Shown here piece by piece: positions 1 through 64,000 of a DNA stretch of 64,000 nt. The notes beneath the pieces were generated by a model, which saw nothing but the letters and a program-made list of their open reading frames with translations, did no database searches and was not told the origin of the DNA. The DNA lies in the IMG/VR virus record IMGVR_UViG_3300047510_001118, positions 1 to 64,000 of that record, one strand, 5' to 3'. The translations under genes and the position numbers were made by a program. Each line of letters starts with the position of its first letter. The stretch's first letter is position 1.

Positions 1-318
1 GGTGCTTCCGTTCCACAGCATCTAACAACAGTTATTTCAGACCTAGTAACATGCCATACTATGTCGCGTAGTATATGCGTCCATATACGATACCTGTCGA
101 GTGCTATCAACTAAAGTGTCTAGCCACTCCCACCACAGGAGCCCTAGACTGAGCGGTTACTCTGTCCACATATTTTTCCATTTAGACGGGTTATGGTCCC
201 GCCTTAGTGATTTCTCAAGTCGCTCTTAAATGGAGCCTTGCGGTAGATCCTAAGCACCGTGCTGTTCTCGCTTACAGCAATCGCGCACTTTCTTCCTGAA
301 AAGTGTAACAGGGGTTAG
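1..318 (-). ncRNA. candidate large structured non-coding RNA (runs off window edge)
   Basis: No ORF. Dense hairpins (gtctag/ctagac, atacta/tagtat, gctgt/acagc, cacttt/aaagtg) plus crossing pairings gagcg/cgctc and tccattta/taaatgga. Confidence 0.5.
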
Positions 319-891
319 TTACAGCAGACCTTCTGCTTGTAGAGTCTTTACAGACTCATCACTCAGGGCGACCTGAGTTTGAACATTCAACTCCAAGATT
401 TCGTCTTGAAGTTTTTGTTTGGCTTTTTTGGCCGTAGATACTTCACGACGGAAACCGTCAAGATCTTCTTTGGTAAACACTGTGGTGTCTACTGTGTCGT
501 GGTATCCGTAGATACTGCGACGGCTTTCGCTTTTATCGTTACGGATTTTATCCAAACGACCTGCGATGACCTTTTCGCTTTCGCGAACTTTATTGCCAGC
601 CAGTCCGTTGTAGAACTGGATTTGTTTTTCTAAGTTTGCTACATCGGCCAAGCGGCTGTCAATACCAACCTGTGTGTTTGCTCCACTGACACTCTTACGG
701 ATTTCGTAGAGTGCTGTATTCAGCCCATTCCTACGCTGAATGTTTGTTTTAACTGTTGTGGCCACACGGCTGATCTCTAGTTCAGCATCTTGGAATTCGT
801 TGACTTTGACTGTAACATCAAACTCAAGACCTTTGATAGCCTCATTGATACCATTTTGTAAAGCACTTGCTTTGCGTAGAGAGATGTTCAT
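319..891 (-). CDS. hypothetical coiled-coil phage protein
   Basis: 190-aa ORF with AAGGA SD and its own consensus sigma70 promoter. Confidence 0.8.
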   Translation of the reverse strand: MNISLRKASALQNGINEAIKGLEFDVTVKVNEFQDAELEISRVATTVKTNIQRRNGLNTALYEIRKSVSGANTQVGIDSRLADVANLEKQIQFYNGLAGNKVRESEKVIAGRLDKIRNDKSESRRSIYGYHDTVDTTVFTKEDLDGFRREVSTAKKAKQKLQDEILELNVQTQVALSDESVKTLQAEGLL

Positions 892-914
892 TGCTGTTTC
901 CTTATGATGTGTCT

Positions 915-943
915 ATTATACATTGACTGTATTTTGTTGTCAA
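915..943 (-). promoter_or_regulatory. sigma70 promoter TTGACA-17-TATAAT
   Basis: Perfect consensus on minus strand. Confidence 0.85.
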
Positions 944-959
944 TACGTTTTGGTGATAT

Positions 960-1051
960 TGGTACCCCCGGCGGGAGTCGAACCCACATTGGCCAATTAT
1001 CTGTTGCTCACGGGATATAAATCCGCTGTTTTACCATTAAACTACAGGGGC
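960..1051 (-). tRNA. tRNA-Ile(TAT), with 22-nt variable region
   Basis: Cloverleaf, T-loop TTCGACT, encoded CCA, anticodon loop TTTATAT. Confidence 0.75.
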
Positions 1052-1062
1052 ATATAAAAGAA

Positions 1063-1172
1063 GCTCGGCTGGCGCTTGAATCCGCGGTAACCCTTCTCTT
1101 CCTGGCACCTCTCTACGTCGTCATGATATCTAGTAGAGTTCAGTGTTGTTCCAGTGTAGTTACTGACCGAGC
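1063..1172 (-). ncRNA. ~110-nt structured RNA between tRNAs
   Basis: Nested stems GCTCGG/CCGAGC, GTAAC/GTTAC, CTGG/CCAG, CTCTAC/GTAGAG. Confidence 0.55.
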
Positions 1173-1177
1173 AAACT

Positions 1178-1251
1178 TGGAGCGGGATACGAGAATCGAA
1201 CTCGTAACTAGAGCTTGGAAGGCTTTCGTTTTACCATTAAACTAATCCCGC
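1178..1251 (-). tRNA. tRNA-Gly(TCC)
   Basis: Cloverleaf, CCA, anticodon TCC. Confidence 0.95.
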
Positions 1252-1256
1252 ATAAA

Positions 1257-1331
1257 TGGTACACCGTAGGAGAATCGAACTCCTCTTACCTGCGTGAAAG
1301 GCGGGTGTCCTAACCGATAGACGAACGGTGC
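1257..1331 (-). tRNA. tRNA-Glu(TTC)
   Basis: Cloverleaf, CCA, anticodon TTC. Confidence 0.95.
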
Positions 1332-1335
1332 TTTG

Positions 1336-2121
1336 TTAAAGATATTTCTGTATTCTTTCTGCTATATTAGCCTGTAATTCTAATTTCATAGTGCCGTTTT
1401 CAGCACCATTGGAATGATATTGTTTAAAAAAATCTATACAATCAATACCACGTCCCATGATACGATCAAAAACTTCGATGTTTTCTTTTTCGTCGTCTCC
1501 GAATCGAACCACAGTCCATTTCAATTTATAATGATTTAATACTTTTACTAACTGTGTATAACTTTTAGAATGTTTTCTAATATACCATTCTCTTGTCTGC
1601 GACAATTGAAAAGCCATACGTTTTACTAATTCTTTGTGTACTTCTATAGGATAATCGTCTGGATTATATTCTACATCGCCATAATTGGGACTTTTTTCAA
1701 ACACATATCTTTTCCCATTATGTTTAAATGAACTTACAATATGCGGAAATGTAAAGTCTGTTACTAGCACATGATCTGGCTGTCCGTGCTTTTCTAAATA
1801 TTGTAAAAGTCTTTTATGGTAACCAACAAAATGGGCACCATTCAAACTACGATTAACTACTGTTCCGGGCAACAAGTTTGGCCAACTAGAATTAAGTTCT
1901 TGTTGTCTTAGATATGCCCAAACAGCAGATTCTATATTTTTTGTCGGCATTGGCTCTTCAACTTTATTTTCAATCTTATGTTTTAGATACCATTTGAACG
2001 CCTGAGGAAAATTTTTATGAAACCGAAGACTCCAAGTTCTAGGAGCAGTTTCATCTAAAATTTGATCTGCTAAACAGTTGTTTCCGTTACTTTGACAATC
2101 GCCTAATACTAATATTTTCAT
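1336..2121 (-). CDS. hypothetical protein, SGNH/GDSL-like N-terminus
   Basis: 261 aa, 'KILVLGDCQS' resembles the GDS block; AT-rich insertion in the tRNA array. Confidence 0.6.
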   Translation of the reverse strand: MKILVLGDCQSNGNNCLADQILDETAPRTWSLRFHKNFPQAFKWYLKHKIENKVEEPMPTKNIESAVWAYLRQQELNSSWPNLLPGTVVNRSLNGAHFVGYHKRLLQYLEKHGQPDHVLVTDFTFPHIVSSFKHNGKRYVFEKSPNYGDVEYNPDDYPIEVHKELVKRMAFQLSQTREWYIRKHSKSYTQLVKVLNHYKLKWTVVRFGDDEKENIEVFDRIMGRGIDCIDFFKQYHSNGAENGTMKLELQANIAERIQKYL

Positions 2122-2129
2122 AATTTATA

Positions 2130-2204
2130 TGGTGGAGGATGGGAGGATCGAACTCCCAACTCATGCTTGCAAAGCACATGTGTTCCCATTAGCACCAATC
2201 CCCC
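2130..2204 (-). tRNA. tRNA-Ala(TGC)
   Basis: G3:U70 pair, anticodon TGC, CCA. Confidence 0.95.
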
Positions 2205-2206
2205 AT

Positions 2207-2392
2207 TTAATCTTTATCAGGACAATCTGGATCTATATCCTGATCGTAATACTCGTTCTTCATTATTGCTTCATCAAACTGTTCGTTATCTGACTTTTTC
2301 TTTTTACTAAAGATAGTATCCCAGTTGTTGTCAAAGGTTTTTTGATCAACACTAAATGGTCTTGGTTTACTACCCTTTCCACCGTCTGACAT
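2207..2392 (-). CDS. small conserved phage protein (MSDGGKGSKPRP...)
   Basis: Strong AAGGAG SD; fills the gap between tRNAs. Confidence 0.75.
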   Translation of the reverse strand: MSDGGKGSKPRPFSVDQKTFDNNWDTIFSKKKKSDNEQFDEAIMKNEYYDQDIDPDCPDKD

Positions 2393-2408
2393 AACATCTC
2401 CTTAAAAT

Positions 2409-2485
2409 TGGCTGGCCTACCTGGGCTCGAACCAGGGACCCTTTGATTAACAGTCAAATGCTACTACCAACTGAGCTATAGGCCA
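2409..2485 (-). tRNA. tRNA-Asn(GTT)
   Basis: Cloverleaf, anticodon GTT. Confidence 0.95.
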
Positions 2486-2493
2486 ATAAAACT

Positions 2494-2568
2494 TGGTACC
2501 TGGTGACAGTTTCGAACTGCCGACCCTCTCGGTGTAAACGAGACGCTCTACCCCTGAGCTAACCAGGC
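2494..2568 (-). tRNA. tRNA-Val(TAC)
   Basis: Cloverleaf, anticodon TAC. Confidence 0.95.
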
Positions 2569-2578
2569 AAACTAACAT

Positions 2579-2656
2579 TGGTCGGAGTACAAGGATTCGA
2601 ACCTTGGACCCCCTGGTCCCAAACCAGGTGCGCTAGCCAGACTGCGCCACACTCCG
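2579..2656 (-). tRNA. tRNA-Pro(TGG)
   Basis: Cloverleaf, anticodon TGG. Confidence 0.95.
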
Positions 2657-2657
2657 A

Positions 2658-2810
2658 TTAACTTGGTATTACATGCGGTATATACGGAACTGCTCTTGGA
2701 CCACCATAGAGTTGTTCAAAAAGTTTTTTAGCCTCTTGCGGTGTCGCCGCATAGATTCTTTTCTTTTCTTCACCACTTGGTGTTCTTACAGTTGTTTCAT
2801 ACATTGGCAT
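2658..2810 (-). CDS. small hypothetical protein (MPMYETTVRTP..., 50 aa)
   Basis: AGGAG SD just after the tRNA-Gly CCA; start corrected from the ORF track. Confidence 0.7.
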   Translation of the reverse strand: MPMYETTVRTPSGEEKKRIYAATPQEAKKLFEQLYGGPRAVPYIPHVIPS

Positions 2811-2822
2811 ATAATAACTCCT

Positions 2823-2898
2823 TGGAGCGGGATAAGAGGCTCGAACTCTCGACCTATACCTTGGCAAGGTATCGCTCTACCAACTGAGCTAATCCCGC
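2823..2898 (-). tRNA. tRNA-Gly(GCC)
   Basis: Cloverleaf, anticodon GCC. Confidence 0.95.
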
Positions 2899-2906
2899 AT
2901 AAATTT

Positions 2907-2941
2907 TGGTGCCCCAAGAGAGACTCGAACTCTCACAGAGC
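2907..2941 (-). pseudogene. isolated 3' half of a tRNA (T-arm, acceptor 3' strand, CCA)
   Basis: GAGAG-TTCGAGT-CTCTC-TTGGGGC-ACCA with no upstream arms. Confidence 0.8.
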
Positions 2942-2945
2942 AAAT

Positions 2946-3022
2946 TGGTGCCTCAGGAGGGACTCGAACCCTCAAAATTTGGCTTCTAAGACCAACACGT
3001 ATACCAATTCCGTCACCGAGGC
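2946..3022 (-). tRNA. tRNA-Leu(TAG), short variable loop
   Basis: Leu-type D-loop GGAATTGGTATAC, anticodon TAG, A73. Confidence 0.9.
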
Positions 3023-3456
3023 GTCTTTCTTTCTTCCCACTTGGCTTTGATTGCTTCTGCTATCTTTGCTTTGTGTTCCGGAGACTTAGTTTTACCTAAG
3101 TTTCCTTTTCCTGCCTTACTTGCTGTTTTACGAGCTTGTAACGCACGAGCTTTTTCTAAACCGTGTTTTTCAACAGTTCTTTCCCAAATAGTTTTGCCAC
3201 TGTTTTCAACTTGATCTTGCCTATTCTCTTGTGCCGTCCCCCAATACAGATGATTAGGATTACCGCACTTAGCATTATGACAAGCATGACATAAATGAAC
3301 TTTATGTCCTGTTGGAACAGTTGTATCTAATAAATGTGCTAACAGTCCTTTGAAATAGTAACTGCCAGCACCTCGTTCAACACAGGCTTCATCTAACTTG
3401 AGATGGTTCTGTCTTTCTGCCTTAGGTAGTAAAATGTATTCTTCTATTAGTTTCAT
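3013..3456 (-). CDS. HNH homing endonuclease with NUMOD3-like C-terminus
   Basis: HLCHACHNAKCGNPNHLYWGTAQEN motif; GKTKSPEHKAKIAEA; start taken at MKLIEEY. Confidence 0.8.
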   Translation of the reverse strand: MKLIEEYILLPKAERQNHLKLDEACVERGAGSYYFKGLLAHLLDTTVPTGHKVHLCHACHNAKCGNPNHLYWGTAQENRQDQVENSGKTIWERTVEKHGLEKARALQARKTASKAGKGNLGKTKSPEHKAKIAEAIKAKWEERKTPR

Positions 3457-3484
3457 ACATTTATTTATGCTAAACACGACAAAA

Positions 3485-3511
3485 GCGTGTCTACCATTCC
3501 ACCACCAGGGC
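3485..3511 (-). pseudogene. isolated 5' half of a tRNA-Leu-like gene
   Basis: GCCCTGG-TGGTGGAATGGTAGACACGC, then abrupt loss of tRNA similarity. Confidence 0.75.
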
Positions 3512-3518
3512 AAAAAAT

Positions 3519-3593
3519 TGGTGCCGGATGTCGGGATCGAACTGACGACCTACCGCTTACAAGGCGGTTGCTCTACCACTGAGCTAATCCGGC
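3519..3593 (-). tRNA. tRNA-Thr(TGT)
   Basis: Cloverleaf, anticodon TGT. Confidence 0.95.
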
Positions 3594-3617
3594 GTGATTC
3601 TATTTATGAAAACTATT

Positions 3618-3692
3618 TGGCGGTCTCAACGAGAATCGAACTCGTCCCTACGGCGTGACAGGCCATTATACTAACCGATATACTATGAGACC
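3618..3692 (-). tRNA. tRNA-Asp(GTC)
   Basis: Cloverleaf, anticodon GTC. Confidence 0.95.
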
Positions 3693-3768
3693 ATATAGAA
3701 GCACACAGACTAACTACCAGAAACACTTATAGTGTCATTACTCGGTTCGAGCCAATGTGCTTTTATAT
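3693..3768 (-). ncRNA. inter-tRNA structured RNA A (shared closing stem)
   Basis: ATATAAAAGCACA...TGTGCTTCTATAT terminal stem. Confidence 0.5.
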
Positions 3769-3857
3769 GGTGGAGCCTGAAGGAATTGAACCTAACTGCC
3801 AGCCACCCAACAATATTATGGCAACGGATTTACAGTCCGCCGTTGGGAACAGGCTCC
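3768..3857 (-). tRNA. atypical tRNA-Tyr(GTA)
   Basis: Anticodon arm GCGGA-CTGTAAA-TCCGT, 8-bp acceptor, no D-stem, long V-arm. Confidence 0.7.
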
Positions 3858-3872
3858 AAACTTACGCGAAAT

Positions 3873-3884
3873 TTTTAAAGAACA
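3873..3884 (-). promoter_or_regulatory. boxA-like antitermination element TGTTCTTTAAAA
   Basis: Matches rrn boxA consensus TGCTCTTTAACA; lies downstream of the internal promoter. Confidence 0.6.
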
Positions 3885-3890
3885 AACAGT

Positions 3891-3983
3891 TGGTGGAAGG
3901 TGTGGGATTCGAACCCACGCACCGCATTTTGTACGGTGGACGGTTTAGCAAACCGCTGCCTTCGGCCACTCAGCCAACCTTCC
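3891..3983 (-). tRNA. tRNA-Ser(GCT)
   Basis: Long V-arm, anticodon GCT. Confidence 0.95.
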
Positions 3984-3995
3984 TAACTTGTGTCT

Positions 3996-4024
3996 ATTAT
4001 ACGACAAGTTTTTTAACTTGTCAA
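3996..4024 (-). promoter_or_regulatory. internal sigma70 promoter TTGACA-17-TATAAT with palindromic spacer
   Basis: TTGACAAGTTAAAAAACTTGTCGTATAAT. Confidence 0.85.
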
Positions 4025-4032
4025 CTACTTTA

Positions 4033-4122
4033 TGGCGGAAGCGGTGAGATTCGAACTCACGGACCATTTCTGATCGTCTGTTTTCAAGACAGGTGCAATA
4101 AACCGGACTCTGCCACACTTCC
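4033..4122 (-). tRNA. tRNA-Ser(TGA)
   Basis: Long V-arm, anticodon TGA, G73. Confidence 0.95.
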
Positions 4123-4130
4123 ATAAATTT

Positions 4131-4211
4131 TGGTGCCCCTAATCGGATTCGAACCGATAGTTATGACACTCCTTTTGAGAGAGCCGCCTTTACCAATTTG
4201 GCCATAGGGGC
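4131..4211 (-). tRNA. tRNA-Leu(CAA)
   Basis: Anticodon loop CTCAAAA; reduced V-arm. Confidence 0.9.
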
Positions 4212-4216
4212 AATAC

Positions 4217-4288
4217 TGGCGCCTCTGGAGAGATTCGAACTCCCATAACCTGGTTTAGAAGACCTGGCACTGCTCCATCAGCAGAGGC
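4217..4288 (-). tRNA. tRNA-Arg(TCT), compact D-arm
   Basis: Anticodon loop CTTCTAA; 72 nt. Confidence 0.8.
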
Positions 4289-4291
4289 TAC

Positions 4292-4375
4292 TGGTGCGAG
4301 AGACGGGACTCGAACCCGTATGCCTTTCGACGGCAGATTTTAAGTCTGCTGCGTATACCATTCCGCCACTCTCGC
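4292..4375 (-). tRNA. tRNA-Leu(TAA)
   Basis: Cloverleaf, anticodon TAA. Confidence 0.95.
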
Positions 4376-4379
4376 ATAC

Positions 4380-4455
4380 TGGTGCCGCTCCTTGGGATCG
4401 AACCAAGTTCCTCGGTGCTTCAAACCGGTGCAATGACCACATTTGCTAAAGCGGC
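4380..4455 (-). tRNA. tRNA-Phe(GAA)
   Basis: Anticodon loop TTGAAGC. Confidence 0.9.
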
Positions 4456-4504
4456 AAAAGAAAAACTCTACACACTAACTATGTTAACCGAGTAGAGCCA
4501 TAAT

Positions 4505-4579
4505 TGGGGTGAAGCCGGGAATCGAACCCTGCCTTACTGTTTCACAGACAGCCGTGCGTACCACTACACTAGCAACACC
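4505..4579 (-). tRNA. tRNA-His(GTG)
   Basis: G-1:C73, anticodon GTG. Confidence 0.92.
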
Positions 4580-4585
4580 ATTGTT

Positions 4586-4659
4586 TGGTATCGCGTACGG
4601 GGATCGAACCCGCCTGACTAGGTTGAAAGCCTAGTGACCTCCCAGAAGTCCAACGCGAT
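4586..4659 (-). tRNA. tRNA-Glu(TTC), second copy, divergent
   Basis: Anticodon loop CTTTCAA. Confidence 0.88.
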
Positions 4660-4665
4660 GTTGTT

Positions 4666-4743
4666 TGGCACCCCTGGAAGGACTTGAACCTTCGACTCCT
4701 ACCTTCGCAAGGTAGTACTCTGATTCCGCTGAGTTACAGGGGT
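4666..4743 (-). tRNA. tRNA-Arg(GCG)
   Basis: CTACC-TTGCGAA-GGTAG anticodon arm. Confidence 0.85.
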
Positions 4744-4905
4744 ATTAATACGTTCTAAAGCATCACGTCGCATTTTAAACGGACGATGCTCATCGGGACG
4801 ATGTACAATCAAATATTCCACACCGTCAATGTTTTCGGTCACACGGGTATCGTCACAGACAAATCGCTCATTATTAAAACGATTTTTAAACATAGTTTGT
4901 TTCAT
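4699..4905 (-). CDS. small hypothetical protein; 3' end overlaps tRNA-Arg(GCG)
   Basis: AAGGAG SD; 68 aa. Confidence 0.65.
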   Translation of the reverse strand: MKQTMFKNRFNNERFVCDDTRVTENIDGVEYLIVHRPDEHRPFKMRRDALERINTPVTQRNQSTTLRR

Positions 4906-4927
4906 GACAATCTCCTTAAAGTTGTTT

Positions 4928-5002
4928 TGGCCGGCCTGGAGAGATTCGAACTCCCGACTGCTGGTTTCGAAGACCAGAACTCTTCCACTGAGCTACAGGC
5001 CG
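4928..5002 (-). tRNA. tRNA-Arg(TCG)
   Basis: Anticodon loop CTTCGAA. Confidence 0.92.
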
Positions 5003-5010
5003 ATAATGTT

Positions 5011-5084
5011 TGGCACGGGTGCTAGGGCTCGAACCTAGAATAACAGAGTCAAAGTCTGTGGTGTTACCATTACACTACACCCGA
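5011..5084 (-). tRNA. tRNA-Gln(TTG)
   Basis: Anticodon TTG, G73. Confidence 0.93.
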
Positions 5085-5091
5085 TCAGAAC

Positions 5092-5166
5092 TGGTGGTAA
5101 TGGAAAGAGTCGAACTTTCACAGCGCACCGTATGAAGGTGTTGCACTACCATTATGCTACATTACC
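5092..5166 (-). tRNA. tRNA-CAT (elongator Met or Ile2)
   Basis: Anticodon CAT; lacks initiator C1:A72 mismatch and 3 G-C pairs. Confidence 0.85.
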
Positions 5167-5319
5167 ATATAGAAACATACTAATGAACCAGCCTGACGCA
5201 GCCGTACGCTTGGCAGATCGTTTCCAATCTGTTTCTCGCTTTTCTCGGTACTCTGTATGTTCAGGATTCCGCAGTCCTCAATACAATCGCTTGTAAGGGC
5301 AACTAATATGTTTTTATAT
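5167..5319 (-). ncRNA. inter-tRNA structured RNA B (shared closing stem)
   Basis: ATATAAAAACATA...TATGTTTCTATAT terminal stem, internal hairpins. Confidence 0.55.
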
Positions 5320-5392
5320 GGTAGGGGCACAGAGAATCGAACTCTGATTAATAGGTTAAAAGCCTACTACTTTGCCGTTAAGTTATACCCCC
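5319..5392 (-). tRNA. tRNA-Lys(TTT)
   Basis: Anticodon TTT. Confidence 0.93.
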
Positions 5393-5518
5393 ACGATCTT
5401 ACCACTCTTGTCACTTTCCATAACAGGATCTCCTATTTTAAATTTTTGTCGATAAAATATATCAATACTACAAGCATGAGTAAAACGGCCACCGCCCCAT
5501 TTTAGTTCCCCTTATAGT

Positions 5519-5593
5519 TGGTGCCTAATCTTGGGAACGATCCAAGGACCTATGCGTTATCAACACATTGCTCTACCACTGAGCTAATTAGGC
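5519..5593 (-). tRNA. tRNA-Ile(GAT)
   Basis: Anticodon GAT; variant T-loop ATCGTTC. Confidence 0.9.
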
Positions 5594-5799
5594 AAAATGA
5601 ATTTGTAAGTAGTTGCCCCATCGTTATAGCAACCATTCACCCGTGTAATTAAGCCGGCCGGGACTCGGTACGTCACTTGGAATACTTAACCAACGTGTCT
5701 ATTTTTTGCTAGGGTTTTGCGCCCCCCGTTGCCTTACTATAGTCAGCTCTTCGAAGAAGCCTGCTATAGTGTCTTTCTCTTGCTGACACTTACAAAACT

Positions 5800-5877
5800 T
5801 GGAGTGAGGAGTCGGATTTGAACCGACGGCTTTACAGTTTTGCAGACTGTTGCATTGGGCCTCTCTGCCATCCTCAC
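5800..5877 (-). tRNA. tRNA-Cys(GCA)
   Basis: Anticodon GCA, U73. Confidence 0.93.
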
Positions 5878-5883
5878 ATTACT

Positions 5884-5960
5884 TGGCGACCCGGGAAGGA
5901 TTTGAACCTCCGACATTTGGTTTTGGAGACCAACGTTCTGCCAGACTGAACTACCGAGCC
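5884..5960 (-). tRNA. tRNA-Trp(CCA)
   Basis: Anticodon CCA, G73. Confidence 0.93.
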
Positions 5961-6232
5961 ATAAATTATAACACACTCACGATCGGGAATCCCTAATCCA
6001 TAAACAAACTATGTCTGTTTATAAAGAATGTGTGTATTAAAACATTCTAACAACGCAGGCTATGCCTTACTACGCTATGAGTGTAGCCGTCCCTATAGAA
6101 TGCTTTAATACGCTACCGTTTTACACATCTAGGTTATCGCCCTAGACTTACCATCAGGTAGGCCGCCCACATTATAGTCTTGTTTAAAGTGTAGACAGGG
6201 TCGCGTTCCCTATACCACTTTACTGCTGAACC

Positions 6233-6415
6233 TTAACGATCAGTGTGCCAAAGAAGACTGCTCTTCTTTAATGCTTCTCTGAGTGTACGGGCTCTGTCAA
6301 ACTTATCTTGAATAAGTTTGCGTGTCTGTTCATCGCTTAATGTATAAGCAGACACGTAAGCCTGTTCAACAATCTTCTTGTTTAATTTTGTGTAATCTAT
6401 GTCTTTTGTTTCCAT
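6233..6415 (-). CDS. hypothetical protein, first gene after the attenuator
   Basis: AAGGAG SD, 60 aa. Confidence 0.7.
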   Translation of the reverse strand: METKDIDYTKLNKKIVEQAYVSAYTLSDEQTRKLIQDKFDRARTLREALKKSSLLWHTDR

Positions 6416-6427
6416 TTTTCTCCTTTA

Positions 6428-6464
6428 ACAAACAAAAACCCCAGGGTTTTTAATCCTGGGGTCC
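6428..6464 (-). terminator. intrinsic terminator (attenuator) ahead of the tRNA array
   Basis: ACCCCAGG-loop-CCTGGGGT followed by TTTTGTTTG. Confidence 0.85.
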
Positions 6465-6490
6465 TTTTGAAGTTTGAGTTTACTTTGTTG

Positions 6491-6637
6491 TTAACTCATG
6501 ATCTCCATGGACCCCGGCTGTAGCTCTGGTGTACGATCATTACCTAGACTAATCTCGCACACTGACCAATAAGAGAGCGCAAAGCCTCCCATTTGGGCTA
6601 TGTGTTTAAATTGTCTTTGTAATGACGTTGTTTTCAT
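6491..6637 (-). CDS. putative attenuator leader peptide, 48 aa, containing all 20 amino acids
   Basis: MKTTSLQRQFKHIAQMGGFALSYWSVCEISLGNDRTPELQPGSMEIMS*; upstream AAGGA; 3' end pairs with the terminator 5' arm. Confidence 0.75.
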   Translation of the reverse strand: MKTTSLQRQFKHIAQMGGFALSYWSVCEISLGNDRTPELQPGSMEIMS

Positions 6638-6688
6638 TTGCTTCTTTTTTTCCTTAAATTGTTAGGCGAATTCCTAACGCATGATCTA

Positions 6689-6717
6689 ATTATAGTGTCG
6701 ATATTTTCTTGCGTCAA
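6689..6717 (-). promoter_or_regulatory. sigma70 promoter TTGACG-17-TATAAT for the leader/tRNA operon
   Basis: Near-consensus hexamers. Confidence 0.8.
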
Positions 6718-6774
6718 CCAGTTTTGGACGGATTGAACATTGTTAAAATAACAACAGAAATTATCAACTGTTTT

Positions 6775-6803
6775 ATTATATGAGTATTTATATATCTTGT
6801 CAA
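6775..6803 (-). promoter_or_regulatory. sigma70 promoter TTGACA-17-TATAAT containing T4-type late promoter TATAAATA
   Basis: TTGACAAGATATATAAATACTCATATAAT. Confidence 0.75.
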
Positions 6804-6897
6804 TAACCATTGTAAAATACGGCTAAAACGTTGTTTTTTAGCAACAGCAATAAGAAAATGCCCAACGATAAATATAAGATAACGAGACGAATTACCT

Positions 6898-8322
6898 ATG
6901 GCCATACGAGTACAACGATCACTTAGACTTGATGCTAAAACCAAAAATGAACTAGATAGACTAACCGGCGCCCGCGGAGAAATCTTCTACGACAATACTG
7001 CTAAAACTCTTAGAGTATTTGACGGGAATACTGCCGGCGGCATGGAGTTGCTCAAAGCAGACTTGAGTAACATAGCAGGCAGCACCGGTGGCGGTGGAGG
7101 CGATGTTGATTTTGGTAATAAAAACGTAGTCGCTACAAGTTTTGAAGGGGATTTAACTGGAGATGTTACTGGTACAGTCAGTGATATTTCTAATCATGAC
7201 CTCGGAGATCTTGGAGATGTAAATGTTACAGGAATACAAAGCGGTCAGGTTCTATATTATACAGGATCTGAATGGCAGGCTACAACACTAGAAAGTACAT
7301 TTAACGGCGGAAACGTCGGTGGTATAACTAACTTTCTAAATGCGTTAGAAAGCTCTTCAACATCAACCGGCGGTGTAGTAGTCAGCGGTGGTTTAGGAAT
7401 TGGTAAGAATACTAGAATCGGCGGTAGCCTATTTGTCACAGATAAATTTACTGTAGCGGCTACTACCGGTAACACTGAAGTATCAGGAACACTAAGAGTA
7501 GGCTCAACAGTCGAAGTTCGCAGTCAAGCAGAATTAAGATTTTTTGATTCTGACAATACACAATACATTTCCCTACGATCTCCAACAAACGTTACAACAA
7601 GTTTGATTTTTACATTGCCGGCCACAGACGGTACGTCCGGCCAGGTTTTAACAACCAACGGCTTGGGGCAGTTAAACTGGGCCACTGTTTCCGGAGGCGG
7701 TGGCGGTGGTGGTGGCGGAACAACACCACCAGGTGGATCAAACTCGCAGGTACAGTTTAACAGCAACGGTGAGTTTGCTGGAGACTCTGACTTCACCTAT
7801 GATCAATTAACAAATACGATCACAGTTGGCACTGTACTTGCTGACATTACTGGCGATCTAACAGGAGATGTCACAGGTAATGTCACAGGAGATGTCACAG
7901 GAGATGTCACAGGTAATGTCACAGGTAATGTCACAGGAGATGTCACATCAACAGGAACTAGTACATTCAGTGATGCTGAGATTTCTGGAGGCAGTATAGA
8001 CAATACTCCAGTGGGTGCGACTACAGCCAATTCGGGAGCGTTTACAACATTAACCAGTAACGGTGCTACAACCTTTACTAACAATACAGATAGTACTAGT
8101 GTAGCAACAGGAGCAGTAAAAGTTTCAGGCGGACTAGGTGTTGCTCTAAACACTAATGTTGGTGGATCAATGACAGTAAATAACACTATTACTTCAAACG
8201 GAAACATTGTTGCTAATTCTAATGTAATAATTAACAACACACCAACGCAGTCTAATCATGCTGCAAATAAGTCATATGTGGACAGTCGTGCGTTAGCCCT
8301 TTCGATAGCATTAGGTGGATAA
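6898..8322 (+). CDS. tail fibre-like virion protein
   Basis: N-terminal GEIFYD..LRVFDG (Mtd-N-like), Gly/Thr-rich, GDVT repeats, C-terminal HAANKSYVD. Confidence 0.75.
   Translation: MAIRVQRSLRLDAKTKNELDRLTGARGEIFYDNTAKTLRVFDGNTAGGMELLKADLSNIAGSTGGGGGDVDFGNKNVVATSFEGDLTGDVTGTVSDISNHDLGDLGDVNVTGIQSGQVLYYTGSEWQATTLESTFNGGNVGGITNFLNALESSSTSTGGVVVSGGLGIGKNTRIGGSLFVTDKFTVAATTGNTEVSGTLRVGSTVEVRSQAELRFFDSDNTQYISLRSPTNVTTSLIFTLPATDGTSGQVLTTNGLGQLNWATVSGGGGGGGGGTTPPGGSNSQVQFNSNGEFAGDSDFTYDQLTNTITVGTVLADITGDLTGDVTGNVTGDVTGDVTGNVTGNVTGDVTSTGTSTFSDAEISGGSIDNTPVGATTANSGAFTTLTSNGATTFTNNTDSTSVATGAVKVSGGLGVALNTNVGGSMTVNNTITSNGNIVANSNVIINNTPTQSNHAANKSYVDSRALALSIALGG
7848..7947 (+). repeat. 12-bp tandem repeat (ACAGGAGATGTC/ACAGGTAATGTC) encoding G[DN]VT
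   Basis: Directly visible in-frame tandem array. Confidence 0.9.
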
Positions 8323-8335
8323 TAAGGAATTTTAA

Positions 8336-11300
8336 ATGTCAAAGAAGCAGATTAAAGATTATAGATTTGTACCAGGAGCGATTGCCGAAGCGGCAAATCA
8401 ATATCCTAATGCTGTAGAATTAATTACAGCAAATAAAGATTATATCATTGAAGAAATTATTGGTTACCTAACATTTGCGTCAAATACACCAAGTGTTGCT
8501 CCTGCGTCCTATCCTAATGCTATAGCCCAACTAACAAATAACAAAGAGTTTATCAAAGAAGAAGCCAGTGCTTGGATCGAAGCACAAATCGATGCTGCCA
8601 CAGAGGGACAGCCGTTTTTTGAATATAACTATGACGAAGTCATAAAAGCAAAGTGTAAGCGAGATGTTGGTTATCTAGTTGATGCTTGGATAACGGATAT
8701 AACTGGTGGTGGTAATGCTGACACTATCCGTATCGGAAGAACATATTTCCGTAATGGTGATCCGCAACTACTAAGCCCTACAGAAGAAACAGCGGTTTAT
8801 ACATTTTTAAAAACTTTAATCAATACTAATGTATTGCCTAGAGTAGCGGCAACTTCTTTACAAAGTCCTGTTGTTGCGGCACAGAGTCTTACAGGTTCGG
8901 CAGCAGAGGCTGCGGCTATTACACGGTTTAATACTTTGATTGATATTATTCGTAACTTGATTCCTAACGGATTAACAAGTTTACCTGCTATCTCTTACAA
9001 CTATAATTCAGCATTTATTGGCTATACCTATGATACTGCCAAGTGCCGTAGAGACAGCGGATATATCTTAGACAGTTATATCTATGATATGACCTATGGT
9101 GGAAATAGTTCTACTTGGTATGTAAGTTCCAGATATTGGATACAAGGAATAGCACAGGTCGACGGCAGTCGCCAGCCAGAAATTCTAGCACATACATTTG
9201 CTAGAAATCTCATTAACAATTACATATTACAAAAAATCTTATATCCATCATATCAACTAGTTGAAACCCAAACAGATGTAGGAGGTCCAGTTGAAGCCAG
9301 TTCTTCGACTAAAGTTACTACATTGTCTAATATTCTATTGAATACGATTCAAAACGGTCTAAGCTCATTGCCACGCAACGATGCGCCCGGAAGTCAAGGT
9401 GGAGGATTAATGCCTAACACTGTGGCATTGATCGATGCTAACAAGAGATTTATTGCCGAAGAAGCGGCCGCATATATCGCATATAATGTTACTAATAATA
9501 TTAGTCCATTTGTATTCTTCACATATAATGCTGCCAAATGTGCTAGAGATGTTAGTTATATCATTGAAGGTTACATCACAGATCTTGCCAATGGTGGAAA
9601 TAGACAAACAGTACACAATGCCAGCAAGTATTGGGAAAATGGTGTAGCCGCAGTCGATGGCAGTCGTGAACCAGAAATTTCAACTCATACATTTATTCGA
9701 GATCTAATAGACAACTACATTTTAAATAATGTTGCCTATCCAGCCAAACAAACAGCAGTTCCGCAGACATTTATCAATTCTATACAATCAGAAGTGTTTG
9801 CTCAGACTAGAATTAAAGAACTGTCAAATACGGTATTAGAAGTTATAGAATATGGATTAGATTATCTTCCTACTACGGTTTCAAATCGAGGGTACATTAA
9901 AATACAGGGATTCTATAAACTCAAAGATTTCTTGTTAGTAACAAACACTAATAGAAACATCATACTTTATAACTTTGCTGATCCTAACTCAGCGGCTGAA
10001 GTCACCTACAGTGAATTCGCAGATTCTGACTTCCCGGCATTTGGAGCCACTGCTGATAAAATTACTACATTAACTTTTGATGTAGATACCACAGGTATGA
10101 TGGTCACTGACAATATTCAAATATTTGTCGAAGAAAAATATACTACAGTTAAACAAAGTCCAATTGGTTCAGATGCCATGGAACGTATGAAAGTTGGTAT
10201 TCCCCAGGCCATGCTTGACGCTGACTTTGAATACGGTCTACAACCCACCAAATGGCAGACAATCAGTTTGATGAGAAGTTATCCATCTGTTTATGAAATT
10301 CCAGGCACCGACGTACAGGTTTCGTTAGTGGTCACAGATGCCAGCGCAGGAACAGCAGGTATTGGTGCTAGCCTCATTACAGTTACCACTGTTGCGGCAC
10401 ACGAATTAGTCGTAGGAGATCCTATCACAATCAAGGCGCTGGCTAACACTGTTACTGGATTTAGCCGAGCAGAGGGTAGTTTCTTGGTTAACAGCGTACC
10501 AGCCGCTAATCAATTTACTTTCTATGCTAAGAGTAAAGTTGGTACTACTAATGGACAAGTATTGGCCACAACATATACACAGTTGCGTAAGGGTGATTTT
10601 TATACCGGCGCATCGGTCGGTCAACCGACATTTAGTGTGGCTTCAAACGGAAGTTCGGGATCCTTTACTACAAACTTAATCACTCTCAGCGGCAGCGACT
10701 TTATTGCGTTTACAGGTACAGCACCGCCAGTAGGAGCCCCCTTAATTGCCGCCGGCATTAATACTGGTACACAAATAACTGCGGTTGTAGGATCCGGTGG
10801 TACTGCGGCTTCAACTACTTTGATTTCAAATGCTGAAGTCGGCGAGTCGACAATTACAGTTAACAATACCACTGGCATATCACCAGGTTTAGCCTTTGAT
10901 CGGGGTGATGGTAGATCTATACGTGTTACTCAAGTTTTAGGTTCAGCAATCAGCCTCAGCGATCCATTAACAGCAAGGATCCTAGGAACTAACGCTTCAT
11001 ACACTGGCCTAACTGGAACATACTCCGGAGTTGACGGAAGTGGAGCAGTATTCACAGTTTCTAGAGCAGGCGCAACATATTCTGCTTCTCCTTCGAATCC
11101 TGGTGAAGGTTATTCCGTTGGTCAAACCTTTACAATTTCAGGAACAAGTTTAGAAGGAACAGCACCGGCTAATAATGCTACATTAACTATCACAGCCGCA
11201 AGTAATAGAAAGACTGTGGCTAGTTTTGATCCATTATCATTATTTGGCGGAGCAAATTATTCACAGACAACTAATATTGCCACTACTGGCGGCGACGGTA

Positions 11301-14300
11301 CAGGATTAACAGTTGATGTTACCCTAGATGGAAACGGAACTATTCTAACTGTAGCAGTTAATAATGCTGGTCAGAATTACAATGTTGGCAATGTGGTCAA
11401 CATTAGACAGGGTCGTGTACAGCAGGCCAATATTGATCAAGCGGGCACAGGATACACTACAGGAACAAAAGCAACTAGTACTGCTGGTTCTGGTTCTGGA
11501 CTAACTTTATCTGTTACTGCTAACAACATCAATGGTGTAGGCGGATTAAACTTAGTCAGTGCTGGTACAGGTTACAGTTCAGGATCTGCTAATACCACAG
11601 GTGGTGGCGGTACTGGCTTGGTCGTTAACGTCCAAGCAGAACCTGTTGGCGGAGCATCTACTATTTCTCTTACAAATCCGGGATCAGGCTACAGTGACGG
11701 GTCATCTAGCACTACTGCTATAACTGGCTCAGGATCTGGATTGAGTGTTAACCTTACTACCAGCGGCGGCGTAATTTCTAATGCTACCATAATGCCTAGC
11801 ATGAAAGGTTCTGGATATGTTGTTGGTAACCAATTAACTGTTAACGGCGGCAACGGTGATGCTGTTATCACAGTCACAGCAGTTACAAACGGACAAGTAG
11901 TTGGTCTAACTGTTGATCAACAGGGTAGCGGTTATACCAACGGTGGAACTATCACTGTCACGGGCGGTAGCGGCACTGCTACAGCAACAATTACCTCAGT
12001 AACCAATGGACAGATTACACAAATTGCTGTGGTAAATCCTGGATTAGGTTACGTTAACGGTGACACTGTTAACATATTAGGTGGTACTGGTGGTACCGCT
12101 ACTATCGCTAATATTGAAGGCGAAGCAGTTATCGCAATAGCATCAGTTAACGCAGGTGGTCTAATACAAACAGTCAGCGCAACTGGAACACCGGTTAGTG
12201 CGCCAACTAGAAATTTCTTAAGTGCTGTTACATTGAGCGAAGTAACATCGGCGCAGATTGCATCTGGCGTAACAGTGACCTATAGTGCTATTGCTACAAT
12301 CCAAGTTGACTTTGCTTCAGAGCACGGATTCGTTCCAGGAAATAGTATTATTACTTCTATTTCTAGTACTGGTTCAAATCATCAATTGGCAGCAGGCCCA
12401 TTCTATATTGAATCAACGCCTTTGCCTACAAGAATTCGATATACGGCTAGAACTTCAGGAACAGTTGACACGAATAGTGTTATAACAGGAACTATATATG
12501 CTAGGCCCGACAGTTATTATGTACATAGACCATTTGATGGTGGTGTACAGTTAGGTACAGGCGGACCACAACACGGTGCTGGTGCTGTTCGTCAAAGTAA
12601 AAAATATATCCGTTATCAATCTGGTAAGGGAGTTATGTATAACACCGGAGCCCTATTTGCTCCCAGTTACGATCTTAGAAGTGCCACAGCCAGCGGCACA
12701 GCAGTTGGATCTCTGATCACGATTACCACAGACGACACCGACCACGGATGCCAAGTCGGTGCTGGTATTAATATCACTGGTATCGCTACCAGTGGTTACA
12801 ATGGACAATATATCGTATCCGACGTCATTGATGAAAGAACTCTAAGAGTTCAAGCAATTAGAACACTAGGAGCAACATCTGCGGTATTAACTAACAGTGC
12901 TCAGATAGCAGTTCGTAGTTGGCACGGTGCTACGGTCCGAGCAGGTGCGTTTGACGACCAAAACGGAATGTTCTGGCAGTATGACGGACAGAGATTGGCA
13001 GTTGTAAAGCGTTCAAGTACTTTCCAAATTGCTGGAGTTATCAGCGTTAACTCGGATTCAAATGCTGTTACAGGAACTAATACACGATTTACGCAACAAT
13101 TAGCCGCAGGGGATAAAATTGTTCTACGCGGTATGAGTCATACTGTAACTCGTGTGATCAGCGATACATCGATGACCGTTGCTCCTGACTATAGAGGTGT
13201 TAATAATGTATCCAATGTAAAAATTTGTAAAACAGTTGATGATTTATATCCTCAAGAATATTGGAATACAGATCCATGTAACGGATCAGGACCCAGCGGG
13301 TACAATATTGACATCACTAAAATGCAGATGATCGGACTACAGTATACATGGTATGGTGCTGGATTTATTGATTTTATGCTACGTGGTGCTGATGGAAATT
13401 ATGTATTTGCTAATCGTATTCGAAATAGCAACGTGAACACAGAAGCGTTTATGCGTACAGGTAACTTACCAGTTAGATACGAAGTTACCAATGAAGGAGC
13501 AAAGAGTGTATTGACTTCGGCAATGACTGCTTCTCAAACAACAATTCCATTAGAAGATACATATTGGTTCCCTAATAACGGTATTGTAATGATTAACAAT
13601 GAGTTGATTGCCTATACTGGTAGAACTTCTACACAGTTAACTGGCTGTACTAGAGCTACACAGATGAGTTTATTTGTAGGCGGTAGCCAAAGAAGTTTCT
13701 CAGCAGGTTCTGCTAGTACGCATTCAGCAGGAGCAGGTGTTATTCTAGTTAGCAATACTGTTACTCCGATTATTAGTCACTGGGGTAGTGCGTTTTTAAC
13801 AGACGGTAGATTTGACGAAGACCGTGGCTACATTTTTAACTATACTGCTACTAACGTCAGTGTGTCGACTACTAGACAAACTGCGTTCTTAATTCGATTA
13901 GCACCTAGCGTATCAAATGCTATTGTTGGTGACTTAGGCGATAGAGAATTATTAAACAAGGCGCAGTTGCTATTACAATCGATTGAAATTACTGCTGATA
14001 CAGGTACAGGAGGTATGGTTATTGAAGGTGTATTAAATCCTCAAAACTATCCTATTAATCCAGCAGACATCACATGGAACGGATTACAAAATGCTGCACA
14101 AGGTGGTCAGCCAAGTTTTGCGCAGATCGCTCCGGGTGGTTCAGTTAATTGGTCCAGCGGGGTTGAAACTACAACAGCCTCTGCCACCACATCTAGCAGT
14201 TTAACAGGATCTGTAACTGCTAGAATGGTTTATAATAACAGTGGTAATTTGACTACTAGTCCAACTCGAAGTATCACAACAAATCAACGTAAAATTTACT

Positions 14301-14971
14301 TTTTAGAATCAGACTATCAAACGTATATCAATACTAACGGTTTATTAGCAGGAGATGAAATTTCTGGTACAGGTCTAGCATCCGGTACCACGATTACTAG
14401 TTTTGATGGGTTTTCAACAAATATTATTGGAACCCTATATAGAGGTGTTAATATTAGTGCTTTTCCAACAAGCAACGTTGGAACTGTTGCTTCGCTAACT
14501 GTAACTCGATCTTATAGGACCAGCTCAACTAGTACTATACATTTCCAACAAGTAAGTTGGGAAAGTAGTGGAGCCAAGGCTGGTACTGAAGTCACTGACG
14601 TGTTGTTTCCGGCTAATACATTTGTAAGCTCGGCAACATTAAGTAATTTCTACGGCACTAGTTATTATAGAGTAAGTTTTAGCCAAACATCAACGTCTAC
14701 AGCAATAACTCCTGGAACAACGACGATTACATTTAAGTTTGGTCAACCGCCATATGCTAAACCAGGAGAAACTGTGTTCTCATTCGTGGCATCGCCCGGC
14801 GGAACATCAAATCTTAATCTTGATGAACTTAAAGAATTAACTAATACTACATTAGGTGGTAGAGGTACATTCCCAAATGGTCCAGACGTGCTAGCCATTA
14901 ACGTTTATAAAGCCGCAGGTACGGCTATCAATGCTAATATTGTGTTACGTTGGGGCGAAGCGCAGGCCTAA
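8336..14971 (+). CDS. large virion structural protein (baseplate/tail fibre-like), 2211 aa
   Basis: Triplicated N-terminal KCxRDxxY repeats, many G-x-GY beta repeats. Confidence 0.75.
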   Translation: MSKKQIKDYRFVPGAIAEAANQYPNAVELITANKDYIIEEIIGYLTFASNTPSVAPASYPNAIAQLTNNKEFIKEEASAWIEAQIDAATEGQPFFEYNYDEVIKAKCKRDVGYLVDAWITDITGGGNADTIRIGRTYFRNGDPQLLSPTEETAVYTFLKTLINTNVLPRVAATSLQSPVVAAQSLTGSAAEAAAITRFNTLIDIIRNLIPNGLTSLPAISYNYNSAFIGYTYDTAKCRRDSGYILDSYIYDMTYGGNSSTWYVSSRYWIQGIAQVDGSRQPEILAHTFARNLINNYILQKILYPSYQLVETQTDVGGPVEASSSTKVTTLSNILLNTIQNGLSSLPRNDAPGSQGGGLMPNTVALIDANKRFIAEEAAAYIAYNVTNNISPFVFFTYNAAKCARDVSYIIEGYITDLANGGNRQTVHNASKYWENGVAAVDGSREPEISTHTFIRDLIDNYILNNVAYPAKQTAVPQTFINSIQSEVFAQTRIKELSNTVLEVIEYGLDYLPTTVSNRGYIKIQGFYKLKDFLLVTNTNRNIILYNFADPNSAAEVTYSEFADSDFPAFGATADKITTLTFDVDTTGMMVTDNIQIFVEEKYTTVKQSPIGSDAMERMKVGIPQAMLDADFEYGLQPTKWQTISLMRSYPSVYEIPGTDVQVSLVVTDASAGTAGIGASLITVTTVAAHELVVGDPITIKALANTVTGFSRAEGSFLVNSVPAANQFTFYAKSKVGTTNGQVLATTYTQLRKGDFYTGASVGQPTFSVASNGSSGSFTTNLITLSGSDFIAFTGTAPPVGAPLIAAGINTGTQITAVVGSGGTAASTTLISNAEVGESTITVNNTTGISPGLAFDRGDGRSIRVTQVLGSAISLSDPLTARILGTNASYTGLTGTYSGVDGSGAVFTVSRAGATYSASPSNPGEGYSVGQTFTISGTSLEGTAPANNATLTITAASNRKTVASFDPLSLFGGANYSQTTNIATTGGDGTGLTVDVTLDGNGTILTVAVNNAGQNYNVGNVVNIRQGRVQQANIDQAGTGYTTGTKATSTAGSGSGLTLSVTANNINGVGGLNLVSAGTGYSSGSANTTGGGGTGLVVNVQAEPVGGASTISLTNPGSGYSDGSSSTTAITGSGSGLSVNLTTSGGVISNATIMPSMKGSGYVVGNQLTVNGGNGDAVITVTAVTNGQVVGLTVDQQGSGYTNGGTITVTGGSGTATATITSVTNGQITQIAVVNPGLGYVNGDTVNILGGTGGTATIANIEGEAVIAIASVNAGGLIQTVSATGTPVSAPTRNFLSAVTLSEVTSAQIASGVTVTYSAIATIQVDFASEHGFVPGNSIITSISSTGSNHQLAAGPFYIESTPLPTRIRYTARTSGTVDTNSVITGTIYARPDSYYVHRPFDGGVQLGTGGPQHGAGAVRQSKKYIRYQSGKGVMYNTGALFAPSYDLRSATASGTAVGSLITITTDDTDHGCQVGAGINITGIATSGYNGQYIVSDVIDERTLRVQAIRTLGATSAVLTNSAQIAVRSWHGATVRAGAFDDQNGMFWQYDGQRLAVVKRSSTFQIAGVISVNSDSNAVTGTNTRFTQQLAAGDKIVLRGMSHTVTRVISDTSMTVAPDYRGVNNVSNVKICKTVDDLYPQEYWNTDPCNGSGPSGYNIDITKMQMIGLQYTWYGAGFIDFMLRGADGNYVFANRIRNSNVNTEAFMRTGNLPVRYEVTNEGAKSVLTSAMTASQTTIPLEDTYWFPNNGIVMINNELIAYTGRTSTQLTGCTRATQMSLFVGGSQRSFSAGSASTHSAGAGVILVSNTVTPIISHWGSAFLTDGRFDEDRGYIFNYTATNVSVSTTRQTAFLIRLAPSVSNAIVGDLGDRELLNKAQLLLQSIEITADTGTGGMVIEGVLNPQNYPINPADITWNGLQNAAQGGQPSFAQIAPGGSVNWSSGVETTTASATTSSSLTGSVTARMVYNNSGNLTTSPTRSITTNQRKIYFLESDYQTYINTNGLLAGDEISGTGLASGTTITSFDGFSTNIIGTLYRGVNISAFPTSNVGTVASLTVTRSYRTSSTSTIHFQQVSWESSGAKAGTEVTDVLFPANTFVSSATLSNFYGTSYYRVSFSQTSTSTAITPGTTTITFKFGQPPYAKPGETVFSFVASPGGTSNLNLDELKELTNTTLGGRGTFPNGPDVLAINVYKAAGTAINANIVLRWGEAQA

Positions 14972-14974
14972 AAG

Positions 14975-14997
14975 AAAAGGCTCCCTAGGGAGCCTTT
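14975..14997. terminator. bidirectional intrinsic terminator
   Basis: aaaaggctcc-cta-gggagccttt between convergent genes. Confidence 0.8.
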
Positions 14998-15016
14998 ATT
15001 GTTTTATCAAAACAAT

Positions 15017-15532
15017 TTAACCATTCAATACTCTTGCCACGGCTGTGATCACTGCGGCAATACGTCCAATGTCACGAAGTTGTTCTACTGTGTAGCCCGC
15101 CTTCTTCAATGTTTCGTAGTGCGCCTTAACGCAGAAGTGACATTTGCCAACAATACTAGCCGAAAGAGCGTATGCTTCAAAACGTTCTTGTGTAGTACCA
15201 CCGTGTGTTGAGATAGCATTCATTCTCAACTGCGGAGGCAGTCCGCTCAAATTAGCGTCCTCGGCCATTTCAACGAATGGATACCAAACGTTGTTCATAG
15301 CCATTAGACTAGCGGCAGTGATTGCGGCTTCTGCTTCCTTTTGATCTGCGATCTGTGTCTGCATCCAAGTCCACAGTTTAGTGTTACCTGTGGCAAAAGC
15401 CGCGGCCAGTGCTACTGCTTCTGCTTCTTCCTGTGGAAGTGTACTTCTTTTAACTACAGCATCAATATTCAAACGAGTATCTTTGGCGTAGTCAGGAATA
15501 GTATCTTTGAGTTGATCTACCCATGCTGTCAT
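15017..15532 (-). CDS. ahpD: alkyl hydroperoxidase AhpD
   Basis: CHFCVKAH motif, MAMNNVWYP. Confidence 0.9.
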   Translation of the reverse strand: MTAWVDQLKDTIPDYAKDTRLNIDAVVKRSTLPQEEAEAVALAAAFATGNTKLWTWMQTQIADQKEAEAAITAASLMAMNNVWYPFVEMAEDANLSGLPPQLRMNAISTHGGTTQERFEAYALSASIVGKCHFCVKAHYETLKKAGYTVEQLRDIGRIAAVITAVARVLNG

Positions 15533-15951
15533 TGTGTGTCTCCTTTTGTATTTTTTGCTATTGATTTATAACCATTATAGGTTGGGTGTACGCCATCGGA
15601 ACTTAGAGAATGCTGTCTAGCATCAATGATAAAGTCATTGTATTTTTTAGCAACATTTTGAACTGCGATTCTTTTAGAATCTTTTATTGCCGGTACTATC
15701 CAATAGACTCTATCTGCTTTTACTAAATTTCTCAACGTGTCTAATTCTTCAAACGTATTAACGTTTTTTAGATCGTTTGATCCTAGACTTATAATGATAG
15801 TCTTGGCAGTGTTATTTCCTTTAGTGTGTAATACATGACGATTTACATAGTCATAACTGTTAATACCGCTTTTGGCATAGGTTACACATTCTTTACGAAT
15901 CTGTCCTACACCAACAGCAAGACTATCGCCTAGAATTAAACATTCTAGCAT
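15529..15951 (-). CDS. SGNH hydrolase
   Basis: GDSL, GSND, DGVHP blocks. Confidence 0.85.
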   Translation of the reverse strand: MLECLILGDSLAVGVGQIRKECVTYAKSGINSYDYVNRHVLHTKGNNTAKTIIISLGSNDLKNVNTFEELDTLRNLVKADRVYWIVPAIKDSKRIAVQNVAKKYNDFIIDARQHSLSSDGVHPTYNGYKSIAKNTKGDTQ

Positions 15952-16484
15952 TAGAGAGTCTCCCCTCCGATAGTACGATTACAAGCGCACTTCTCACCAG
16001 TTTGAAGTGCGTCTAGGATACGAAGTGTTTCGTCACTGCTACGACCAACGTTCAAGTTGTTGACAGTAACGTGTTGGATAACGTTGTCTGGATCAACGAT
16101 GAATGTGGCGCGAAGTGCGGCACCTGCTGGAGCATAGAAAACTCCTAATTGATCGATAAGACTTAACTCACCACGCTGTGTGTCAGCGAACTGAATATGT
16201 TTGATCTTCTTGAGATCTTCGTGTGAAGCCTGCCATGCTAGTTTACAGAACTCGTTGTCTGTAGATCCTGTGAGCAATACAGCATCACGATCAGCAAAGT
16301 CTTGAAATAGTTTATCGTAAGCAACGATTTCAGTTGGACATACAAATGTAAAGTCCTTTGGGTAGTAAGCAATTACTTTCCATTTACCCGCAAATGATTC
16401 TTCTGTGATTGTAAAGAAATCATCTTTACCTGGGTTGACGCCTGTGACGGCAAATTTTTCTAACTTATTACCTACTGTTTTCAT
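15951..16484 (-). CDS. ahpC: 2-Cys peroxiredoxin AhpC
   Basis: YPKDFTFVCPTE motif. Confidence 0.95.
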   Translation of the reverse strand: MKTVGNKLEKFAVTGVNPGKDDFFTITEESFAGKWKVIAYYPKDFTFVCPTEIVAYDKLFQDFADRDAVLLTGSTDNEFCKLAWQASHEDLKKIKHIQFADTQRGELSLIDQLGVFYAPAGAALRATFIVDPDNVIQHVTVNNLNVGRSSDETLRILDALQTGEKCACNRTIGGETL

Positions 16485-16539
16485 TTAATTCTCCTTGTGT
16501 GTGTTTGAAAACCTAATTAGTGTTTCTACTAATGTCTAT

Positions 16540-16617
16540 ATTATATATCCTATTAAGATACGAAATCAATAGATTTTTCCTAAATATTTTTTAATGACGC
16601 TTATAGGAAAAATCAAT
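16540..16617 (-). promoter_or_regulatory. ahpC promoter with OxyR/LysR-like operator
   Basis: TTGATT-18-TATAAT; adjacent ATTG-N7-CTAT and TTAG-N7-CTAT sites. Confidence 0.55.
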
Positions 16618-16621
16618 AATG

Positions 16622-17269
16622 TTAAAAAGTAGTTCCAACATTGAAAGTAGTTATGTTGTCATCTATAGGATCTTTAGTATAGAGATTGGCTACTCCTAAC
16701 ATTATGCCTTCATCGAGTTGATAGTTTAGTTCTGTACGATTACGAACATATTGTTGATCTGCCCAATCGATTAAAAATCTATTCACAAAAGTTACTCGCT
16801 TATCAATTTTATACGAAACCCATAGGGAATTAGTAATAACATCACTCCAACCCAAATTATGACTCATCTGTCCTACAGAAAATTCATTAGAGATTTTTGT
16901 TCGATCTGTTTTTAATAATTTGTATCCGTATCCAATGTTGACTGAAGTTCTATTTGAATCATTGCGTAATTCGTCGTAGTCATAACGCAACCAACCTATA
17001 GCATAACTTCTTTCATCTAAAGCATAATTTTCCTTGAATGAAAAATATCCTTCGTTACGTGCTCGTGTGTTATTTTTTTCGTTATACAGATAGATATAAT
17101 TGGCTTCTAGTACATGTTGCCATGACCCATATTCCTTTGAATGTTCAACAACCGTTGTAACTCCTATATTGGTATCTTTAACCATCTGTCCGCCAACTGT
17201 TACTTTGCCGGCGGCAAATACGGTAGGCAACAGAACAAATAACATTGTTCCTAGAATTACTTTTTTCAT
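16622..17269 (-). CDS. outer-membrane beta-barrel (DUF481/YdiY-like)
   Basis: Signal peptide, GYGYK, C-terminal Phe. Confidence 0.7.
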   Translation of the reverse strand: MKKVILGTMLFVLLPTVFAAGKVTVGGQMVKDTNIGVTTVVEHSKEYGSWQHVLEANYIYLYNEKNNTRARNEGYFSFKENYALDERSYAIGWLRYDYDELRNDSNRTSVNIGYGYKLLKTDRTKISNEFSVGQMSHNLGWSDVITNSLWVSYKIDKRVTFVNRFLIDWADQQYVRNRTELNYQLDEGIMLGVANLYTKDPIDDNITTFNVGTTF

Positions 17270-17371
17270 AAAAGTTCCTAAAATAAAAAGGGCTGTATTT
17301 CTTCAGCCCTAACTATGCATATTAACGCATTAGTAAACAAAACGTAAGTCTTTTTGGTGAAACTGATAAAA

Positions 17372-17395
17372 GAAAAGGCTCCGAAGAGCCTTTTC
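17372..17395 (-). terminator. terminator after tmRNA
   Basis: gaaaaggctc-cgaa-gagccttttc. Confidence 0.8.
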
Positions 17396-17752
17396 ACTAT
17401 TTTGGGTTACAAGGTATAGTTACCCCGGAGCTGCAGTTTCTTAGGCTGCTAGTTCAAAACGCTTGCCTGTTACAGCGAAGTCAGTTTTGAAATACTCAAA
17501 TGTAGATGCGTTTGCATTTACTAGTTTTGCTTGATTAACGGTCATCGCCTACCGTGTTGCCTCTTTCGCTATCTCGCCATGTCGAAACCGGTCGGGCCCA
17601 TCATAAAAGGACTAGAGCAAATACTACGAGTACAACTACTACACCTATTCCTAGATGAGTTAGATCATCGTTCATACTAATCTCCTTATGGTGGACCCGG
17701 GGGGAATCGAACCCCCGTCCACAACGCCTTCACTACGAAGGAATTACAACAA
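17396..17752 (-). ncRNA. ssrA: two-piece (circularly permuted) tmRNA
   Basis: Acceptor piece ends GGTTCGATTCCCCCCGGGTCCACCA (17689). Coding piece starts GGGCCCGACCGGTTTCGAC (17599). G3:U70. Tag ANASTFEYFKTDFAVTGKRFELAA* at 17441-17515. Confidence 0.9.
17601..17675 (-). CDS. 24-aa hydrophobic peptide inside the tmRNA intervening segment
   Basis: AAGGAG SD + MNDDLTHLGIGVVVVLVVFALVLL*. Confidence 0.5.
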   Translation of the reverse strand: MNDDLTHLGIGVVVVLVVFALVLL

Positions 17753-17756
17753 TACC

Positions 17757-17960
17757 TTAGGCTGGCTGAATATTGCTAGCCTGTTGACCTTTCATGCCCA
17801 TAGTTACTTCAAACCTTACACTCTGTCCTTCTTGTAGGCTTTTGAAGCCACTTGACTGAATCTGTGAAAAGTGAGCAAATAAGTCTGCGCCACCATCGTC
17901 CGGTGTAATGAACCCAAAACCTTTGGCGTCGTTAAACCATTTTACTTTTCCTGTTACCAT
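17757..17960 (-). CDS. cspA: cold-shock protein
   Basis: [20 protein letters not shown] motifs. Confidence 0.95.
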
Positions 17961-18005
17961 TTTACTTTCTTTCCTTGTTGTTAAAAATATTTTTCTCTGT
18001 GTGTG

Positions 18006-18584
18006 TTAAACACCCGCCTTGACTAACTGTGATATAACCCAAGTTTTTGGGTCTAAATCAATTTTCCAAGAAGTTGGCTTGTTTCTCATATCTTGTTTGT
18101 AAACAATATTTATTTGGTCATGTGTTAGATTAACTTTGAATCCATCTGTTAGTTGTTCTAGATTTGCTTTGACAGTAGCATAATCTACAAATGCCACAGC
18201 AAAAGTACCTTTAACTTGTATAATCATCAAATGATCAAAGTCTTTATCTAAAGTAGTTCTTTGATTGCGGCTTTCGTAAACATTTTTTAATTTAATACTA
18301 ATGCTTTTACATGGCTTACCAGTTATTTTTGTAAACATAGGGTAATTGCCTGTTTTTACTTCTACTTCGCCGTTTGCCCAATCATTAAACTTTACATCGT
18401 AATCTCTCTCATCTGTCCAATCTATATTTTTGGCTGTGTTAGATAATTGCATAGCCGCAATGATAAATTTTTCTTTCATCATACGGTTAGTGGATTCGTC
18501 TAAAACTGTTTGATGAGATATATTATGACATGCTTCTGAAAACTTAGTTATGTCGACCCATTTAAGAAAATCTTTATAATCCAT
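18006..18584 (-). CDS. hypothetical protein, possible PD-(D/E)xK nuclease
   Basis: YD...EVEVK motif. Confidence 0.5.
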   Translation of the reverse strand: MDYKDFLKWVDITKFSEACHNISHQTVLDESTNRMMKEKFIIAAMQLSNTAKNIDWTDERDYDVKFNDWANGEVEVKTGNYPMFTKITGKPCKSISIKLKNVYESRNQRTTLDKDFDHLMIIQVKGTFAVAFVDYATVKANLEQLTDGFKVNLTHDQINIVYKQDMRNKPTSWKIDLDPKTWVISQLVKAGV

Positions 18585-18679
18585 TATTCGCCGTCCGGAA
18601 ATTTATCGTGCCAGTCTATTATCCACCATATAGCGAATCCTACAACTACAGCGATAACAATCCAAAACATCCAATTCAT
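18584..18679 (-). CDS. 31-aa membrane peptide
   Basis: MNWMFWIVIAVVVGFAIWWIIDW...; start and stop overlap neighbouring genes. Confidence 0.6.
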   Translation of the reverse strand: MNWMFWIVIAVVVGFAIWWIIDWHDKFPDGE

Positions 18680-18861
18680 ATTTCATTCAAATCTTTTTTA
18701 AATTTTTCAATTTCGTCTTTGAGTGCTAGTTTTTGCTTTTTTAAATGTAAAACTAAACGATCATCTTGGTAACGATTATATTCGTCTTGAATTATTTTAT
18801 CTAAATCGTCATGCTGTTTTTGTAAATGTTCAATATGCCGAGTTAGTTTTTCAATATTCAT
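18676..18861 (-). CDS. DUF465/YdcH-like coiled-coil protein
   Basis: H..LD..I...LKKQKLALKDEI. Confidence 0.75.
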   Translation of the reverse strand: MNIEKLTRHIEHLQKQHDDLDKIIQDEYNRYQDDRLVLHLKKQKLALKDEIEKFKKDLNEI

Positions 18862-18862
18862 T

Positions 18863-19060
18863 TTAACCTCTACTAAGTTGTGACTTCATTGACTCCATAT
18901 CTGCTTTTAATCTAGCACGTTCTCTTTCCATATACTGAACAGTTTCGTACAGTTGTCTTACACGTTCTTCTAACTGTTGAACTTTACTTTCAAGATCATC
19001 AACTGACCTAGTCTGTTCTTTAATGGTTATTTTAACTTCCTCTGTGTAAGCCGGAATCAT
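18863..19060 (-). CDS. small coiled-coil protein
   Basis: ORF coupled in operon. Confidence 0.7.
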   Translation of the reverse strand: MIPAYTEEVKITIKEQTRSVDDLESKVQQLEERVRQLYETVQYMERERARLKADMESMKSQLSRG

Positions 19061-19425
19061 TCTACTGTTTCCTTCGTTTCCTCTTGAGGGGCTTTTTCTA
19101 ACTTAGGTGCTCTGGCTTCAAAGGCACTAATCAAATTTGCTCTAGCAGTTTGAACTAGTTTGTCTAGATCCTCTTCGCTGACTCTACCTCTAGTAAATTC
19201 TTTTAGTACATCAGCAAAGGCCGCTCCTACTACTGCAGCTACATCTGCTACTGAACCTACAGGTTGGCCTTCATTGTGTTTTACTAATGTAGCCACTCGA
19301 CCGTAGATAAAATGTTGAATATCTCGGTCAAGTGTAACTAATGGATCCGGGGTCGGATCGTTCATTAGATCTTTGAGCATATTAGCGAAAACTGCTATGT
19401 CGCGTTTACGTTCTTTTTTATCCAT
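19057..19425 (-). CDS. hypothetical protein
   Basis: ORF coupled in operon. Confidence 0.75.
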   Translation of the reverse strand: MDKKERKRDIAVFANMLKDLMNDPTPDPLVTLDRDIQHFIYGRVATLVKHNEGQPVGSVADVAAVVGAAFADVLKEFTRGRVSEEDLDKLVQTARANLISAFEARAPKLEKAPQEETKETVE

Positions 19426-19625
19426 TACTTACCTGCGGCATCTTTACGAGCATTCTTAACTGCGGTTACATCGTTGCGTACTTCTTTACAAAGTTTGGCT
19501 AACTCTTGTAAATGTTTACGAACACGAGTACCGGCAGCACCAACTTCCTTGTCGTAGAACTTTTCAAAGTCACCTTCCATTGCTTCTACGATTTTTTGGA
19601 AATCTCCAAATCTATTTGCTGACAT
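19425..19625 (-). CDS. histone H1-like (Hc1-family) DNA-binding protein
   Basis: AAGTRVRKHLQELAKLCKEVR motif. Confidence 0.65.
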   Translation of the reverse strand: MSANRFGDFQKIVEAMEGDFEKFYDKEVGAAGTRVRKHLQELAKLCKEVRNDVTAVKNARKDAAGK

Positions 19626-19655
19626 AGTATTTCTCCTTGTTAAATTGTTTATCTA

Positions 19656-20498
19656 TTATGTCCAAAGACTCTCACGAACTTTGATAAGACGGATCATCAT
19701 AGCCTCATCTTCTTTTTCGTAAGCGGCTTCAATCTTACGAAGTTCTTTGTGAGCCCGGTCACTTTGTTTTTTAAGTACAGGATCTTTTGGACTACTGAAG
19801 CTCAACTTACCACCGTTGGCTTCACGCTGTGCTTCACAGGCCGCACTCCATCCACTTGCTTCGTACGGGTCGGGACGATTACGATAGGTAACGGTCCACC
19901 ATGTATATAATTCTAAAATTTCTTTAGCGGCTTTGGCTTGATAAGTGGGTTCGGGTGTTTGACCTTCTTCACAGAATTCTGCGTTAGTTAAGGTCATTGC
20001 CCATTGTAGATGAGCAACGCCTGCTTCTGGACAGCGCCAAGTTCTCCAACGTAGCCAACCACTGCGCCACCAGGGCGGAGCATACTTTTTACGGGCTTCT
20101 TCATCCCACAGACAGGTATGCCAAGCCTGTTCTATTTCAACAAAATCAACGAGCTCATTAAAAAGACAAGGCAAAAAACGATTACCCACATCACGCCACT
20201 GACCTCGTTTAATGTCGGATGGGTGGGCAGTAAGACAATGAGTCCTAGTAACGTAGCGATTATTAATATAATAACGGATATCATTCAGTCTTTCTGGAAT
20301 CCAGCACCATACGTCTTGGATCTTGTCTAGTCCTTCTTCAGCAATCCACCAACGAATAGGATATGCTTGTTTAGCACGAGTTTCCCATTCGCCCCATTCT
20401 TCGGCAGTACCACACTTTAATTTTGTAGTACCACGAATCCAGTCAGCAAATTTTGTACAAGTCCAATAGTTTCTCACATTATTCCTTACGACCGCCAA
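19656..20498 (-). CDS. conserved Trp-rich phage protein
   Basis: 280-aa ORF. Confidence 0.75.
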   Translation of the reverse strand: MAVVRNNVRNYWTCTKFADWIRGTTKLKCGTAEEWGEWETRAKQAYPIRWWIAEEGLDKIQDVWCWIPERLNDIRYYINNRYVTRTHCLTAHPSDIKRGQWRDVGNRFLPCLFNELVDFVEIEQAWHTCLWDEEARKKYAPPWWRSGWLRWRTWRCPEAGVAHLQWAMTLTNAEFCEEGQTPEPTYQAKAAKEILELYTWWTVTYRNRPDPYEASGWSAACEAQREANGGKLSFSSPKDPVLKKQSDRAHKELRKIEAAYEKEDEAMMIRLIKVRESLWT

Positions 20499-21165
20499 AT
20501 AACTGTAGTAGGCTTAAGAATAGATTAATAAAGTCTAAGTAAAGTGTTAGAGCACCGGCTACTTCCATTTTACCATCGTTGTCAAAACTGACCATTTCAC
20601 GGATCTTTTGTGTGTCGTAGGCAGTAAGGCCTAAAAACACAATCACAGCAATGGCGCTGATTACCATCTGCATAACTGTGCTACCAATAAAAATATTAAC
20701 GATACTAGCAATGATGATAGCGATAAGACCAATAAACATAAACTGTCCAATTGAGTCTAAATTCTTTTTAGTGAAGTAACCATAAAAACTCATTACCCCA
20801 AATAAAATAGCCGCACTCATAAATGCTGATACAATACTGCCCATATTGTAAACTACAAATATAGTAGCAAAACTTAATCCCATTAATGCGGCAAATCCGT
20901 GTAAGAAAATCTGTAAAGAAGATTTACTCATTTTCTCCATGCTAAAACTTACTGCTAAAATTGCGACCAGTGGAGCAAAAATTACTACCCACTTCATCGC
21001 ACCAGTAAAGAAAAATGCCATTAAACTGGCATTAGTTCCTACCAAGAAACTAACAATCATCGAAGTAAGCACTGCCAAACCCATATGGCCATATACTCTC
21101 GACATGGCCGAATTGATTTGTGATGCTGAACGATAAATTCCACCTGTATAACTTGTTCCAAACAT
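20479..21165 (-). CDS. Bax inhibitor-1/YccA family membrane protein
   Basis: 7 TM segments, AYDTQ, ALTLYLDFINLF. Confidence 0.9.
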   Translation of the reverse strand: MFGTSYTGGIYRSASQINSAMSRVYGHMGLAVLTSMIVSFLVGTNASLMAFFFTGAMKWVVIFAPLVAILAVSFSMEKMSKSSLQIFLHGFAALMGLSFATIFVVYNMGSIVSAFMSAAILFGVMSFYGYFTKKNLDSIGQFMFIGLIAIIIASIVNIFIGSTVMQMVISAIAVIVFLGLTAYDTQKIREMVSFDNDGKMEVAGALTLYLDFINLFLSLLQLFGGRKE

Positions 21166-21182
21166 ATTGATACCTCCTATGC

Positions 21183-21746
21183 TTATATTATATGATCTGC
21201 TACATTAAAGTCAACCACTTCTTGTGCCGTTAGGTAAACATCACTGGCTGGAAGCAGTTTTGATTTAATTTTGGTTTGATTTAGGCCTGTAGAATCTTTG
21301 AGTATGTCGATCATCTTTTGATTACAGATGTCGTTTTCTTTCATAGTGGCTTTGAGATCGTGATACTTGTCTTCCATAGTTTCTGTAAATTGGTGACACA
21401 TAAAACTAGTATTCTTACTGGCGTATCGTTGACCTTTATCTCCTGAGGTAAAAATCAAAAAAGCCGCACTCATACAAGAACCTATGGCCACTGTTCTAAT
21501 TACATGATGACTACTGCGCATCGTATCAATTAACGCAAACGCTTGATATAAATCTCCGCCTGTGCTGTTAATGTATAAAGTCAAAGTTTTTTCTTTTGAA
21601 TCTAAATTCTCATAAAGGATCCATTTTATAACATCACCGATAGAGTCTTCATCAATCTCTCCAAAGAGATAATGTATAGAATTTTCTAGTAGTCTAAGAT
21701 CTATTCTCTGTTCGGCATCAAATTCGTCAATCTTTTTCATCTTCAC
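21183..21746 (-). CDS. clpP: ClpP-like serine protease
   Basis: LYINSTGG, CMSAA, MCHQ, D.YLTA.E. Confidence 0.85.
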   Translation of the reverse strand: MKMKKIDEFDAEQRIDLRLLENSIHYLFGEIDEDSIGDVIKWILYENLDSKEKTLTLYINSTGGDLYQAFALIDTMRSSHHVIRTVAIGSCMSAAFLIFTSGDKGQRYASKNTSFMCHQFTETMEDKYHDLKATMKENDICNQKMIDILKDSTGLNQTKIKSKLLPASDVYLTAQEVVDFNVADHII

Positions 21747-22027
21747 TCCGGTATAAATTGTCCAAACCCGTTTTCCTGTAAATGAGTATAGACTTGGTCT
21801 TTGTCTATTTCTTCAAGATCTCTAACACTTTGAACAAAGGTTGTTATGCTGGTAGATCCTTGACTGTTTCTTGCTTCTACTAAAAACTGAAGCACATCGG
21901 CTAAGTGAGCCATAAAAATGAGCCCGTTTTCAGTATCTCCGTCTTCTAGCATTTTATATGCTCGTTCTGCTTGAACAGAACAGTATTCGAACATTTTAGA
22001 TTCGAATTTTTGAGTGTGTTGTGACAT
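21743..22027 (-). CDS. hypothetical protein
   Basis: First ORF after the sigma70 promoter at 22054-22081. Confidence 0.7.
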   Translation of the reverse strand: MSQHTQKFESKMFEYCSVQAERAYKMLEDGDTENGLIFMAHLADVLQFLVEARNSQGSTSITTFVQSVRDLEEIDKDQVYTHLQENGFGQFIPE

Positions 22028-22128
22028 GTTCCTATTGTGTTTAAAGTGCTAACATTATAGCACAGATATTTATCGTGTCAAATACTTATCTACTCAGATA
22101 AATACTTTTGAGCAAAAAGGAGCGTAAA

Positions 22129-22410
22129 ATGGGTGAATTTTTCAAATTAGTCGCAGAAGTTGGTTTTCCAATTGCGGCTGCACTAGCAGGCGGTTACTTC
22201 ATCTTCTTAACACTTAAACTAGTCTTAGGATCAGTTTTAAGCGCAGTCAAAGGACTCAGCGGAATAATCACAGCATTAGATAATCGTGTTAAAACAATGA
22301 ATCACGATGTGATCCGTATTGATGCTGTTGTGTCTAACGCTCTAGGTCTAAGACCCGATGTAGATCGTATTGCCCGTGCCGACGGTAAGAACGACGCGAG
22401 AAGAGATTAA
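22129..22410 (+). CDS. membrane protein (GFPIAA motif, YvrJ-like)
   Basis: TM helix plus coiled coil; paralogue of 23073-23411. Confidence 0.65.
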   Translation: MGEFFKLVAEVGFPIAAALAGGYFIFLTLKLVLGSVLSAVKGLSGIITALDNRVKTMNHDVIRIDAVVSNALGLRPDVDRIARADGKNDARRD

Positions 22411-22607
22411 TGAGATATATCGATTACAGTTGGGATTTAGAGCCCAATCGAATATTGTTCGATGAAGAATTGGACATAGACAAGTTAGGATGGAAGCACG
22501 GTGACTGTTTCAAAGTCACCAATGTTGACGGTCGTGCTATGTTAGTAAAATTAGATCCAGTAGAACAATTTGTAAAAGGACACTCTGTAAATGTTCAAGA
22601 AAAGTAA
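22410..22607 (+). CDS. hypothetical protein
   Basis: Coupled TAATG start. Confidence 0.7.
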   Translation: MRYIDYSWDLEPNRILFDEELDIDKLGWKHGDCFKVTNVDGRAMLVKLDPVEQFVKGHSVNVQEK

Positions 22608-22749
22608 ATGGGAACTGTGGTATGACATACAACCACAACATATTAAAGATTGGTATGATCAGCCACGAGCTATATGGTATGACAGCGATATGTGGAAGGC
22701 GTTTGCCTTTGGAATTTTCCTTGGAGTGATTGTTGGACTATGTATGTAG
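22591..22749 (+). CDS. small membrane protein, 52 aa
   Basis: MFKKSKWELWYD...AFGIFLGVIVGLCM*. Confidence 0.55.
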   Translation: MFKKSKWELWYDIQPQHIKDWYDQPRAIWYDSDMWKAFAFGIFLGVIVGLCM

Positions 22750-22925
22750 ACAGATATATGCTTCTTGTTATCTATTTGTTTGCCGCTGGGGCACTTTTAA
22801 TATCCTTGTGGATGTTTTTAACCTTAGAAGAAATGAAAGCAAATGGTAAGAAGTGGGTTGAATTAAATCAAGAATTAATGGAAAAAATAAAAAGATTAGA
22901 ATATCAGTCGTTGTATAAAAGATAG
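22740..22925 (+). CDS. small membrane protein
   Basis: TM helix plus charged tail. Confidence 0.55.
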   Translation: MYVDRYMLLVIYLFAAGALLISLWMFLTLEEMKANGKKWVELNQELMEKIKRLEYQSLYKR

Positions 22926-22934
22926 GAGCGAACT

Positions 22935-23072
22935 ATGCTTTTTGAAGCATTTCTAGTATTTTATATGCTAGAAGTTTTATTACTAATATCGGTAGCAGTC
23001 TGGTATTATCATGAACCTAAAGTTCAAAAAAAGAAAATATACGATCCCTGGGGATTCTGGAAGGAGAAATAA
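22935..23072 (+). CDS. small membrane protein, 45 aa
   Basis: AGGAG SD, MLFEAFLVFYMLEVLLLISVAVWYY... Confidence 0.6.
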   Translation: MLFEAFLVFYMLEVLLLISVAVWYYHEPKVQKKKIYDPWGFWKEK

Positions 23073-23411
23073 ATGGATGTAGTAGCACTAATTAACAAAT
23101 ATGGATTTCCGATAGTAGCCGCGGCTGGTATGGGCTATATGATTTTTTATGTATGGACATGGGCCACAAAAGAAATTAAACCTATTCTCAACGATGCTAA
23201 CACAGTTCTTATAGCTCTAATTGATCGCATTCGTATGTTAGACAATGACTTAATTCGATTAAATCAAAAGGTTAATACTGTATTACACCTGCGTGGTAAG
23301 ATTATCGAAGGAGAGCGTGTTATTGAGGCACAGAAAGTAGAACGTGAAGCAGATGAAAAATTCCGAGAAGCAATGAAACAAGACGAATCCTCGAAAGGTG
23401 GAAATTCGTAG
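23073..23411 (+). CDS. membrane protein (GFPIVA motif)
   Basis: Paralogue of 22129-22410. Confidence 0.65.
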   Translation: MDVVALINKYGFPIVAAAGMGYMIFYVWTWATKEIKPILNDANTVLIALIDRIRMLDNDLIRLNQKVNTVLHLRGKIIEGERVIEAQKVEREADEKFREAMKQDESSKGGNS

Positions 23412-23490
23412 ACTCGCCTTGCTGGTGGCGTAGAGTAGGATAAGTGACCAGTAGTAGGGCGTGAGCCCTATTTTTACGACTAAATATTGT

Positions 23491-24198
23491 ATGAATATAA
23501 TTATAGCAACGTTAGTGATGACGCACATCACCATAGTGTGTGTTACACTATATTTGCATCGTGGACAGGCGCATAAAGGAATAGTATTCCACCCAATCTT
23601 AGAACATTTTATAAGATTTTGGTTATGGCTTACAACAGGCATGGTTACTAAACAATGGGTGGCTATACATCGTAAGCATCATAGATTTAGCGACGAACAA
23701 GACGATCCACATACACCTCATGTATATGGCATTTGGCGTGTATTGTTCAAAGGTGCTGTTCTATATCACATCGCAAGTAAAGATTCTGCGATGATTCAAC
23801 AATACGGAGTAGGTACGCCAGATGATTGGATTGAACGCAAACTATATACCCCACATAGCCGTCTTGGCATTCTTTTAATGCTGATCATAGATCTATTGTT
23901 CTTTGGGCCTTGGGGCTTAGTAGTGTGGGGTATTCAAATGATATGGATTCCGTTCTGGGCTGCCGGGGTAATTAACGGACTAGCACACTGGTGGGGCTAT
24001 CGCAATGGCGAAACCAAAGACCATAGTCGTAATGTAAGTCCAGTGGGTATACTAATTGGCGGTGAAGAACTACACAACAATCATCACTTAGATCCTGCTA
24101 ATCCTAAACTTAGCAGACGTTGGTTTGAATTTGATATCGGTTGGATGTGGTTTAAACTATTTGAACTAGTTGGCCTTGCTAAAGTTAGAAATTCCTAG
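23491..24198 (+). CDS. delta-9-type fatty acid desaturase
   Basis: His boxes HRGQAH, HRKHH, HNNHH. Confidence 0.92.
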   Translation: MNIIIATLVMTHITIVCVTLYLHRGQAHKGIVFHPILEHFIRFWLWLTTGMVTKQWVAIHRKHHRFSDEQDDPHTPHVYGIWRVLFKGAVLYHIASKDSAMIQQYGVGTPDDWIERKLYTPHSRLGILLMLIIDLLFFGPWGLVVWGIQMIWIPFWAAGVINGLAHWWGYRNGETKDHSRNVSPVGILIGGEELHNNHHLDPANPKLSRRWFEFDIGWMWFKLFELVGLAKVRNS

Positions 24199-24889
24199 CC
24201 AACAGTTGTGCTTCAGGTATTCTAGTACGTGTATTTTTGCTGTTTAGCAAAATAACAATTCGTTTACCAACTTCAGTTTCCACCATCATTACAATACAGC
24301 CACCCGCGGCACGAATATATCCTGTTTTACTTACAATAAATTCTTTAGTTGAAACTAGGGGGTTAGTATTTTTAAATATTAGAAATTTTTTCTTATGAGA
24401 TATTCTAACTTCGCTCATTTGACTTGATTCAACAATTTCGGGATAAATTTCTGCTGCCTTTACTAGTTTAATTAAGTCATAAGCAGTACTAATATTCATT
24501 ACACCTAATCCAGTTGGATCTACAAACTGTGTATTAATCATCCCAAGAAATCTAGCCTTGTCGTTCATTGCTCTTATACAGTTACTTCGTCCACTGGGAT
24601 AGTTATTACATAGTATTTCTGATGCTCGATTATCAGAATGAACTATGGCCAACTGTATAAGTTCTTTACGTGTATATGAGTTAATATATTGATCTAGATT
24701 CTGCCTAGCATCAAGGATAACCATTACAGTCATTAACTTTGTAATACTGGCAATACTACGCTTCTGATAAAGATTTTCGCTTTGAATTATATCCCCTTCG
24801 CTATTTGCTACAACCCAAGAGGTTGCTGTAATGGTCTGAGCAAACGAATAAAGAGGTAGCATTAAAAATATTAAAAATATTTTTTTCAT
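24185..24889 (-). CDS. peptidase S11 D-Ala-D-Ala carboxy/endopeptidase
   Basis: SITK, SDN, KTG motifs; signal peptide. Confidence 0.9.
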   Translation of the reverse strand: MKKIFLIFLMLPLYSFAQTITATSWVVANSEGDIIQSENLYQKRSIASITKLMTVMVILDARQNLDQYINSYTRKELIQLAIVHSDNRASEILCNNYPSGRSNCIRAMNDKARFLGMINTQFVDPTGLGVMNISTAYDLIKLVKAAEIYPEIVESSQMSEVRISHKKKFLIFKNTNPLVSTKEFIVSKTGYIRAAGGCIVMMVETEVGKRIVILLNSKNTRTRIPEAQLLARNF

Positions 24890-24892
24890 AAT

Positions 24893-25531
24893 TTATTTTT
24901 CTACTAGGGTGTTTACAAAATCTAATAACAGTTTATGATGTCTACCCTGGTGCCAATGTCGGGGCATCCAAGAATGATAATCATACCAAACTTTTGTGCT
25001 TTCAGGGTGACAACCGATCAGCCCAATTTTTCCTTGTATAACAGCCATAGGGTCACCGTTGCTATAGGTAGCCACAACATCCATATTATTACCAGTAATA
25101 GCACAGCCGTCATAAAAATACATCCTTTCCTGTTGTCCTTGCCAATTAACTAACATACCCTTTGCGTGGGGACGTCTTGTATCTGCGTTAGGGCGTTTAA
25201 TATATTGTACAACTCTAGTACCCGACTCAAGAATATCAAAGTAATACTGGTCGGCCCAATAAGCCCCAAGACATATACCCAAGTATCTACCACCGTTCCT
25301 AATAAAATTACGTATGCTGTCAGCATGTTTAACCATCACTGTATCAAAATTATCGCTGTCACCTAGCCCGCCTGGAAAACACACAATATCTACGTCATCA
25401 AAAAATGTGTCCTCCACTTCGTGCTTGGTGAATATTTTAAATCGATAGTGTAGTGAAAGTGCTTCTATAATACCGTTGGTTGAATCAACGGCACATAACG
25501 GGTGATGTATAAACAATGCTATTGTTGGCAT
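24893..25531 (-). CDS. BPL_N / class I glutamine amidotransferase-like protein
   Basis: FPGG, YLGICLGAY, HPE. Confidence 0.8.
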   Translation of the reverse strand: MPTIALFIHHPLCAVDSTNGIIEALSLHYRFKIFTKHEVEDTFFDDVDIVCFPGGLGDSDNFDTVMVKHADSIRNFIRNGGRYLGICLGAYWADQYYFDILESGTRVVQYIKRPNADTRRPHAKGMLVNWQGQQERMYFYDGCAITGNNMDVVATYSNGDPMAVIQGKIGLIGCHPESTKVWYDYHSWMPRHWHQGRHHKLLLDFVNTLVEK

Positions 25532-25695
25532 TATCGACAAATGCTAAAACTTTTAACGCCGTTTAAACTAAACGTCTTTAGATAATTTTCCATGTCATCA
25601 TTATAGGCTATCATTTTGGCCGGTGTCATAAATTTGTATTGTAACATCAACCATACAGTGTAGTCAAGCCACCAATCTATAGGTGTGTATATCAT
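25531..25695 (-). CDS. small hypothetical protein, 54 aa
   Basis: ATGA and TAATG overlaps with both neighbours. Confidence 0.55.
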   Translation of the reverse strand: MIYTPIDWWLDYTVWLMLQYKFMTPAKMIAYNDDMENYLKTFSLNGVKSFSICR

Positions 25696-27734
25696 TTTTC
25701 GTGTGCGATAAATTCGCCGTTCCAGTTGGCTCCTAAATCTTGTTGTTTCATAAACTCACAACGTTCAATCCAGATCTTATAATACTTGTCCATCTGTCCA
25801 CCAAATAGTCCTTTCATCTTAGCACACATGGCGGCTGCTTCGTCAAACTTTTTCTGTTTATACAAGGCATGCATTTTGTCATGTTGTTCCTTGTCTTTAC
25901 TATAATCTTCGCCACGTGTACGAATTACTGTGTAAATTAAATCTGCTACAGTTTTACCCTTAGGCTGTAAGTTGTCTAATAGCAAGTAGAAGAAGTCGTC
26001 TTTGGTTCTGTTGTATGTTTCAGCACCAATGATAGCCAACACTCCGTAGGCTTTACAACGAGCTTCTAATCGAGCCGCAGTACTAACCATGTCACCTAAG
26101 ATGTCGTAACTGTGTCTATCAGTTGATCCCATCTCGCCAATAAAGCCAATGCCTGTGTTACAACCCCAACCCATAGCCGCAGGCGGTAATCCTTGTGCTT
26201 CCATTTCTTTGGTATAAGCATCAACGGCATCCAACATCTCTAAACCAACTTTAACAATAGTGTGTGCGTGATTGGGATCATCAATCGGAGCACCATGTAT
26301 GTGCATACTCGCATCGCCTACATACTTAATAACCATACCTTTGTTATCCATAATAGGTTTACTGATGCTGTCCATGTAGCCGTTCATATATTTGCCAAGT
26401 CCAGCAACATCGTCTCCATAGTGTTCACCAATCGGTGTGAAGCCGCGCAAGTCACTAAACATAACTGATACGTCTTTGCGAACACCACGCTTGATTAAGT
26501 CTGGATCCTTTTGTAGCATCTCTACTACTTCTTTAGAGCAGTAGCCAGCAAACTGTTTCTTAATTGCCTGCTTCTGTAAGAATTCGCTTACAAACTTAAC
26601 GCCATAACAATGAAGAGCAACGATAATAAGCCCAAACGTGATTGCAGTCGCGTCCGCCAAGACGAGCCAATTATTGAAAGCGTAGATAGTACCAGGAACG
26701 ATGGCACCAATAGTAACCACAGTAGCACCAATGCCAACATAAGTCCACCTCGATAAGAAAATTAATAATATGCCAATTCCTAGTAATGCTAGAATTTCAA
26801 CACCGGCGGCATAGTCAGGTCGTTGAATTGTTACACCATTTATCATTGTGCCTAATACTGCGGCTTGTACATCCTGCGGCCATGTTCCTTGAACTGGTGT
26901 TGGCACAGGGTTACCTAAACCTGTAGCGGCAACACCTACAATAACTACAGCACCAGCAAAGTCTTTAGGAAGGTTAACTGCTGAAGCAGACTTTGAACGT
27001 TGACTCCAGTCAATCCATACACGACCTTTGTCGTCTGTGGCAATAGGACCAAACTTTGGTATGCGCATTTTTTCTACGCCGCCTTCGAACAACTTAATCT
27101 GTGTTGTTGAATCTCCTGCAGCCACACGTAATGCTTCCATAGCAATACTAGGATAGACTACACCGTCAACGGCAATTACCAAAGGCATTCGTCTTACTAC
27201 GTTGTCGTTTTCTTCTTCGGTGTGAATAGTTCCTGTGCCAACTGCACGACTTTCAAGCACAGGTACGTTGGCCATTATGCCAGCATACTGTGTTATTTGA
27301 TTAGCATACTCGTTTTTAATTACTGCTGTACTAGGTTGTCGAGGAGTATTCTTATTTTTATTTTCTGGAGTGTTTGGCAGTATTACAGGAAACTTGTTCA
27401 TAGTTTCTGCTAGGACACGATCCTTACCAAATCTATCTTCCTCTGACAGTAGTATATTAAACACAACCAGTCCTGCGTTACGTTTGTACAAGTCTTCAAT
27501 TATCTTAGCGTAAACATCTCTAGGGAAAGGATACTGCCCGTATTTGGCTATAGTATCTTCATCAATGTTTACTGTGTAAATGTTGTTTTCAGTAGGTGCT
27601 TTGGCCGTTATTAATTCGTCAAAGTATTTCAAACGAACATTCTCAACAAACGAAGGGTCTGCAATTCGTATGCCCACTACTAACGCTAGGGTTAGTAGGG
27701 CAGTCCAAGGGCTTAAAAGAAATTTTTTCATCAT
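25692..27734 (-). CDS. CHASE2-domain class III adenylate/guanylate cyclase
   Basis: CHASE2, 3 TM, FSDLRGFT, KYVGD, AARLE. Confidence 0.92.
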   Translation of the reverse strand: MMKKFLLSPWTALLTLALVVGIRIADPSFVENVRLKYFDELITAKAPTENNIYTVNIDEDTIAKYGQYPFPRDVYAKIIEDLYKRNAGLVVFNILLSEEDRFGKDRVLAETMNKFPVILPNTPENKNKNTPRQPSTAVIKNEYANQITQYAGIMANVPVLESRAVGTGTIHTEEENDNVVRRMPLVIAVDGVVYPSIAMEALRVAAGDSTTQIKLFEGGVEKMRIPKFGPIATDDKGRVWIDWSQRSKSASAVNLPKDFAGAVVIVGVAATGLGNPVPTPVQGTWPQDVQAAVLGTMINGVTIQRPDYAAGVEILALLGIGILLIFLSRWTYVGIGATVVTIGAIVPGTIYAFNNWLVLADATAITFGLIIVALHCYGVKFVSEFLQKQAIKKQFAGYCSKEVVEMLQKDPDLIKRGVRKDVSVMFSDLRGFTPIGEHYGDDVAGLGKYMNGYMDSISKPIMDNKGMVIKYVGDASMHIHGAPIDDPNHAHTIVKVGLEMLDAVDAYTKEMEAQGLPPAAMGWGCNTGIGFIGEMGSTDRHSYDILGDMVSTAARLEARCKAYGVLAIIGAETYNRTKDDFFYLLLDNLQPKGKTVADLIYTVIRTRGEDYSKDKEQHDKMHALYKQKKFDEAAAMCAKMKGLFGGQMDKYYKIWIERCEFMKQQDLGANWNGEFIAHEK

Positions 27735-27778
27735 ACTATATTTAACTTAAATAACGAGTCAAAAATAAGGAGAGTTAA

Positions 27779-28141
27779 GTGAGTACATATTGGGGTTATC
27801 ATTTAATGTTAGACTGTAGCGGCTGCGATATTGAAGCAGTTTCCAGTCGAGAAAACATTTATAAATTTATTAAAGATTTAGTACAACGTATTGATATGGT
27901 AGCACACGGAGAACCAGTAATTGAGCATTTATTGCCCGGCGACCCAAAACAAGGATATAGTTTAATGCAGTTAATTACTACCAGTAACATTTGCGGTCAT
28001 TTTATGGAACTAGATGGAACAGCATATTTTGATGTGTTTAGTTGTAAACCATTTGATCTTGAAATTGCTAAAATGGTAGTTAATGAATATTTTCATCCTA
28101 AGAAAATGCGTGTAAATTTTCTAACACGACATGCTGATTGA
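27779..28141 (+). CDS. speD: S-adenosylmethionine decarboxylase proenzyme
   Basis: G.HL.LD, TTSNICGH, YFDVFSCK. Confidence 0.8.
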   Translation: MSTYWGYHLMLDCSGCDIEAVSSRENIYKFIKDLVQRIDMVAHGEPVIEHLLPGDPKQGYSLMQLITTSNICGHFMELDGTAYFDVFSCKPFDLEIAKMVVNEYFHPKKMRVNFLTRHAD

Positions 28142-28847
28142 TTTTGTAAAAACTCCTTATACCACAGGTCCTAACATGGTTCGCAACACAGGACCTGTTT
28201 TTATATCTCACCCCAATCAAGAAATAATACAACAGAAAAAAATTGAATTAGAAAGACACGGTGCTGACCTTTGGGCACAAGAACCCCGAGTAGATCAGAT
28301 TGTAAAAAAAGCCGCAGAACAGTGTAATGTCTATACAGACGATATTATAGATCTTGCTTTGATGTTAGAAGAAGATGTTGCTGTTATGCACAAAGGACGA
28401 CTAGCGGCAATTTGTTTTTGTTTTCCTAGTGGATTTATTCCCAGCGAACGTATAGGTATGCTGTTAGGTGATATACACAGACCTGTAGGCGACGGTGAGC
28501 AGTTAGTTAAAGCCAGTCCCGGTATTGCTCGTGTTATGACCGAACAACCAAGTTTTCGCAGATATGTTTGGACGGTAACTAATAATCCAAATCTCAGTAA
28601 TCATCCCAGTACAAGAATAGATACGATTCCACAATCAATGGACGATCTTTACTTCCGTTGGGAAACGCAGACCACTGCTAGAGTCGATAATGATACTAGT
28701 TTATTTTTTGTAAAGATGGATGTGGTGCCATTGAGAACAGTTTGGAATAGTAAAATATTAGACAGCATTAATTCTATGACCGATACTGTTTTAACTTATA
28801 AAAATTTACATCACATTAAACAATTACTAAACAGTCGGGAAAAGTAA
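28131..28847 (+). CDS. DUF3445 / heme-dependent oxidative N-demethylase-like protein
   Basis: EED..., AAICFCFPSG, IH.PV, R..W, R.E.QT. Confidence 0.7.
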   Translation: MLIDFVKTPYTTGPNMVRNTGPVFISHPNQEIIQQKKIELERHGADLWAQEPRVDQIVKKAAEQCNVYTDDIIDLALMLEEDVAVMHKGRLAAICFCFPSGFIPSERIGMLLGDIHRPVGDGEQLVKASPGIARVMTEQPSFRRYVWTVTNNPNLSNHPSTRIDTIPQSMDDLYFRWETQTTARVDNDTSLFFVKMDVVPLRTVWNSKILDSINSMTDTVLTYKNLHHIKQLLNSREK

Positions 28848-28876
28848 CTTACATAAACTATATTTGTTTAAGTCAT

Positions 28877-28903
28877 AAAAAAAGCCCCAGGAGGGGCTTT
28901 TTT
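28877..28903. terminator. bidirectional terminator
   Basis: aaaaaaagcccc-agga-ggggcttttt. Confidence 0.8.
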
Positions 28904-28916
28904 GTGAGTGTGTAAT

Positions 28917-31043
28917 TTAGAATAACCACTTAATAGTTGCCTGTACAATATTATTGACTACTCCGCCTTGACGTTGTTGTACAACATTGACTCCACCTAG
29001 CACATTCTTATCAGGAGTAAAACTTGCGCCTGCTTTGACTGTGGTAATGTTATTGGAAGTCTGTCCTACCTCTGCTGTCAAGTTAACAGCATCAGTAACT
29101 TTGGCATCATAACGAACACCTGCTTCGCCTATGGTCTTAGTTTGATTTTGTCCGGCATAAGTCATTGCTGTCAAAGGAGTACCAGACTCTGTTAATCCTC
29201 CAACTGTACTGTTCTGTACTCTAACTCCAGCATATGGTCGGAAGCCTTCCATGTTGGGTGCGTAAAGTCTGTTGGCTAGCCAAACATCTGTACCATTGGT
29301 TTTGCCTGTGTTGCTCATACCTAGTTCGTCGATGTTGTGATAGTTAGAATAATTGTTGCGAGCAACTCCTAAATCACTCTTCAATAACCAACCTTCGTGA
29401 TTGTATAGACTGTATACACCAACGTGATTCTTTTCTAAACGGCCACCACTTTGATCGCCTGCTAGATTAGCAATAACATTGTTATACTGAGCACCTACAA
29501 TCCAATTACTTTCAATTTTCTTTTCGTGTCCAACACCAAAACGTGTAGTGTTCATACGATAAGTGTCTGAAGCATTACTACGCTGACCCTCAGCAATAAT
29601 ATAAGTCCAACCTTTTTCTTCAGTACCTGCTAGACCAGTTCTTGTAGACAACACTGAATCTTTGCCGTCATGACGATCCAACACATTGCTGTCTAAAGTC
29701 ATATTGATTCTAGTGTTGGCCTTAGACATATAATCATACTGATCAATGCGTGTTGAATATGCTTGATCTTGACTGGCAGTTTGTACATCATCTACTGTGT
29801 TAGTTGCCACTGCGACTTGATTAGCAGTGGTTACAGTAGTAGTTGGTGTACCGTTCACAGTCTGTGTGGTATTGTCACTGTAGGTGTTAACTGTAGTAGG
29901 TGTTGTAGTTGTGGTAGTAGTTACAGGAGTTGTACTTGTAACAGTCGTTGTCACTGGTGTTGTAGAAACATTGGTAGTATTTCTATTAATACTTAAAACT
30001 TTACTTTCACCTGTTCGTGTATCTGTAATAGTAGTTACGAGAACAGTAACGCCTGTGGCAATGACTACATCAGTAGTTGTCGGACCACTTACTGAATTCG
30101 ATGTAACGATTGGTGTACCTGGGGCACTGCTTACTATTGTTGGTGATGATGTAGTACTTCCTGGACTGCTAGGAGCACTGGTCCCTGGGTTTGGAGCAAC
30201 AGCACCAAACGTTGTACCGTTTTGTAAAGTTGTTCCTTGTTGCTCGTCAACTAGTAGTACAGGACTGAGAGCAGTGTCATCTAAGTTAAACACAGCAAAC
30301 CCCAACTGATATGTACCAGTAGTGTCTACACTGTATGTGGAAACCTGCCAGCCTGTTGATCCAAATGTACCAGCACTGTAGTCACCTGTGCCTGGATTAG
30401 TAAATCCTAACAAGGCATAATTTTGTGCGTAGTTGTTAACTGTGGTATTTCCTGTTGTTCCAGACATTGGAGTTAATGTTGTAATAGAACCATCGTTAAA
30501 AGGCACATAGTCTGTGCCAATGTAGTTCCAAGACATATTATATGTTGTTCCAGCAGTCAGTGTAACTGTTCTATAAGTATAGGCCAAGTTAGTGATTGAA
30601 CCCGATCCGAAACCACTGGCCTGTGCCTGTGTCTGTAACAAAGAACTTAGACTGGAAATCTGTGTAGATGTTAAACCTAGCTCTGTTCCTACTGTTGACC
30701 AATTAGTTTGCGCATTAGGTTGTAGTGCCAACATATTATTACCATAGGCACTGAATGTCCATGTAGCAGGACTAACTGGAGGTTGATAATAAGCACTGCC
30801 TGCGGTGCCTGCTCCTGGATGACTACCGGCACTAAAAGTCACAGTTCCTGGCGTACCTGTAATAAGACTTACACCTGTGCCGCTGCCAGTGATTGTTGTT
30901 GTCATTGTGCCGGTATTGTCGGCACCAATGGTCCAACCTGAAGTGTTTCCACTTTCAAAGCCCATATTTGAATCTGTCCATTGTGCCAAGGCACTGGTAG
31001 ACATTAGAGCCGCAACTGTGGCGGCAATTATAGTTTTTTTCAT
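28917..31043 (-). CDS. autotransporter-like surface protein
   Basis: Signal peptide, passenger domain, Thr-rich stalk, beta-barrel ending in Phe. Confidence 0.75.
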   Translation of the reverse strand: MKKTIIAATVAALMSTSALAQWTDSNMGFESGNTSGWTIGADNTGTMTTTITGSGTGVSLITGTPGTVTFSAGSHPGAGTAGSAYYQPPVSPATWTFSAYGNNMLALQPNAQTNWSTVGTELGLTSTQISSLSSLLQTQAQASGFGSGSITNLAYTYRTVTLTAGTTYNMSWNYIGTDYVPFNDGSITTLTPMSGTTGNTTVNNYAQNYALLGFTNPGTGDYSAGTFGSTGWQVSTYSVDTTGTYQLGFAVFNLDDTALSPVLLVDEQQGTTLQNGTTFGAVAPNPGTSAPSSPGSTTSSPTIVSSAPGTPIVTSNSVSGPTTTDVVIATGVTVLVTTITDTRTGESKVLSINRNTTNVSTTPVTTTVTSTTPVTTTTTTTPTTVNTYSDNTTQTVNGTPTTTVTTANQVAVATNTVDDVQTASQDQAYSTRIDQYDYMSKANTRINMTLDSNVLDRHDGKDSVLSTRTGLAGTEEKGWTYIIAEGQRSNASDTYRMNTTRFGVGHEKKIESNWIVGAQYNNVIANLAGDQSGGRLEKNHVGVYSLYNHEGWLLKSDLGVARNNYSNYHNIDELGMSNTGKTNGTDVWLANRLYAPNMEGFRPYAGVRVQNSTVGGLTESGTPLTAMTYAGQNQTKTIGEAGVRYDAKVTDAVNLTAEVGQTSNNITTVKAGASFTPDKNVLGGVNVVQQRQGGVVNNIVQATIKWLF

Positions 31044-31118
31044 GTTTCGCTCCTGCCCATCGTTTCGCTCCCGGGCTACGTATATTTAAAACTTATTGGA
31101 GAATGATTATGCTATCAG

Positions 31119-32222
31119 TTAATTCTGTGTGATAGTTACAGTGCTAGTGGCGCCCTTATTAACGTTCTGTATAATAGTTTGGCCGCTTTGAATTAATGTA
31201 TATGTTACGCTTTTAGTTGTGTCAAATGTAGCAGTAGCATTATGTGTGCCCGCTTTATATAAGGTAACTTTAGTCTGGTCGTCATTAAAATAATATAAAA
31301 GTCCTAACGACTTATTAGCGTTATATCCAGGCAATATAGGATTATCTAATTCGTCTCCTAATAGTGAAGCATTTTGTCTATCCAATTCATTCAATTCATT
31401 GAATGCTAAGAGATCCGAGTCTAAGTCATTTCTGTCTAATGCTTTGTTGTCATCTAATTTATTAGTTTCTAATGCTGTGTATTTTAATAAGTCAACATCT
31501 AACTCATTAAAGTCTAATATACTTTTTTCTTTCTTTGTTACGCCGGCACGGGTGTCATCTTGAACTTCAGGAGGTTTACTAATAATTAACATATTGTTAA
31601 TGTTGGCTTGATCAATTTTAATCACAGTCGGAGTGCTTGGCGGAGAATTTTGAGAGTTTACCAGTGTGGCTTGATAAGGAATATCTAATAGCACTACACC
31701 TGCTAGGTTGCTAACTTCAATTGCTCCAGTTACACAGCCACCGTTTGGAGCACAACTAGGAAGAAGCATGATTAAACTACGGCCTAATTCGTCCACAGTC
31801 ATTGAAAAATCTGTGCCACGGACAGCAATACTAGCGGTGGGTGTTTTTATTGCCACCTGTTGTGGATTGTTTTTAGCAATCTGTCCACTGGCATATCGTG
31901 CTGTGCCTAAGGCCATGTTTATGGCCAGTTTTCCTGAACCTTTCTTTGAATCATAGACAAAATCATCTATGATCATTTTGCTATGCTCTGTAAGTTTGAC
32001 TGTGGTCTTATCTTCAAAAGTCAGCTCAGCCTTTGCCTTGGCCGTACTCACTGTATCATTCATTTGTACAGCCGTATTTAAACTAGACGAGATGGATTTT
32101 TTATCTCGTATAATTTCTGTAGGACCAGTCTGCTCAGTAACCTTGCCTATAGCGGCATGGCTATTAATCGGACTGAGTAACAACAACGTTGTTATTAGAA
32201 CCGTTGCTAGTGATAACTGCAT
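31119..32222 (-). CDS. FecR-domain protein
   Basis: F.D.T...L, IKTPTASIAVRGTDF. Confidence 0.85.
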   Translation of the reverse strand: MQLSLATVLITTLLLLSPINSHAAIGKVTEQTGPTEIIRDKKSISSSLNTAVQMNDTVSTAKAKAELTFEDKTTVKLTEHSKMIIDDFVYDSKKGSGKLAINMALGTARYASGQIAKNNPQQVAIKTPTASIAVRGTDFSMTVDELGRSLIMLLPSCAPNGGCVTGAIEVSNLAGVVLLDIPYQATLVNSQNSPPSTPTVIKIDQANINNMLIISKPPEVQDDTRAGVTKKEKSILDFNELDVDLLKYTALETNKLDDNKALDRNDLDSDLLAFNELNELDRQNASLLGDELDNPILPGYNANKSLGLLYYFNDDQTKVTLYKAGTHNATATFDTTKSVTYTLIQSGQTIIQNVNKGATSTVTITQN

Positions 32223-32835
32223 TTTTGGCTGTTGCTCCGCTTTGTGTTAGTGTTACTGCGTTAGCAACACTGCTTGTTCCGCTGCCTGATACAGTGATTT
32301 CTCCTGAATGTTGTCCTACACCAGATGCTGTGTGCGTTACATTGTTATAGTTTCCATTAACTGCAATTTTACTCTGTAATACACCGCCACTTAGCGTCTG
32401 TACGGTATTATTGTTATTACCCGTAATTTCAGATCTAATAATACTAGCATTACATGTTGAACTTAGAGCAGTGCCGCAACCAATAGTTTGAGTATTGTTG
32501 CTACCGTCTGCTGAAACTACAACAGTAGATCCGGTTCCATTAGTTTCGTTGTTGATAATAATACTCGCAATGTTGCCAGCACCGATCTGACTGATAGTTA
32601 CATCATTAAGATCACCACGAATTATCGCGGCATCATCAGCGTTGCCAGTACCTCCCACGTTACCATTGACCATGTTGCCTGCGCCAGTTTGTGTAATCGA
32701 AACCGACGAGTTATCGCCAATCTGTTCTACGTACACGTCGTTGGCCCACGCTCCCGTTGACATCATTCCAGATGTCACTAGAATTGCGAGTAATTTTCTC
32801 GACAACTCGCTACCGCCTGTCATTCTTTTCTTCAT
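32164..32835 (-). CDS. curlin-repeat protein (CsgA/CsgB-like)
   Basis: Repeated xQxGxxN units after a signal peptide. Confidence 0.7.
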   Translation of the reverse strand: MKKRMTGGSELSRKLLAILVTSGMMSTGAWANDVYVEQIGDNSSVSITQTGAGNMVNGNVGGTGNADDAAIIRGDLNDVTISQIGAGNIASIIINNETNGTGSTVVVSADGSNNTQTIGCGTALSSTCNASIIRSEITGNNNNTVQTLSGGVLQSKIAVNGNYNNVTHTASGVGQHSGEITVSGSGTSSVANAVTLTQSGATAKNAVITSNGSNNNVVVTQSD

Positions 32836-32922
32836 TTTATTCGCTCCAGATGCAAGTTAAAGTTTATTAATGCATCTAATATTAAAGTTTTTTGTTTGTC
32901 CTTTCTCATGCTTACTCTGCTC

Positions 32923-34047
32923 CTAAGGTTTGTCCGTTGTAAGCATGTCATTTCTTACGAACCCACCCCTTCCGTTTTTACTCTTAACGGTACTCCATTC
33001 CTGATTATGAACTGTGACTGTGACTTCTGTGCCTTTTTCAAAAAACCAAACTCTTGTACTGTTATCATCATCTGTTCTTCTTACATAATAATGATTGTTA
33101 AAATACATAGTTGAACCATTTATAATTTCTTTTTTAGGTCTTGGTCCAATTTCCGTTCCGTAGTCCCCGGCCTTGCTTTCTGTCTTAGTTTCTGCTCCTG
33201 TTGTTGCAGGCGGCGCATCTGTTGTAACAGGCTTGACATCATCTTTCTTCTCCTCTATAACAGCAGGTTTAGAAACCTTGTATCTCCATAAACCCTTTTT
33301 CTGACCTTCAACAATCATATCATGTACTGCTTGCTCGATAGCCACACGCACAGCATAGGTAGTTGGTTCGTTTAATGCCATACCATTTTCTAATTCAAGT
33401 GCTTTAGTTCCTGCGTCTACAAATCTTAGAACACCTACGTTGTGTTGTGTGCTATAGATAGTCTTACTAACAGCATTGGTGATTAACACTTCTCCGCTGT
33501 TTACGCTGACTAATCTTAGGCTAATAACAATCTCATCTACACGATATTGTTGGCTTCCGCCAATGCCTAAAAATCTAGCACCGTTTCCGCCGCTTCTTAT
33601 ATTGGTGTCGTAACCGATGATACCACCCTCAATCATTACGCCAGCCACTGTCATTGGTTTAAGGGGCTTGGCATCTTTGCCCTCATAAACTTCCCGTTGG
33701 TTGCGAATCAATTGTCTTTCTTTTATGAGATTATCTAACCCGACACGTTCGACCACCTTAAACCAACCCTTTGCGTCCTGTAGTGCTTTAATTAAAAACA
33801 CTTCAGAACCCTGTGTCACAGCCTTGCTGAACACTGCTAATCTATCATTGGGCTTCATTTGCCCAGTTTTATCTAAAAATCCATAAACAGCAATGGTAAT
33901 CGGTGGACCATCCAATTCTGGCAATTTATTAATTAGATTTTCTCTTGGCTGAAGAGCTATTGGCTCTTCTTTAGATGCTTCCATCTGTATATGGGCGCAT
34001 CCTGACAGCGCAGTGGCTACTAATAATGTTAATAGTAATCGTTTCAT
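32923..34047 (-). CDS. csgG: curli secretion lipoprotein CsgG with SH3-like C-terminal domain
   Basis: LSGC lipobox, F.DKTGQ.K, VVERVGLDNL.KERQ.IR. Confidence 0.9.
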   Translation of the reverse strand: MKRLLLTLLVATALSGCAHIQMEASKEEPIALQPRENLINKLPELDGPPITIAVYGFLDKTGQMKPNDRLAVFSKAVTQGSEVFLIKALQDAKGWFKVVERVGLDNLIKERQLIRNQREVYEGKDAKPLKPMTVAGVMIEGGIIGYDTNIRSGGNGARFLGIGGSQQYRVDEIVISLRLVSVNSGEVLITNAVSKTIYSTQHNVGVLRFVDAGTKALELENGMALNEPTTYAVRVAIEQAVHDMIVEGQKKGLWRYKVSKPAVIEEKKDDVKPVTTDAPPATTGAETKTESKAGDYGTEIGPRPKKEIINGSTMYFNNHYYVRRTDDDNSTRVWFFEKGTEVTVTVHNQEWSTVKSKNGRGGFVRNDMLTTDKP

Positions 34048-34490
34048 TAGAACGCAAAGCTCGCTATCGGTACAACGATTTCAGTTCTACTACCGTTCGC
34101 TTCGATAATAGTTAAGGTAACATCTGTACCTGATTTTACCCAACTTATGCTAGTTCCTTGGAAGTTCATACTTCCGCTGTTACCACCGCCTTCAGCAAAC
34201 ATTTGATCTGCTAGTTGTTTAGATAACTGCGCATATATACGTGCTTCTACGTTGACTAGGAACTTGCTTAAATTTGTGCTTTTTGCGGCTGCTTCTGCTT
34301 TAGATATTGCAGCAAGCTCTTCTGATCGAATTTCTTTTTTCTTGTTCTCTTCCATTTGATGGATAGTAAGAACGTGTTGACTATACCCATTGCCTGGAAT
34401 AAAGGCTGGGCTTTGAAATTGATGAACTAGCTCTGCTTGAGCTGTACTAGCAGAGACTAGTGACAATAATACTAGTGCTCTTTTTAACAT
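34047..34490 (-). CDS. csgF: curli assembly protein CsgF-like
   Basis: ELVHQFQSPAF.G motif, adjacent to csgG. Confidence 0.8.
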   Translation of the reverse strand: MLKRALVLLSLVSASTAQAELVHQFQSPAFIPGNGYSQHVLTIHQMEENKKKEIRSEELAAISKAEAAAKSTNLSKFLVNVEARIYAQLSKQLADQMFAEGGGNSGSMNFQGTSISWVKSGTDVTLTIIEANGSRTEIVVPIASFAF

Positions 34491-34553
34491 GATTCGCTCC
34501 CGATAATCGGTATTATTATTTAAAGCAGAGCGAATTAGAATTAAACTATAAGT

Positions 34554-36107
34554 TTATTTGATAGAAAATCCCATTTTACCAACAGGTCTTCTAGTAGCAT
34601 AAAAATTACTGCTAGAGTCTAAACGAATAGTTCCTGTGAAAACGGGAGGATAGATAACTTCAAATCTTGAGAAATAAGCGCCTGAACTAGGTTTACCTAA
34701 TTCATCTTTAGTTGGTTTTTGTGTTAAGGTAGTTTTTACCTGTATCATATTAGAACGTTCTAGGATCGCTTTAAAGAACGCATCTGTTTTATAATCTTTG
34801 TTTACTTTGTTAGCAACACCAGTGGCTACGCCTGCTAGTAAATGCCAACCCATTCTATAGTCTGGACGTTGATTATCGTCTGTGCCTTTTAGTTTTAAGA
34901 TTTCTGATAACCCGCCTAATTCTTCAGCGTCAACATATTGTTGATCACTGTCTATAATTTCCATTATAGATGTTGCCTGTGTGCTGTCTATTACACCTAG
35001 TTTAACACCAAGTTCTAATGTACTAGCGATAGCGCCATTCCTTTTCCATTGCTTACTGTTAGCAACATATCCCATATCAGGATTTTTAATAGTTTGAATT
35101 ATATCTAACAAAACATCAAATCCTGGATTGATTGCTGGATCAAAAAGTCCTTCATAGCGTTCTGGGTGATTGGTAATGTCGTCAACTACACCGCTTACAG
35201 ATGCTTTAGCACCACCTGCTTTATCTTTTGAACTTACACGTATTTTAAATTTATCATTAACTATCAGATAACTATCGTATAATTTTTCAGCAGGATCATC
35301 TGGGAAAGTAACTCCTCGTATTTGAGCAAAGTCAATGTCTAATCCTTCTTCTGCCTGCGCCCAAGAACCACTTAAGAATTTTTTCTTAACTAGAGCAATA
35401 GGCGCCGCTGTTTCGCCTAGATCGATTTCATAACTCTTAGCGTAATCTCCTGCTCCTGGTATAGGATTACTACTGCCTGATGAAACTTCTTTTAATAGTT
35501 GTACAACCTGGGTTTTAACTGCGTCAGGAAGATCTTCTCTGCCCTGTATTGTAGATTCTACTTTTGTTGTAATTTCATCAATAAGTATTTCTTCGTTAGT
35601 AGGAAGAATGCCCACAGGTTTAAGATTTGTTAGAGCTCGCTGTTGTACTCCAGATATTTTATCTTCTTCCCCTTCTTTGCCACTTAATTGTACATAACCA
35701 GTTAAATTGCTAAATTCTTTGGTTTGTAAAAATATTGGATATGCTCCGGGTTTCTTTGATTTTTTAAGTGCTATCCACGCTATATTTGTTTTTGAAGTTG
35801 TATCTTGAAAAATCATTACCAGTGCAGCACCTGCTTCGTTAGGTACTACTAATCCACCGCCTGCTGGCAGTGTTAGAACGTTAGTTTTAGGAACTTGGTT
35901 GTTTTCAATGTAATCTAAAATTTCTGGCAATATTTCATGATAGGAATCACGGCGGTCAGCATCCTGCGGAAATACCTGTGCTCCGATCATATTAATTACA
36001 TTACCGTCAGCGTTTTTAAAAGCCACACGTTTTCCGCGGCCTGCTTCTTCGGCTCTGCGGGACATTCCGCCCTCAGATTCAATTAGGATAAACTCTTTTG
36101 CTCTCAT
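34554..36107 (-). CDS. hypothetical virion-associated protein (MRAKEF start)
   Basis: Long ORF behind TAAATA late promoter. Confidence 0.7.
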   Translation of the reverse strand: MRAKEFILIESEGGMSRRAEEAGRGKRVAFKNADGNVINMIGAQVFPQDADRRDSYHEILPEILDYIENNQVPKTNVLTLPAGGGLVVPNEAGAALVMIFQDTTSKTNIAWIALKKSKKPGAYPIFLQTKEFSNLTGYVQLSGKEGEEDKISGVQQRALTNLKPVGILPTNEEILIDEITTKVESTIQGREDLPDAVKTQVVQLLKEVSSGSSNPIPGAGDYAKSYEIDLGETAAPIALVKKKFLSGSWAQAEEGLDIDFAQIRGVTFPDDPAEKLYDSYLIVNDKFKIRVSSKDKAGGAKASVSGVVDDITNHPERYEGLFDPAINPGFDVLLDIIQTIKNPDMGYVANSKQWKRNGAIASTLELGVKLGVIDSTQATSIMEIIDSDQQYVDAEELGGLSEILKLKGTDDNQRPDYRMGWHLLAGVATGVANKVNKDYKTDAFFKAILERSNMIQVKTTLTQKPTKDELGKPSSGAYFSRFEVIYPPVFTGTIRLDSSSNFYATRRPVGKMGFSIK

Positions 36108-36117
36108 AATACAATAT

Positions 36118-36798
36118 TTATCGTATTTCTGGGAACAGGCATTCTTGGATAAAAATGGCAACATCTTCTTCTGAAAGCCCTAAACTAACCATTACACGCG
36201 GTGTATGCGGGTTTTGTTTTTGATTTTGGGCATAGAAATTCTGTTCGTGTGTACAATCTGCTATAGTGTTATTCGTTTCGTCTACAGTATCTAAGTAGTG
36301 TACGATAGTGTCTTTTGCTAGATTTGTTATTTGTTCTAGTTCTGTTTCATCTTGAACATTTCCAGCCGCTACCATGTGTTTACTAAAAATTCGTTGTGCC
36401 CATTCGGGAAGTTCACGTGGTTTACGCCATTCAAGTTTATTAACTTCGTCAGCAAACCATTGGCACATAGGATGTCCACTGTTTACTGTAGGACTATAAT
36501 CATGAAAACAACCTGTGATTTTATTTTTACCTGCGATAACATCAAACCCGTATATGGGAGCAGGATTATGTATATGTGGGAAAACGCAACAGTGCATCAT
36601 CCAGAGACCCTTTGTGGATCGGGCATCGACTACATCAATATGGGCACGTCGGTATTTGAAACTAGTCCATACTCGATTAACCCAGCCTGGCTGGTTAAAC
36701 CGTTCCATGCCCGGTTCATAAACCTCAATACCTGTGCGATTAAAATTTTCTTCTAGTAACTGCTGGATATTGATTAATGTGTCCCAAACTTGACTCAC
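36118..36798 (-). CDS. ferredoxin-dependent bilin reductase (PcyA/PcyX family)
   Basis: RRAHI, MMHCCVFP, PIYGFD, HDYSP, NPHT; next to heme oxygenase. Confidence 0.85.
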   Translation of the reverse strand: MSQVWDTLINIQQLLEENFNRTGIEVYEPGMERFNQPGWVNRVWTSFKYRRAHIDVVDARSTKGLWMMHCCVFPHIHNPAPIYGFDVIAGKNKITGCFHDYSPTVNSGHPMCQWFADEVNKLEWRKPRELPEWAQRIFSKHMVAAGNVQDETELEQITNLAKDTIVHYLDTVDETNNTIADCTHEQNFYAQNQKQNPHTPRVMVSLGLSEEDVAIFIQECLFPEIR

Positions 36799-37334
36799 TT
36801 AATTAAATCCATCATTTCTTTAAAGAACTCAGTAGCGAATTCAAAACAAACTTTGGCTTCATCTGCCATATCGTCACCGATTTGTTCTCTAATGGCTACT
36901 TTTAATGTTTCAGGGTCACTGAACTGATAATATTTGCCTTGACCTGGGACTCGCTTTGCGATCATTTGCCCACCAGCAAGATCTCCCATGTGGCGAACGT
37001 AAATGTGTGCCATTAGTTTTTTTGGATCATCTTTAATACTCAACACATACTTAATATACCTATCAACTACTGGACACATTGGTGGTGTTGTTCTATCGTC
37101 CCCCCATAGTTCCATAAAGTCATCTAGTATGGCAGGGGCTCTACGTATATCTGGTAACCCGTGTAAGATACCATGAGGCATAGCACAGACCTCTAGTATT
37201 TCGTACATTGGATGTTGATTTTTTAAATAGATAGCATAAAGTTTTGGATCAATACTACCCGAAAATAAAACTTTTACAAACTCTTGTCTTTCTGCGTTTG
37301 TGTGTGCTTCTTTAGTTAATTCTTTTAAACTCAT
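36795..37334 (-). CDS. heme oxygenase
   Basis: LKE.TKEAH..AE, HIYVRHMGDL.GGQ. Confidence 0.9.
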   Translation of the reverse strand: MSLKELTKEAHTNAERQEFVKVLFSGSIDPKLYAIYLKNQHPMYEILEVCAMPHGILHGLPDIRRAPAILDDFMELWGDDRTTPPMCPVVDRYIKYVLSIKDDPKKLMAHIYVRHMGDLAGGQMIAKRVPGQGKYYQFSDPETLKVAIREQIGDDMADEAKVCFEFATEFFKEMMDLIK

Positions 37335-37645
37335 TCTGCGTCCACTTTAATTTGTAAAGGAAATCCTGCTTGGCGAGACAAATGTGTTGCTTCAACACCT
37401 TTTTGTTCAGCAATTTCATATGTATATACACCAACAACTGCCGAGCCTTCATTGTGAATGGTTAAAGTAATTTGTTCCGCAGTTTCTTGGCTGTGTTTGA
37501 AAACAGTTATTAAAAGCTCAATAACGAACTCCATTGGAGTTTTATCGTCGTTTAAGAAAAGAACCTTGTATCGTTTAGGTTCTGAAATCTCAATTTTGAT
37601 CTTTTCATCGATCATCACATTTTCTTGTGTATCAATCGCCGCCAT
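37331..37645 (-). CDS. clpS: N-end rule adaptor ClpS
   Basis: YKVLFLNDDKTPMEFV. Confidence 0.92.
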   Translation of the reverse strand: MAAIDTQENVMIDEKIKIEISEPKRYKVLFLNDDKTPMEFVIELLITVFKHSQETAEQITLTIHNEGSAVVGVYTYEIAEQKGVEATHLSRQAGFPLQIKVDAE

Positions 37646-37704
37646 GATAAATCTCCACTTTCTAATATTTAGTGGGGGATAAATTTATCCCCCGTGTTTT
37701 AGGT

Positions 37705-38136
37705 TTAGCCTTTAATTTCAATAGTTCTAGGTTTCATTGCCTCGGGGATTATACGCTCGATCTGAATTCTAAGCATACCATCTTTAACTTCGGCACCACG
37801 AACTTCCATATACTCTGCTAGAGTAAATGCCTGCTCAAAATCTCGAGCAGCCAAACCTCTATGTAAATACTCTTTGGTTTCATCTATATCAATGGATTTG
37901 TTTCCAGAAATTTTTAATTGATCCCCTTCAACTTCAACATTGATTTCATCTTTATTGAATCCCGCAACTGCTACTTCAATGCCGTAACTATTCTCTTCAT
38001 ATTTTACAATATTGTATGGAGGATAGTTAGTTGTGCGTGTTTCAAAAGTTCGATCGTTAAAAATACGATCAAATCCAACAAGTGCTCTATTTAGATGTGC
38101 TAGAGCGGTAGTGTCAATAGTTCTTAATTGTGTCAT
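37705..38136 (-). CDS. small heat-shock protein Hsp20 (IbpA-like)
   Basis: NYPPYNI, YLHRGLA.R.F. Confidence 0.92.
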   Translation of the reverse strand: MTQLRTIDTTALAHLNRALVGFDRIFNDRTFETRTTNYPPYNIVKYEENSYGIEVAVAGFNKDEINVEVEGDQLKISGNKSIDIDETKEYLHRGLAARDFEQAFTLAEYMEVRGAEVKDGMLRIQIERIIPEAMKPRTIEIKG

Positions 38137-38223
38137 TTATATTTCTCCTTAATTAAGCAAGAATTATATGCGGCCTCACCCAAGCACCGCATAATTTTAT
38201 TTTACTATTTTTCTGTGTCTGTG

Positions 38224-40104
38224 TCAATTCTTTTTGGCTTCAGTAAACTCAGCATCAACAACATCGTTATCAGAGGACGATGTTGTAGCCTCAGCAGTTT
38301 TTGCGGCTAAAATTGGTTGTATAGCCACTGCTAGGTCGCTGGTCTTTTGAACGATGATATCTTTGTCGTCACCCTTGACTGCTTCTAAAACAGCATCACA
38401 GGCTTCTTCAATTTTACCTTTTTGTTCTTCAGTAAGTTTATCTTTTACTTCATCCAAATCTTTTTTAACTGTATGTACCTGTGCTTCAGCAGAATTTCTA
38501 GCGTCAATCAACTCTCGTTGTTTACGATCACTTTCAGCATTGGCTTCTGCTTCTTGAACCATGCGTTCAATTTCTTCCTTACTTAGGCCGCTGTCGCTCT
38601 TGATAGTGATTTGATTTTCTTTGCCGGTGTTTTTATCTTTAGCACTGATTTTCATAATGCCGTTGGCATCAATATCAAATGTAACTTCAATCTGTGGCTG
38701 ACCACGACGTGCTGGAGCAATGCCATCTAACTTAAACTCGCCGAGTAGTTTATTGTATTGGAACAGTTCTCGTTCACCTTGACCAACTTTAATATCCACT
38801 GCTGGCTGATTATCTTCTGCTGTACTAAACACTTGACTAGCCTTGGTAGGGATAGTTGTATTCTTTTGTACAAGTTTAGTAAACACACCGCCCATAGTTT
38901 CAATGCCTAGACTCAATGGTGTTACGTCTAACAATAAAACGTCTGTGCGATCGCCTGCTAGTACACTACCTTGAATAGCCGCACCAACTGCTACTGCTTC
39001 GTCTGGATTAACATCACGACGTGGAGCCTTGCCAAACAGACGTTCAACTTCTTCTTGTACCTTAGGCATACGTGTCTGACCACCGACTAAGATAACTTCG
39101 TCGATGTCAGCGGCTGTTACACCCGCATCTTTCATAGCAATGCGGCAAGGCGCCAATGAACGGTTAATCAAATCTTCAACTAGTGCTTCTAGTTTACTTC
39201 TTGTAATTTTAACAATAAGGTGTTTTGGACCACTGGCATCTGCTGTAATGTATGGTAGGTTGACCTCAGTCTGTGAACTATTTGAAAGTTCAATCTTGGC
39301 TTTTTCTGCGGCATCTTTTAATCTTTGTAGAGCCAGTGTATCAGATTTTAAATCTATACCTTGTTCTTTCTTAAACTCATCAACTAAGAAATCCATGATG
39401 CGTTGATCAAAGTCTTCACCACCTAGGAATGTATCGCCGTTTGTTGACAATACTTCAATTTGTTTATCGCCGTCGACATCAGCAATCTCGATAATAGATA
39501 CGTCAAACGTACCACCACCTAAATCGTATACAGCAATCTTTCGATCCTTTTTATCAGTTTTATCAACACCGTAGGCTAGTGCGGCTGCTGTTGGTTCGTT
39601 GATAATACGCAAGACTTCTAAGCCAGCAATCTGTCCAGCATCTTTGGTAGCCTGGCGTTGTGCGTCATTAAAATATGCTGGTACTGTGATAACTGCTTGA
39701 GTTACTTCGTGACCTAAATAGTCTTCAGCAGTCTTTTTCATCTTGCGAAGAACTTCTGCTGAAATCTGTGGAGGTGCTAGTTCTTTGTCTTGAGCCTTAA
39801 CCCAAGCATCACCGTTTTTTGCTTCGATGATACTGTAAGGTATAAGATCAATTTCTTTTTGTACAGCCTGCTCTTTAAATTTACGACCAATTAGTCGTTT
39901 AGACGCATAGATTGTATTTTTTGGGTTTGTAACCGCTTGACGCTTTGCTGATGCGCCAACTAGAATTTCATCTGAAGTATAGGCGACGATACTGGGTGTA
40001 GTACGGGCACCTTCAGAGTTTTCAATTACTTTGGAATTTCCTGCCTCGATGATAGCCACGCATGAGTTGGTGGTTCCGAGGTCAATACCGATGACTTTGC
40101 TCAT
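38224..40104 (-). CDS. dnaK: chaperone DnaK
   Basis: [18 protein letters not shown]; start corrected. Confidence 0.97.
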
Positions 40105-40185
40105 ATTGTTATCTCCTTTAATTAAGCAAGATTTAAGTTTGGGCAACTGCCCGTTTATAGGACCCGAAGCATCCTACAATTTTAT

Positions 40186-41205
40186 TTATCTCAGAAATAC
40201 GTCATTTACTTGTCTATTGACACGAATAAATGTTGTACACTTTGATAACTGTTTTAAACTAGGCGCACCCACGTATGTACAGGCACTACGTAAACCGCCC
40301 AATAAATCTAACACTGTGTTTTGTACAGAACCTTTATAGGGTATTTCTACTGTACGTCCTTCACTGCTACGATAATTTGCTACACCACCACTATGTTTAT
40401 TCATAGCAGTATCTGAGCTCATACCGTAGAATATAACTTTTCCGTTTTCTACGGTTCCGCCACCTTGGTCGTGCCCTGCCAACATTCCGCCAAGCATGAC
40501 GAAGTCTGCGCCTGCTCCAAATGCCTTAGCCACATCGCCTGGGCAAGTACAACCACCATCAGCAATAATATGGGCGCCGAGACCGTGCGCCGCATCAGCG
40601 CATTCAATGATCGCAGAAAGTTGCGGGTAGCCAACCCCAGTTTGTATCCTAGTCGTACATACCGATCCCGGTCCAATTCCAACTTTGACAATGTCTGCTC
40701 CTCTTAAAATTAATTCTTGTGTCATGTCAGCAGTGACAACGTTACCAGCAATAATAGTTGCGTGTGGATATGTTGATCTAACTTTACTAACGAAGTCTCC
40801 AAAATGTTCACTGTATCCGTTGGCCACATCAATACAGATAAACCGTATTTCGGGATAAGAATTAACTATTTGTCGTAATTTTAGGAAATCCTTATCGCCG
40901 GTACCTGTACTGACAGCAAAATGATCGCCGCCAAAATGTCCTACGAAATTGAACAGATCTTCCTCGTCATAGTTTTTAACAAGGCAAGTAAACATCTGAT
41001 GCTCATACAGAGCCTTGGCCATTCCTATAGTTCCGACGCCATCCATGTTGGCGGCCATTATAGGAACTCCAGTCCATTCTGCTTTGCTGTGTTTAAATTT
41101 GTAAGTGCGAGTTAAGTTTACTTCTTTGCGACTTGAAAGTGTACTACGTTTTGGTCGAATTAATACATCCTTGAAGTCTAGTTTGACTTCGTCTTCGATA
41201 CGCAT
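40186..41205 (-). CDS. guaC: GMP reductase
   Basis: [17 protein letters not shown], GuaC type 1 N-terminus. Confidence 0.93.
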
Positions 41206-41217
41206 TTGATACCTTTC

Positions 41218-41457
41218 TTAGAATAACTTAGGTGGTAAAGCCTGTTTGGCTAACTCTTTTTTCCAACGATTCTTAGCCGCAGATTTTTTACGTTTGCGTT
41301 CTGTTGTTGGTTTTTCGTAAAACTCGCGATCACGTAATTCTTGTAAAAGACCGCTGTCCTGAATTTTTTTCTTAAAACGTCTAAGAGCACGTTCAACAGG
41401 TTCGCCCTCCTTGACGTATACTGTACTACCATTAAACTGATTTTTATGATCTCTCAT
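41218..41457 (-). CDS. rpsU: 30S ribosomal protein bS21
   Basis: ALRRFKKK...[14 protein letters not shown]. Confidence 0.93.
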
Positions 41458-41839
41458 CTACTTCCTCTTTTAAGTTTGGAAAATCGTAAAAGCGATTTTT
41501 ATTTAAAAGTGTCCAATCGCTTTTCATATTCAAACATCTATAATATGTATTAGGTAAGCTCAAAATATAGGATAAGAAGTGATTTACATCTTCAGACAAA
41601 TTATCTATATCAACAATTATATAATCTACCATTTTGGCTGTAGATAACAGCCATTTTATATCTTTTTCTGTACCAGTATAAATGTAGATGTTTATGTGAT
41701 CTTCTAATTCAACCGCATAGTTTTCTATTTTTTCTTTTGTATCCTGCGACGGAGTTATTACTAAAATAGAATGAGATTGATCAAAAATTATATCAGGGGC
41801 TGTAATTACTTTGATTTTTTTTGTTGAATTCTCTGCCAT
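41444..41839 (-). CDS. hypothetical protein
   Basis: ORF in operon. Confidence 0.7.
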
Positions 41840-41876
41840 AATGTCTGTGTGTCTTGTTCAGAATTTTGGACGTATC

Positions 41877-43241
41877 CTAACTGTCCTTGGTCTTCTGAAT
41901 CTGATGATCCCCTTGCTTGATTATGTAGGTTGTCTTTTTTTTTGATTCTTCTTGTTGCTGTTCTTCTGCCCACTTCTTAGCCTCGGCTACTGGGTCCACT
42001 TCTTCTTGCTTGTTAAAATCTTGATCCCACGGTAATACTTTAATTTCACCAGCATCAAAGGCACGTTGTATTTCATATATATCAGCATCATGATTTTTAT
42101 CTCTCCATTGTTGGAGAGCATCAGTCCATTCTACATTGGCTAATACTTTTTCTTTTTCAACGGCTTTTTCGGCCTCTTCGATCATTTTGTTCCACTGATC
42201 TAATGGTAGGTCTTCTACTACTTCTTGAGGCTTATCTTCCCAGGGTTTTCCTTCTGGGTATAGATCTTTCTCTTCTGCTAAAAATTTAAAATCTTCTTCT
42301 TCTTTTTTAGGCTCTGTTATTTCCTGCTGTTTTGGAAATGGCCATAACGCACTTGTAAATGGCCAAGAACTTTGTTTAGTGTCTTCTTGATCTTTTACAT
42401 TTTCTAATTCGTAAAGGTCACTAGACATTTCTTGATTGTCTTCTTGAGGGGTTTCTTCTTTTTGCTGACGGAACCATTGGAAACTGTACTGACTGGCCAA
42501 TAACAGAATAACAGCCAATGGATCAAATACAATAACAATAATAATGATTACCCAAGTTACTGCTTTTTCTAATATATTAGCATCTGGGTTATCACCGTAG
42601 ATAAAATTAGCAATATATTTTATTGGACCAACTTCTGCTTCCACCTTGCGTACTTCAGCGGCGATGGGTGTCCGTTCTTCGCTAAGTTGACTAATTGTTT
42701 TCTGTTCGGCGGCAATCTCAGAAAGTAATCTAGAGCGTTCTTTGGCCTGCCCTCTACGTAACGCAACTGCCTTGTCCGCACCTTTTTCGTCTGTGCTTCG
42801 ACCCATAACTTGGTCCACAGCCTCATCCATTTGTTTGAGTGCTTTGCGATTAGCATCTATATTGTCCTTTGCTGTCTTTATCTTTTCATCATATACGGCA
42901 ATCTTACTTTGTACATCGCCGCTGACTAAACTTTGATCGCTGTGTGCTTTACTTAGGAATCCAAAAATACCCATCGAAGTAATGAGCATCAATATAGCAA
43001 TAGCGGCTAGTAGATAACCTCTAATAAAGTTAGGTGCTCTAGACCAATTTTGTTTTAACCAAACAGTAGCGGCTAGTTTACTAACTTCTAAGGCCACGCC
43101 CATAACGATGATGGGAATAACTGCCGCAGAGAAAATGGCCACTAGGCCTGCTACGCTGTAGTAAATGGCTACAGCGGATATTGTTAATCCGCTGAATAAT
43201 GTTAGCCACGCTATTAATTTGTCGCTGGTTTCATATCGCAT
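41877..43241 (-). CDS. membrane protein with coiled coil and acidic tail
   Basis: Three N-terminal TM segments plus one later TM. Confidence 0.75.
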   Translation of the reverse strand: MRYETSDKLIAWLTLFSGLTISAVAIYYSVAGLVAIFSAAVIPIIVMGVALEVSKLAATVWLKQNWSRAPNFIRGYLLAAIAILMLITSMGIFGFLSKAHSDQSLVSGDVQSKIAVYDEKIKTAKDNIDANRKALKQMDEAVDQVMGRSTDEKGADKAVALRRGQAKERSRLLSEIAAEQKTISQLSEERTPIAAEVRKVEAEVGPIKYIANFIYGDNPDANILEKAVTWVIIIIVIVFDPLAVILLLASQYSFQWFRQQKEETPQEDNQEMSSDLYELENVKDQEDTKQSSWPFTSALWPFPKQQEITEPKKEEEDFKFLAEEKDLYPEGKPWEDKPQEVVEDLPLDQWNKMIEEAEKAVEKEKVLANVEWTDALQQWRDKNHDADIYEIQRAFDAGEIKVLPWDQDFNKQEEVDPVAEAKKWAEEQQQEESKKKTTYIIKQGDHQIQKTKDS

Positions 43242-43251
43242 AATTTAATAT

Positions 43252-43710
43252 TTATCGACGACTAAATGTCCAAAACTGACTATCTATTGTACGACATCCT
43301 ACTTCTTCGTACTCCCTTTCGTGCTCGCCCTTTTTAATTAAAGACACTAACTTGCGGCAGTGTCCTCCCTGAACCATCCAGGTCATTAATGGCTTAATTT
43401 TGCCTGATGTTTCTTCTCCAGAATTATACCATTCTACAATCTGTCCATCTTCGGCATTTTCTAGAGCATAGATTACTGCTCCAATATGTTTGTCACGATC
43501 TCTTCGATTAAGAGCACCGTCCCAGGATTTAAAAATGTTTACCAAAACAGTAATTCCACTATTTGGTGTTTCGTAATCATTCCTAACCCCACCGGTAGCA
43601 CTTAAAGGAACGTTGACTGGACCAGCCAACACCTCACATGTTTTGAGGATCAGGAATGTAGATAATACGACCAGGGCGATGTGTTTCACAAGCAATTCCT
43701 CTCCTCTCAA
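43252..43710 (-). CDS. 17-kDa surface-antigen-like protein
   Basis: ALE..DG..V.W.N, CR...GCR...W. Confidence 0.6.
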   Translation of the reverse strand: MRGEELLVKHIALVVLSTFLILKTCEVLAGPVNVPLSATGGVRNDYETPNSGITVLVNIFKSWDGALNRRDRDKHIGAVIYALENAEDGQIVEWYNSGEETSGKIKPLMTWMVQGGHCRKLVSLIKKGEHEREYEEVGCRTIDSQFWTFSRR

Positions 43711-43990
43711 CTACTCTACCGTTGAGAACATATTGGTTTATAGTTTCTTGACAGTTACGATCAACTCCTGCTCTTGCCGGAACATGGCGATCTAAAAAGT
43801 CATCTGAACATTTAACAACAGTCTTTGAGTCTACTTGTTTTCCATTTTGTACTTCGACAGTTTGGCTAGTGTTACAAAACTGTGCTGTCTTTTTTGGAGG
43901 AGTAGAACTACATCCTGATATGGCAATAATTATAAACAGTGTAATTATTACCAACCAGAGATAATTTTTTACTGTGTAAGAATGTTTCAT
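43634..43990 (-). CDS. lipoprotein
   Basis: ISGC lipobox. Confidence 0.7.
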   Translation of the reverse strand: MKHSYTVKNYLWLVIITLFIIIAISGCSSTPPKKTAQFCNTSQTVEVQNGKQVDSKTVVKCSDDFLDRHVPARAGVDRNCQETINQYVLNGRVVERRGIACETHRPGRIIYIPDPQNM

Positions 43991-44457
43991 TACTGTGCGG
44001 CTCGATTTTTAAGAGCATTAAAACCTTCTTCAGTCATCTTCAAACGAACATAAGTGTAATACTGTCCGTTGTAAATGTATTGATACTTTTTAGATTCAAG
44101 TTGATTTTGAATTAATGTATTGCCTGTAGAAGTTTCAACTTTGGAATGTGTAGATTTACGTTCGTCAATAAATTCTACTTTGGTTAGAGAATTTACACGA
44201 CTACCAATTCGTTTAGCAAAACTGTCTAAAGCAAACGCATCGGCTTGAAGTTCGGATGCCTGAGCAAATTGGCTAACACCCATACCGCAGGAGTAGACAA
44301 AACCTTCTCTAGCCCAGAACCAACCTTCTTTACCACGTTGTTCGCAGTCAGCATACCAAGTAGGCTGTGCCGCAGTCTTACGGGTTTCAACTTCTTTAAC
44401 TGACGCACAACCAACCAAGGTTGCGACCAGTGGAGCAATAATAAGAGCCTTTTTCAT
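43990..44457 (-). CDS. lipoprotein (LPP20-like)
   Basis: LVGC lipobox, P.WY. Confidence 0.7.
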   Translation of the reverse strand: MKKALIIAPLVATLVGCASVKEVETRKTAAQPTWYADCEQRGKEGWFWAREGFVYSCGMGVSQFAQASELQADAFALDSFAKRIGSRVNSLTKVEFIDERKSTHSKVETSTGNTLIQNQLESKKYQYIYNGQYYTYVRLKMTEEGFNALKNRAAQ

Positions 44458-44498
44458 AATGTGCCTTTCTGTGTGTCAAACAATTTACGACAGTTAAA

Positions 44499-44527
44499 AG
44501 TATAACACCACCCGTAGGTGGTGTCAA
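44499..44527 (-). promoter_or_regulatory. sigma70 promoter with hairpin spacer
   Basis: TTGACACCACCTACGGGTGGTGTTATACT. Confidence 0.7.
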
Positions 44528-44545
44528 GTGGTTTGGCAATCGAAA

Positions 44546-44848
44546 TTACTTAAAGAATATCAAAGCCATCATAACGGCCTGGATAATAAATCCAAAACCA
44601 ATAGTTACCAAATTTAACATATCTTTTTGGACTGCGGCCTTAACAAATAGTAGAGCCAAACCTGTCCAAACTAAAAGAACAAGATCAACACCTGGAAGTC
44701 TATCTGTGAGTCCAGACATCACAGCCAAAAGACTGGGAATAGTTGAAGCGTGTAAAACTAGTACAGCAATCCAACCAAATGTTTCGGCTGAAATATGTCC
44801 AATTTTAGACTTAAAAAAATCTTTTAGTTGATTGATATTTTGTATCAT
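44546..44848 (-). CDS. 3-TM membrane protein
   Basis: Hydrophobic; directly follows the cell-wall hydrolase. Confidence 0.7.
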   Translation of the reverse strand: MIQNINQLKDFFKSKIGHISAETFGWIAVLVLHASTIPSLLAVMSGLTDRLPGVDLVLLVWTGLALLFVKAAVQKDMLNLVTIGFGFIIQAVMMALIFFK

Positions 44849-45393
44849 ATGCGTTTCTCTCTGTAAAAAATATGTTGTCCAATTTTTCCTATTTTTTCAA
44901 GTTTCCACTGCGGATTAACGTAGGTGGCATGATAATATAGAGCATCTTTGAGAATGTCCAATCTGAATTCTTCGAGAAGAACTTTTTTAGCAACTGCATA
45001 ACTTTCATTGTATGCCTCCTTATTAATAGGTCTATTTTTATGTACAGAATCACATGCCCATGAGAATTGGCATACAACTTTTTCCATAATTATATTTTTT
45101 TGATAGACTACACCGCAAACATCTTGACCAAATTTTCCTGCGGCTACTCGATTCATCGTTACCTGTGCTACTGCTACTTTACCTTCAAAGGGCTCGTAGC
45201 CGGCTTCTCGATAAATGTTAATAGCAAGGCAGTCCAGTTGTTTTTCTCGAGTTTTAATACTTACAACATCGGAACTATAAACACCTGCTGATTCTTTAAG
45301 ACTAGCAAATTTCTTTAAGGTTACAGTTTGGACCAGCATGACTACGGCTATAAATCCAGCCAAACATAAACCTAATCTTAACAATTTTTCCAT
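44845..45393 (-). CDS. SleB-like cell wall hydrolase (Hydrolase_2)
   Basis: CLA.NIY.EA..E, VAQV..NR, CQFSW, IG.HIFY. Confidence 0.9.
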   Translation of the reverse strand: MEKLLRLGLCLAGFIAVVMLVQTVTLKKFASLKESAGVYSSDVVSIKTREKQLDCLAINIYREAGYEPFEGKVAVAQVTMNRVAAGKFGQDVCGVVYQKNIIMEKVVCQFSWACDSVHKNRPINKEAYNESYAVAKKVLLEEFRLDILKDALYYHATYVNPQWKLEKIGKIGQHIFYREKRI

Positions 45394-45447
45394 ATTGTTT
45401 TCTCCTTTCATTTGGTGTGATTCAAAAATCAAATCACATTACATTAA

Positions 45448-45650
45448 GGGAGTAAACTTCACGAGGCTCATTGAAAGAACCCTGGGTTCGTGTAGTTTGT
45501 CTCCATTGGACGCACAATCTCATAACTTGTGTGCCTTTGGCGAACTTGACCGCCCGAATCTCACGGGTTTCTCATAGGCCAAGACTCGCAGGACTGTTTC
45601 TGCTTGTGACATACTTTGGTCCAACTATCTTAGTTTCTTTGCGAAACGTA
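45448..45650 (-). ncRNA. structured 5' leader RNA of the cell wall hydrolase
   Basis: Multi-stem junction closed by TTGGAC/GTCCAA, plus a long hairpin. Confidence 0.55.
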
Positions 45651-45694
45651 TAATATATAGTTCATCTTTCATATTATAGCACGAAAATCGGTGA

Positions 45695-46093
45695 TTATCG
45701 ACGCATTTTGGAAATATCCACCGCCTCTTCATTACTAAAAATTGGAACAGCGTTACTTTTGTGCATAGTTCCAATGCCTTTAATCATTGTGCCTGTATAA
45801 ACTTTGTCTGGTGCTTTAACGCACGGTCCACCTGTAAATGGCAGACTTCCAATCTTTGGAGTTTCTCTACGATACGGTTCTGATTTAGGTACATAGTAAC
45901 TAGATTCGAGAGCCCGTTTTCGTTTACGTTCTTCTGCTTCAACACCCCATCTTTTCTGTAGGGCTTTCCAAGATTCCTCTTGTTCTCTAGCCTTTTTTGC
46001 CTGTTCAGCGTTGCGAAACTTCTGTTTGCCTTTTTTCTTGCCAGTGGTACTGAGCCACGGGCCTTCAAGATGCATACTCAAAGTATTCTCCAA
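45695..46093 (-). CDS. conserved T4-like phage protein (MHKSNAVP motif)
   Basis: C-terminal YTG...GIGTMHKSNAVP; own sigma70 promoter at 46112-46140. Confidence 0.75.
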   Translation of the reverse strand: MENTLSMHLEGPWLSTTGKKKGKQKFRNAEQAKKAREQEESWKALQKRWGVEAEERKRKRALESSYYVPKSEPYRRETPKIGSLPFTGGPCVKAPDKVYTGTMIKGIGTMHKSNAVPIFSNEEAVDISKMRR

Positions 46094-46145
46094 AAAAGTT
46101 AATATAGGATTAGTTTACAACAGATTTTGGTTTTTGTCAAGAACA

Positions 46146-46472
46146 TTAATACCAATGTTCTGCTACCAATTCGAGAAGATCATCTAGATCATAATTTTTA
46201 TATTGTGGAGATAACTCAAATATGTCATCTGTCATGCTGTCCCAATCTTTGATGCCCAAAAGTTCCATAGCATCTCTTATTCCAATTGGTTCTCCTCGCA
46301 TATGACTTACCCAAACTACAGTCATCATAGAGCAGGCGAATACTGCTTGATCATTGTATATTCCTCTTTCTTCGCACCATTCTATAGTACGTAAAAGGTA
46401 ATATTCAATATCTTCAATTCTATTTTCTAATTGAGCGACCCATTCTTTGGTCTGATCTCTAGTCCAACTCAT
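46146..46472 (-). CDS. hypothetical protein
   Basis: ORF in operon. Confidence 0.7.
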   Translation of the reverse strand: MSWTRDQTKEWVAQLENRIEDIEYYLLRTIEWCEERGIYNDQAVFACSMMTVVWVSHMRGEPIGIRDAMELLGIKDWDSMTDDIFELSPQYKNYDLDDLLELVAEHWY

Positions 46473-46793
46473 TTATACTCTAAATGATTCACCGCACCCG
46501 CAACGATCACGCTCATTTGGATTAGTAAAGTCAAATCCTTCATTTAATCCTTTTTTAACCCATTCTACCTGTACACCATCCAAATATGCTAGACTTTTTG
46601 GATCAACAAATAAATGGACACCGTGACTGACAAAACTCATATCTTCAGTGTTTGGTTCGTCAACAAATTCTATTGCGTAGGCCATTCCACTACAGCCTGT
46701 GGTCTTAACGCCCAGTCTGATTCCTAGACCCTTGCCTCGACGCTCTAATGTTGTTTTAACTCGCTCTGCGGCTTGTTCAGACAGCGTTATCAT
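46473..46793 (-). CDS. iscA: A-type Fe-S carrier IscA
   Basis: GCSG, CGCGESF. Confidence 0.93.
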
Positions 46794-47166
46794 GTTTGGC
46801 CTTGTAATCGTTTATTGCCGCTTTGATAGCATCCTCTGCCAATATTGAACAGTGAATCTTAACGGGCGGTAACGCAAGTTCCTCAGCAATATCTGAGTTT
46901 TTGATTTCGGTCGCCTGATCCAGTGTGCGCCCCTTGAGCCACTCTGTAGCGAGGCTAGAACTAGCAATAGCACTACCACAACCATACGTCTTAAACTTCG
47001 CATCTGTTATAACGCCATCCTCGTTTACTTTGATTTGTAATTTCATAACGTCACCACAAGCAGGTGCCCCAACCATACCAGTTCCAACATCAGTATCGTT
47101 CTTGTCAAATGCTCCTACATTACGTGGATTTTCATAATGATCTATAACTTTTTCAGAATAAGCCAT
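46777..47166 (-). CDS. iscU: Fe-S scaffold IscU
   Basis: [15 protein letters not shown]. Confidence 0.95.
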
Positions 47167-47167
47167 T

Positions 47168-47728
47168 TTATGCTCCTGTTAATCTATCGTTGACAATATT
47201 CCAGTCAACAATTTTCCAAAAGTTATTGAGATACTTGGCTTTGTCTTGTTGATAGTCTAATGCCCAAGCGTGTTCCCAAGCGTCTATCAATAACATAATT
47301 TTCATGCCTGTCTTGTATTCGTGATTATGAATGGTATGTAATTTTCCCTTATCATCCATGTAAATCCAATTACTGCCTTGAGCAGACATAAATTCTTTTT
47401 CTACTGCTTCTTTAAATTTTTCAAAGTCACCATACTTGTTGTCAATTAACTCTCTACTTTGATCTGTAGGTTTGTTAAGACCGCCTGGTACTTTGATATT
47501 TCCAAAAAATAAATTGTGTAGCATGGCGCCGCCGTAATTAAATTTAGGATCGCCTTCGCCTTTATTATATCTTTCAAAATATTTAGATGCTAGACCTGAG
47601 TAATGGTAATCTAATGTTTCCTTACTCATAACTGGATGTAAGTCACCTTTGCCAAATTTTAGAGAATTTTGTTTGATTTCTCCTTGGGCAACTTCCATTA
47701 AATGTATGTAATGTGTTATATCTTTCAT
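47168..47728 (-). CDS. Fe/Mn superoxide dismutase
   Basis: H, LHN.FF and DAWEHA metal ligands. Confidence 0.85.
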   Translation of the reverse strand: MKDITHYIHLMEVAQGEIKQNSLKFGKGDLHPVMSKETLDYHYSGLASKYFERYNKGEGDPKFNYGGAMLHNLFFGNIKVPGGLNKPTDQSRELIDNKYGDFEKFKEAVEKEFMSAQGSNWIYMDDKGKLHTIHNHEYKTGMKIMLLIDAWEHAWALDYQQDKAKYLNNFWKIVDWNIVNDRLTGA

Positions 47729-48030
47729 GCTGAAAAACTGCTACCGCAGCCACAGGTTGTTTGAGCATTTGGATTTACAATATTAAAACTTGAACCCATT
47801 AGATCATCAACATAGTCAACTTTGGCACCTTGTAAATATGTCATACTCATAGAATCTACTAACACTTTACCAAATTCAAAATCGTCTTCCATCTTTTCTT
47901 GAGCAAAGTCAAAAACATAACTAAATCCCGAGCATCCGCCGCCTTGAATTGAAATTCTTAAATACGGCTCTTTGTTTTCTGCTAAAATTCCATTGATTTC
48001 GGTTTCAGCAACATCAGTAATAGTTATCAT
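47725..48030 (-). CDS. A-type Fe-S carrier (ErpA/HesB-like)
   Basis: GGGCSGF, TTCGCGSSF. Confidence 0.9.
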   Translation of the reverse strand: MITITDVAETEINGILAENKEPYLRISIQGGGCSGFSYVFDFAQEKMEDDFEFGKVLVDSMSMTYLQGAKVDYVDDLMGSSFNIVNPNAQTTCGCGSSFSA

Positions 48031-48039
48031 AGTTTTTCC

Positions 48040-48348
48040 TTATCCGTTAGCGTATACATTAGGACTGCCAGAAGATATAGTTGCTCCACAACCATAAGCA
48101 TCACCTAGTCTGCCTATTTTCTTGTTATTAGCATAGACATTTGGACTATAAGAAGTTAATCCCGGAGCATGGCTAGGACAGGAAGGAGGCGAAAATGTAT
48201 GAGATTGTACATTATCCCCTTCTCGAACTACGCCGATACTGTTAGCAAACACATCTCCAGATCCTACATTTGTAACTGTACCGCCCTGACAAGTAGGATG
48301 ATTAATGCTTACTGTATCTGTACCTGATTTTCTAGCAACTTTTGGCAT
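48040..48348 (-). CDS. PAAR-like tail spike tip protein
   Basis: GS.NV.ANG repeats with His/Cys residues. Confidence 0.8.
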   Translation of the reverse strand: MPKVARKSGTDTVSINHPTCQGGTVTNVGSGDVFANSIGVVREGDNVQSHTFSPPSCPSHAPGLTSYSPNVYANNKKIGRLGDAYGCGATISSGSPNVYANG

Positions 48349-48356
48349 AATTATAT

Positions 48357-48647
48357 TTACGCTAATTTAATTCCTGTAGTAGACTGAATAAACTGATCAG
48401 CAAATTGTTTATCTGTGGCTTCAGCCACTGTCACTACATTTTTATTTAATTTAACTTCTTTATCCGGGTGGACTGTAAACAAGTAAGGCATTAGGCCTGG
48501 GCCTTGTTGTCCCATACCAATAACCATAGGACGTCTCAGTTTATAAAAGTCTGAGCCGTTTTCGATTAATTTTGCTACTAATTCCTCACCTGAAGTAAGT
48601 TTAAAAGTAACTACTTCACCTTCTGATACACCTTTATCAATTAACAT
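48357..48647 (-). CDS. conserved phage protein (Sm-like fold suspected)
   Basis: KL.SGEELVA motif. Confidence 0.65.
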   Translation of the reverse strand: MLIDKGVSEGEVVTFKLTSGEELVAKLIENGSDFYKLRRPMVIGMGQQGPGLMPYLFTVHPDKEVKLNKNVVTVAEATDKQFADQFIQSTTGIKLA

Positions 48648-48867
48648 TCTGTAACCTTTTCTTTAATTCTTGAAATCCACCTACTAATTCTTCACCTAGA
48701 AAAATCTGTGGAACTGTACGTGCTGTTGGTACTGCTTCTAATAAATCTTCTCTAGTATAACCCGATCCAATTTTTCTTTCTTCAAACTCAATACCCTTTT
48801 GTTTTAACAGTGCCTTTGCCTGATCACAGTAGGGACACTGTTCTTTGCTCCAAACTATTGCTTTCAT
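48637..48867 (-). CDS. glutaredoxin
   Basis: CPYC, TVPQIF. Confidence 0.93.
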   Translation of the reverse strand: MKAIVWSKEQCPYCDQAKALLKQKGIEFEERKIGSGYTREDLLEAVPTARTVPQIFLGEELVGGFQELKKRLQNVN

Positions 48868-48875
48868 TTTTATCC

Positions 48876-49976
48876 TTATACTGTTGGTAGTTCATCATAA
48901 TTTATTGTATCGCCCATAACACCGATAACATAATTGGTTGACTCGTTTTCTTGTAGTGCTGTTTGTTTTTTACTAGTATCACTGTGTTTGTTAAACCAAG
49001 GAATAGGAGTACTCTTTGGAGCAGGATTCCAATATTTGATTCCAATATCTTTTAATGAATTGCTGGCAGTATAGTCAACAAAATCTTTTAAGATATTTGC
49101 GTTAAGACCAATTACCGGTCCTTTCTTAAAGAGATAATCGGCCCAATTTTTTTCTTCAGCAATAACATCTTTATAAATTTGTAAAACTTCTGCTTGACAT
49201 TCATTGGCAACTTTAGCAAATCTTATATCGTCTTTGACTACTTGATTGATAATCCAAGCAGTCCAACCTTTGTGTAGCAGTTCATCTTGTAAGATTAGGC
49301 TGATGATGTTACCGTTGCCAATAAAGATTTTATTCTCAACCATTGCTAGGCTTGTAGCAAATGATACCATAAAGCGGAATGCTTCTAAGGCATAACTTGC
49401 GTGTAAGGCTAGATAGATTGCCTTAATGTGATCTTGCTCAGGAAACTTTTCTCCTAGTTCTTTTCGGCAATTAATCATGTGTAAGTATTCGTAGTAATAG
49501 CCTACACTACTGGCCATGTCTACTATTTCTTTAGTGTCATGAATTGTGTTGAACACATCCTTTGGCACATTGTAGATGTTACGAATAATGTGACTGTAAC
49601 TGCGACTGTGAATATTAGTTTCAAAGAATGTCCAGTTATAGACAAGTGCTTCTAGTTCTGGCAGGCTTACGACCGGAGTAAAGATTTGACTTGGGCCGCG
49701 ACCCTGCAGACTGTCAAGAGCAGTTTGCCTAAGCAGGTTACTAGTGAAGATATGTTTAACCGCATCTGAAGCATCCTTAAAGTCTTGTGCGTCTTTGGTT
49801 AGACTAATTTCTTCTGGAACCCAAAAGAAACCTCGTGCTGTAGTTTCAAAACTCTGTAATTTATTATATTTGACTTCTTCAAATCGTTGTATAGTTACAG
49901 GTCCTGCTGGATCTAAAAACATTTTACGATTTAGGTAATCTGTCTTTGTGTGTAAATTATATTGTTCTTTGCTCAT
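48876..49976 (-). CDS. nrdB: ribonucleotide reductase class Ia beta subunit
   Basis: FFWVPEE, E..H..SY, DE.LH. Confidence 0.93.
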   Translation of the reverse strand: MSKEQYNLHTKTDYLNRKMFLDPAGPVTIQRFEEVKYNKLQSFETTARGFFWVPEEISLTKDAQDFKDASDAVKHIFTSNLLRQTALDSLQGRGPSQIFTPVVSLPELEALVYNWTFFETNIHSRSYSHIIRNIYNVPKDVFNTIHDTKEIVDMASSVGYYYEYLHMINCRKELGEKFPEQDHIKAIYLALHASYALEAFRFMVSFATSLAMVENKIFIGNGNIISLILQDELLHKGWTAWIINQVVKDDIRFAKVANECQAEVLQIYKDVIAEEKNWADYLFKKGPVIGLNANILKDFVDYTASNSLKDIGIKYWNPAPKSTPIPWFNKHSDTSKKQTALQENESTNYVIGVMGDTINYDELPTV

Positions 49977-49977
49977 T

Positions 49978-50634
49978 TTAATATTTTCCCGACGCAAGTA
50001 CTATCTTGCAAATGTGTTCTAATCTTTCTATGTGTTCATACGCTCGCCACGGACTAGTATCAATGGCTACAACACCGTGTCCTTTGATACCCACAATGTC
50101 GTAGGCAATATTTCCATTTCGATCTAACTTCAGATTCTTATGACACTGATCTGCTAGTTCTTGGCTAATAGGAGGTACATCTCCTACATTAGGAGCAACC
50201 TTTGTGTAACGATTGAGTTCTGGAAACGAACTACTAATAGTACTAAGATCAATTCCAGCATGCATGGCCGCAATACAGTAGGTAGGATGAACGTGTACCA
50301 CTACTCTAACTTCGCCACTGTGCTGACCCATTTCTTTTTGTAAGCCAAAGTGTAAAGGAATCTCGCCGCTAGGCTTTAGTTTAGCACTAATATCAGTGTA
50401 CTCTATATCTTCCCAGACATAGTTAAATGCTGCACTACCGACGCCACTGTTAATACTTCGCCAAATCTTAATCTTCTTAAACTGATCGGGTTGTAGTGTT
50501 TGCTTACGTACACCGCTGGGTGTAATGTAGAAATGATCGCGGTCGTGGTGACGAATACTCACATTGCCATCGCGACTAGTAATCCAGTTACGCTTATAAG
50601 CGTCTTCTAATACTTCACAGATAGTTTCTAACAT
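49978..50634 (-). CDS. class II aldolase/adducin family protein
   Basis: GNVS, TPSG, PS.E..LH, H.HP, GHG. Confidence 0.88.
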   Translation of the reverse strand: MLETICEVLEDAYKRNWITSRDGNVSIRHHDRDHFYITPSGVRKQTLQPDQFKKIKIWRSINSGVGSAAFNYVWEDIEYTDISAKLKPSGEIPLHFGLQKEMGQHSGEVRVVVHVHPTYCIAAMHAGIDLSTISSSFPELNRYTKVAPNVGDVPPISQELADQCHKNLKLDRNGNIAYDIVGIKGHGVVAIDTSPWRAYEHIERLEHICKIVLASGKY

Positions 50635-52961
50635 TATAGTTTACATGCCTCACAATCTTCAGACTCGTCAACACTTACTTCTACATAGTTCTTTGCCACA
50701 GTAGTAATTAGTTGTTCTTCTTTGGCACCAGCCTTGTTAATTAGGCTATAGTAAAATGTTTTAATTCCCCACATATGAGCCTGCATTAAATTTTTAGCAA
50801 TCAATGTTGTTGGTACTTTACGATCCGCAAAGTGTGCTGGATTGTAAAAAGTATTTGTTGAAATACTTTGATCCACATAGGCCTGTAGCACTGCCGCAGT
50901 TTTTAGATAACCAACACAGTCTTGTTGATCCCACATCATTTGATATTTGTTTTTTAACTTATGATAATCTGGAACAACCTGTGTGAATGAACCTGCCTTA
51001 GACTCTTTAGTAGAGATAAGGCTCATTGGCATTTCTATTCCATTAGTACTATTAATAACAACACTACTAGACTCAACTGGAGCAATAGCCATAAGAGTAG
51101 CATTTCGTACACCATGTTCTAACATCTCCCCACGTAATGTTTCCCAGTCTAACTCTGGAGTAAAGTCTGCCAGTTCATTAACACCCTTGGCACGGTTTTC
51201 CCAAGGAAACTCGCCTTGTCCGTAACGTGTGTGTTCACTGTGGAGACATGGACCACGTTCCTTGGCTAGTTCAACTGTGGCTTCTGTTAGATAATAGGCT
51301 TGATGCTCCATCCATGTCTTGACATCTTGTAGAGCGTCTTTCTCACCATACTTGAGTCCACGCTTGGCGTGCCAATAGGCTAGGTTAGTAACTCCAATGC
51401 CCAATGGCTGTATTTCATCGTTACTAAGTTTACTCTGTATACTTAAGAAGTCTTGATAATCAAGAATATTACATAGAGAACGCTGAAGTATGCGGCAAGC
51501 ACGACGCATATCTTCTGGATTGCGGAAAGCCCCCCAGTTGATACTACCAAGTGTACACAAAGCAATGCGGCCACTATCGTCATCGAGACGCTTAAAAGGT
51601 CGAGTAGGTAATAGAATTTCACAGCAAAGGTTACTCTGGTAAATTGTATGATATTCAGGATCAAAAGGTCCTTGATTCATAACATTGTCGACAAACACTA
51701 GATAGATACGTCCAGTGTCTGTACGCTCTTTTAGTATTCCTGATTTAAATACTTCCTCGGCACTCATTGTTTTTTTGCGCAGGTCTTTACGCTTTTCGTA
51801 TTTGACATAGAGTTCTTCAAATAATTCTGTGTCTTTATAAAACGCTTCATATAAATCTGGAACTTCGTTAGGATCAAAGAATGTTATGTCTTCTTTGTTT
51901 TTGAATCGTCTCCAGAAGAAAGCACTAAGCACAACCCCATAATCCATATGACGGACTCGGGTTTCTTCGGTTCCTTGGTTGTTTTTAAGTACAATAAGAT
52001 CATCAAACTGATGATGCCAAATAGGATAGAATACAGTAGCACTAGCATTACGAATACCTCCTTGCGAGCATGAGCGCAAATCTCCGAACCATTTTTTCAG
52101 GAATGGTATCATACCTGTGTGCATAATTTCACCGCCACGGATCGGGGAGCCCAATGGGCGAAGTCGACCGATTTCCAATCCAATCCCCGCTCTCTTACTG
52201 GCATATTTGGCCATCATCTCCCCACTAGCAAATATGCTATCCAGATCGTCGTCACTGCGGATAAGAACACAACTAGAAAACTGCTTAGTAGGAGTGCCGA
52301 GCCCAGCCAGCACAGGAGTAGCAAGAGTAAACAAACCATCTGAAGCACAGTTGTAGTACTCTTTGATGTAACGCATACGGGCCGTGTTAGGTTCTTCTTT
52401 ATGAAAGACCGTAGCCGCGGCCACCATATATCTAACTTGGGGAGTTTCATAAATTTCCTTTGTCGCACGATTGCGTACCAAATATTTTTCAATTAACTGC
52501 TCAATGCTGGCATAACCATATTGCTCGTCTTTAGAATGATCCAGCATATCATCCATCTTGTTCCAGTCGTCCTCACTGTACCACTGTAATAGTTCAGGAG
52601 TGTATAGACCAACTTCTACATTTTTCTTTACAATGGTGTAGAGGCGGGGAGGCTCGTATTGGCCATAAACGTCTTTACGCAACATGCTGAGACGTTGCTT
52701 GCCTGCCACATATTGATAATTAGTGTGTCCTACATCTGGATTGTGTTCTACATCGATAAGATTGACAATAGCACGTAAAGTTATTTCGTCAATCTCTTTA
52801 GTTGTTATGCCGTCATAAAAATGAGGCTGTGCTTTGATTTCAATCATACTCTGACTGACGTCTGCTATTCCGCTACAAACCTTTGCTACTTGGGCTTGCC
52901 ACTTCTCTATGTGTAATGTCTCTCTCTGTCCACTTCTTTTTATTACTGTTATATTTGTCAT
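50634..52961 (-). CDS. nrdA: ribonucleotide reductase class Ia alpha subunit
   Basis: ATP cone, QFSSC, SNLCCEI, KTFYY, C-terminal CEAC. Confidence 0.96.
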   Translation of the reverse strand: MTNITVIKRSGQRETLHIEKWQAQVAKVCSGIADVSQSMIEIKAQPHFYDGITTKEIDEITLRAIVNLIDVEHNPDVGHTNYQYVAGKQRLSMLRKDVYGQYEPPRLYTIVKKNVEVGLYTPELLQWYSEDDWNKMDDMLDHSKDEQYGYASIEQLIEKYLVRNRATKEIYETPQVRYMVAAATVFHKEEPNTARMRYIKEYYNCASDGLFTLATPVLAGLGTPTKQFSSCVLIRSDDDLDSIFASGEMMAKYASKRAGIGLEIGRLRPLGSPIRGGEIMHTGMIPFLKKWFGDLRSCSQGGIRNASATVFYPIWHHQFDDLIVLKNNQGTEETRVRHMDYGVVLSAFFWRRFKNKEDITFFDPNEVPDLYEAFYKDTELFEELYVKYEKRKDLRKKTMSAEEVFKSGILKERTDTGRIYLVFVDNVMNQGPFDPEYHTIYQSNLCCEILLPTRPFKRLDDDSGRIALCTLGSINWGAFRNPEDMRRACRILQRSLCNILDYQDFLSIQSKLSNDEIQPLGIGVTNLAYWHAKRGLKYGEKDALQDVKTWMEHQAYYLTEATVELAKERGPCLHSEHTRYGQGEFPWENRAKGVNELADFTPELDWETLRGEMLEHGVRNATLMAIAPVESSSVVINSTNGIEMPMSLISTKESKAGSFTQVVPDYHKLKNKYQMMWDQQDCVGYLKTAAVLQAYVDQSISTNTFYNPAHFADRKVPTTLIAKNLMQAHMWGIKTFYYSLINKAGAKEEQLITTVAKNYVEVSVDESEDCEACKL

Positions 52962-52999
52962 TGTTGCCTCAACTTGCAAAGTATGATATTTAGTACCAC

Positions 53000-53425
53000 T
53001 TAAAACTGCTCAGACAATACGTGAGTCTGTTGTATATGTATGTTCTTAGGTAATTTCGAAATATGAATACTTTTTTCCTCTTCAAAACCAATTATATGTT
53101 CACCCGCAAGTAACATATAATACAATTTTGAGTAGCGTCTGTCAAGACCTATTTGTATTTCATAATGCCAATCTTTACATTTTTCTGTTAGCATCAGAGT
53201 ATATCCAATGGCTAGAATTTTAGTGTATTCACAAAAAGAATTCTCTTCAATCATTTCCCAAGGATCGGGCCATGTTTTTGAATCATATGGATCAATGTTT
53301 CGAGTAACCTCTGGGACAGCAGTCCAAAAGTCTATAGCAGATTGTATAGGATCTTTTTCTTGATCTAACTGACTTCGAAAAGTTCTCCACGCGATGAGAC
53401 GGTCTTCGTAGGTCTTTGAAAGCAT
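53000..53425 (-). CDS. hypothetical protein
   Basis: WPDPWE motif ORF. Confidence 0.7.
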   Translation of the reverse strand: MLSKTYEDRLIAWRTFRSQLDQEKDPIQSAIDFWTAVPEVTRNIDPYDSKTWPDPWEMIEENSFCEYTKILAIGYTLMLTEKCKDWHYEIQIGLDRRYSKLYYMLLAGEHIIGFEEEKSIHISKLPKNIHIQQTHVLSEQF

Positions 53426-53428
53426 AGA

Positions 53429-55297
53429 TTAACTTAAAGATTCATACCAATAATTTAAATATCCATTTTCTGATGCTACATTATTGTTGTATTGAACAAC
53501 AACAGTTTCATTAACAGTGTTATTGTCAGCATCGCCAAGTAGAGCACTAAAGGTAAGTTTTTCTAAGTTTGTATTATTTCCAATGACGTTACAATCGTCT
53601 GTAAGATGGATTTGGTTATTAACTTTATCTACGTTAATAAAAAGTTTGCCTTGTCTAGTTATTGACTGTGCAGCACTTCTATAAAAATAGTGTATCACGT
53701 GTGATAAACTATCATCTGCTGGCAATTTCAATAACGGATTAATGCCTGGTTGAAGATTAATTCTTTGATTATATTTGTGTTCGCTTTTTACAAAACCACC
53801 AACTTCACCGATGTATGGAACACCAATCATATACTCTGCTTCTGATGTTAATTTAATAGATCTGTCAAAATAATCTGCTTCAGAAATATTTCCAGGTTGA
53901 CGGAATCTAATAACATTAAAAATTGGATTTGATTCGTTACCGCCGTCGTTGCCTACTTCAATATATCTGTTATGGGTTGACGTATTTCCTTTACCCACAT
54001 AAACGTCAAAGGCAGTTTCTTTAATTTTTTCAAATGTTGAATCTGATATTTTATTTCTTTGAGGACCATATAGGCGTCCTGTGCTTAGACTGTTGATATT
54101 ATGACCAAATCGTATTGCTCTACTGCACTCTTTAAAATGACAGTTGGTAAATTTATTAGAATCAATGTCATACGTGCTGTCTACAGCATAAGATAGATTA
54201 TAAAAATCACAGTCTTGGAACATATTACCTGTACAGGTAACACTGGCACTCAATGCTACTAATCTTACACCAACTTCATTCAAACTAAGTTTTTCTGTTA
54301 GTACAGACAATCCGGTACCATCGGTAAATGAAGTTATACTAGATCCTTCTGGCGTAGCAGATAAAGTAAACGTTGTGCTAGTAGGCACAGATTTTACATA
54401 GTAAGTTTGATGAGCGGTTAAACCATTTGTTGTTATCTTAGGAAAAATTTCATCTCCAATGTTAAGACCGTGATCAGATCCTGATCTTAATATTTTTGCC
54501 GAGCCTTCACTGAAAACTTCTGTGATAGTAAAAGAAGCGCCTGCTGGGTATAACCAAGTACCTTTAAATCTAAGATTTCTAAATGAACTGTTTCTTGATG
54601 CTATTAAATCTAATATAGGTTGACCAGAAACAGTGTGTTCTAATGTCATACCTTCTACTCTTATCTGCTGTGCTTGATTATTAAAAGTTAGATCGGTAAA
54701 ATCTTTATATGTTCCTGGAGTGCTGGAACTGTTAATGGTATAGGCCAACGGGAAGTTGCCTGTTTGTCTTATCACTGTTTTTTCTCTTCCGGCACCAACT
54801 AATGTAGCATATGGTGGGATTCTTAGAGGACCTGTGATCTTATAGATTCCTGCTTCAAATGTTAAGGCTATTCTGCTTGATGTTGACCCTACTGTGGCCA
54901 CATTAATGTATAACTGATCAATGGCTCTTTGAATGGCTAGAGTATCATCTGCTACACCATTTCCTACAGCACCAAAACTTTTTACACTGACAACATCATC
55001 TAGTCGTTCTTGAACAGTTCTTTGTACTGGTTGTGAAGCAGTAGGACCTGTTTGTATGGTAGCATCATTTCTTTTGTATTGATATTGTAGTGCTAGGTCA
55101 AGAATGTTATCATGCTCTGTTAAGATCTTGGTGTTGCCAACAAAGGGAGCACCTTCACTTACAGACCCATTTCCAATAAACAATTCCTGTGTATCAATTG
55201 CCCACCCGATTTCACCCGAGGCTAACTGTGGTAAACTAGATCCAGAGTTCTTGCGACCTCTGCGATGCTGTATTTTTGATATTTGCACTACGGCCAT
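53429..55297 (-). CDS. virion protein with pectate-lyase-like beta-helix (tailspike-like)
   Basis: LPQLASGEIGWA N-terminus; VSVKSFGAVGNG..DDT.AIQ. Confidence 0.75.
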   Translation of the reverse strand: MAVVQISKIQHRRGRKNSGSSLPQLASGEIGWAIDTQELFIGNGSVSEGAPFVGNTKILTEHDNILDLALQYQYKRNDATIQTGPTASQPVQRTVQERLDDVVSVKSFGAVGNGVADDTLAIQRAIDQLYINVATVGSTSSRIALTFEAGIYKITGPLRIPPYATLVGAGREKTVIRQTGNFPLAYTINSSSTPGTYKDFTDLTFNNQAQQIRVEGMTLEHTVSGQPILDLIASRNSSFRNLRFKGTWLYPAGASFTITEVFSEGSAKILRSGSDHGLNIGDEIFPKITTNGLTAHQTYYVKSVPTSTTFTLSATPEGSSITSFTDGTGLSVLTEKLSLNEVGVRLVALSASVTCTGNMFQDCDFYNLSYAVDSTYDIDSNKFTNCHFKECSRAIRFGHNINSLSTGRLYGPQRNKISDSTFEKIKETAFDVYVGKGNTSTHNRYIEVGNDGGNESNPIFNVIRFRQPGNISEADYFDRSIKLTSEAEYMIGVPYIGEVGGFVKSEHKYNQRINLQPGINPLLKLPADDSLSHVIHYFYRSAAQSITRQGKLFINVDKVNNQIHLTDDCNVIGNNTNLEKLTFSALLGDADNNTVNETVVVQYNNNVASENGYLNYWYESLS

Positions 55298-55324
55298 GTC
55301 TTATACTCCATTATTGAGTATTTA

Positions 55325-56044
55325 TCAATGGTGTAGTTTGTAGTATTGTTCGACTCTGTCACACCAGCGCGAAGTCCAATAATCAAAGTCTTTGGGTTCT
55401 AGAATAAACTGCTGATATTGTGGTTCTCCCCACTGTCCGGGAGCAATTTCTGGCGGTCTAACACACATCATAATAACGCCCTTGCGTATATTAGTTTTAT
55501 GTATTTCGTTGTGTGCTAGGGCGTAGGCTGTAAGTTGAAGGAAATAATCATCAATCCATTCTAGTTTTTTAGGCTTGTTAGTTTGCTTAAAATCTAGTAT
55601 GCTTTCCTCGCCGTCGTGTAAGCCTACACAATCTGTAGTACCAGCATACAGTTCAGGGAAGTACAGAGGCACTTCACTGCCCCATACTTCTTTGACTCCT
55701 GGAAAACCAGATTCAATTACTTTTTTAGCCATAACTAAACTTTGTTGAGCATAAGGATTACTCACTGAATCCTTAAGTTGCTCACCTTTAATATAGTTTT
55801 CTAAGTAAGTGTGCATCCTAGTTCCGCGATTAGCGGCTTCGGTTGTGATCTGTTGTGCTTTGGCTTCTCCTACAGATTTTTTCCAATTAGCCAATGCTTC
55901 ACGAGCTTCGGCTGGTTTGGTTTTATCTAGGATTGTAGTAACACTGGGGACTTTGTTTCCATCTGGGCAGGCATATAATCGCCTGCCAGTGGATTCGTCT
56001 CTTTGAAGTGATTTATATTGATATTTTTGTATTAGTAGACTCAT
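55325..56044 (-). CDS. PD-(D/E)xK exonuclease (Cas4/MGME1-like)
   Basis: PSVTTIL, RGT.MH, AGTTD, DFK, QLTAYA. Confidence 0.85.
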   Translation of the reverse strand: MSLLIQKYQYKSLQRDESTGRRLYACPDGNKVPSVTTILDKTKPAEAREALANWKKSVGEAKAQQITTEAANRGTRMHTYLENYIKGEQLKDSVSNPYAQQSLVMAKKVIESGFPGVKEVWGSEVPLYFPELYAGTTDCVGLHDGEESILDFKQTNKPKKLEWIDDYFLQLTAYALAHNEIHKTNIRKGVIMMCVRPPEIAPGQWGEPQYQQFILEPKDFDYWTSRWCDRVEQYYKLHH

Positions 56045-56075
56045 TGAACAAATATAACATCAGTTTTAATATTTG

Positions 56076-56411
56076 TCAAGAGGCCATGGCATTATTTGTT
56101 GCTCGTTGTGCCATTTGAGCTACCACATCACTGCCTGTGTTGCCATCAACTGGACCTTGTGCTGGTGCTTCTTTTTTGGTTTTTAATTCAATGCCTTCGC
56201 CATCGAAACGCTTTACATATTTTTGAATGTTTGGATCGGCATCGAATACTGGTTTAAATGTTTCGTTGTCAAATTCTTCTTGGCCCATATGGACCATGAA
56301 TTTATTAAATTTTTCCCACGGATATTTTGCTGTAGTATTTGCCGCATCGGCTTTACCTACTAGACTTCTAAGAACGAGAACCAAGTCCGAAATGAGTTCG
56401 GACTCAGTTAC
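56076..56411 (-). CDS. -1-frame extension of the upstream acidic protein
   Basis: No ATG or SD; open from the slippery site A AAA AAG. Confidence 0.65.
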   Translation of the reverse strand, partial: VTESELISDLVLVLRSLVGKADAANTTAKYPWEKFNKFMVHMGQEEFDNETFKPVFDADPNIQKYVKRFDGEGIELKTKKEAPAQGPVDGNTGSDVVAQMAQRATNNAMAS

Positions 56412-57292
56412 TTTTTTTTTGGTGCTAATAGACTGGCAAGTTTTCTGCTGAACTCTACTGATTCACGAGTAGCACGACCTGCTGGCTCTTCACCGCCCGC
56501 CGCTGATGCTGCCGCGCCTGCCTCTTCACCGCCTTCTGGTTCTGGTGATTCTTCTTCGCCTGCGGTTGGCTCTTCTGCTGGCTCTTCTGCTGGCTCAGCA
56601 CCCATAGATTGACCGCCATCGCCTTCGCCTGTTAAGATTGCCACTGCTTGTGTTAGTTGTTGACGCGAACCTTCTAATGCTGTATAGATGGTTGCTAATG
56701 CTGGTTTGACAACGCCTTCAAATTCCATTGATGTGTCGCTGCCTAATTCGTCTCTTATAGAGTCAATAAGTTCTAACATTGATTCGGCCTGCATATTTGC
56801 TGTGTCTTCCATCCAGCCTGTAATACGATCAACCATGTCGCGAGCGGCCATAATCAATTCTGCTTTTTCTTCTTCGCCTTCACGCAACACTGATTCAACC
56901 TGTACTGCGGCATCTTCTTTAGATTTGCTGAAATTTACTTTGTTCTGTAGTTCTTCTGGAAGGTCATCAAATGATAATACGCCTTGATCTACTTTTTCTA
57001 GTACCATACGTTCCATGTCTGTGAACTCAACAACTTCTTGACTGCGTTCTTCGATAGCACGATTTAAGACATCTAGGAACATCTTATTTTTTGTGTAATC
57101 GTCATTTTCTAAAACTGCGCTAAATCCACCGCTATTTTCAATTTGGTGAATCTTTGTACGCAATTTATTTCGAGCATCTTCTAATTGCTCTAGTGTAAAA
57201 CTATCAAGATTAAGTTTTTGTCCGAAAATTTTACCTACATTTTCGTTTACTATCTGAGCAGTAATTTTTTTGTTAAATTCAGTGACACGCAT
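56408..57292 (-). CDS. acidic virion/scaffold-like protein
   Basis: MRVTEF start, Glu-rich. Confidence 0.75.
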   Translation of the reverse strand: MRVTEFNKKITAQIVNENVGKIFGQKLNLDSFTLEQLEDARNKLRTKIHQIENSGGFSAVLENDDYTKNKMFLDVLNRAIEERSQEVVEFTDMERMVLEKVDQGVLSFDDLPEELQNKVNFSKSKEDAAVQVESVLREGEEEKAELIMAARDMVDRITGWMEDTANMQAESMLELIDSIRDELGSDTSMEFEGVVKPALATIYTALEGSRQQLTQAVAILTGEGDGGQSMGAEPAEEPAEEPTAGEEESPEPEGGEEAGAAASAAGGEEPAGRATRESVEFSRKLASLLAPKKK

Positions 57293-57325
57293 GGTTAATT
57301 TCTTCCCTAGAAGTTGTAGTATTAT

Positions 57326-57772
57326 TTATACAATCGAGGCATAGAAGATACTGTCAATTTTCTTCTTAGCCGCCCTTGCTTCGCTAGCCGCAATTTCGTA
57401 ACGCCACTGTGCGTTTTCCCTACTTACTTCATTTTGGCTAGTTTCTGCTGTTTTTCTGTAGAATAACGAATCTATATAGTGTTTTTTAAAAACAATATCC
57501 TGAGATTCGACTTCTTGAATCCTTGACAGTTTACGTTTTTCGTGTAGTTTACAAATAGCAAACGCCGATACTTTAAGGCAAACTGTTGAAATATGTTTCT
57601 TTTTTCCATCTACCACAGTCAATACGACCCAATCTTTGTCATCATTTCTAATCAGCATGTAATTCTTATATCTAATAAGATCCTTACTAATTTGTACAAA
57701 GATTCCCTGCTTTACAACAATCTCATGTAGTAGATTATCTAAATCTCTGGCCGCAGCCTTAATGTCAAACAT
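57326..57772 (-). CDS. hypothetical protein
   Basis: ORF in operon. Confidence 0.7.
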   Translation of the reverse strand: MFDIKAAARDLDNLLHEIVVKQGIFVQISKDLIRYKNYMLIRNDDKDWVVLTVVDGKKKHISTVCLKVSAFAICKLHEKRKLSRIQEVESQDIVFKKHYIDSLFYRKTAETSQNEVSRENAQWRYEIAASEARAAKKKIDSIFYASIV

Positions 57773-57965
57773 TTGGGTATACGTATGTGTTTTCTTTATT
57801 CTTTATTTTAATTAACAAACTTTTACGTACTAAACCCTCGATTATGGTTTTTTCTCTTTCTTCAAATGCGCTGATAGGTGTAAGGTCCTTGACTTTCACA
57901 AGAACTTCTTGCTCTTCTCGGCTACGCCAAATTTCAATACCTCTAGTAAATTCATTAATATTCAT
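57765..57965 (-). CDS. hypothetical protein
   Basis: Coupled ORF. Confidence 0.7.
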   Translation of the reverse strand: MNINEFTRGIEIWRSREEQEVLVKVKDLTPISAFEEREKTIIEGLVRKSLLIKIKNKENTYVYPNV

Positions 57966-58234
57966 TTTAATTCGGACATCTGCTTTCTAAGATCAGTAAT
58001 TTGTTTAGTGAGATCTGCTATTTGATCTTGTATTTGTTTCTTTTGATCCTGTACTTGTTTTTGATGTTGTGCTATTAGAAGTTGTTGTTGTTTTTGCTGA
58101 GCTCCCGGGTCTTGGGCAACCATTTGACTCTGCGGGTTGAGTGCAGCTCCCTGTGCGGTGGCGCCCGGAGCAGGTGCTGGACCTGGGGTACCAGCCATAG
58201 GTACTTGTTCTGATAGTAAGTCTGTTATCTTCAT
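57962..58234 (-). CDS. Gln-rich coiled-coil protein
   Basis: Coupled ORF. Confidence 0.7.
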   Translation of the reverse strand: MKITDLLSEQVPMAGTPGPAPAPGATAQGAALNPQSQMVAQDPGAQQKQQQLLIAQHQKQVQDQKKQIQDQIADLTKQITDLRKQMSELK

Positions 58235-58956
58235 ATTAATCTCTGTTCTATACTTAATTTCTCATCTTGCAATTCGCCAATATAACTATTTAATTTTTCT
58301 AGCCAACCTTGATTGCGTAGCATTTTAAATACCAAATTTTCAGTGCTAAATTCTCCGCCTTTTTCTAGGCCCGCCTTGCGCATACGTTTAATGTCGTTCC
58401 ACATATCTTCTGCTACTGCTAGACTTTCTTTGGTCAATACAGTAACTATGCGATCTCTATAATTCTTATATTTTTCTCTTACATCTAAATCATTGATGTC
58501 AATCTTTTGACGTTTTGGTTCTGATACCCAACTGTCATTTAACACAGAATAGATACCAAGACTATGATGTGGTTGACTAGAGTCTTGAGCATAAAGTTCT
58601 ACGTCAATGCCTCTAACTTTGATGTCATGTCTAGCATTATATACATTTTTCTTGGCATCAAGTAATTCGCGAAATTCTGGACGATCTGGAATAGACACTA
58701 TGATGTGTAAATCTAAATCGCTCTGCGGAGTATAACTGTAAGCGGCATTACTACCAGACACAGTGATATCTCTTATATCTAATTCAACTCCGATATATTC
58801 TTCAAAATGTTTGGCAATTTTAAGTAACGCTTGGCGCACTTCAGGACGCATAACTTCGTCCTTAAAAATTCTTGGATTTAAAATGTCGTGAAATATCACA
58901 GCATTGTCAACGCTGGAATCAGACGAGGGCTCTACAGTAAACTCTTTGATAAGCAT
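58231..58956 (-). CDS. nucleotidyltransferase-domain protein
   Basis: GS....Y...SDLDLH, VELY. Confidence 0.8.
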   Translation of the reverse strand: MLIKEFTVEPSSDSSVDNAVIFHDILNPRIFKDEVMRPEVRQALLKIAKHFEEYIGVELDIRDITVSGSNAAYSYTPQSDLDLHIIVSIPDRPEFRELLDAKKNVYNARHDIKVRGIDVELYAQDSSQPHHSLGIYSVLNDSWVSEPKRQKIDINDLDVREKYKNYRDRIVTVLTKESLAVAEDMWNDIKRMRKAGLEKGGEFSTENLVFKMLRNQGWLEKLNSYIGELQDEKLSIEQRLI

Positions 58957-58971
58957 ACTGTATTTAGTGGA

Positions 58972-59208
58972 TTAAAACTTTAGAATTAAAGTTGCGATTA
59001 AGCCAAGTAATCCTGCTACGATTGTAGTTGCTGAACTAATAATAACCTTACTCATGCTTTGGTTACCCTTCATGATGTCAGCGTGGATGCCTTCAACTTT
59101 GGCTTCGATAGTAGTTAGACGTGCCTCTAGGATCTGATAGCGTTGTGCGCATAGATCAACGTGGGCTTCTAAATTTTCTCTTTCTAATTTTGTGGTCTCA
59201 ATAGACAT
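58972..59208 (-). CDS. small coiled-coil protein with C-terminal TM
   Basis: LEAHVDLCAQRY motif. Confidence 0.7.
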   Translation of the reverse strand: MSIETTKLERENLEAHVDLCAQRYQILEARLTTIEAKVEGIHADIMKGNQSMSKVIISSATTIVAGLLGLIATLILKF

Positions 59209-59283
59209 TTACTCAGTTCCTTGCCGCTCCGGCTTAATTGTTGAGTAGCCTTTAAATGCCTAATAGTGTTTTTGCCTTTGCTA

Positions 59284-59703
59284 TTATTTATCACTCGCTA
59301 CCGAAATGATTGTGTTACAATCTGTATCGGATTCTGTATTAAAGATAGACGGACTAAATTTAGCAGTTTCGGTTAGACCAGATATCACTGGAATAAAGTT
59401 TAAATCTTTGACTAACAGTGCTGTCTCGTTACCTGTTGGATCTGTGTACGCACCTTCATACTCGATATAAAACTTAAAGGTCCAAACTCGCTGTGTTCCT
59501 TGATGTTTGAACCCAAAGGGATAACGACTAGTTTCTTCACTAACCGGTCTAGTAGTATTCAATGGATTGGCTCGCATACTGATTGTCTGTATCAACATAG
59601 CCAAATTTTGCTGTTGTTGATACTCAAATTCTTTGCCTGCTTCTTTTCGATATTGCTTTGTTTCAGTAATATCAACCAGTGTCCTAATAATGAATTCTTT
59701 CAT
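59284..59703 (-). CDS. hypothetical late protein
   Basis: TLVDIT.T motif; TAAATA upstream. Confidence 0.7.
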   Translation of the reverse strand: MKEFIIRTLVDITETKQYRKEAGKEFEYQQQQNLAMLIQTISMRANPLNTTRPVSEETSRYPFGFKHQGTQRVWTFKFYIEYEGAYTDPTGNETALLVKDLNFIPVISGLTETAKFSPSIFNTESDTDCNTIISVASDK

Positions 59704-59777
59704 GTCAGTATTTACTGGTCATAAAAAAAGCGCCACTGTAAAGTGACGCTTTCCTTCCCATCCCTAGGAATTACTGA

Positions 59778-60137
59778 TTATAGTGCTGGTGTAAAGATTG
59801 CTTCAACAGTTACAGTTGCGCCTGTACCGGCTGCGGCTGTAGTTGTGTTGAATGTACCTGTACCTTGAACACGGAAGTAAACAACATCTGTTACACCGCT
59901 TACAAATGCTGTACCGGCTGCTGTACCAAAACCTGCTACTGTGAAAGCGTCTGGACCGCCTACGTCTGTACCTGTACCGTCACCACCTGCGCTAGTAATA
60001 GCGTTGTAGATGTCATTTAGGTTGTCGTTTGTCATGTTGTCTAAAGCAACTTTAACAACTAGCTCACGACCTGCGTCGGATTGACTGATTGCAAATTTGC
60101 GGCTGTTTACACCTGCTGTAGATAATACTGATGCCAT
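59778..60137 (-). CDS. small virion structural protein (putative)
   Basis: Ala/Thr/Gly-rich, strong SD, followed by terminator at 59723-59752. Confidence 0.65.
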   Translation of the reverse strand: MASVLSTAGVNSRKFAISQSDAGRELVVKVALDNMTNDNLNDIYNAITSAGGDGTGTDVGGPDAFTVAGFGTAAGTAFVSGVTDVVYFRVQGTGTFNTTTAAAGTGATVTVEAIFTPAL

Positions 60138-60224
60138 AATATATTCTCCTCGTTGGCTTTGCCTACTACTCTGTAGGACTTGTATTTTTATTTAGCCAAA
60201 AGGATAAAAACTGGTGTATATGGG

Positions 60225-60500
60225 TTAGTTTTCGGGGTCGTTTTTAACGATTTTATGTGATTCAACGATCTTATGTACACCACGTTTAAATTTACGTGGA
60301 TCCCCAGCACGGATAGCGTTAAGAAAACGGCGCTCTAATTCAGCCGATTCTTCTTCGTTGAAGTGTTGACGTACCAATGATAATAAGTTCATAGCACTTT
60401 CGATAATACGTTGCCCTTTATTTTCTATAAGGAGTTCAGTATTTCTAGTATTGCCTAGACTGTTTAATTCTTCTAAAATACTACGGGTACGTTTTTTCAT
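60225..60500 (-). CDS. conserved hypothetical protein
   Basis: MKKRTRSILEEL... ORF. Confidence 0.75.
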   Translation of the reverse strand: MKKRTRSILEELNSLGNTRNTELLIENKGQRIIESAMNLLSLVRQHFNEEESAELERRFLNAIRAGDPRKFKRGVHKIVESHKIVKNDPEN

Positions 60501-60630
60501 ATTTCTTTTTCCGTTTGTTTTATTTACCTATCTATATTATACAATCAAGAAAAATAAAAAGCAAATAGTTCGATATTTGTGCGGTGCGCAACGTCTCAGT
60601 ATAAATACTGATACACACAAGGAGACAGAA

Positions 60631-60753
60631 ATGTTCAAAAAAATCATAAATTCAGTATGGAGTTTTTTCTGCGCTGTAGGCGAAGCACGATATGCCGCAG
60701 AGTTAGCTCGCAATGGCAAATGGCGTGAAGCACAAGAACTTGCCCAAAAATAA
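60631..60753 (+). CDS. 40-aa hypothetical protein
   Basis: TATAAATA at 60600 plus ACACACAAGGAGA SD. Confidence 0.65.
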   Translation: MFKKIINSVWSFFCAVGEARYAAELARNGKWREAQELAQK

Positions 60754-60755
60754 TC

Positions 60756-60965
60756 ATGTTTTACAAATTCAAGGAGGTTCCATATCAAATATGGGGGCCT
60801 TGGCGGAATCAATGGGGTTATGTCACTGAAGTAGCACAGTTCAGTGACAACGACCTTATTCTTAAAAGTCTAACACCTAGTAATAAAAAAATAGTTCGAC
60901 GATTCTGTCATTGGGAAGACTGTGCTGAAATGATTGAATTAATCGAACAAGATCGGAGATTTTAA
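60756..60965 (+). CDS. hypothetical protein
   Basis: ORF follows the previous gene. Confidence 0.55.
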   Translation: MFYKFKEVPYQIWGPWRNQWGYVTEVAQFSDNDLILKSLTPSNKKIVRRFCHWEDCAEMIELIEQDRRF

Positions 60966-61105
60966 ATGACACACACATATTGGCGACCAATGACAGACGA
61001 AGATGTCGAATGGGTAAATAATCCAGGAAAAAAATTATGTTAACTCTTGATTTATATCCTTTAGGCATATATAATACTACATACACAAACACACAAGGAG
61101 AAGTT

Positions 61106-61327
61106 ATGTTTACACCACACTTTTTTATCGATTCATTTCAAAGCACTAAAAAAATAGTTGCTGATCAGATTTTTAAAGATCCTGCCCTAAACAAAGCGGC
61201 ACATGCGTATATTGAAGCTCAAACACAGTTTGCCAAAATGGCAGTTAACAACACCATTGACATGGCTAAGTATTCTGTAGAATCAGTATCTAAGGTACTG
61301 TTTCCAAAGAAGGAAGGTACCTCCTAA
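61106..61327 (+). CDS. small helical protein, phasin-like
   Basis: FIDSFQ..KK, YIEAQTQFAK; strong SD. Confidence 0.55.
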   Translation: MFTPHFFIDSFQSTKKIVADQIFKDPALNKAAHAYIEAQTQFAKMAVNNTIDMAKYSVESVSKVLFPKKEGTS

Positions 61328-61361
61328 AGGTACAAGACATACACACACAAAGGAGAATATT

Positions 61362-61634
61362 ATGTCACAATTTGAAACACCAAAACTACCAGAAGTAAAA
61401 TTCAACAAAAACGGTTATGAAATCCGTGCAGATATTTTAGCACTTGCTAAAGATCAAGTACAAGCAGAATACAGTTATAAATTTAATGGTTGGGAAATGT
61501 CAGCCAAGCGTGACGAGAAGACTGGTCAGATCGTTACTACTGTTGGTATGCCGGAAGTTCCAGGAATCGATAAGGTTCTTGAAGCCGCTGAAAAAATGTA
61601 CAGTTTTGTTAATCAAGGTACAAATAAAAAATAA
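61362..61634 (+). CDS. hypothetical protein
   Basis: NGYEIR.DIL..AKD; strong SD. Confidence 0.75.
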   Translation: MSQFETPKLPEVKFNKNGYEIRADILALAKDQVQAEYSYKFNGWEMSAKRDEKTGQIVTTVGMPEVPGIDKVLEAAEKMYSFVNQGTNKK

Positions 61635-61663
61635 TAATATACTGGCATAGCCGTTTATACTAA

Positions 61664-61693
61664 TAAAAAAGGACTCTTCGGAGTCCTTTTTTT
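61664..61693. terminator. bidirectional terminator
   Basis: aaaaaaaggactc-ttcg-gagtccttttttt. Confidence 0.9.
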
Positions 61694-63227
61694 ATGCTGT
61701 TGCTGTACTAATAGTTTGTAAATTGTTTAACGCAGTCTGCATTTTAAGTTGAGTAGCGTGTTTGTTAAGTCCTACGCCACCATAGAAACTTTGACCACCT
61801 TTACTTGGAGAAGGTAAACCTGCCCAAATTCTAGATAGACGGTCTAAAAATCTTGTGTCATCTATTCTACCACGTAACCAGTCTTCCAGGCCGGCTTCTC
61901 TTAAAAAGACAATACCCATCTTGTCCTGATTCTCGGCTGTAAATTTATCTTTTGTAGGATCTAGTCCTGCTTTCTTCGCATAGTTAATAGTATTAAAGTG
62001 CATTATTTGATAGCGTCCTGCAGCACTGGAACCTGCTCTACGAGCATGTGCTAACTGATAAGATGCTAACTCTTCCATAGTCATATTTAAAATAGCCGGA
62101 TCACGTTTGCCACCAAACATTATATCATATTGGCCGCCACTTTCTGGACCAGCAACAAAATTAAGCACTTGTCCAACTTTGCCTTTTGTAACAGCATCAA
62201 GTTGTAAAGGTTTGCTGACATCTACCTTGCTTTGAGCTGGTCTAACTTCAGCCTGCGAACTCTTTTTCAATGTAGCCAATAGTTCTGGTTTGGCTTTAAG
62301 CATGGCATTCATCTTATCAACTGTTGCTTTGTCAGCATCACCAGTGGCCGGCAATCCATTCTTTTCTTGGAATGTTCTAATAGCAGCCGTTGTTTCTTTT
62401 CCTTGTAAGCCGTCAACACCAAATTTTGGTAATGGAACACCTAATGCTATCAATGCCTTCTGTACGTCAGCAGTTTGTGGGCTTCTTAAACTTGGTGGAA
62501 CTTCAACTACAAAGGATTGTTTATTAGGATCTTGTTCTTTATCACCTAACCCAACTTTGTTTAATACTTTATTACCAAATCTATCAAGAGAAGATTTTGG
62601 TTCTTTTGGTTCTTCTTTTGAACTTGATCCTGGTTCATTACTTCCAAAAGCAGTTGGTTTGGCTGAACTAACTACCTGTGATGCTACAACCTTATATGTA
62701 GACATACCAGCATGTACACCATCAGTTAGTGGTTTGCCGTTGATGTCAATAATCGGTATACCGCCAAGAGCACTTCTAATTGCAGCACGTACCTCTTCTT
62801 GAAACTCACCACCATAGAACTTGGCTTCTTTACTACCTCGTCCTGGACCGTTAGGGAATAATAAGAAAAGTACTTTTGAAGGTTGCTGTGCGTTAATTCT
62901 ATCTACCACACTGGAAACATCAGATGCGATTGATTGAGCAGTGCGGGATGGTTTTCCCGGAACCATGGCGTTAGCAGTATCGTTGGCTCCTAACGCTACT
63001 AATACCACAGAACCTTTGGGTATTTTTGGAATATTGGCCAACATCTGTTGTGTTCTTGGTGCTGGACCTTTGCTGGCCGCTGAAGGCACTCCTAAATTAA
63101 GCCATTTTACGCCTTTCATTACACCGCCCATTACGCCTACTGCATGTGCGTGGCTGTCACCGATAGCAACATAGACTGGTTCGGGTTCTGATTCAAAAAT
63201 TTGGGTTATAAATTCACGTGCTCTCAT
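61692..63227 (-). CDS. modular cell-wall enzyme: SGNH esterase + PG-binding + lysozyme-like domain
   Basis: GDSH/GAND/DGVH; VDG..G.ET..AI..FQ; ES.G.Y, AAGRYQ, F..ENQD. Confidence 0.85.
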   Translation of the reverse strand: MRAREFITQIFESEPEPVYVAIGDSHAHAVGVMGGVMKGVKWLNLGVPSAASKGPAPRTQQMLANIPKIPKGSVVLVALGANDTANAMVPGKPSRTAQSIASDVSSVVDRINAQQPSKVLFLLFPNGPGRGSKEAKFYGGEFQEEVRAAIRSALGGIPIIDINGKPLTDGVHAGMSTYKVVASQVVSSAKPTAFGSNEPGSSSKEEPKEPKSSLDRFGNKVLNKVGLGDKEQDPNKQSFVVEVPPSLRSPQTADVQKALIALGVPLPKFGVDGLQGKETTAAIRTFQEKNGLPATGDADKATVDKMNAMLKAKPELLATLKKSSQAEVRPAQSKVDVSKPLQLDAVTKGKVGQVLNFVAGPESGGQYDIMFGGKRDPAILNMTMEELASYQLAHARRAGSSAAGRYQIMHFNTINYAKKAGLDPTKDKFTAENQDKMGIVFLREAGLEDWLRGRIDDTRFLDRLSRIWAGLPSPSKGGQSFYGGVGLNKHATQLKMQTALNNLQTISTATA

Positions 63228-63272
63228 AGTACAGTATTTAGTATTTTTTATCTTTGACTAATAAATATTTTT

Positions 63273-63704
63273 GTGAAGGACATCTACGTTCGTACTTTTT
63301 ACACGCTGATCAAAGAGCGTGAACAGGAAACGGGATTTACTATGCCCGAACCAGTAGAACACTACTGTGTATTTTTGTTGGCAGAACGGGTTGAAAAAAC
63401 AGAGTTAATACCAGATCCTAGTTTTGCTGAAAAATATCTACAACTATACAGTGCCAAAGATCATACTGAAATAAAACATTTTGCTGACGACTGTTTATTT
63501 TTTACCAGTATACTTCCAGACTATGGAAAAAGACGCGGGTTAAACATGGACTACTACGCTACGTTAGGCATTAGCAGTTATTATGCTTATGGAGATCTAG
63601 TTAATGAATCGCTGTATACACACCTAGGAAATTACTTTTACCATCTACAAAAGTTTTTAGAATCAACGATCAAAAACAGACCGCTAATTAGTTTTGTTCT
63701 CTAA
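63273..63704 (+). CDS. hypothetical protein
   Basis: 143-aa ORF. Confidence 0.7.
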   Translation: MKDIYVRTFYTLIKEREQETGFTMPEPVEHYCVFLLAERVEKTELIPDPSFAEKYLQLYSAKDHTEIKHFADDCLFFTSILPDYGKRRGLNMDYYATLGISSYYAYGDLVNESLYTHLGNYFYHLQKFLESTIKNRPLISFVL

Positions 63705-63999
63705 CTTTTTCTACAGTAAAATCATCTCTGGTTAACGAAGGGTGACGTTCAATTACTCTATTAATAATATCTTCTTTGCTCTCGCCTTCAATTCTAGCCT
63801 GTTTACCATTTCTAGTCAGTGTAACAACATAGGTGCCAGGGCCTTGATCTTGGTCAACTTCTTCGTCATCTTTCTTTTCTTCTTCGCCGGAAGCAAAACT
63901 TAGAGGAAATCTCTGTTTTAGATCTTCAATTGCTGTGCCAACATCGTAGCCACCTGGAACTATTTCTTTGCTGGCGTCTTTGATTTCAGCAGCCTTAGA
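63688..63999 (-). CDS. 3' part of a gene continuing beyond the window
   Basis: Open frame from window edge to TAA at 63688. Confidence 0.6.
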   Translation of the reverse strand, partial: SKAAEIKDASKEIVPGGYDVGTAIEDLKQRFPLSFASGEEEKKDDEEVDQDQGPGTYVVTLTRNGKQARIEGESKEDIINRVIERHPSLTRDDFTVEKVREQN

Positions 64000-64000
64000 T

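What the first reader, a model, noticed from the sequence alone, without database searches (positions are those of the whole stretch)
960..5960. 28-tRNA array covering the whole code, with modification-independent anticodons
The array covers all 20 amino acids if the CAT tRNA is Met. It includes Ile(TAT), which can read AUA without TilS lysidine, and Arg(GCG) plus Arg(TCG), which read the CGN box without TadA inosine. Proteobacteria typically use Ile2(CAT) and Arg(ACG) instead. Inference: the set is designed to be independent of host modification enzymes and to evade anticodon nucleases, consistent with the attenuator.
Basis: partly seen in the sequence, partly recalled or inferred. Interest (0 to 1): 0.6.

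Follow-up and report, generated by a model that had tools for sequence, protein, structure and literature searches.

The report
Phage tRNA array with odd tRNAs
A freshwater jumbo phage carries a near-minimal full set of 28 tRNA genes. The set mostly fits its AT-rich codon usage, but two members (a tyrosine tRNA with no normal D arm, and an isoleucine tRNA with an extra anticodon-like hairpin) belong to conserved, apparently undescribed phage tRNA classes.

Summary
The array is real. ARAGORN finds 27 tRNAs on the minus strand at 960-5960. The 28th (3768-3857) is a GUA-anticodon RNA that standard tools miss.

"Built to be independent of modification enzymes" is only partly supported:
- The same genome encodes a CAU tRNA with Ile2/TilS-substrate hallmarks.
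- Most related arrays keep Arg(ACG).
- Many U34 tRNAs in the set still need wobble modification.
- Codon usage explains the set and its duplicates simply (GC3 29%; AUA is 27% of Ile codons).
- Nuclease evasion could not be tested because the host is unknown.

New findings:
1. The Tyr gene is one of about 58 homologues in uncultivated phage contigs. They share an 8/4 acceptor branch and have no D hairpin. A covarying long-range helix and a crossing 3-bp helix replace it. These genes substitute for canonical tRNA-Tyr in their arrays.
2. Ile(UAU) belongs to a widespread 90-95-nt class, also present in cultured Vibrio phages. Its variable hairpin carries a conserved YAGAUAA loop resembling the Ile(GAU) anticodon loop.
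3. Arg(GCG) is a derived replacement of Arg(ACG) in the same syntenic slot and always occurs with Arg(UCG).

The parts
960..1051 (-). tRNA-Ile(UAU), 92 nt, long-arm class. The variable region forms a 3-bp hairpin with loop CAGAUAA. It has an A31.C39 mismatch and an encoded CCA.
   Evidence: ARAGORN. Rfam tRNA 54 bits. Family alignment A4 and pair counts. Homologues in 35 IMG/VR contigs and 43 Vibrio phage records.
915..943 (-). Perfect sigma-70 consensus promoter (TTGACA, 17-nt spacer, TATAAT) downstream of the array and upstream of ORF 891-319.
   Evidence: 12/12 match.
319..891 (-). 190-aa ORF of unknown function, conserved next to tRNA arrays in relatives (39-53% identity in L078, L123, L119, L079, L015, L013).
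1178..1331 (-). tRNA-Gly(UCC) at 1178-1251 and tRNA-Glu(UUC) at 1257-1331.
1336..2121 (-). 261-aa ORF inside the array. It has no Pfam or PHROG family and no homologue in related arrays.
   Evidence: A strain-level copy is present in run X5.
2130..2204 (-). tRNA-Ala(UGC).
2207..2392 (-). 61-aa ORF conserved within related tRNA arrays (11 loci).
2409..3022 (-). tRNA-Asn(GUU) 2409-2485, Val(UAC) 2494-2568, Pro(UGG) 2579-2656, Gly(GCC) 2823-2898, Leu(UAG) 2946-3022.
3013..3513 (-). HNH homing-endonuclease ORF (166 aa) inside the array.
   Evidence: Pfam zf-His_Me_endon and HNH_3; PHROG HNH endonuclease families.
3519..3692 (-). tRNA-Thr(UGU) 3519-3593 and tRNA-Asp(GUC) 3618-3692.
3768..3857 (-). 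Noncanonical tRNA-Tyr(GUA)-like gene, 90 nt. It has an 8-bp acceptor stem; a long-range helix CCCAAC/GTTGGG that encloses the anticodon arm; a 6-bp anticodon stem with loop CUGUAAA; a crossing helix GCC/GGC; a T arm of 3 bp plus a U.U pair; and ACCA at the 3' end.
   Evidence: Covariance model R1 scores it 108.8 bits. Divergent members give compensatory changes in the crossing helix and the anticodon stem.
3891..3983 (-). tRNA-Ser(GCU).
3996..4024 (-). Perfect sigma-70 consensus promoter inside the array, directly upstream of Ser(GCU) and the noncanonical Tyr.
   Evidence: 12/12 match.
4033..4659 (-). tRNA-Ser(UGA) 4033-4122, Leu(CAA) 4131-4211, Arg(UCU) 4217-4288 (reduced D arm), Leu(UAA) 4292-4375, Phe(GAA) 4380-4455 (G37 in the loop), His(GUG) 4506-4579, Glu(UUC) 4586-4659.
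4666..4743 (-). tRNA-Arg(GCG), loop UUGCGAA. It is the orthologue of relatives' Arg(ACG).
4699..4905 (-). Small ORF (about 53-68 aa) conserved between the two CGN-box Arg tRNAs in 9 related arrays (up to 89% identity). Its 3' end overlaps the Arg(GCG) gene.
4928..5960 (-). tRNA-Arg(UCG) 4928-5002, Gln(UUG) 5011-5084, Met(CAU) 5092-5166, Lys(UUU) 5319-5392, Ile(GAU) 5519-5593, Cys(GCA) 5800-5877, Trp(CCA) 5884-5960.
6689..6803 (-). Two consensus sigma-70 promoters (6803-6775 with 12/12 match, 6717-6689 with 11/12 match) about 0.8 kb upstream of the array on its strand.

Best explanation
This is a phage-encoded, near-minimal but complete elongator tRNA set. There is one U34 tRNA for each four-codon box, G34 tRNAs for the NNY boxes, and U34 tRNAs for the NNR boxes, plus Ile(UAU), Met(CAU) and Trp(CCA). 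It lies in an uncultivated freshwater jumbo phage whose host is probably betaproteobacterial. The array appears to be transcribed by host RNA polymerase from consensus sigma-70 promoters (predicted, not shown). The tRNAs must be charged by host synthetases, because none of the synthetase families searched is encoded in the record. The main role I infer is to supply decoding capacity matched to the phage's AT-rich codon usage and to keep phage translation running when host tRNAs are limiting or depleted. Ile(UAU) is a widespread phage tRNA class. Arg(GCG)+Arg(UCG) is a derived replacement of the inosine-dependent Arg(ACG). Tyrosine decoding is provided by a structurally rearranged tRNA. Shown here: gene presence, the anticodons, conservation and covariation, synteny, the codon-usage match and the promoter motifs. 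Inferred: expression, charging, and the selective reason for the set.
For: 27 tRNAs are called by ARAGORN and 26 by Rfam, plus one conserved noncanonical gene.

Codon usage over 73,552 codons has GC3 of 29%. AUA is 17.9 per 1000 codons, about as frequent as AUG. The duplicated tRNAs match the most-used codons: Glu(UUC) twice for GAA at 47.7 per 1000; Leu(UAA) and Arg(UCU) twice each in the genome for UUA at 30.1 and AGA at 15.5 per 1000. GCG and UCG fit the CGU/CGC/CGA usage.

There are three perfect TTGACA-17-TATAAT promoters on the array's strand. About 0.002 perfect matches would be expected by chance in 6.4 kb (my estimate).

All array tRNAs except His, whose called sequence ends ...CC, encode CCA, and no CCA-adding enzyme is encoded. 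None of the aaRS, RNA-ligase, TilS-like or deaminase families searched is present in the 278-kb record.

The array shares gene order with dozens of IMG/VR arrays. An HNH endonuclease and conserved small ORFs are interspersed, as in T4/T5-type tRNA regions.

Phage context: virus record, structural proteins.

Host hints: DnaK is 70-73% identical to betaproteobacterial DnaK, and the tmRNA is the beta-type two-piece form.
Against: There is no direct evidence of expression or charging. Contigs from RNA libraries cover only single tRNAs or rearranged arrays of relatives, and may derive from contaminating DNA. The host is not identified, so the mismatch between host and phage codon usage is assumed, not measured. 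Codon supply alone does not explain why tRNA-Tyr and tRNA-Ile(UAU) have rearranged structures. It also does not explain why ACG was replaced by GCG in two separate sequence groups. The record is only about 75% complete, so genes reported as absent could lie in the missing part.
Confidence: 0.65

Rival explanations
1. Counter-defence. The array exists chiefly to replace host tRNAs that are cut or depleted by tRNA-targeting defences (PrrC/RloC-type anticodon nucleases, PARIS AriB, retron-Eco7 PtuAB and similar systems). Under this view the odd members (rearranged Tyr, long-arm Ile, Arg with G34 instead of A/I34, Phe with G37) are forms those nucleases cannot recognise.
For: There is precedent. 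Phage tRNAs with anticodon-loop changes escape tRNases (PMC10264068). T5 tRNA-Tyr expressed from a very strong promoter rescues phage from retron-Eco7, whose effector depletes tRNA-Tyr (PMC11555353). A T5 tRNA-Lys neutralises PARIS (PMC11464382). In the window, a perfect consensus promoter sits directly upstream of Ser(GCU) and the noncanonical Tyr. The Tyr body is radically rearranged while G1-C72, A73 and the GUA loop are kept. 10 of 24 shared isoacceptor types differ from a sampled Burkholderiales genome at loop positions 32, 37 or 38.
Against: The host and its defence systems are unknown. The loops of classic targets are unchanged relative to the sampled bacterium: Lys CUUUUAA, Asn, Asp and Tyr CUGUAAA. 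No RNA-repair genes were found. A complete 20-amino-acid set is more than is needed to counter nucleases that each target one or a few tRNAs.
Confidence: 0.25
2. One reading: the set was selected to be independent of host anticodon-modifying enzymes. UAU avoids TilS and lysidine; GCG plus UCG avoid TadA and inosine.
For: UAU, GCG and UCG are present. GCG replaces ACG in the same syntenic slot, always together with UCG, and does so in two unrelated sequence groups. The sampled candidate-lineage bacterium uses CAT (Ile2) and ACG. tRNA-Ile(UAU) decoding AUA without lysidine is known in Mycoplasma mobile and in a Bacillus subtilis tilS-deletion strain (PMC3575796, PMC3919564).
Against: The genome also encodes an Ile2-type CAU tRNA that would need TilS and no TilS-like protein. 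27 of 54 related arrays keep ACG. Ile(UAU) is also carried by cultured Vibrio phages. U34 tRNAs in split codon boxes need xm5(s2)U-type modification, and U34 in Ile(UAU) must itself be restricted so that it does not read AUG (established knowledge). TilS and TadA are essential, pre-existing host enzymes, so a need to avoid them is not evident.
Confidence: 0.1
3. The unusual members (the Tyr-like gene, the 92-nt Ile and the low-scoring Arg(UCU)) are decaying pseudogenes or tRNA-derived elements with no role in decoding.
For: Standard tools miss the Tyr gene or score it poorly. Arg(UCU) scores 25 bits, below the Rfam threshold. Ile(UAU) has an A.C mismatch in its anticodon stem.
Against: Both classes are conserved across many divergent contigs with compensatory base changes in every helix. 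The Tyr-like gene and canonical Tyr are nearly mutually exclusive in arrays: of 28 large arrays with the noncanonical gene, only 2 also have a canonical Tyr. All 5 large arrays that were fetched without reference to Tyr have exactly one of the two kinds. CCA ends, A73 and the anticodon loops are invariant.
Confidence: 0.04

Closest known systems
tRNA gene clusters of large lytic phages (T4 and T5 tRNA regions; jumbo phage XacN1 with 56 tRNAs for all 20 amino acids, PMC5852040)
   Same: A dense one-strand cluster of tRNA genes interspersed with small ORFs and a homing endonuclease. Coverage of all, or nearly all, amino acids. U34-rich anticodon set in an AT-rich phage. Strong host-type promoters.
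   Different: No close DNA similarity to any of 50,697 GenBank phage records beyond single tRNAs. The array contains a rearranged Tyr tRNA and an Arg(GCG). The phage also carries a two-piece tmRNA and a DnaK.
Phage tRNAs that evade tRNA-targeting defences (PMC10264068; T5 tRNA-Tyr against retron-Eco7, PMC11555353; T5 tRNA-Lys against PARIS, PMC11464382)
   Same: Phage-borne isoacceptors of tRNAs that defence systems are known to target (Tyr, Lys, Arg and others). A strong consensus promoter lies in front of the Tyr gene.
   Different: In the known cases the changes are point substitutions in otherwise canonical tRNAs. Here the Tyr body is re-wired while its anticodon loop is unchanged. No defence system or host is known for this phage.
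tRNA-Ile(UAU) of Mycoplasma mobile and of the Bacillus subtilis tilS-deletion suppressor (PMC3575796, PMC3919564)
   Same: A UAU anticodon that can decode AUA without lysidine.
   Different: Those are canonical class I tRNAs in cells that lack TilS or tRNA-Ile2. The phage tRNA has an extra conserved hairpin with a YAGAUAA loop. It also coexists with an Ile2-type CAU tRNA in the same genome.
8/4 and 9/3 'allo-tRNAs' and the 8/4 tRNA-Ser and tRNA-His of bacteria and their phages (Mukai et al., PMC5389517)
   Same: A 12-layer acceptor branch made of an 8-bp acceptor stem and a shortened T stem. Location in phage tRNA polycistrons. Detected only weakly by the tRNA-Sec model.
   Different: Allo-tRNAs keep a local, Sec-like D hairpin. 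The phage Tyr has none: its D-side strand pairs with a segment 3' of the anticodon arm, and a second helix crosses that one. The anticodon and identity features point to Tyr, not Ser or His.
D-arm-lacking mitochondrial tRNAs (metazoan tRNA-Ser(AGY), nematode tRNAs; PMC4013460, PMC7609411)
   Same: No D hairpin, and an anticodon helix extended by coaxial base pairs.
   Different: The mitochondrial tRNAs are short (about 55-65 nt) and work with co-evolved mitochondrial factors. The phage RNA is 88-93 nt, must use bacterial factors, and replaces the D arm with a long-range helix rather than a loop.

Membership tests
Phage-encoded tRNA gene array | Cluster of genes that fold as tRNAs | tested here: met
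   27 ARAGORN calls and 26 Rfam hits above the gathering score within 5 kb.
Phage-encoded tRNA gene array | Located in a phage genome | tested here: met
   IMG/VR virus record of 278 kb. PHROG structural, tail and endolysin hits. A virion protein related to that of cyanophage S-CAM1.
Phage-encoded tRNA gene array | The tRNAs are transcribed, processed and aminoacylated during infection | not testable with these tools
   Only promoter motifs and ambiguous RNA-library contigs are available.
Anticodon-nuclease-evading phage tRNAs | The host carries a tRNA-cleaving defence that targets the same isoacceptor | not testable with these tools
   The host is unknown. Only a lineage hint is available, from DnaK and the tmRNA type.
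Anticodon-nuclease-evading phage tRNAs | Anticodon-loop substitutions relative to the host's tRNA at nuclease recognition positions | tested here: inconclusive
   Compared with one sampled Burkholderiales genome, 14 of 24 shared isoacceptor types have identical loops (including Lys, Asn, Asp and Tyr) and 10 differ at positions 32, 37 or 38. That genome is not known to be the host.
Lysidine-independent AUA decoding by tRNA-Ile(UAU) (Mycoplasma mobile type) | tRNA-Ile gene with a UAU anticodon | tested here: met
   Loop UUUAUAU at 960-1051. The anticodon is conserved in 36 family members.
Lysidine-independent AUA decoding by tRNA-Ile(UAU) (Mycoplasma mobile type) | The system lacks tRNA-Ile2(CAU) and TilS | tested here: not met
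   An Ile2-type CAU tRNA lies at genome position 113957-114034. The candidate-lineage bacterium has an Ile2(CAU) tRNA.
Inosine-independent CGN decoding | Arg(GCG) plus Arg(UCG) are present and Arg(ACG) is absent | tested here: met
   there is no ACG tRNA in the 278-kb record. The same pattern holds in the 4 other arrays that have GCG.
8/4 noncanonical tRNAs (allo-tRNA type) | 8-bp acceptor stem plus 4-bp T stem | tested here: met
   All 8 acceptor pairs are supported, 5 of them covarying. The T stem has 3 Watson-Crick pairs plus a fourth layer that is U.U, G.U or A-U.
8/4 noncanonical tRNAs (allo-tRNA type) | Sec-like local D stem closed by a tetraloop | tested here: not met
   The D-side strand (alignment A3 columns 11-16) pairs with columns 50-55, which lie beyond the anticodon arm. 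5 of these 6 pairs covary.
Bacterial tRNA-Tyr | GUA anticodon, G1-C72, A73 and a long variable region (bacterial TyrRS identity set, from established knowledge) | tested here: met
   All four features are invariant in 38 sequences.
Bacterial tRNA-Tyr | Canonical cloverleaf with a D arm; charged by TyrRS | tested here: not met
   The cloverleaf was tested and not found: there is no D hairpin. Charging by TyrRS cannot be tested here.

The most novel reading that the evidence does not exclude
Freshwater and marine phages carry two undescribed, structurally re-engineered tRNA classes that still work with host machinery. (a) A tRNA-Tyr whose D arm is replaced by a pseudoknotted core: the D-side strand pairs with a segment placed inside the variable region. 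This keeps the TyrRS identity elements but presents a body that host tRNA-Tyr-directed nucleases may not recognise. (b) A tRNA-Ile(UAU) that carries a second, Ile(GAU)-anticodon-loop-like hairpin (YAGAUAA) in its variable region. This hairpin might act as an in-cis recognition element for IleRS or another reader of the anticodon loop, so that a UAU anticodon can be charged with Ile in hosts whose IleRS expects G34 or lysidine-34. Together with repeated A34-to-G34 switching in tRNA-Arg, this would mean that phage arrays are a place where tRNA identity and architecture are actively re-invented.
Probability: 0.3. Interest if true: 0.85.

Novelty: new variant of a known kind. Interest (0 to 1): 0.66.

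Why it matters
Phage tRNA arrays are well known, and so is the idea that they compensate for codon usage or counter tRNA-cleaving defences. What this window adds is three concrete, testable cases.

1. A conserved bacterial-world tRNA with no D hairpin. Such structures were thought to be essentially confined to mitochondria. If it is charged and used, it widens what bacterial TyrRS, EF-Tu, RNase P and the ribosome are known to tolerate. It would also give genetic-code engineers a natural orthogonal-looking scaffold.
2. A tRNA-Ile(UAU) class with an anticodon-loop look-alike in its variable arm. It is present in cultured Vibrio phages, so it can be studied at the bench immediately. It bears on the long-standing question of how AUA can be decoded without lysidine.
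3. A natural experiment in which Arg(ACG) has been replaced by Arg(GCG)+Arg(UCG).

There is also a practical consequence. ARAGORN and the Rfam tRNA model (the tools run here) miss the Tyr gene, so such arrays would be scored as lacking tRNA-Tyr.

Tried and rejected
- ARAGORN with a relaxed threshold (ps80) gave 167 calls, mostly noise, and called the Tyr gene only as '???'. I did not use it.
- The search for related loci with the adjacent 474-aa protein returned three loci with no tRNAs.
- blastn of the two CAT tRNAs against E. coli genomes found nothing, because a 75-nt query cannot reach significance in 28 Gb. I classified them instead using the published acceptor-stem rules and one bacterial genome.
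- blastn of the Tyr gene and of Arg(GCG) against GenBank phages found no homologues.
- I tested whether the ORF next to Ile(UAU) is a conserved partner. It shows no similarity to the neighbouring ORF in Vibrio phage henriette.
- Laying RNA-library contigs on the array gave only tRNA-sized pieces and joints from rearranged arrays of relatives, so it neither shows nor excludes transcription.
- Host naming failed. The genome I used for comparison (G070) shares only 62-88% identity with the array tRNAs, so it is a stand-in for a lineage, not the host.
- For the Ile variable hairpin, the register that includes a G-C outer pair (alignment A4 columns 50-64) was rejected: 34 of 36 sequences are unpaired there.
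- The Fisher test on noncanonical versus canonical Tyr is biased, because most loci were fetched with a Tyr anticodon-arm pattern. I report only the counts.
- Covariance model R2 is too tRNA-generic for E-values to separate the class. I used bit scores instead: 98 for a true member against at most 60.5 for bacterial tRNA-Leu.

Full report
**Context.** The window is the first 64 kb of an IMG/VR virus record of 278,126 bp. The record is linear and CheckV estimates it at about 75% complete. Freshwater and lake-water metagenome runs hold the array stretch: four runs from two studies hold 86-93% of the sampled words, and runs from further studies hold parts of it. The genome is about 39% GC. Phage hallmarks are present:
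- a 2,211-aa virion protein about 52% identical to that of Synechococcus phage S-CAM1;
- tail-like, endolysin and ribonucleotide-reductase genes;
- a DnaK;
- a permuted two-piece tmRNA.

No GenBank phage record resembles the array region beyond single tRNAs.

**Checking the observation.** ARAGORN finds 27 tRNA genes on the minus strand between 960 and 5960. Rfam's tRNA model finds 26 of them above its gathering score, and Arg(UCU) scores just below it. Neither tool calls a tRNA-Tyr.

In the 200-bp gap between Asp and Ser(GCU) lies a 90-nt sequence (3768-3857, minus strand). It has a perfect 8-bp acceptor stem, A73 plus CCA, a CUGUAAA anticodon loop and a TTCAATT T loop, but no D hairpin. Rfam matches it only to tRNA-Sec, at 29 bits.

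The whole record holds three more tRNAs, at 113,957-114,206: CAT, Leu(UAA) and Arg(UCU).

**The Tyr gene is a conserved noncanonical tRNA.** An exact search with its anticodon arm in IMG/VR returned 82 contigs. In 56 loci (the window's own copy included, as are two sequences of other types, L076 and L087) ARAGORN does not call the sequence. I aligned 38 distinct sequences (alignment A3) and counted base pairs for a structure with five helices:
- an 8-bp acceptor stem;
- a 6-bp long-range helix between the strand after the acceptor stem and a segment 3' of the anticodon arm;
- a 6-bp anticodon stem;
- a 3-bp GCC/GGC helix that crosses the long-range helix;
- a T stem.

99.6% of cells form standard pairs. 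11 of 26 pairs show changes on both sides. None of 500 shuffles and none of the slid controls comes near these values. In the long-range helix, 5 of 6 pairs covary.

The anticodon stem and the GCC/GGC helix were fixed by my search pattern, so that set could not test them. A covariance model (R1) then found two divergent members, L027 and L028, at 74 bits. In these, GCC/GGC becomes GGC/GCC, and in L028 the anticodon stem also changes compensatorily. Both helices are therefore supported as well.

The fourth T-stem layer is U.U, G.U or A-U. This gives an 8/4 acceptor branch, as described for allo-tRNAs and for some phage tRNA-Ser and tRNA-His (PMC5389517). Unlike those, this RNA has no local D hairpin.

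G1-C72, A73 and the GUA anticodon are invariant. Together with a long variable region, these make up the bacterial TyrRS identity set (established knowledge).

**The noncanonical gene stands in for canonical tRNA-Tyr.** Among arrays with at least 15 tRNAs, 26 have only the noncanonical gene, 12 have only a canonical Tyr, and 2 have both. This count is biased, because most loci were fetched with a Tyr pattern. However, all five large arrays fetched by unrelated patterns have exactly one kind: L009, L040 and L123 have a canonical Tyr, and L027 and L028 have the noncanonical gene.

In the window the gene order is Tyr-Asp-Thr. The nearest relative, L123, has a canonical Tyr in the same Tyr-Asp-Thr position.

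R1 scores the window copy at 108.8 bits. Its best hit in 151 sampled Burkholderiales genomes is 30.5 bits, on ordinary tRNAs. GenBank phages hold no homologue. The paper searches found no description of such a phage tRNA.

**Ile(UAU) belongs to a long-arm class.** The 92-nt gene is not an oddity of this window. Its variable-region core is identical in 35 IMG/VR contigs. About 80%-identical copies are annotated as tRNA-Ile in 43 Vibrio phage records, including henriette 12B8 and the Thalassavirus group.

In loci fetched by the unrelated Tyr pattern, 17 of 19 Ile(UAU) genes are 90-95 nt long. None of these carries the exact core, so they give an unbiased view of the variable arm.

On 36 sequences (alignment A4) every cloverleaf helix covaries. 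The variable region forms a 3-bp hairpin whose three pairs show 5, 9 and 7 double changes. Its 7-nt loop reads Y-A-G-A-U-(A/U)-A, with A-G-A-U invariant. This loop matches the Ile(GAU) anticodon loop (Y-U-G-A-U-A-A) except at the position corresponding to 33. A further 5 nt, the length of a class I variable loop, follow the hairpin.

What the hairpin does is unknown. An in-cis recognition mimic for IleRS or another reader of the anticodon loop is my speculation.

Model R2 scores a true member at 98 bits. Its best hits in 151 Burkholderiales genomes score at most 60.5 bits, and the two I examined are tRNA-Leu(UAA).

**Arg(GCG) is a derived replacement of Arg(ACG).** In related arrays the block His-Glu-Arg(ACG or GCG)-Arg(UCG) is syntenic. 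The window's Arg(GCG) is 88-90% identical to the Arg(ACG) of L071 and L079. The main differences lie in the anticodon arm: A34 to G, C32 to U, and a flipped 31-39 pair.

Of 54 arrays with at least 10 tRNAs, 27 have ACG and 4 have GCG. GCG never occurs with ACG and always occurs with UCG. The GCG tRNAs fall into two sequence groups that are only about 60% identical. The decoding logic is coherent: without inosine, CGA needs UCG.

Evidence against modification-independence as a design principle:
- The second CAT tRNA (113,957-114,034) has G3-C70, C4-G69, C5-G68 and G27.U43. G3/C70 excludes Met and fMet by the published rule, and C4-G69/C5-G68 are the E. coli TilS determinants (PMC1635315).
- That tRNA is 85% identical to a CAT tRNA of a complete Burkholderiales genome (G070) which carries G3-C70, C4-G69 and C5-G68.
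- The record encodes no PP-loop TilS-like protein and no deaminase-family protein.
- U34 tRNAs for Lys, Glu, Gln, Leu(UAA) and Arg(UCU), and Ile(UAU) itself, depend on wobble restriction (established knowledge).

Evidence for a simpler driver:
- GC3 is 29%. AUA makes up 27% of Ile codons, at 17.9 per 1000.
- The duplicated tRNAs match the most-used codons.

- G070, a stand-in from a candidate host lineage, has Arg ACG, CCG, CCT and TCT and three CAT tRNAs.
- It has no UAU, GCG or UCG tRNA.

Nuclease evasion remains untestable. Compared with G070, loops are identical for 14 of 24 shared isoacceptor types, including Lys, and differ for 10. No RNA-repair genes were found.

**Expression signals and host hints.** Three perfect TTGACA-17-TATAAT promoters lie on the array's strand: at 6803-6775, at 4024-3996 (directly upstream of Ser(GCU) and the Tyr gene) and at 943-915. 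This recalls the strong promoter of T5 tRNA-Tyr that counters retron-Eco7 (PMC11555353).

DnaK is 70-73% identical to betaproteobacterial DnaK and 65-68% identical to gammaproteobacterial DnaK. The tmRNA matches Rfam's beta two-piece family, which only 3 of 151 sampled Burkholderiales genomes carry. All 39 tRNAs of G070 encode CCA, as the phage's tRNAs do with the exception of His as called.

**Verdict.** The array is an ordinary kind of object, a complete phage tRNA set that fits the phage's codon usage. The 'modification-independent, nuclease-evading design' reading is only partly supported.

The unexpected yield is structural: a conserved tRNA-Tyr without a D hairpin, and a long-arm Ile(UAU) with an anticodon-loop look-alike. 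Both are widespread in phages and, as far as I could find, undescribed. A recurrent ACG-to-GCG switch in tRNA-Arg adds to this. None of the three has been shown to be expressed or charged.

Noticed in passing
window 17350-17792 (-): Phage-encoded permuted (two-piece) tmRNA with tag peptide ANASTFEYFKTDFAVTGKRFELAA. It scores 132 bits on Rfam tmRNA_permuted and 126 bits on beta_tmRNA. Only 3 of 151 sampled Burkholderiales genomes carry that tmRNA type, so it could narrow down the host.
   Followed up: partly
G000 113957-114206 (+), outside the window (locus L124): A second small tRNA cluster: an Ile2-type CAT tRNA, Leu(UAA) and Arg(UCU). It is followed by a terminator-like hairpin and a TTGACA-17-TATACT promoter. 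These tRNAs are closer to bacterial tRNAs (74-85% identity) than the array tRNAs are (62-88%, most under 80%), which suggests a more recent acquisition.
   Followed up: partly
window 38224-40146 (-): Phage-encoded DnaK (Hsp70), 70-73% identical to betaproteobacterial DnaK. Huge phages such as the Lak phages also encode one.
   Followed up: partly
window 4699-4905 (-), 2207-2392 (-), 319-891 (-): Small ORFs of unknown function that are conserved at fixed positions inside or beside related tRNA arrays. One always lies between the two CGN-box Arg tRNAs, with up to 89% identity in 9 arrays.
   Followed up: partly
window 4217-4288 (-), 4380-4455 (-), 4506-4579 (-): Other deviant array members. Arg(UCU) is 72 nt with a much-reduced D arm (Rfam 25 bits); the Arg(UCU) of two related arrays is also 72 nt. 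Phe(GAA) has G37-C38 in its anticodon loop, where the sampled bacterium has A37-A38. His has two U.U mismatches in its acceptor stem and the lowest Rfam score among the hits above the gathering threshold (36 bits).
   Followed up: no
loci L052, L054, L057, L071, L079, L085 and others, 10-25 nt upstream of the noncanonical Tyr gene: Many relatives share a GAGTGTGTT(A)CAAAT-like motif just upstream of the Tyr gene. In 30 of 53 loci no tRNA is called upstream of the Tyr gene within the fetched stretch. The motif could be a phage promoter or a processing signal. It is not present in the window.
   Followed up: no
window 8336-14971 (+): A 2,211-aa virion structural protein whose closest GenBank relatives are in T4-like cyanophages (S-CAM1 and S-CAM3, 48-54% identity over about half its length). 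The other host hints point to Betaproteobacteria.
   Followed up: no
window 915-943, 3996-4024, 6775-6803 (-): Three perfect 12/12 sigma-70 consensus promoters within 6.4 kb. This implies heavy reliance on host RNA polymerase for this region.
   Followed up: partly

Follow-up and report, generated by a model that had tools for sequence, protein, structure and literature searches.

The genome of a jumbo phage known from freshwater metagenomes (IMG/VR record IMGVR_UViG_3300047510_001118, 278 kb) contains a locus where a nuclease gene and a complete leucine tRNA lie between the two ends of another leucine tRNA gene. This arrangement raises the question of how a gene-disrupting element can spread without costing its carrier the gene that it destroys. 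The window analysed here is the first 64,000 nucleotides of this record, in which 27 tRNA genes are clustered on the minus strand between 960 and 5960. The initial annotation had proposed that a mobile endonuclease and tRNA unit inserted into a resident tRNA-Leu gene and restored its function with a different allele. Each prediction of this model that could be examined held.

Anatomy of the interrupted tRNA-Leu locus

In the order of the minus strand, the following features were identified.

3519..3593 (-): tRNA-Thr(TGT), the upstream neighbour and left flank of the disrupted gene.
3485..3511 (-): 5' fragment (nt 1-27: acceptor 5' strand GCCCTGG, U8 and a D arm of the bacterial tRNA-Leu kind) of the resident, disrupted tRNA-Leu(TAG) gene.
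3472..3492 (-): junction hairpin, in which the D-arm 3' strand (AGACACG) pairs with cassette-borne CGTGTTT across a 7-nt loop.
3462..3468 (-): conserved ATAAATA motif just upstream of the ATG, a possible promoter belonging to the cassette.
3013..3456 (-): 147-aa His-Me finger (HNH-type) endonuclease ORF, from ATG 3456 to the stop TGA at 3015-3013.
2946..3022 (-): carried, intact 77-nt tRNA-Leu(TAG) with a 5-nt variable loop, D stem ACG/CGT and A73-CCA; its nt 8-10 are the stop codon of the nuclease.
2907..2941 (-): 3' fragment of the resident tRNA-Leu, separated from the carried tRNA by a short spacer and comprising the end of the variable arm, the T arm GAGAG/CTCTC, the acceptor 3' strand TTGGGGC, A73 and CCA.
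2823..2898 (-): tRNA-Gly(GCC), the downstream neighbour and right flank.

The carried tRNA was called by both ARAGORN and Rfam (61.9 bits). The two orphan acceptor strands pair at all seven positions (4 Watson-Crick, 3 G-U), and neither fragment is a chance look-alike. Indeed, the exact 25-mer of the 5' piece occurs in 66 IMG/VR contigs and the exact 28-mer of the 3' piece in 83, almost always inside intact tRNA-Leu(TAG) genes, which are 84-85 nt long in nearly all the contigs with the 5' piece. The missing part is not only the anticodon arm, as initially annotated, but also most of the long variable arm.

The tRNA repeats do break short-read assembly graphs, and Logan contigs end at the tRNA pieces. 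Nevertheless, contigs from runs of two studies cover 2907-3000, 2989-3515/3566 and 3486-3566 with no differences. A third study yields a single 609-nt contig spanning 2906-3513 at 94% identity, thus carrying the whole unit, and a fourth a 570-nt match. One of the best holders may be the source sample itself, and the recurrence of the same architecture in dozens of independent assemblies is the stronger argument against an artefact.

The protein matches Pfam zf-His_Me_endon (E 9.7e-6, 26.3 bits against a cut-off of 27), HNH_3 only weakly (1.2e-3), and several PHROG HNH endonuclease families (down to 5e-10). NUMOD3, the label given initially, was not detected in Pfam at E<=1, the C-terminal K-S-x-E-H-K-x-K-I stretch merely resembling it by eye, and no GIY-YIG match was found. 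A profile of 20 family members hits only I-PpoI among solved structures (E 3e-4), over 32 residues of the catalytic zinc loop. I-PpoI (E 0.06, TM 0.2) is also the best Foldseek hit in the PDB of the AlphaFold model (pLDDT 83), although no whole-fold match was significant. The motif CHACHN..C.NP.H.YWG..N and the H57/N78-type residues are invariant, and dN/dS against relatives is 0.07-0.25. This points to a working enzyme under purifying selection, even if cleavage itself is inferred. The gene is single-copy in the record. An upstream extension of the ORF through the tRNA piece (TTG at 3513) was rejected, since the frame is not conserved in relatives and the N-terminus M-K-L-I-E-E-Y aligns across the family.

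The junction hairpin has a dG of -7.1 kcal/mol (z -2.3) in the window, and down to -13.7 in relatives. In 13 distinct sequences of close relatives, 95% of cells pair, against 20-65% in slid controls. Two pairs show compensatory change, and the covariation score is a modest 0.28 against 0.22 in shuffles (7/500). A relative next to tRNA-Trp has an analogous hairpin built from the D-arm sequence of that tRNA. A weak terminator or insulator is the best guess for its function, but the consensus terminator scan does not call it. The ATAAATA motif is present within 60 nt of the start codon in 45 of 80 related loci. It is exact TATAAATA in many relatives and looks like a T4-type late promoter. However, the promoter reading is an inference, and the T4-late reading is weakened: TATAAATA is not enriched in the window (3 matches against 7 expected), and the large proteins of the window match PHROGs of unknown function, not T4 families. 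The 20-mer around the motif is unique in the window. One subfamily has instead a sigma-70-like TTGACA-17-TATAAT.

Recurrence, empty sites and mobility of the cassette

A protein-guided scan of IMG/VR found 24 related loci, and a subsequent profile-guided scan found 229 stretches encoding relatives, of which the best 80 were kept. In 63 of these 80, the nuclease stop overlaps or abuts a tRNA-Leu (anticodon TAG, TAA or CAA), usually lying 10 or 15 nt inside the tRNA. Most loci also have a 5' tRNA-Leu piece ending right after the D arm, followed by the same conserved junction (hairpin, then G-T-G-T-T-T-A-n-n-ATAAATA) and the ORF. Many have a 3' remnant after the carried tRNA, ranging from a full T arm plus acceptor down to 12-15 nt. 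Many others lack it (for example loci L054, L152 and L154), so that a right-hand homology arm is not always present. A near-identity search of the locus against cultured phages found only single-tRNA matches. The best cultured relatives of the protein are 43-56% identical; only one of them lies at a tRNA cluster, and none shows the split tRNA-Leu.

The two fragments are the two ends of one resident gene. Indeed, the acceptor strand of the 5' piece differs among loci and the 3' orphan changes with it, as in GCCCAGG/TCTGGGC, GCCCGTA/TACGGGC, GCGAGTG/CACTCGC, GCTCCGA/TCGGAGC, GCGACTG/CAGTCGC and GCCTTCT/AGGAGGC. Among 32 unique loci with a 5' piece and a carried tRNA, 13 have a fully complementary orphan ending in N-CCA within 130 nt, against 30 of 938 pairs (3.2%) when 5' pieces are paired with the downstream DNA of other loci. 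The carried tRNA's own 5' strand fits the orphan in just one locus.

Uninterrupted sites were also found. Two IMG/VR contigs, L011 and L028, have the same gene order as the window (Leu-CAA, Ser, Ser, Asp, Thr, Leu-TAG, Gly, Pro, Val, Asn, Ala), with a tRNA-Thr 99% identical to that of the window. At this position they carry one intact 85-nt tRNA-Leu(TAG), identical to the 5' piece of the window through nt 26. These contigs are not close relatives overall, since identity across the tRNA genes is mosaic, from 58 to 100%, and only some tRNAs of L011 are 99-100% identical to those of the window. Exact-pattern scans for closer relatives, using the Thr-Leu junction, found nothing in metagenome or viral contigs. 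About 145 contigs carry the same tRNA pieces inside intact genes and lack the nuclease. In the public runs that hold the locus, contigs joining position 2936 to 3485 through a 27-31-nt anticodon and variable arm are abundant, and uninterrupted alleles therefore co-occur with the cassette.

Interestingly, two contigs from different samples, L205 and L207, are 100% identical over about 700 nt, whereas their flanks are unrelated. The identity starts at ACACGC in the D arm, runs through the hairpin, TATAAATA, the ORF, the carried tRNA and a spacer, and stops inside the T loop of the 3' remnant. Outside these borders, the remaining parts of the tRNA pieces are allele-specific (GCCCTGG...CTAGGGC against GCCCAGA...TCTGGGC). 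This situation indicates a recent horizontal transfer, and is what repair of a break from a cassette-bearing template should leave if the conserved D and T arms are the only shared homology. The copy of the window has no near-identical twin in another genomic background, and its current mobility is extrapolated from the family. An identical carried tRNA also occurs behind nucleases that are 65-76% identical, in four different contexts, showing additional mosaicism within the unit.

The split alleles and the carried alleles differ next to the insertion point. The 5' pieces, presumably from sensitive alleles, carry the D stem GTG/CAC in about 26 of 31 unique loci, while the carried tRNAs carry ATG/CAT, ACG/CGT, GCG/CGC, GAG/CTC, TCG/CGA or GCC/GGC in 29 of 31. 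These changes preserve pairing but rewrite the DNA, which fits immunity to the nuclease. In two loci (L190 and L193) the carried tRNA keeps GTG/CAC, so the D stem cannot be the only determinant. The carried allele of the window, a class-I-like tRNA with a short variable loop, also occurs alone, with no nuclease, in at least 12 contigs, and is thus probably a working tRNA. Its charging with leucine is inferred.

A homing model and its alternatives

These observations are best explained, with good confidence, by a free-standing homing endonuclease cassette that targets phage tRNA-Leu genes and carries its own replacement tRNA-Leu. The mobile unit would comprise the junction hairpin, the ATAAATA motif, the nuclease ORF, the carried tRNA-Leu and a short spacer. 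In the proposed mechanism, which lacks biochemical evidence for cleavage, for the cut site or for immunity, the nuclease cuts the common tRNA-Leu allele (D stem GUG/CAC) of a cassette-free phage during a mixed infection, at or near the junction of the D arm and the anticodon arm. The break is repaired from the cassette-bearing genome, with the conserved D and T arms serving as short homology arms. The anticodon and variable arms of the resident gene are thereby replaced by the cassette, while its outer ends remain as a 5' piece and a 3' orphan. Nothing splices the insertion out, so the disrupted gene stays dead and leucine decoding is supplied by the carried tRNA, whose recoded D stem should make it immune.

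Among the alternatives, the best surviving one, although unlikely, is that the cassette entered this lineage long ago by homing and is now a fixed, vertically inherited relic, its nuclease being retained for another reason or on its way to decay. No near-identical copy was found in a different background, the best relative being 89% identical in protein and located at a contig end. Moreover, the ATG of the window follows ATAAATAAATGT directly with no Shine-Dalgarno sequence, whereas more distant relatives have GGAG. However, the ORF is intact, its catalytic residues are invariant and dN/dS is 0.1-0.25 against relatives. Both tRNA pieces are still nearly perfect copies of living alleles, which argues for a recent event, and the 94%-identical variant of the whole unit is present in the metagenome of another study.

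It is similarly doubtful that the unit persists mainly because the carried, recoded tRNA-Leu escapes a host tRNA-cleaving defence, the nuclease being only the vehicle. Phage tRNAs and the homing enzyme SegB have been tied to escape from Septu, a defence that cleaves the tRNA-Tyr variable loop (PMC13096335), and the carried allele of the window, which also lives alone, has lost the long variable arm. Most carried tRNAs of the family, however, keep a long variable arm of 84-86 nt, and the constant difference lies in the D stem, which fits nuclease immunity better. There is no evidence here for any host defence.

A tandem duplication followed by deletions, with no targeted insertion, is very unlikely. 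Some relatives do have intact tRNA-Leu genes on both sides of the nuclease (loci L216, L212 and the L251 group). Yet the 3' orphan lies beyond the carried tRNA and pairs with the 5' piece lying before the nuclease, an order given only by an insertion into one gene. In addition, the same junction after ACAC recurs with many different resident alleles, and the borders in L205 and L207 lie inside the pieces. A functional split or intron-interrupted tRNA, although the acceptor strands remain complementary and the 3' piece ends in CCA, is contradicted by the lack of an anticodon arm in either piece, by the absence of any group I intron or other ribozyme in Rfam at the gathering or E<=10 thresholds, and by the erosion or loss of the 3' piece in relatives. 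An assembly artefact is equally improbable in view of the contigs described above.

Relation to known mobile nucleases and biological significance

The unit would work like the free-standing homing endonucleases of T-even phages (SegF, SegG, SegE, MobE; PMC2988022): a small nuclease ORF without intron or intein and with possible regulatory signals of its own, patchily present among related phages, expected to spread by cutting the allele that lacks it with co-conversion of flanking DNA, the phage's own allele being presumably protected by sequence differences. The T-even genes, however, sit between genes and convert the neighbouring target, whereas here the unit sits inside the target gene, destroys it, leaves both ends behind and brings a complete substitute. 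The comparison with T4 SegB (PMC2330249), suggested in the initial annotation, holds for the concept only. SegB also targets tRNA genes and exploits tRNA sequence conserved among otherwise diverged phages, but it is a GIY-YIG enzyme, lies between tRNA genes and recognises the T-loop motif, whereas here a His-Me finger enzyme is found and the insertion point is at the end of the D arm. No split tRNA or carried spare copy is described for SegB, the paper containing no mention of 'pseudo', 'duplicat' or 'remnant'.

The closest concept is that of fungal mitochondrial mobile ORFs (Allomyces atp6; Glomus atp6, atp9, cox2 and nad3; PMC3630166), which insert into a gene with a diverged replacement for the displaced part. 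The native part stays downstream as an unused remnant, closer to the relatives' allele than the imported part is. Those are protein-coding organellar genes of which only the 3' part is replaced in frame, and the enzymes are LAGLIDADG or GIY-YIG. Here an RNA gene of phages is targeted, a whole gene is supplied, remnants lie on both sides and the crossover points lie in conserved tRNA arms. MobE of Aeromonas phage Aeh1 (mentioned in PMC2988022) is likewise a free-standing HNH gene splitting a phage gene, nrdA, although both halves there appear to stay functional as two polypeptides, whereas here the halves are dead and a spare gene compensates. I-PpoI, the His-Cys box enzyme of the Physarum rDNA intron, is the nearest solved active site and also targets a conserved structural-RNA gene. 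It is however intron-encoded, so that its host gene is restored by splicing, and the similarity is limited to about 32-48 residues around the catalytic zinc loop. No description of the present arrangement was found in the literature, which is weak evidence of novelty given the incomplete set of papers searched.

A more speculative possibility, somewhat less likely than not, is that the family runs a self-sustaining arms race on phage tRNA-Leu genes, each cassette killing the prevailing allele and installing a D-stem-recoded one, with nuclease variants then arising that split the formerly immune alleles. In locus L153, a 72%-identical nuclease has split an allele with the same D arm as the one carried by the window, and has brought yet another variant. 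Locus L228 splits a GCG/CGC allele, and L162 and L216 contain nested remnants. Together these suggest serial replacement. On this reading, homing drives compensatory evolution and horizontal exchange of tRNA genes across unrelated freshwater phages. As a further conjecture, since the stop codon lies inside the carried tRNA (nt 8-10 or 13-15 in most loci), RNase P maturation would strip it from the nuclease mRNA and would tie nuclease dosage to tRNA processing.

Homing endonuclease genes normally avoid harming their carrier by hiding in self-splicing introns or inteins, or by sitting between genes. In the model supported here, this unit, found in dozens of uncultured freshwater phages, shows a third solution for an RNA gene, which is to destroy the target and bring a recoded spare. 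The nuclease would also be a compact (147 aa) enzyme that should recognise a defined tRNA-gene sequence, with matched sensitive and resistant sites supplied by nature. The unit would provide a concrete case of a selfish element that moves functional tRNA genes between unrelated phages using only about 20-30 nt of conserved tRNA sequence as homology, of nuclease pressure as a possible cause of compensatory D-stem change in tRNAs, and of tRNA fragments in phage genomes as footprints of such invasions, not as annotation noise.

Additional RNA genes of the phage

Besides the disrupted tRNA-Leu locus, three RNA genes of the window deserve mention:

960-1051, minus strand: tRNA-Ile(TAT) gene of 92 nt
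3771-3858, minus strand: tRNA-Tyr(GTA)-like gene of roughly 90 nt, with a long variable region
17371-17792, minus strand: tmRNA gene

The phage encodes a tmRNA, which is scored by Rfam at 126 bits (beta_tmRNA) and 132 bits (tmRNA_permuted), and for which ARAGORN gives the tag peptide ANASTFEYFKTDFAVTGKRFELAA. The betaproteobacterial type hints at the host group. Because tRNA maturation could leave the nuclease mRNA without a stop codon, a link between the nuclease and this tmRNA is conceivable. The tRNA-Tyr(GTA)-like gene was missed by ARAGORN, and Rfam scores it only as tRNA-Sec, at 29 bits, below gathering. Syntenic contigs have a called tRNA-Tyr near the corresponding position, next to the Ser genes and upstream of Asp. 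The tRNA-Ile(TAT), detected by ARAGORN and scored at 54 bits by Rfam, is unusually long for an Ile tRNA, and a 96-nt Ile(TAT) also occurs in L229, another IMG/VR sequence.

Mosaicism and interruptions in tRNA clusters

When the tRNA cluster of the window was compared with those of the contigs L011, L013, L018 and L045, the identity between syntenic tRNA genes of different contigs was found to be strongly mosaic, neighbouring genes being 58% and 99-100% identical. This situation suggests patchy gene conversion across phage tRNA clusters beyond the Leu locus. In the contigs L009, L018, L030, L034 and L045, an 819-nt gap separates tRNA-Asp from the intact tRNA-Leu(TAG). This gap does not encode a relative of the nuclease; it could be another kind of insert. 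In a further contig, L002 (IMGVR_UViG_3300021387_000661), at about 6371-6470, the same tRNA-Leu 5' sequence continues into an anticodon loop C-T-T-A-A and is then interrupted by unrelated sequence. This looks like a tRNA-Leu(TAA) with an insertion in the anticodon loop, possibly a group I intron.

Nuclease paralogs and association with other tRNA genes

One 176-kb contig, IMGVR_UViG_3300037258_000514 (L166, the same contig as L222, L223 and L245), carries at least three paralogous copies of this nuclease within about 13 kb. In L223, the ORF runs directly into a T-arm/acceptor remnant with no carried tRNA, and an intact tRNA-Leu(GAG) lies upstream. More distant relatives of the nuclease, observed in the loci L204, L248, L234 and L245, abut tRNA-Trp, tRNA-Thr, tRNA-Ile or tRNA-Asp instead of tRNA-Leu, and in L204 and L248 the stop codon again lies at tRNA nt 8-10. 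The family may therefore have colonised other tRNA genes.

What the first reader, a model, noticed from the sequence alone, without database searches (positions are those of the whole stretch)
3693..6111. Family of inter-tRNA RNAs sharing one closing stem but different cargo
Four elements (3693-3768, 5167-5319, 5968-6037, 6034-6111) share a terminal helix with consensus TATWAAARCAYWYT...WGWRTGYTTYWATA but enclose unrelated internal hairpins. The first two have the same A.C mismatch position and exactly fill the gap between one tRNA's CCA and the next tRNA's 5' end, so tRNA processing would release them as discrete RNAs. Inference: a modular sRNA/decoy cassette system (protein sponges or antitoxin mimics), or a common processing signal.
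Basis: partly seen in the sequence, partly recalled or inferred. Interest (0 to 1): 0.65.

Follow-up and report, generated by a model that had tools for sequence, protein, structure and literature searches.

The report
Stalked small RNAs in phage tRNA arrays
Between the tRNA genes of this large freshwater phage lie small RNAs enclosed by one shared, roughly 20-base-pair stem that begins at the preceding tRNA's CCA end, and the same stem encloses about a hundred different inserts in at least 170 other uncultured phage contigs, which makes it an undescribed, widespread RNA cassette of unknown role.

Summary
The window is the start of a 278-kb freshwater jumbo-phage record, with about 28 tRNA genes on the minus strand. 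E1 (3693-3768) and E2 (5167-5318) are clear members of one family. E4 (6034-6111) is a diverged member. E3 (5968-6037) is at best a degenerate relative.

The shared stem starts at the discriminator and CCA of the upstream tRNA and ends at position -1 of the next tRNA. The same stem sequence occurs in more than 120 IMG/VR contigs with short inserts (row-capped) and 58 with long inserts. It always lies on the tRNA strand, and 94 of 130 copies start exactly after a CCA. It encloses 80 insert classes among 108 short inserts and 17 classes among 46 long ones.

It was essentially absent from cellular genomes, from five cultured jumbo phages, from T4 and from Rfam.

Other stems of unrelated sequence have the same architecture, with a constant length of about 20-21 bp and G.U far more common than A.C. 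This points to selection on an RNA helix.

Best reading: a processing and stability stalk that releases varied small RNAs from tRNA transcripts, probably through RNase III plus RNase P. Cargo function is unknown. The stalks strongly prefer tRNA-Lys(UUU), Glu(UUC) and Gln(UUG).

The parts
3693..3767 (-). E1: stalked inter-tRNA RNA. The 5' arm is 3754-3767, the cargo is about 3708-3753 and the 3' arm is 3694-3707. U at 3693 pairs with A76 at 3768.
   Evidence: Model R1 gives 52.8 bits over 3690-3771, though E1 was in the training set. Fold z = -3.4. Pattern hit.
3768..3857 (-). tRNA-Tyr(GUA)-like gene whose ACCA (3768-3771) forms the base of the E1 helix. It lacks a normal D arm and has a long variable arm.
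   Evidence: Rfam tRNA-Sec hit of 29.3 bits, below threshold. The fold shows acceptor, anticodon (loop with GUA) and T arms. ARAGORN did not call it.
3618..3692 (-). tRNA-Asp(GUC). Its 5' end abuts the E1 3' arm.
   Evidence: ARAGORN and Rfam.
5167..5318 (-). E2: stalked inter-tRNA RNA with a 123-nt cargo. The 5' arm is 5305-5318 and the 3' arm is 5168-5181. U at 5167 pairs with A76 at 5319.
   Evidence: 17 of 18 positions pair, counting ACCA. R1 gives 15.3 bits, penalised for the long insertion. Pattern hit. RNA-library contigs of relatives keep both arms but carry a different interior.
5319..5392 (-). tRNA-Lys(UUU) upstream of E2. This is the commonest upstream partner of the family.
   Evidence: In foreign loci, 59 of 84 tRNA-Lys(UUU) genes are followed by such a helix.
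5092..5166 (-). tRNA-Met(CAU) downstream of E2. This is the commonest downstream partner.
   Evidence: It accounts for 22 of 36 adjacent downstream tRNAs in foreign loci.
6034..6111 (-). E4: diverged member with a 15-16 bp stem of related sequence. It is not preceded by a tRNA and lies in the leader of the array transcript.
   Evidence: R1 gives 21.5 bits, E = 2e-4. Fold z = -4.9.
5968..6037 (-). E3: a hairpin with two inner stem-loops. Only the inner half of its arms resembles the family. Its 3' arm carries an extended -10-like motif 4-5 nt before tRNA-Trp.
   Evidence: Fold z = -3.8. No R1 hit.
6775..6803 (-). Perfect sigma-70-type promoter upstream of the array. A second one lies at 3996-4024.
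   Evidence: 12 of 12 consensus matches.
1052..1177 (-). Inter-tRNA RNA between tRNA-Gly and tRNA-Ile. It is homologous to a cargo class that sits inside the consensus stalk in other phages, but here it is closed by a different stem.
   Evidence: BLAST and alignment.
5594..5799 (-). Conserved 206-nt structured inter-tRNA RNA between tRNA-Cys and tRNA-Ile. It has its own 9-bp closing stem and is not of the CCA-helix type.
   Evidence: Homologs in at least 22 foreign loci. 17 covarying pairs. No Rfam match.

Best explanation
E1, E2 and (diverged) E4 belong to a phage-specific family of 'stalked' RNAs embedded in tRNA arrays.

Proposed pathway:
1. The element is co-transcribed with the tRNAs from sigma-70-type promoters (inferred).
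2. Its two ends form a helix of about 20 bp. The first pairs of that helix use the discriminator and CCA of the upstream tRNA, and its last nucleotide is position -1 of the next tRNA (shown by sequence and covariation).
3. RNase P cuts at the 3' boundary. A double-strand-specific nuclease, most likely host RNase III, cuts inside the two-turn helix (both inferred).
4. This leaves the upstream tRNA with a short AU-rich trailer that exonucleases trim back to CCA. The cargo is released as a small RNA capped by a residual stem that protects it from exonucleases (inferred).

The stalk is therefore a generic processing and stability platform, and the cargo is the variable payload. The payloads are many unrelated small RNAs, some of them tRNA-like, whose targets are unknown.
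For: Specificity:
- In IMG/VR, 130 copies lie on the tRNA strand and none only on the opposite strand. 94 start at the base after a CCA, 116 are preceded by CCA and 117 are followed by TGG.
- The same pattern in cellular genomes gave 204 hits, of which 1 has those flanks, and that one sits on a tRNA-rich 1.5-kb contig.
- In five viral genomes the model hits cluster in one region of each record. In this record that region is the tRNA array.

RNA helix:
- Positions outside the search pattern are conserved up to a sharp edge. Pairing runs from the discriminator to position +14, and +14 is 80% paired with no sequence conservation.
- 92.5% of cells pair, against 30-62% when the partner is slid. 38 cells change on both sides, a count reached by 0 of 500 shuffles.
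- Of 1620 CCA-ending tRNAs, 154 have a complement of at least 16 of 18, against 5 in a parallel-pairing control.
- 24-27 of these stems have unrelated sequences. They show G.U 28 against A.C 7 on the sense strand (p = 5e-4). Their helices end abruptly at 20-21 bp.

Modularity: many cargo classes share one stalk, and one cargo occurs with two different stalks.

No universal phage partner: RNase III, TROVE and DUF2828 are absent from five records, two of them complete. This favours a host enzyme.

Promoters.
Against: - No RNA ends were observed. The RNA-library data are contigs of relatives and cannot show cleavage.
- Structure-specific RNase III does not explain why the main stalk sequence is nearly invariant while the adjacent tRNA-Lys genes are only 67% identical on average. 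It also does not explain the conserved A.C mismatch.
- When a tRNA follows directly, the UGG of the stalk is also nucleotides 1-2 of that tRNA, so part of the helix competes with that tRNA's acceptor stem.
- Short cargos are only weakly structured (mean z = -0.44), so some may be filler.
- The host is unknown.
Confidence: 0.5

Rival explanations
1. The helix is mainly a device acting on the upstream tRNA. It sequesters the ACCA end of particular tRNAs to delay, order or protect their maturation, for example against host enzymes that attack tRNA 3' ends, or as a reserve of precursor. On this view the cargo is largely spacer.
For: - The helix always starts at the discriminator and CCA.
- 96 of 240 tRNA-Lys(UUU), Glu(UUC) and Gln(UUG) genes are followed by such a helix, against 22 of 1380 other tRNAs. 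The Glu cases mostly use stems unrelated to the pattern used for sampling.
- Short cargos are hypervariable and weakly structured.
Against: - Several cargo classes are conserved across phages with compensatory changes.
- One cargo class keeps its sequence under two different stalks.
- E4 and other copies are not preceded by a tRNA.
- The enrichment is partly inherited gene order (Lys-element-Met), so the copies are not independent events.
Confidence: 0.2
2. The conserved stalk is a sequence-specific protein handle. It would be a Y-RNA-like particle with a Ro-like protein, or the recognition site of a dedicated phage endonuclease, and the cargo would be a module presented to that protein.
For: - The arm sequence is near-invariant and the A.C mismatch is conserved in 88 of 114 copies, while the neighbouring tRNA-Lys genes are far less conserved. 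The arm figures are inflated because copies were sampled by a pattern that fixes most arm positions.
- A DUF2828+DUF7788 protein (PHROG 'RNA-binding protein') lies in 8 of 120 neighbourhoods.
- A YkuK-like RNase H-fold protein (PF04308) lies in 26 of 120 neighbourhoods, next to the arrays.
Against: - Neither protein is in this genome.
- TROVE and DUF2828 are absent from five records, two of them complete. PF04308 is present in only 2 of the 5.
- Stems of unrelated sequence share the same geometry.
- No YrlA or Y_RNA hit on the elements.
Confidence: 0.15
3. The arms act in DNA, as terminal inverted repeats of a miniature mobile element or as a recombination site that shuffles cassettes within tRNA arrays.
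For: - The arms resemble inverted repeats, and the interior differs at the same Lys-Met position in different phages.
- Homing-type HNH endonuclease genes are frequent in the arrays. One lies at 3013-3513 in this window.
Against: - Orientation relative to the tRNAs is constant: 0 of 130 copies lie only on the opposite strand.
- G.U exceeds A.C on the sense strand, which a DNA cruciform would not show.
- There is no direct target duplication.
- The boundary falls exactly at the RNA-defined CCA end.
- There are no copies outside the tRNA arrays.
- Interiors are not copies of each other, unlike those of miniature transposons.
Confidence: 0.05
4. The stem similarity is a chance resemblance among AT-rich spacers.
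For: The arms are AT-rich. E3 resembles the family only loosely.
Against: - 4 matches against 0.07 expected in the window.
- More than 170 foreign contigs carry the same arms in the same context.
- The cellular-genome control is negative.
Confidence: 0.01

Closest known systems
Phage T4 stable RNAs C and D (species 1 and 2 RNA, rnaC/rnaD)
   Same: They are small non-tRNA RNAs encoded inside a phage tRNA cluster on the tRNA strand and abutting tRNA genes, and their function is still unknown (PMC3014915). rnaC carries a T-arm-like hairpin, as some cargos here do. From memory and unverified here: T4 species 1 RNA was an early in vitro RNase III substrate.
   Different: There is no sequence or model similarity: R1 finds nothing in the T4 tRNA region. 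T4 has two fixed RNAs, with no shared stalk, no interchangeable cargo and no helix that includes the upstream CCA.
tRNA-operon spacer RNAs of E. coli (such as the 3' external spacer of glyW-cysT-leuZ, which acts as an sRNA sponge). Recalled from the literature, not checked here.
   Same: They are functional RNAs released as by-products of tRNA transcript processing.
   Different: Those are single-stranded trailers of a cellular operon, with no conserved closing helix and no cassette-like diversity.
RNase III processing stalks (rRNA operon stems; the hairpin downstream of tRNA metY in metY-nusA). Established knowledge, not checked here.
   Same: Sequences flanking a functional RNA pair into a helix of about two turns, and cleavage of that helix releases the enclosed or neighbouring RNA. 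The helix length here is 19-22 bp.
   Different: Cleavage was not shown here. Here the helix starts inside the tRNA 3' end and encloses small, highly diverse RNAs.
Bacterial and phage Y RNAs (YrlA) with Ro60/Rsr
   Same: They are 80-130 nt RNAs in which the 5' and 3' ends form a long stem and the interior is modular and sometimes tRNA-like. Some are encoded in phages (PMC4201824; PMC7824862).
   Different: The elements give no YrlA model hit. By reading the sequence, E1 has no GNCGAA(N)G motif; E2 and E4 were not checked for it. No Ro or TROVE gene is present in this genome or in four relatives.

Membership tests
Any Rfam 15 family | A covariance-model hit on the element | tested here: not met
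   No family hits E1-E4 at E up to 10. None hits three long cargo classes at E up to 1.
Y RNA / YrlA | YrlA model score at or above gathering (69 bits) | tested here: not met
   No hit on the elements. The weak 22-25 bit hits in relatives lie elsewhere or across pairs of tRNAs.
Y RNA / YrlA | A Ro60/TROVE gene within about 4 kb on the same strand (criterion of PMC4201824) | tested here: not met
   TROVE and DUF2828 are absent from G000 and four related records. A DUF2828 protein is present in only 8 of 120 neighbourhoods.
Y RNA / YrlA | A GNCGAA(N)G motif near the 5' end | tested here: inconclusive
   Reading the E1 sequence shows no such motif. E2 and E4 were not checked. Some foreign cargos begin with UUCGAA, which is not the motif.
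T4 rnaC/rnaD | Sequence or structure homology to the T4 RNAs | tested here: not met
   R1 finds nothing above noise in the T4 tRNA region. The folds differ.
RNase III substrate | Uninterrupted double-stranded helix of about two turns (about 20-22 bp) | tested here: met
   The helix is 19-21 bp in the main family and 20-24 bp in unrelated-sequence stems, and it ends abruptly.
RNase III substrate | Staggered cleavage by RNase III in vivo or in vitro | not testable with these tools
   Only contigs of RNA libraries were available, and they show no ends.
RNase P substrate boundary | The element ends exactly at position -1 of a tRNA | tested here: met
   This holds for E1 and E2 in the window. A tRNA follows at distance 1 in 36 of 130 foreign copies.
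Miniature inverted-repeat transposable element | Direct target-site duplication, copies with homologous interiors, both orientations, dispersed sites | tested here: not met
   The flanks are inverted (CCA and TGG), not direct. There are 80 interior classes among 108 short copies. No copy lies only on the opposite strand. Copies occur only in tRNA arrays.
Stalked inter-tRNA RNA family defined here (model R1) | Helix from discriminator+CCA with consensus arms, same strand as the tRNAs, unrelated interior | tested here: met
   E4 scores 21.5 bits and E2 15.3 bits with a long insertion. E1 scores 52.8 bits but was in the training set. E3 is not met.

The most novel reading that the evidence does not exclude
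The stalks form a counter-defence platform. They are attached preferentially to the three tRNAs whose wobble uridine makes them the classical targets of anticodon nucleases (Lys-UUU, Glu-UUC, Gln-UUG). They hold the ACCA end of these tRNAs in a duplex and display fast-evolving cargo RNAs that act as decoys or inhibitors of host immune RNA-binding effectors. This would amount to an RNA cassette system for the phage-host arms race.
Probability: 0.15. Interest if true: 0.9.

Novelty: new variant of a known kind. Interest (0 to 1): 0.75.

Why it matters
Phage tRNA arrays are usually read as lists of tRNAs. Here a sizeable share of the array encodes other RNAs built on one reusable scaffold, with about a hundred different payloads across uncultured freshwater phages.

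- If the stalk is a processing and stability module, it is a natural design for expressing arbitrary small RNAs from tRNA transcripts, and a handle for finding many new phage RNAs by search.
- The strong link to tRNA-Lys, Glu and Gln suggests a tie to tRNA-targeting host defences, which is directly testable.
- The family is not in Rfam. Model R1 found nothing in the five cultured jumbo phages searched or in the T4 tRNA region. A short blastn query over the cultured-phage collection found no copy either, though that search is weak. The family has therefore gone unannotated.

Tried and rejected
- **Rfam:** searched at gathering and at permissive thresholds; only tRNAs and a tmRNA were found.
- **blastn of the region and of one element against cultured phages:** only tRNA matches or noise. 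The low-complexity filter may hide the AT-rich arms.
- **Promoter reading of the TATAAAA part of the 5' arm:** rejected, because variants in that part are compensated in the other arm.
- **Antisense targets of the E1, E2 and E4 cargos in the phage's own genome:** only chance-level 11-13-mers.
- **Homologs of the E1, E2, E4 and E3 interiors:** none in 120 foreign loci; for the E2 cargo also none in the 58 long-cargo loci.
- **The 474-aa ORF next to the array as a Ro-like protein:** rejected; it is a repeat-rich structural protein.
- **A phage-encoded partner:** RNase III, TROVE and DUF2828 are absent, and PF04308 is not universal.
- **RNA-library contigs:** they come from relatives and cannot show transcript ends or strand.
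- **Literature:** no description of the element was found. The recalled RNase III cleavage of T4 species 1 RNA could not be verified in the held library.
Full report
**Context.** The window is the first 64 kb of a 278-kb IMG/VR virus record, estimated 75% complete. The DNA is held in freshwater, lake and river metagenome runs.
- Positions 960-5960 carry 27 ARAGORN tRNA genes on the minus strand. One more tRNA-Tyr(GUA)-like gene lies at 3768-3857; ARAGORN misses it.
- Perfect sigma-70-type promoters on the minus strand lie at 6803-6775, 4024-3996 and 943-915.
- The record also encodes a permuted tmRNA, a DnaK and a ribonucleotide reductase.

**Checking the observation.** All elements are read on the minus strand.
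- E1 follows the CCA of the tRNA-Tyr-like gene and ends one base before tRNA-Asp. E2 follows tRNA-Lys(UUU) and ends one base before tRNA-Met.
- Their arms are nearly identical and differ by compensated changes. Both have an A.C mismatch at the same place.
- E4 has a related 15-16 bp stem. E3 shares only the inner half of the arms.
- Fold z-scores are -3.4 (E1), -2.0 (E2), -3.8 (E3) and -4.9 (E4). No Rfam family matches any of them.

- Of 130 copies on the tRNA strand, none lay only on the opposite strand. 94 began at the base after an annotated tRNA CCA: 60 after Lys-UUU, 15 after Gln-UUG and 5 after Glu-UUC. 116 were preceded by CCA and 117 were followed by TGG.
- Positions not fixed by the pattern are also conserved. 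These are the discriminator A, the CCA, three more arm positions on each side, and TGGT downstream. Information falls to zero at a sharp boundary with the cargo.
- A second scan for 95-125 nt interiors with the CCA and TGG flanks found 58 more contigs.
- As a control, the same pattern in 185,579 species genomes gave 204 hits, of which one had the CCA/TGG flanks. That one lies on a 1.5-kb contig with nine tRNAs, probably a misbinned phage fragment.
- Covariance model R1 finds 1-4 copies in each of five large viral records, clustered in one region of each; in this record that region is the tRNA array.
- R1 finds nothing in five cultured jumbo phages with large tRNA sets or in the T4 tRNA region.
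- None of 49 CCA-ending tRNAs sampled in those cultured phages is followed by a CCA-including helix.

**It is an RNA helix.**
- Pairing runs from the discriminator base through position +14. Position +14 is 80% paired with every pair type and no sequence conservation. Beyond it pairing declines to the chance level.
- On 61 sequences, 92.5% of cells pair, against 30-62% for slid partners. 38 cells change on both sides, reached by 0 of 500 shuffles.
- Independently of the consensus, 154 of 1620 CCA-ending tRNAs in the fetched loci are followed within 220 nt by a complement of at least 16 of 18 to ACCA plus 14 nt. A parallel-pairing control gives 5.
- 24-27 of these stems have quite different sequences, mostly after tRNA-Glu. 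In them G.U outnumbers A.C by 28 to 7 on the tRNA strand (p = 5e-4). This asymmetry is expected for a transcribed helix and not for a DNA cruciform.
- Their helices stop abruptly after 20-21 bp whatever the sequence. The main family measures 19-21 bp.

**Cargo.**
- The 108 distinct short interiors fall into 80 classes. The 46 long ones fall into 17 classes.
- Short cargos are only slightly more structured than shuffles (mean z = -0.44, p = 1.5e-5) and are 49% GC, against AT-rich arms.
- Several classes are conserved between phages with compensatory changes. Seven of 46 long cargos contain T-loop-like hairpins.
- One long class is homologous to the window's own inter-tRNA RNA at 1052-1177, which is closed by a different stem. 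So cargo and stalk combine independently.
- The E1, E2 and E4 cargos have no homolog in the loci searched and no significant complementarity elsewhere in the genome.

**Diversity of the carriers.**
- The tRNA-Lys genes next to the elements are on average only 67% identical, while the arms are about 94% identical. The arm figure is inflated because copies were sampled by pattern.
- Complete carrier genomes range from 172 to 364 kb.

**Partners.**
- Neighbourhood clustering found a YkuK-like RNase H-fold protein (PF04308) in 26 of 120 loci and a DUF2828+DUF7788 'RNA-binding protein' in 8. It also found phosphoesterases, HNH endonucleases, a dCMP deaminase and Hsp20.
- None of these is universal. 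PF04308 is in 2 of 5 large records. DUF2828, TROVE and RNase III are in none, and two of those records are complete.
- A host enzyme is therefore the simplest partner.

**Mechanism.**
- Shown: the architecture, the RNA-level constraint, the fixed two-turn length, the exact tRNA boundaries and the modularity.
- Inferred: RNase P defines the 3' boundary. A double-strand-specific nuclease, most likely RNase III, cuts the helix. Exonucleases trim the tRNA trailer. The cargo survives as a stem-capped RNA.
- The near-invariance of the main stalk sequence and its A.C mismatch remain unexplained by this model. They keep a sequence-specific factor in play.

**An unexplained association.** 96 of 240 tRNA-Lys(UUU), Glu(UUC) and Gln(UUG) genes are followed by such a helix, against 22 of 1380 other tRNAs.
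- Part of this is conserved gene order and sampling bias toward the Lys-linked consensus. The Glu-linked stems, however, have other sequences.
- From general knowledge, these are the tRNAs attacked by several anticodon nucleases. That is a lead, not a finding.

**RNA evidence.** Four river metatranscriptome runs hold contigs of relatives. These span tRNA-arm junctions and show both E2 arms with a different interior. Contigs cannot show ends, strand or expression, so processing is untested.

**Comparison and novelty.** The closest analogues are T4 RNAs C and D, which are small RNAs of unknown role in a phage tRNA cluster. Others are spacer-derived RNAs of cellular tRNA operons, RNase III processing stalks, and Y RNAs. 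The elements fail the membership tests for Rfam families, YrlA, the T4 RNAs and miniature transposons. I rate this a new variant of a known kind: non-tRNA RNAs matured from tRNA transcripts. The new features are a shared stalk that incorporates the tRNA 3' end and a very large interchangeable cargo repertoire.

Noticed in passing
window 17350-17792 (-): A phage-encoded, circularly permuted (two-piece) tmRNA of the betaproteobacterial type. Rfam scores are 132 and 126 bits, and ARAGORN gives a tag peptide. It hints at a betaproteobacterial host.
   Followed up: no
window 5594-5799 (-): A 206-nt structured RNA between tRNA-Cys and tRNA-Ile. It is conserved at 70-93% identity in at least 22 foreign phage loci and has 17 covarying pairs. 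Relatives carry a T-arm-like hairpin. There is no Rfam match and the function is unknown.
   Followed up: partly
window 1052-1177 (-): A 126-nt inter-tRNA RNA homologous to a cargo class that sits inside the consensus stalk after tRNA-Lys in other phages. Here it has a different closing stem and a remnant of the consensus 3' arm.
   Followed up: partly
window 3768-3857 (-): A tRNA-Tyr(GUA)-like gene without a normal D arm and with a long variable arm. ARAGORN missed it and it is sub-threshold in Rfam.
   Followed up: partly
window 2899-2945 (-): This spacer looks like the 3' half of a tRNA (T arm, acceptor strand, CCA), that is, a tRNA remnant.
   Followed up: no
window 3013-3513 (-): A 166-aa His-Me finger/HNH homing-type endonuclease ORF inside the tRNA array. 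HNH genes are also common in the arrays of relatives.
   Followed up: partly
window 6775-6803, 3996-4024, 915-943 (-): Three perfect 12/12 sigma-70 consensus promoters drive the array. This suggests transcription by unmodified host RNA polymerase.
   Followed up: no
window 6112-6299 (-): The leader upstream of E4 has homologs in two foreign loci (L062, L080) and predicted structure.
   Followed up: no
window 38224-40146 (-) and 50634-52979 (-): A phage-encoded DnaK (65-68% identical to gammaproteobacterial DnaK found in phage-collection records) and a ribonucleotide reductase large subunit.
   Followed up: no
L071:3658-5088 (+); L049:10795-11280 (-): Proteins found in the neighbourhoods of the elements in relatives. 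One is a 477-aa DUF2828+DUF7788 protein (PHROG 'RNA-binding protein', possibly Ro-like) in 8 of 120 loci. The other is a 162-aa YkuK-like RNase H-fold protein (PF04308) in 26 of 120 loci. In G003 and G004 the PF04308 gene lies within about 1-3 kb of the elements. Both are candidate RNA-processing partners, and both are absent from this genome.
   Followed up: partly
foreign loci L005-L124: 40% of tRNA-Lys(UUU), Glu(UUC) and Gln(UUG) genes are followed by a CCA-including 20-bp helix, against 1.6% of other tRNAs. tRNA-Glu is usually followed by longer elements (125-240 nt) with quite different stem sequences.
   Followed up: partly
L281:2166-2281 (-): A weak YrlA (Y RNA-like) hit of 25 bits, below threshold, in an inter-tRNA gap of a related phage.
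   Followed up: no

Follow-up and report, generated by a model that had tools for sequence, protein, structure and literature searches.

In a jumbo-phage genome, we have identified a gene for a probable tyrosine tRNA that lacks a D-arm hairpin and whose D-region strand instead pairs with the loop of the variable (V) arm, forming a pseudoknot. The layout is conserved in 88 distinct phage and bacterial sequences, it is missed by the tRNA finder used here (ARAGORN), and we found no paper describing it in PMC or bioRxiv, although subscription-only papers were not covered. Collectively, the data suggest a working tyrosine-accepting elongator tRNA with a rewired core. We are highly confident in the secondary structure (about 0.95), whereas we put the probability that the RNA is a functional tRNATyr at about 0.8; charging and function are inferred.

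The window, i.e., the whole stretch of DNA analyzed (64,000 nucleotides), is the first 64 kb of the 278,126-bp freshwater virus record IMGVR_UViG_3300047510_001118 in IMG/VR, which is estimated to be about 75% complete. The phage encodes a ribonucleotide reductase and, at 17371-17792 (minus strand), a permuted (two-piece) tmRNA that matches Rfam beta_tmRNA at 126 bits (gathering score 84) and tmRNA_permuted at 132 bits, with the tag peptide ANASTFEYFKTDFAVTGKRFELAA; this hints at a betaproteobacterial host. At 25692-27734, 32923-34047, and 38224-40146 (all on the minus strand), it carries a CHASE2-adenylate/guanylate cyclase, a CsgG-like lipoprotein, and a full-length Hsp70/DnaK (852 bits), which are unusual cargo for a phage. 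Positions 960-5960 hold a minus-strand array of 27 tRNAs called by ARAGORN, and a second small tRNA cluster (Met-CAU, Leu-UAA, and Arg-UCU) lies on the other strand of the same record at 113957-114206, outside the window. The gene discussed here is positioned in a gap of the minus-strand array, 33 nt downstream of tRNASer(GCU) and 75 nt upstream of tRNAAsp. ARAGORN calls it neither here nor in about 110 related loci, apart from one miscall as Leu. No match to the canonical tRNA family RF00005 (gathering threshold 29 bits) was reported at E <= 1 or E <= 10 (one lower-scoring match of the same clan was suppressed), and Rfam 15, which has no family for this RNA, gives only a sub-threshold match to tRNASec (RF01852), 29.3 bits against a gathering score of 47.

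The gene occupies 3768-3857 on the minus strand and encodes a 90-nt RNA including the CCA end, such that RNA position p corresponds to window coordinate 3858-p. The 5′ strand of the 8-bp acceptor-stem (RNA 1-8, GGAGCCUG; 3850-3857) pairs with CAGGCUCC (3772-3779), which is followed by the discriminator base A87 (3771) and an encoded CCA (3768-3770). Only UUCCCAAC(G) is present between the acceptor- and anticodon-stems. This stretch comprises a two-nucleotide connector, U9 and U10 (3848-3849), and the D-region strand CCCAAC (RNA 11-16; 3842-3847). The anticodon arm (3823-3841) has a 6-bp stem (RNA 17-22/30-35), the outer two pairs of which are G.U, and the loop CUGUAAA with the anticodon GUA at 3831-3833. 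It is followed by the 5′ strand of the V-stem, GCCA (RNA 36-39, with the conserved core 36-38; 3819-3822), an A/U-rich connector (RNA 40-46; 3812-3818), which is inferred to lead from the V-stem back to the D/V helix, and GUUGGG (RNA 47-52; 3806-3811), the exact complement of CCCAAC. Next come U53, G54, and G55 (3803-3805), the 3′ strand of the V-stem, UGGC (RNA 57-60; 3798-3801), and the T-arm (3780-3794), in which the stem RNA 64-67/75-78 (U.U, A-U, G-C, and G-C) closes the loop UUCAAUU.

Every element listed in the sequence-only reading, which proposed a tRNATyr(GTA) without a D-arm and with pairing between the D region and the loop of the V-arm, is thus present, and its pseudoknot interpretation is strongly supported. 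However, some details need refinement. The conserved V-stem is 3-4 bp rather than the proposed 5 bp (UGCCA/UGGCA flanking a 17-nt loop); A39:U57 pairs in only about a third of the members, while U35 could pair with either G17 or A61. The T-stem, read as 3 bp, is a 4-position stem whose first pair is U.U in this subfamily but a standard pair in others, which gives an 8/4 acceptor/T layout. Moreover, the D helix is not lost but formed in trans, continuous with the 6-bp anticodon-stem.

To examine the fold by comparative analysis, we collected homologs. Three exact-pattern scans of viral contigs, one with the anticodon arm and V-stem strand fixed, one with only the anticodon loop and T-loop fixed and a long gap, and one blind to the anticodon, together returned more than 100 loci. 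A scan of 185,579 species genomes added bacterial copies in Planctomycetota [several Phycisphaerae MAGs, Neorhodopirellula pilleata Pla100 (two copies about 3.7 kb apart), Bythopirellula polymerisocia Pla144, and a complete Planctomycetaceae chromosome], in Tateyamaria omphalii, and in MAGs labeled Spiribacter, Anaerolineales, Flavobacteriales, and Neisseriaceae. Removal of duplicates left 88 distinct sequences, 71 from phage contigs and 17 from bacterial genomes, with RNA lengths of 86-94 nt. All carry GUA, including the members found with the anticodon-blind pattern. Because the extraction filter required some D/V complementarity, we checked it for bias. All 64 distinct viral matches to a pattern that does not constrain the helix have the complement and pass the filter, 55 of them with a perfect 6-bp complement, while a random hexamer finds a near-complement in that region about 18% of the time.

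On the single sequence alone, the fold is not significant (z = -1.46), but the comparative evidence is decisive. With the pseudoknot written explicitly, 95% of the cells in the alignment are paired and 23 of 28 pairs show changes on both sides. None of 500 shuffles reaches any of the observed measures, and sliding the partners lowers the pairing to 37-62%. The D/V helix is paired in 99.2% of the cells, with double changes at 5 of 6 pairs, up to five pair types per position, and 35 different complementary versions. In the acceptor-stem, 98.6% of the cells are paired and all 8 pairs covary, including the 8th (GC 73, AU 8, and UG 4), with 45 versions in total. The anticodon-stem is 99.6% paired with covariation at 4 pairs. 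For the V-stem, the core 36-38/58-60 is paired in about 99% of the cells (87.8% for the 4-bp stem 36-39/57-60), and among its 7 versions are GCC/GGC (70), GUC/GAC (10), and GGC/GCC (4) together with GCG/CGC and AAC/GUU. The V-stem lies between the two strands of the D/V helix on one side and outside them on the other, so the fold is a true pseudoknot. An APC-corrected mutual-information scan over all column pairs also recovers the helices, the top 12 pairs all lying in the proposed helices and including four D/V pairs and the V-stem pair 37:59. Likewise, RNAalifold, with no prior, predicts the 8-bp acceptor-stem and the D/V helix running straight into the anticodon-stem.

The two-nucleotide connector is UU in 71 of 88 members, the stretch from position 39 up to the D/V helix (39-46) is 7-8 nt in 75 of 88 with the consensus UAAUAU, the anticodon loop is invariant in 88 of 88, and UGG follows the D/V helix in 81 of 88. 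The T-loop is UUCRAUU in 83 of 88, and the first T-stem pair (64:78) is U.U in 57 members and GC, GU, or AU in 31. The discriminator is A in 88 of 88 (A73 in tRNA numbering), G+1/C+72 is present in 87 of 88, and CCA is encoded in 71 of 88.

The 8-bp acceptor-stem and the 4-position T-stem give the same 12-layer acceptor/T branch as in a normal 7/5 tRNA. Since the D-region strand is continuous with the 5′ strand of the anticodon-stem, we infer that it takes the spatial role of the canonical descending D strand (22-25 plus 26), whereas the strand from the V loop takes the role of the ascending strand (10-13). The D/V helix is suggested to stack on the anticodon-stem, and the six plus six base pairs would match the length of the D- plus anticodon-stem in tRNASec. 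U53, G54, and G55 follow where a D-loop would begin, and we propose that the GG corresponds to G18 and G19 of the D-loop. G55 and C70 in the T-loop (the C56 equivalent) are both invariant, while G54/U69 changes to A54/G69 together in five members with odd T-loops. This fits elbow contacts like G18:Ψ55 and G19:C56. A subfamily in viral contigs (loci L007, L012, L032, L015, and L016) with non-canonical T-loops (UGCGUUA, GGCAGUA, and UGCAAUU) has AAG instead of UGG after the D/V helix, a correlated change that may mark this contact. In this scenario, however, the V-stem has to lie along the D/V helix, as only 1-3 nt link G55 to the V-stem.

Several features suggest that the RNA acts as a tRNATyr in translation. 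The invariant anticodon loop and A73, the nearly invariant G+1/C+72, the long variable region, the frequently encoded CCA, and the preserved acceptor/T branch are what a substrate for TyrRS, EF-Tu, and the ribosome needs. ARAGORN finds 30 conventional tRNAs for 19 amino acids in the phage record, with only Tyr missing, and a covariance model for canonical tRNATyr (R2) finds no other Tyr gene there. Among 31 loci that carry the family and have at least 20 tRNAs, Tyr is absent from the ARAGORN calls in 29, while the next most often missing amino acids are absent in 5. ARAGORN "tRNATyr" calls beside the gene in two loci, L020 and L028, have atypical loops and discriminators and were not counted as good canonical tRNATyr. 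No TyrRS domain (PF00579) was found in the record, which is only about 75% complete, and hence the host's bacterial-type TyrRS presumably charges the RNA, through A73, G+1/C+72, and the GUA anticodon, after which it would read UAY codons. It is further inferred that the usual enzymes cut the RNA out of the polycistronic tRNA array. Direct evidence of expression, end processing, CCA status, and charging is lacking, and contigs from four riverine metatranscriptomes (Logan) lie on 3792-3873 only at low depth (about 2-23), where DNA carry-over cannot be excluded.

A covariance model of the family (R1) scores the gene at 102.8 bits at exactly 3768-3857, and this is the only copy in the record. Strong matches occur in only 6 of 151 sampled Planctomycetota genomes, the next best hit scoring 41 bits, and in only 1 of 101 genomes in the Tateyamaria family. 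The gene is therefore sporadic in bacteria and not a lineage standard. In the two planctomycete isolates, N. pilleata Pla100 and B. polymerisocia Pla144, it is part of dense arrays of 22-32 tRNA genes within 8 kb, whereas in the Planctomycetaceae chromosome and in T. omphalii it is a lone gene among housekeeping genes. Both of the latter genomes, the two cellular genomes tested in full, also have a canonical tRNATyr, so no organism is shown to depend on the pseudoknotted form. For T. omphalii KCTC 12333, an RF00005 search listed 41 tRNAs for 19 amino acids and no Tyr, but R2 then found a normal tRNATyr. The canonical tRNATyr at the genome locus G152:C3:465691-465772 was found by a dedicated model and ARAGORN but missed in the RF00005 listing, and hence absence from that listing is not reliable.

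A BLAST search of GenBank phages with the window's gene found nothing, while a planctomycete member as query found Pseudomonas phage SCYZ1. In total, five cultured Pseudomonas phages (SCYZ1, Rembedalsseter, and Lyrsu01-03; 45-47 kb) carry the gene with no annotation over it, next to tRNAPro and just upstream of the small terminase gene. The one plasmid hit, in Acidiphilium, is a canonical tRNATyr. Three cultured-phage sequences not used to build R1 fit it at 73-84 bits, and the cultured phages add new compensatory versions, CCUCAC/GUGAGG, CCCCAC/GUGGGG, and CCUGUC/GACAGG in the D/V helix, and show GUC/GAC and GUG/CAC in the V-stem, the latter in Lyrsu03. SCYZ1 carries only this gene and one tRNAPro.

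Compared with canonical bacterial class-II tRNATyr, the RNA shares the GUA anticodon in a CUGUAAA loop, A73, G+1/C+72, a long variable region, a TΨC-type T-loop, the CCA end, and the Tyr slot in tRNA arrays. It differs in having no D hairpin, an 8/4 instead of a 7/5 acceptor/T layout, and a D helix made with the V-arm loop. R2 gives it only 41.5 bits, against 54-78 bits for the top class-II tRNA hits of this model in five bacterial genomes, which include true tRNATyr at 54-56 bits. The 8/4 tRNAs and allo-tRNAs (Mukai et al. 2017, PMC5389517) also have an 8-bp acceptor-stem, a 4-bp T-stem, and a long variable arm, and occur in phage tRNA clusters and some bacteria, but the published species are Ser, His, Cys, Sec, and allo-tRNAs with a normal D hairpin, and neither an 8/4 tRNATyr nor a pseudoknot is mentioned. 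tRNASec, the best Rfam match, probably shares the 8-bp acceptor-stem, the 6-bp D helix, the 6-bp anticodon-stem, and the long V region, but the anticodon here is GUA rather than UCA, the discriminator is A rather than G, and the D helix is not a hairpin. In D-armless mitochondrial tRNAs [e.g., nematode and mammalian mt-tRNASer; PMC7609411], the arm is simply replaced by a short loop in a shrunken tRNA, while the D helix is here kept at full length (6 bp) but built from a distant strand; this review of non-canonical tRNAs mentions no tRNA of the present type. Viral tRNA-like structures such as the tymovirus TLS appear to be pseudoknotted mimics of the tRNA shape as well, but their pseudoknot builds the acceptor arm at the 3′ end of an RNA genome, whereas here it builds the core of a free tRNA encoded in a DNA phage tRNA array. 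The cloverleaf with a D hairpin is regarded as nearly universal outside mitochondria, and this family shows that viruses infecting bacteria, and some bacteria, keep a full-size tRNA whose core is built in a different strand order, which bears on how far RNase P, the CCA enzyme, TyrRS, EF-Tu, and the ribosome tolerate a changed core.

Tyr has a single isoacceptor, and an extra gene therefore adds supply and not decoding range. The phage T5 tRNATyr, a normal cloverleaf, is reported to resist, through a distinctive variable loop, the retron-Eco7/Septu PtuAB nuclease that cuts the variable loop of host tRNATyr (PMC13096335; PMC11555353). This raises the possibility that a variable loop buried in a pseudoknot is an extreme form of such an escape. 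In this tentative scenario, which rests on analogy only, the ascending D-stem strand and the GG elbow contact have been moved into the variable-arm loop, and the resulting tRNA, still working in translation, would have spread among phages and into some bacteria because it hides the variable loop from Septu/PtuAB-type nucleases. It would then represent a structural counter-defense at the level of tRNA architecture and a possible natural scaffold for orthogonal tRNA design.

Among alternative explanations, the RNA might be a tRNA-shaped decoy or regulator, for example a sponge or competitive substrate for nucleases directed against tRNATyr or a ligand for some other tRNA-binding factor. In keeping with this, both cellular genomes tested keep a canonical tRNATyr beside it, and it occurs alone or nearly alone in several phages. 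We consider this unlikely, however, as a decoy would not need an invariant 7-nt anticodon loop, A73, an encoded CCA, and a preserved 12-layer acceptor/T branch all together, and in 29 of 31 large arrays it is the only candidate for Tyr. Slightly less likely still, the RNA forms only the nested long-range helix without the V-stem, or switches between the two helices. The V-stem core is only 3 bp, A39:U57 is mostly unpaired, pairs 17:35 and 35:61 both fit the data, and RNAalifold returns the nested form, although this program cannot draw pseudoknots. On the other hand, the middle V-stem pair shows four standard types with double changes (CG 72, UA 10, GC 4, and AU 1), 37:59 is among the top mutual-information pairs, Lyrsu03 adds GUG/CAC, and the spacer lengths around the V-stem are tightly conserved. 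Charging by another class-II synthetase (LeuRS or SerRS), such that UAY codons would be read as a different amino acid, could be suggested by the long variable region, by A73, which is also the tRNALeu discriminator, and by a core that might mislead TyrRS. This is very improbable, since GUA and A73 are likely the main determinants for bacterial TyrRS, the arrays that hold the gene already have Leu and Ser tRNAs and lack only Tyr, and the ORFs in the window showed no sign of recoding under table 11. Finally, a decayed pseudogene with chance complementarity, for which the missing ARAGORN and RF00005 calls and the insignificant single-sequence fold could be cited, is refuted by the compensatory changes in every helix across 88 distinct sequences from phages and several bacterial phyla.

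At 960-1051 (minus strand), ARAGORN calls a 92-nt tRNAIle(UAU) with a long, class-II-like variable arm, discriminator A, and an A.C mismatch closing the anticodon-stem, which RF00005 scores at 54 bits; a long-arm tRNA with an Ile anticodon is unusual, and its identity is unclear (Leu- or Tyr-like, an insertion, or a reassigned AUA reader). The tRNAArg(UCU) at 4217-4288 (minus strand) has a shrunken D-arm (3-bp stem and very short loop) and scores only 25.1 bits on RF00005, below the gathering score; a second Arg(UCU) call lies at 114130-114206 of the record. The tRNAHis(GUG) at 4506-4579 (minus strand) scores low (36 bits) and, as drawn by ARAGORN, has two U.U mismatches in the acceptor-stem, and it may represent another non-standard acceptor/T layout like that of the published 8/4 tRNAHis of phages.
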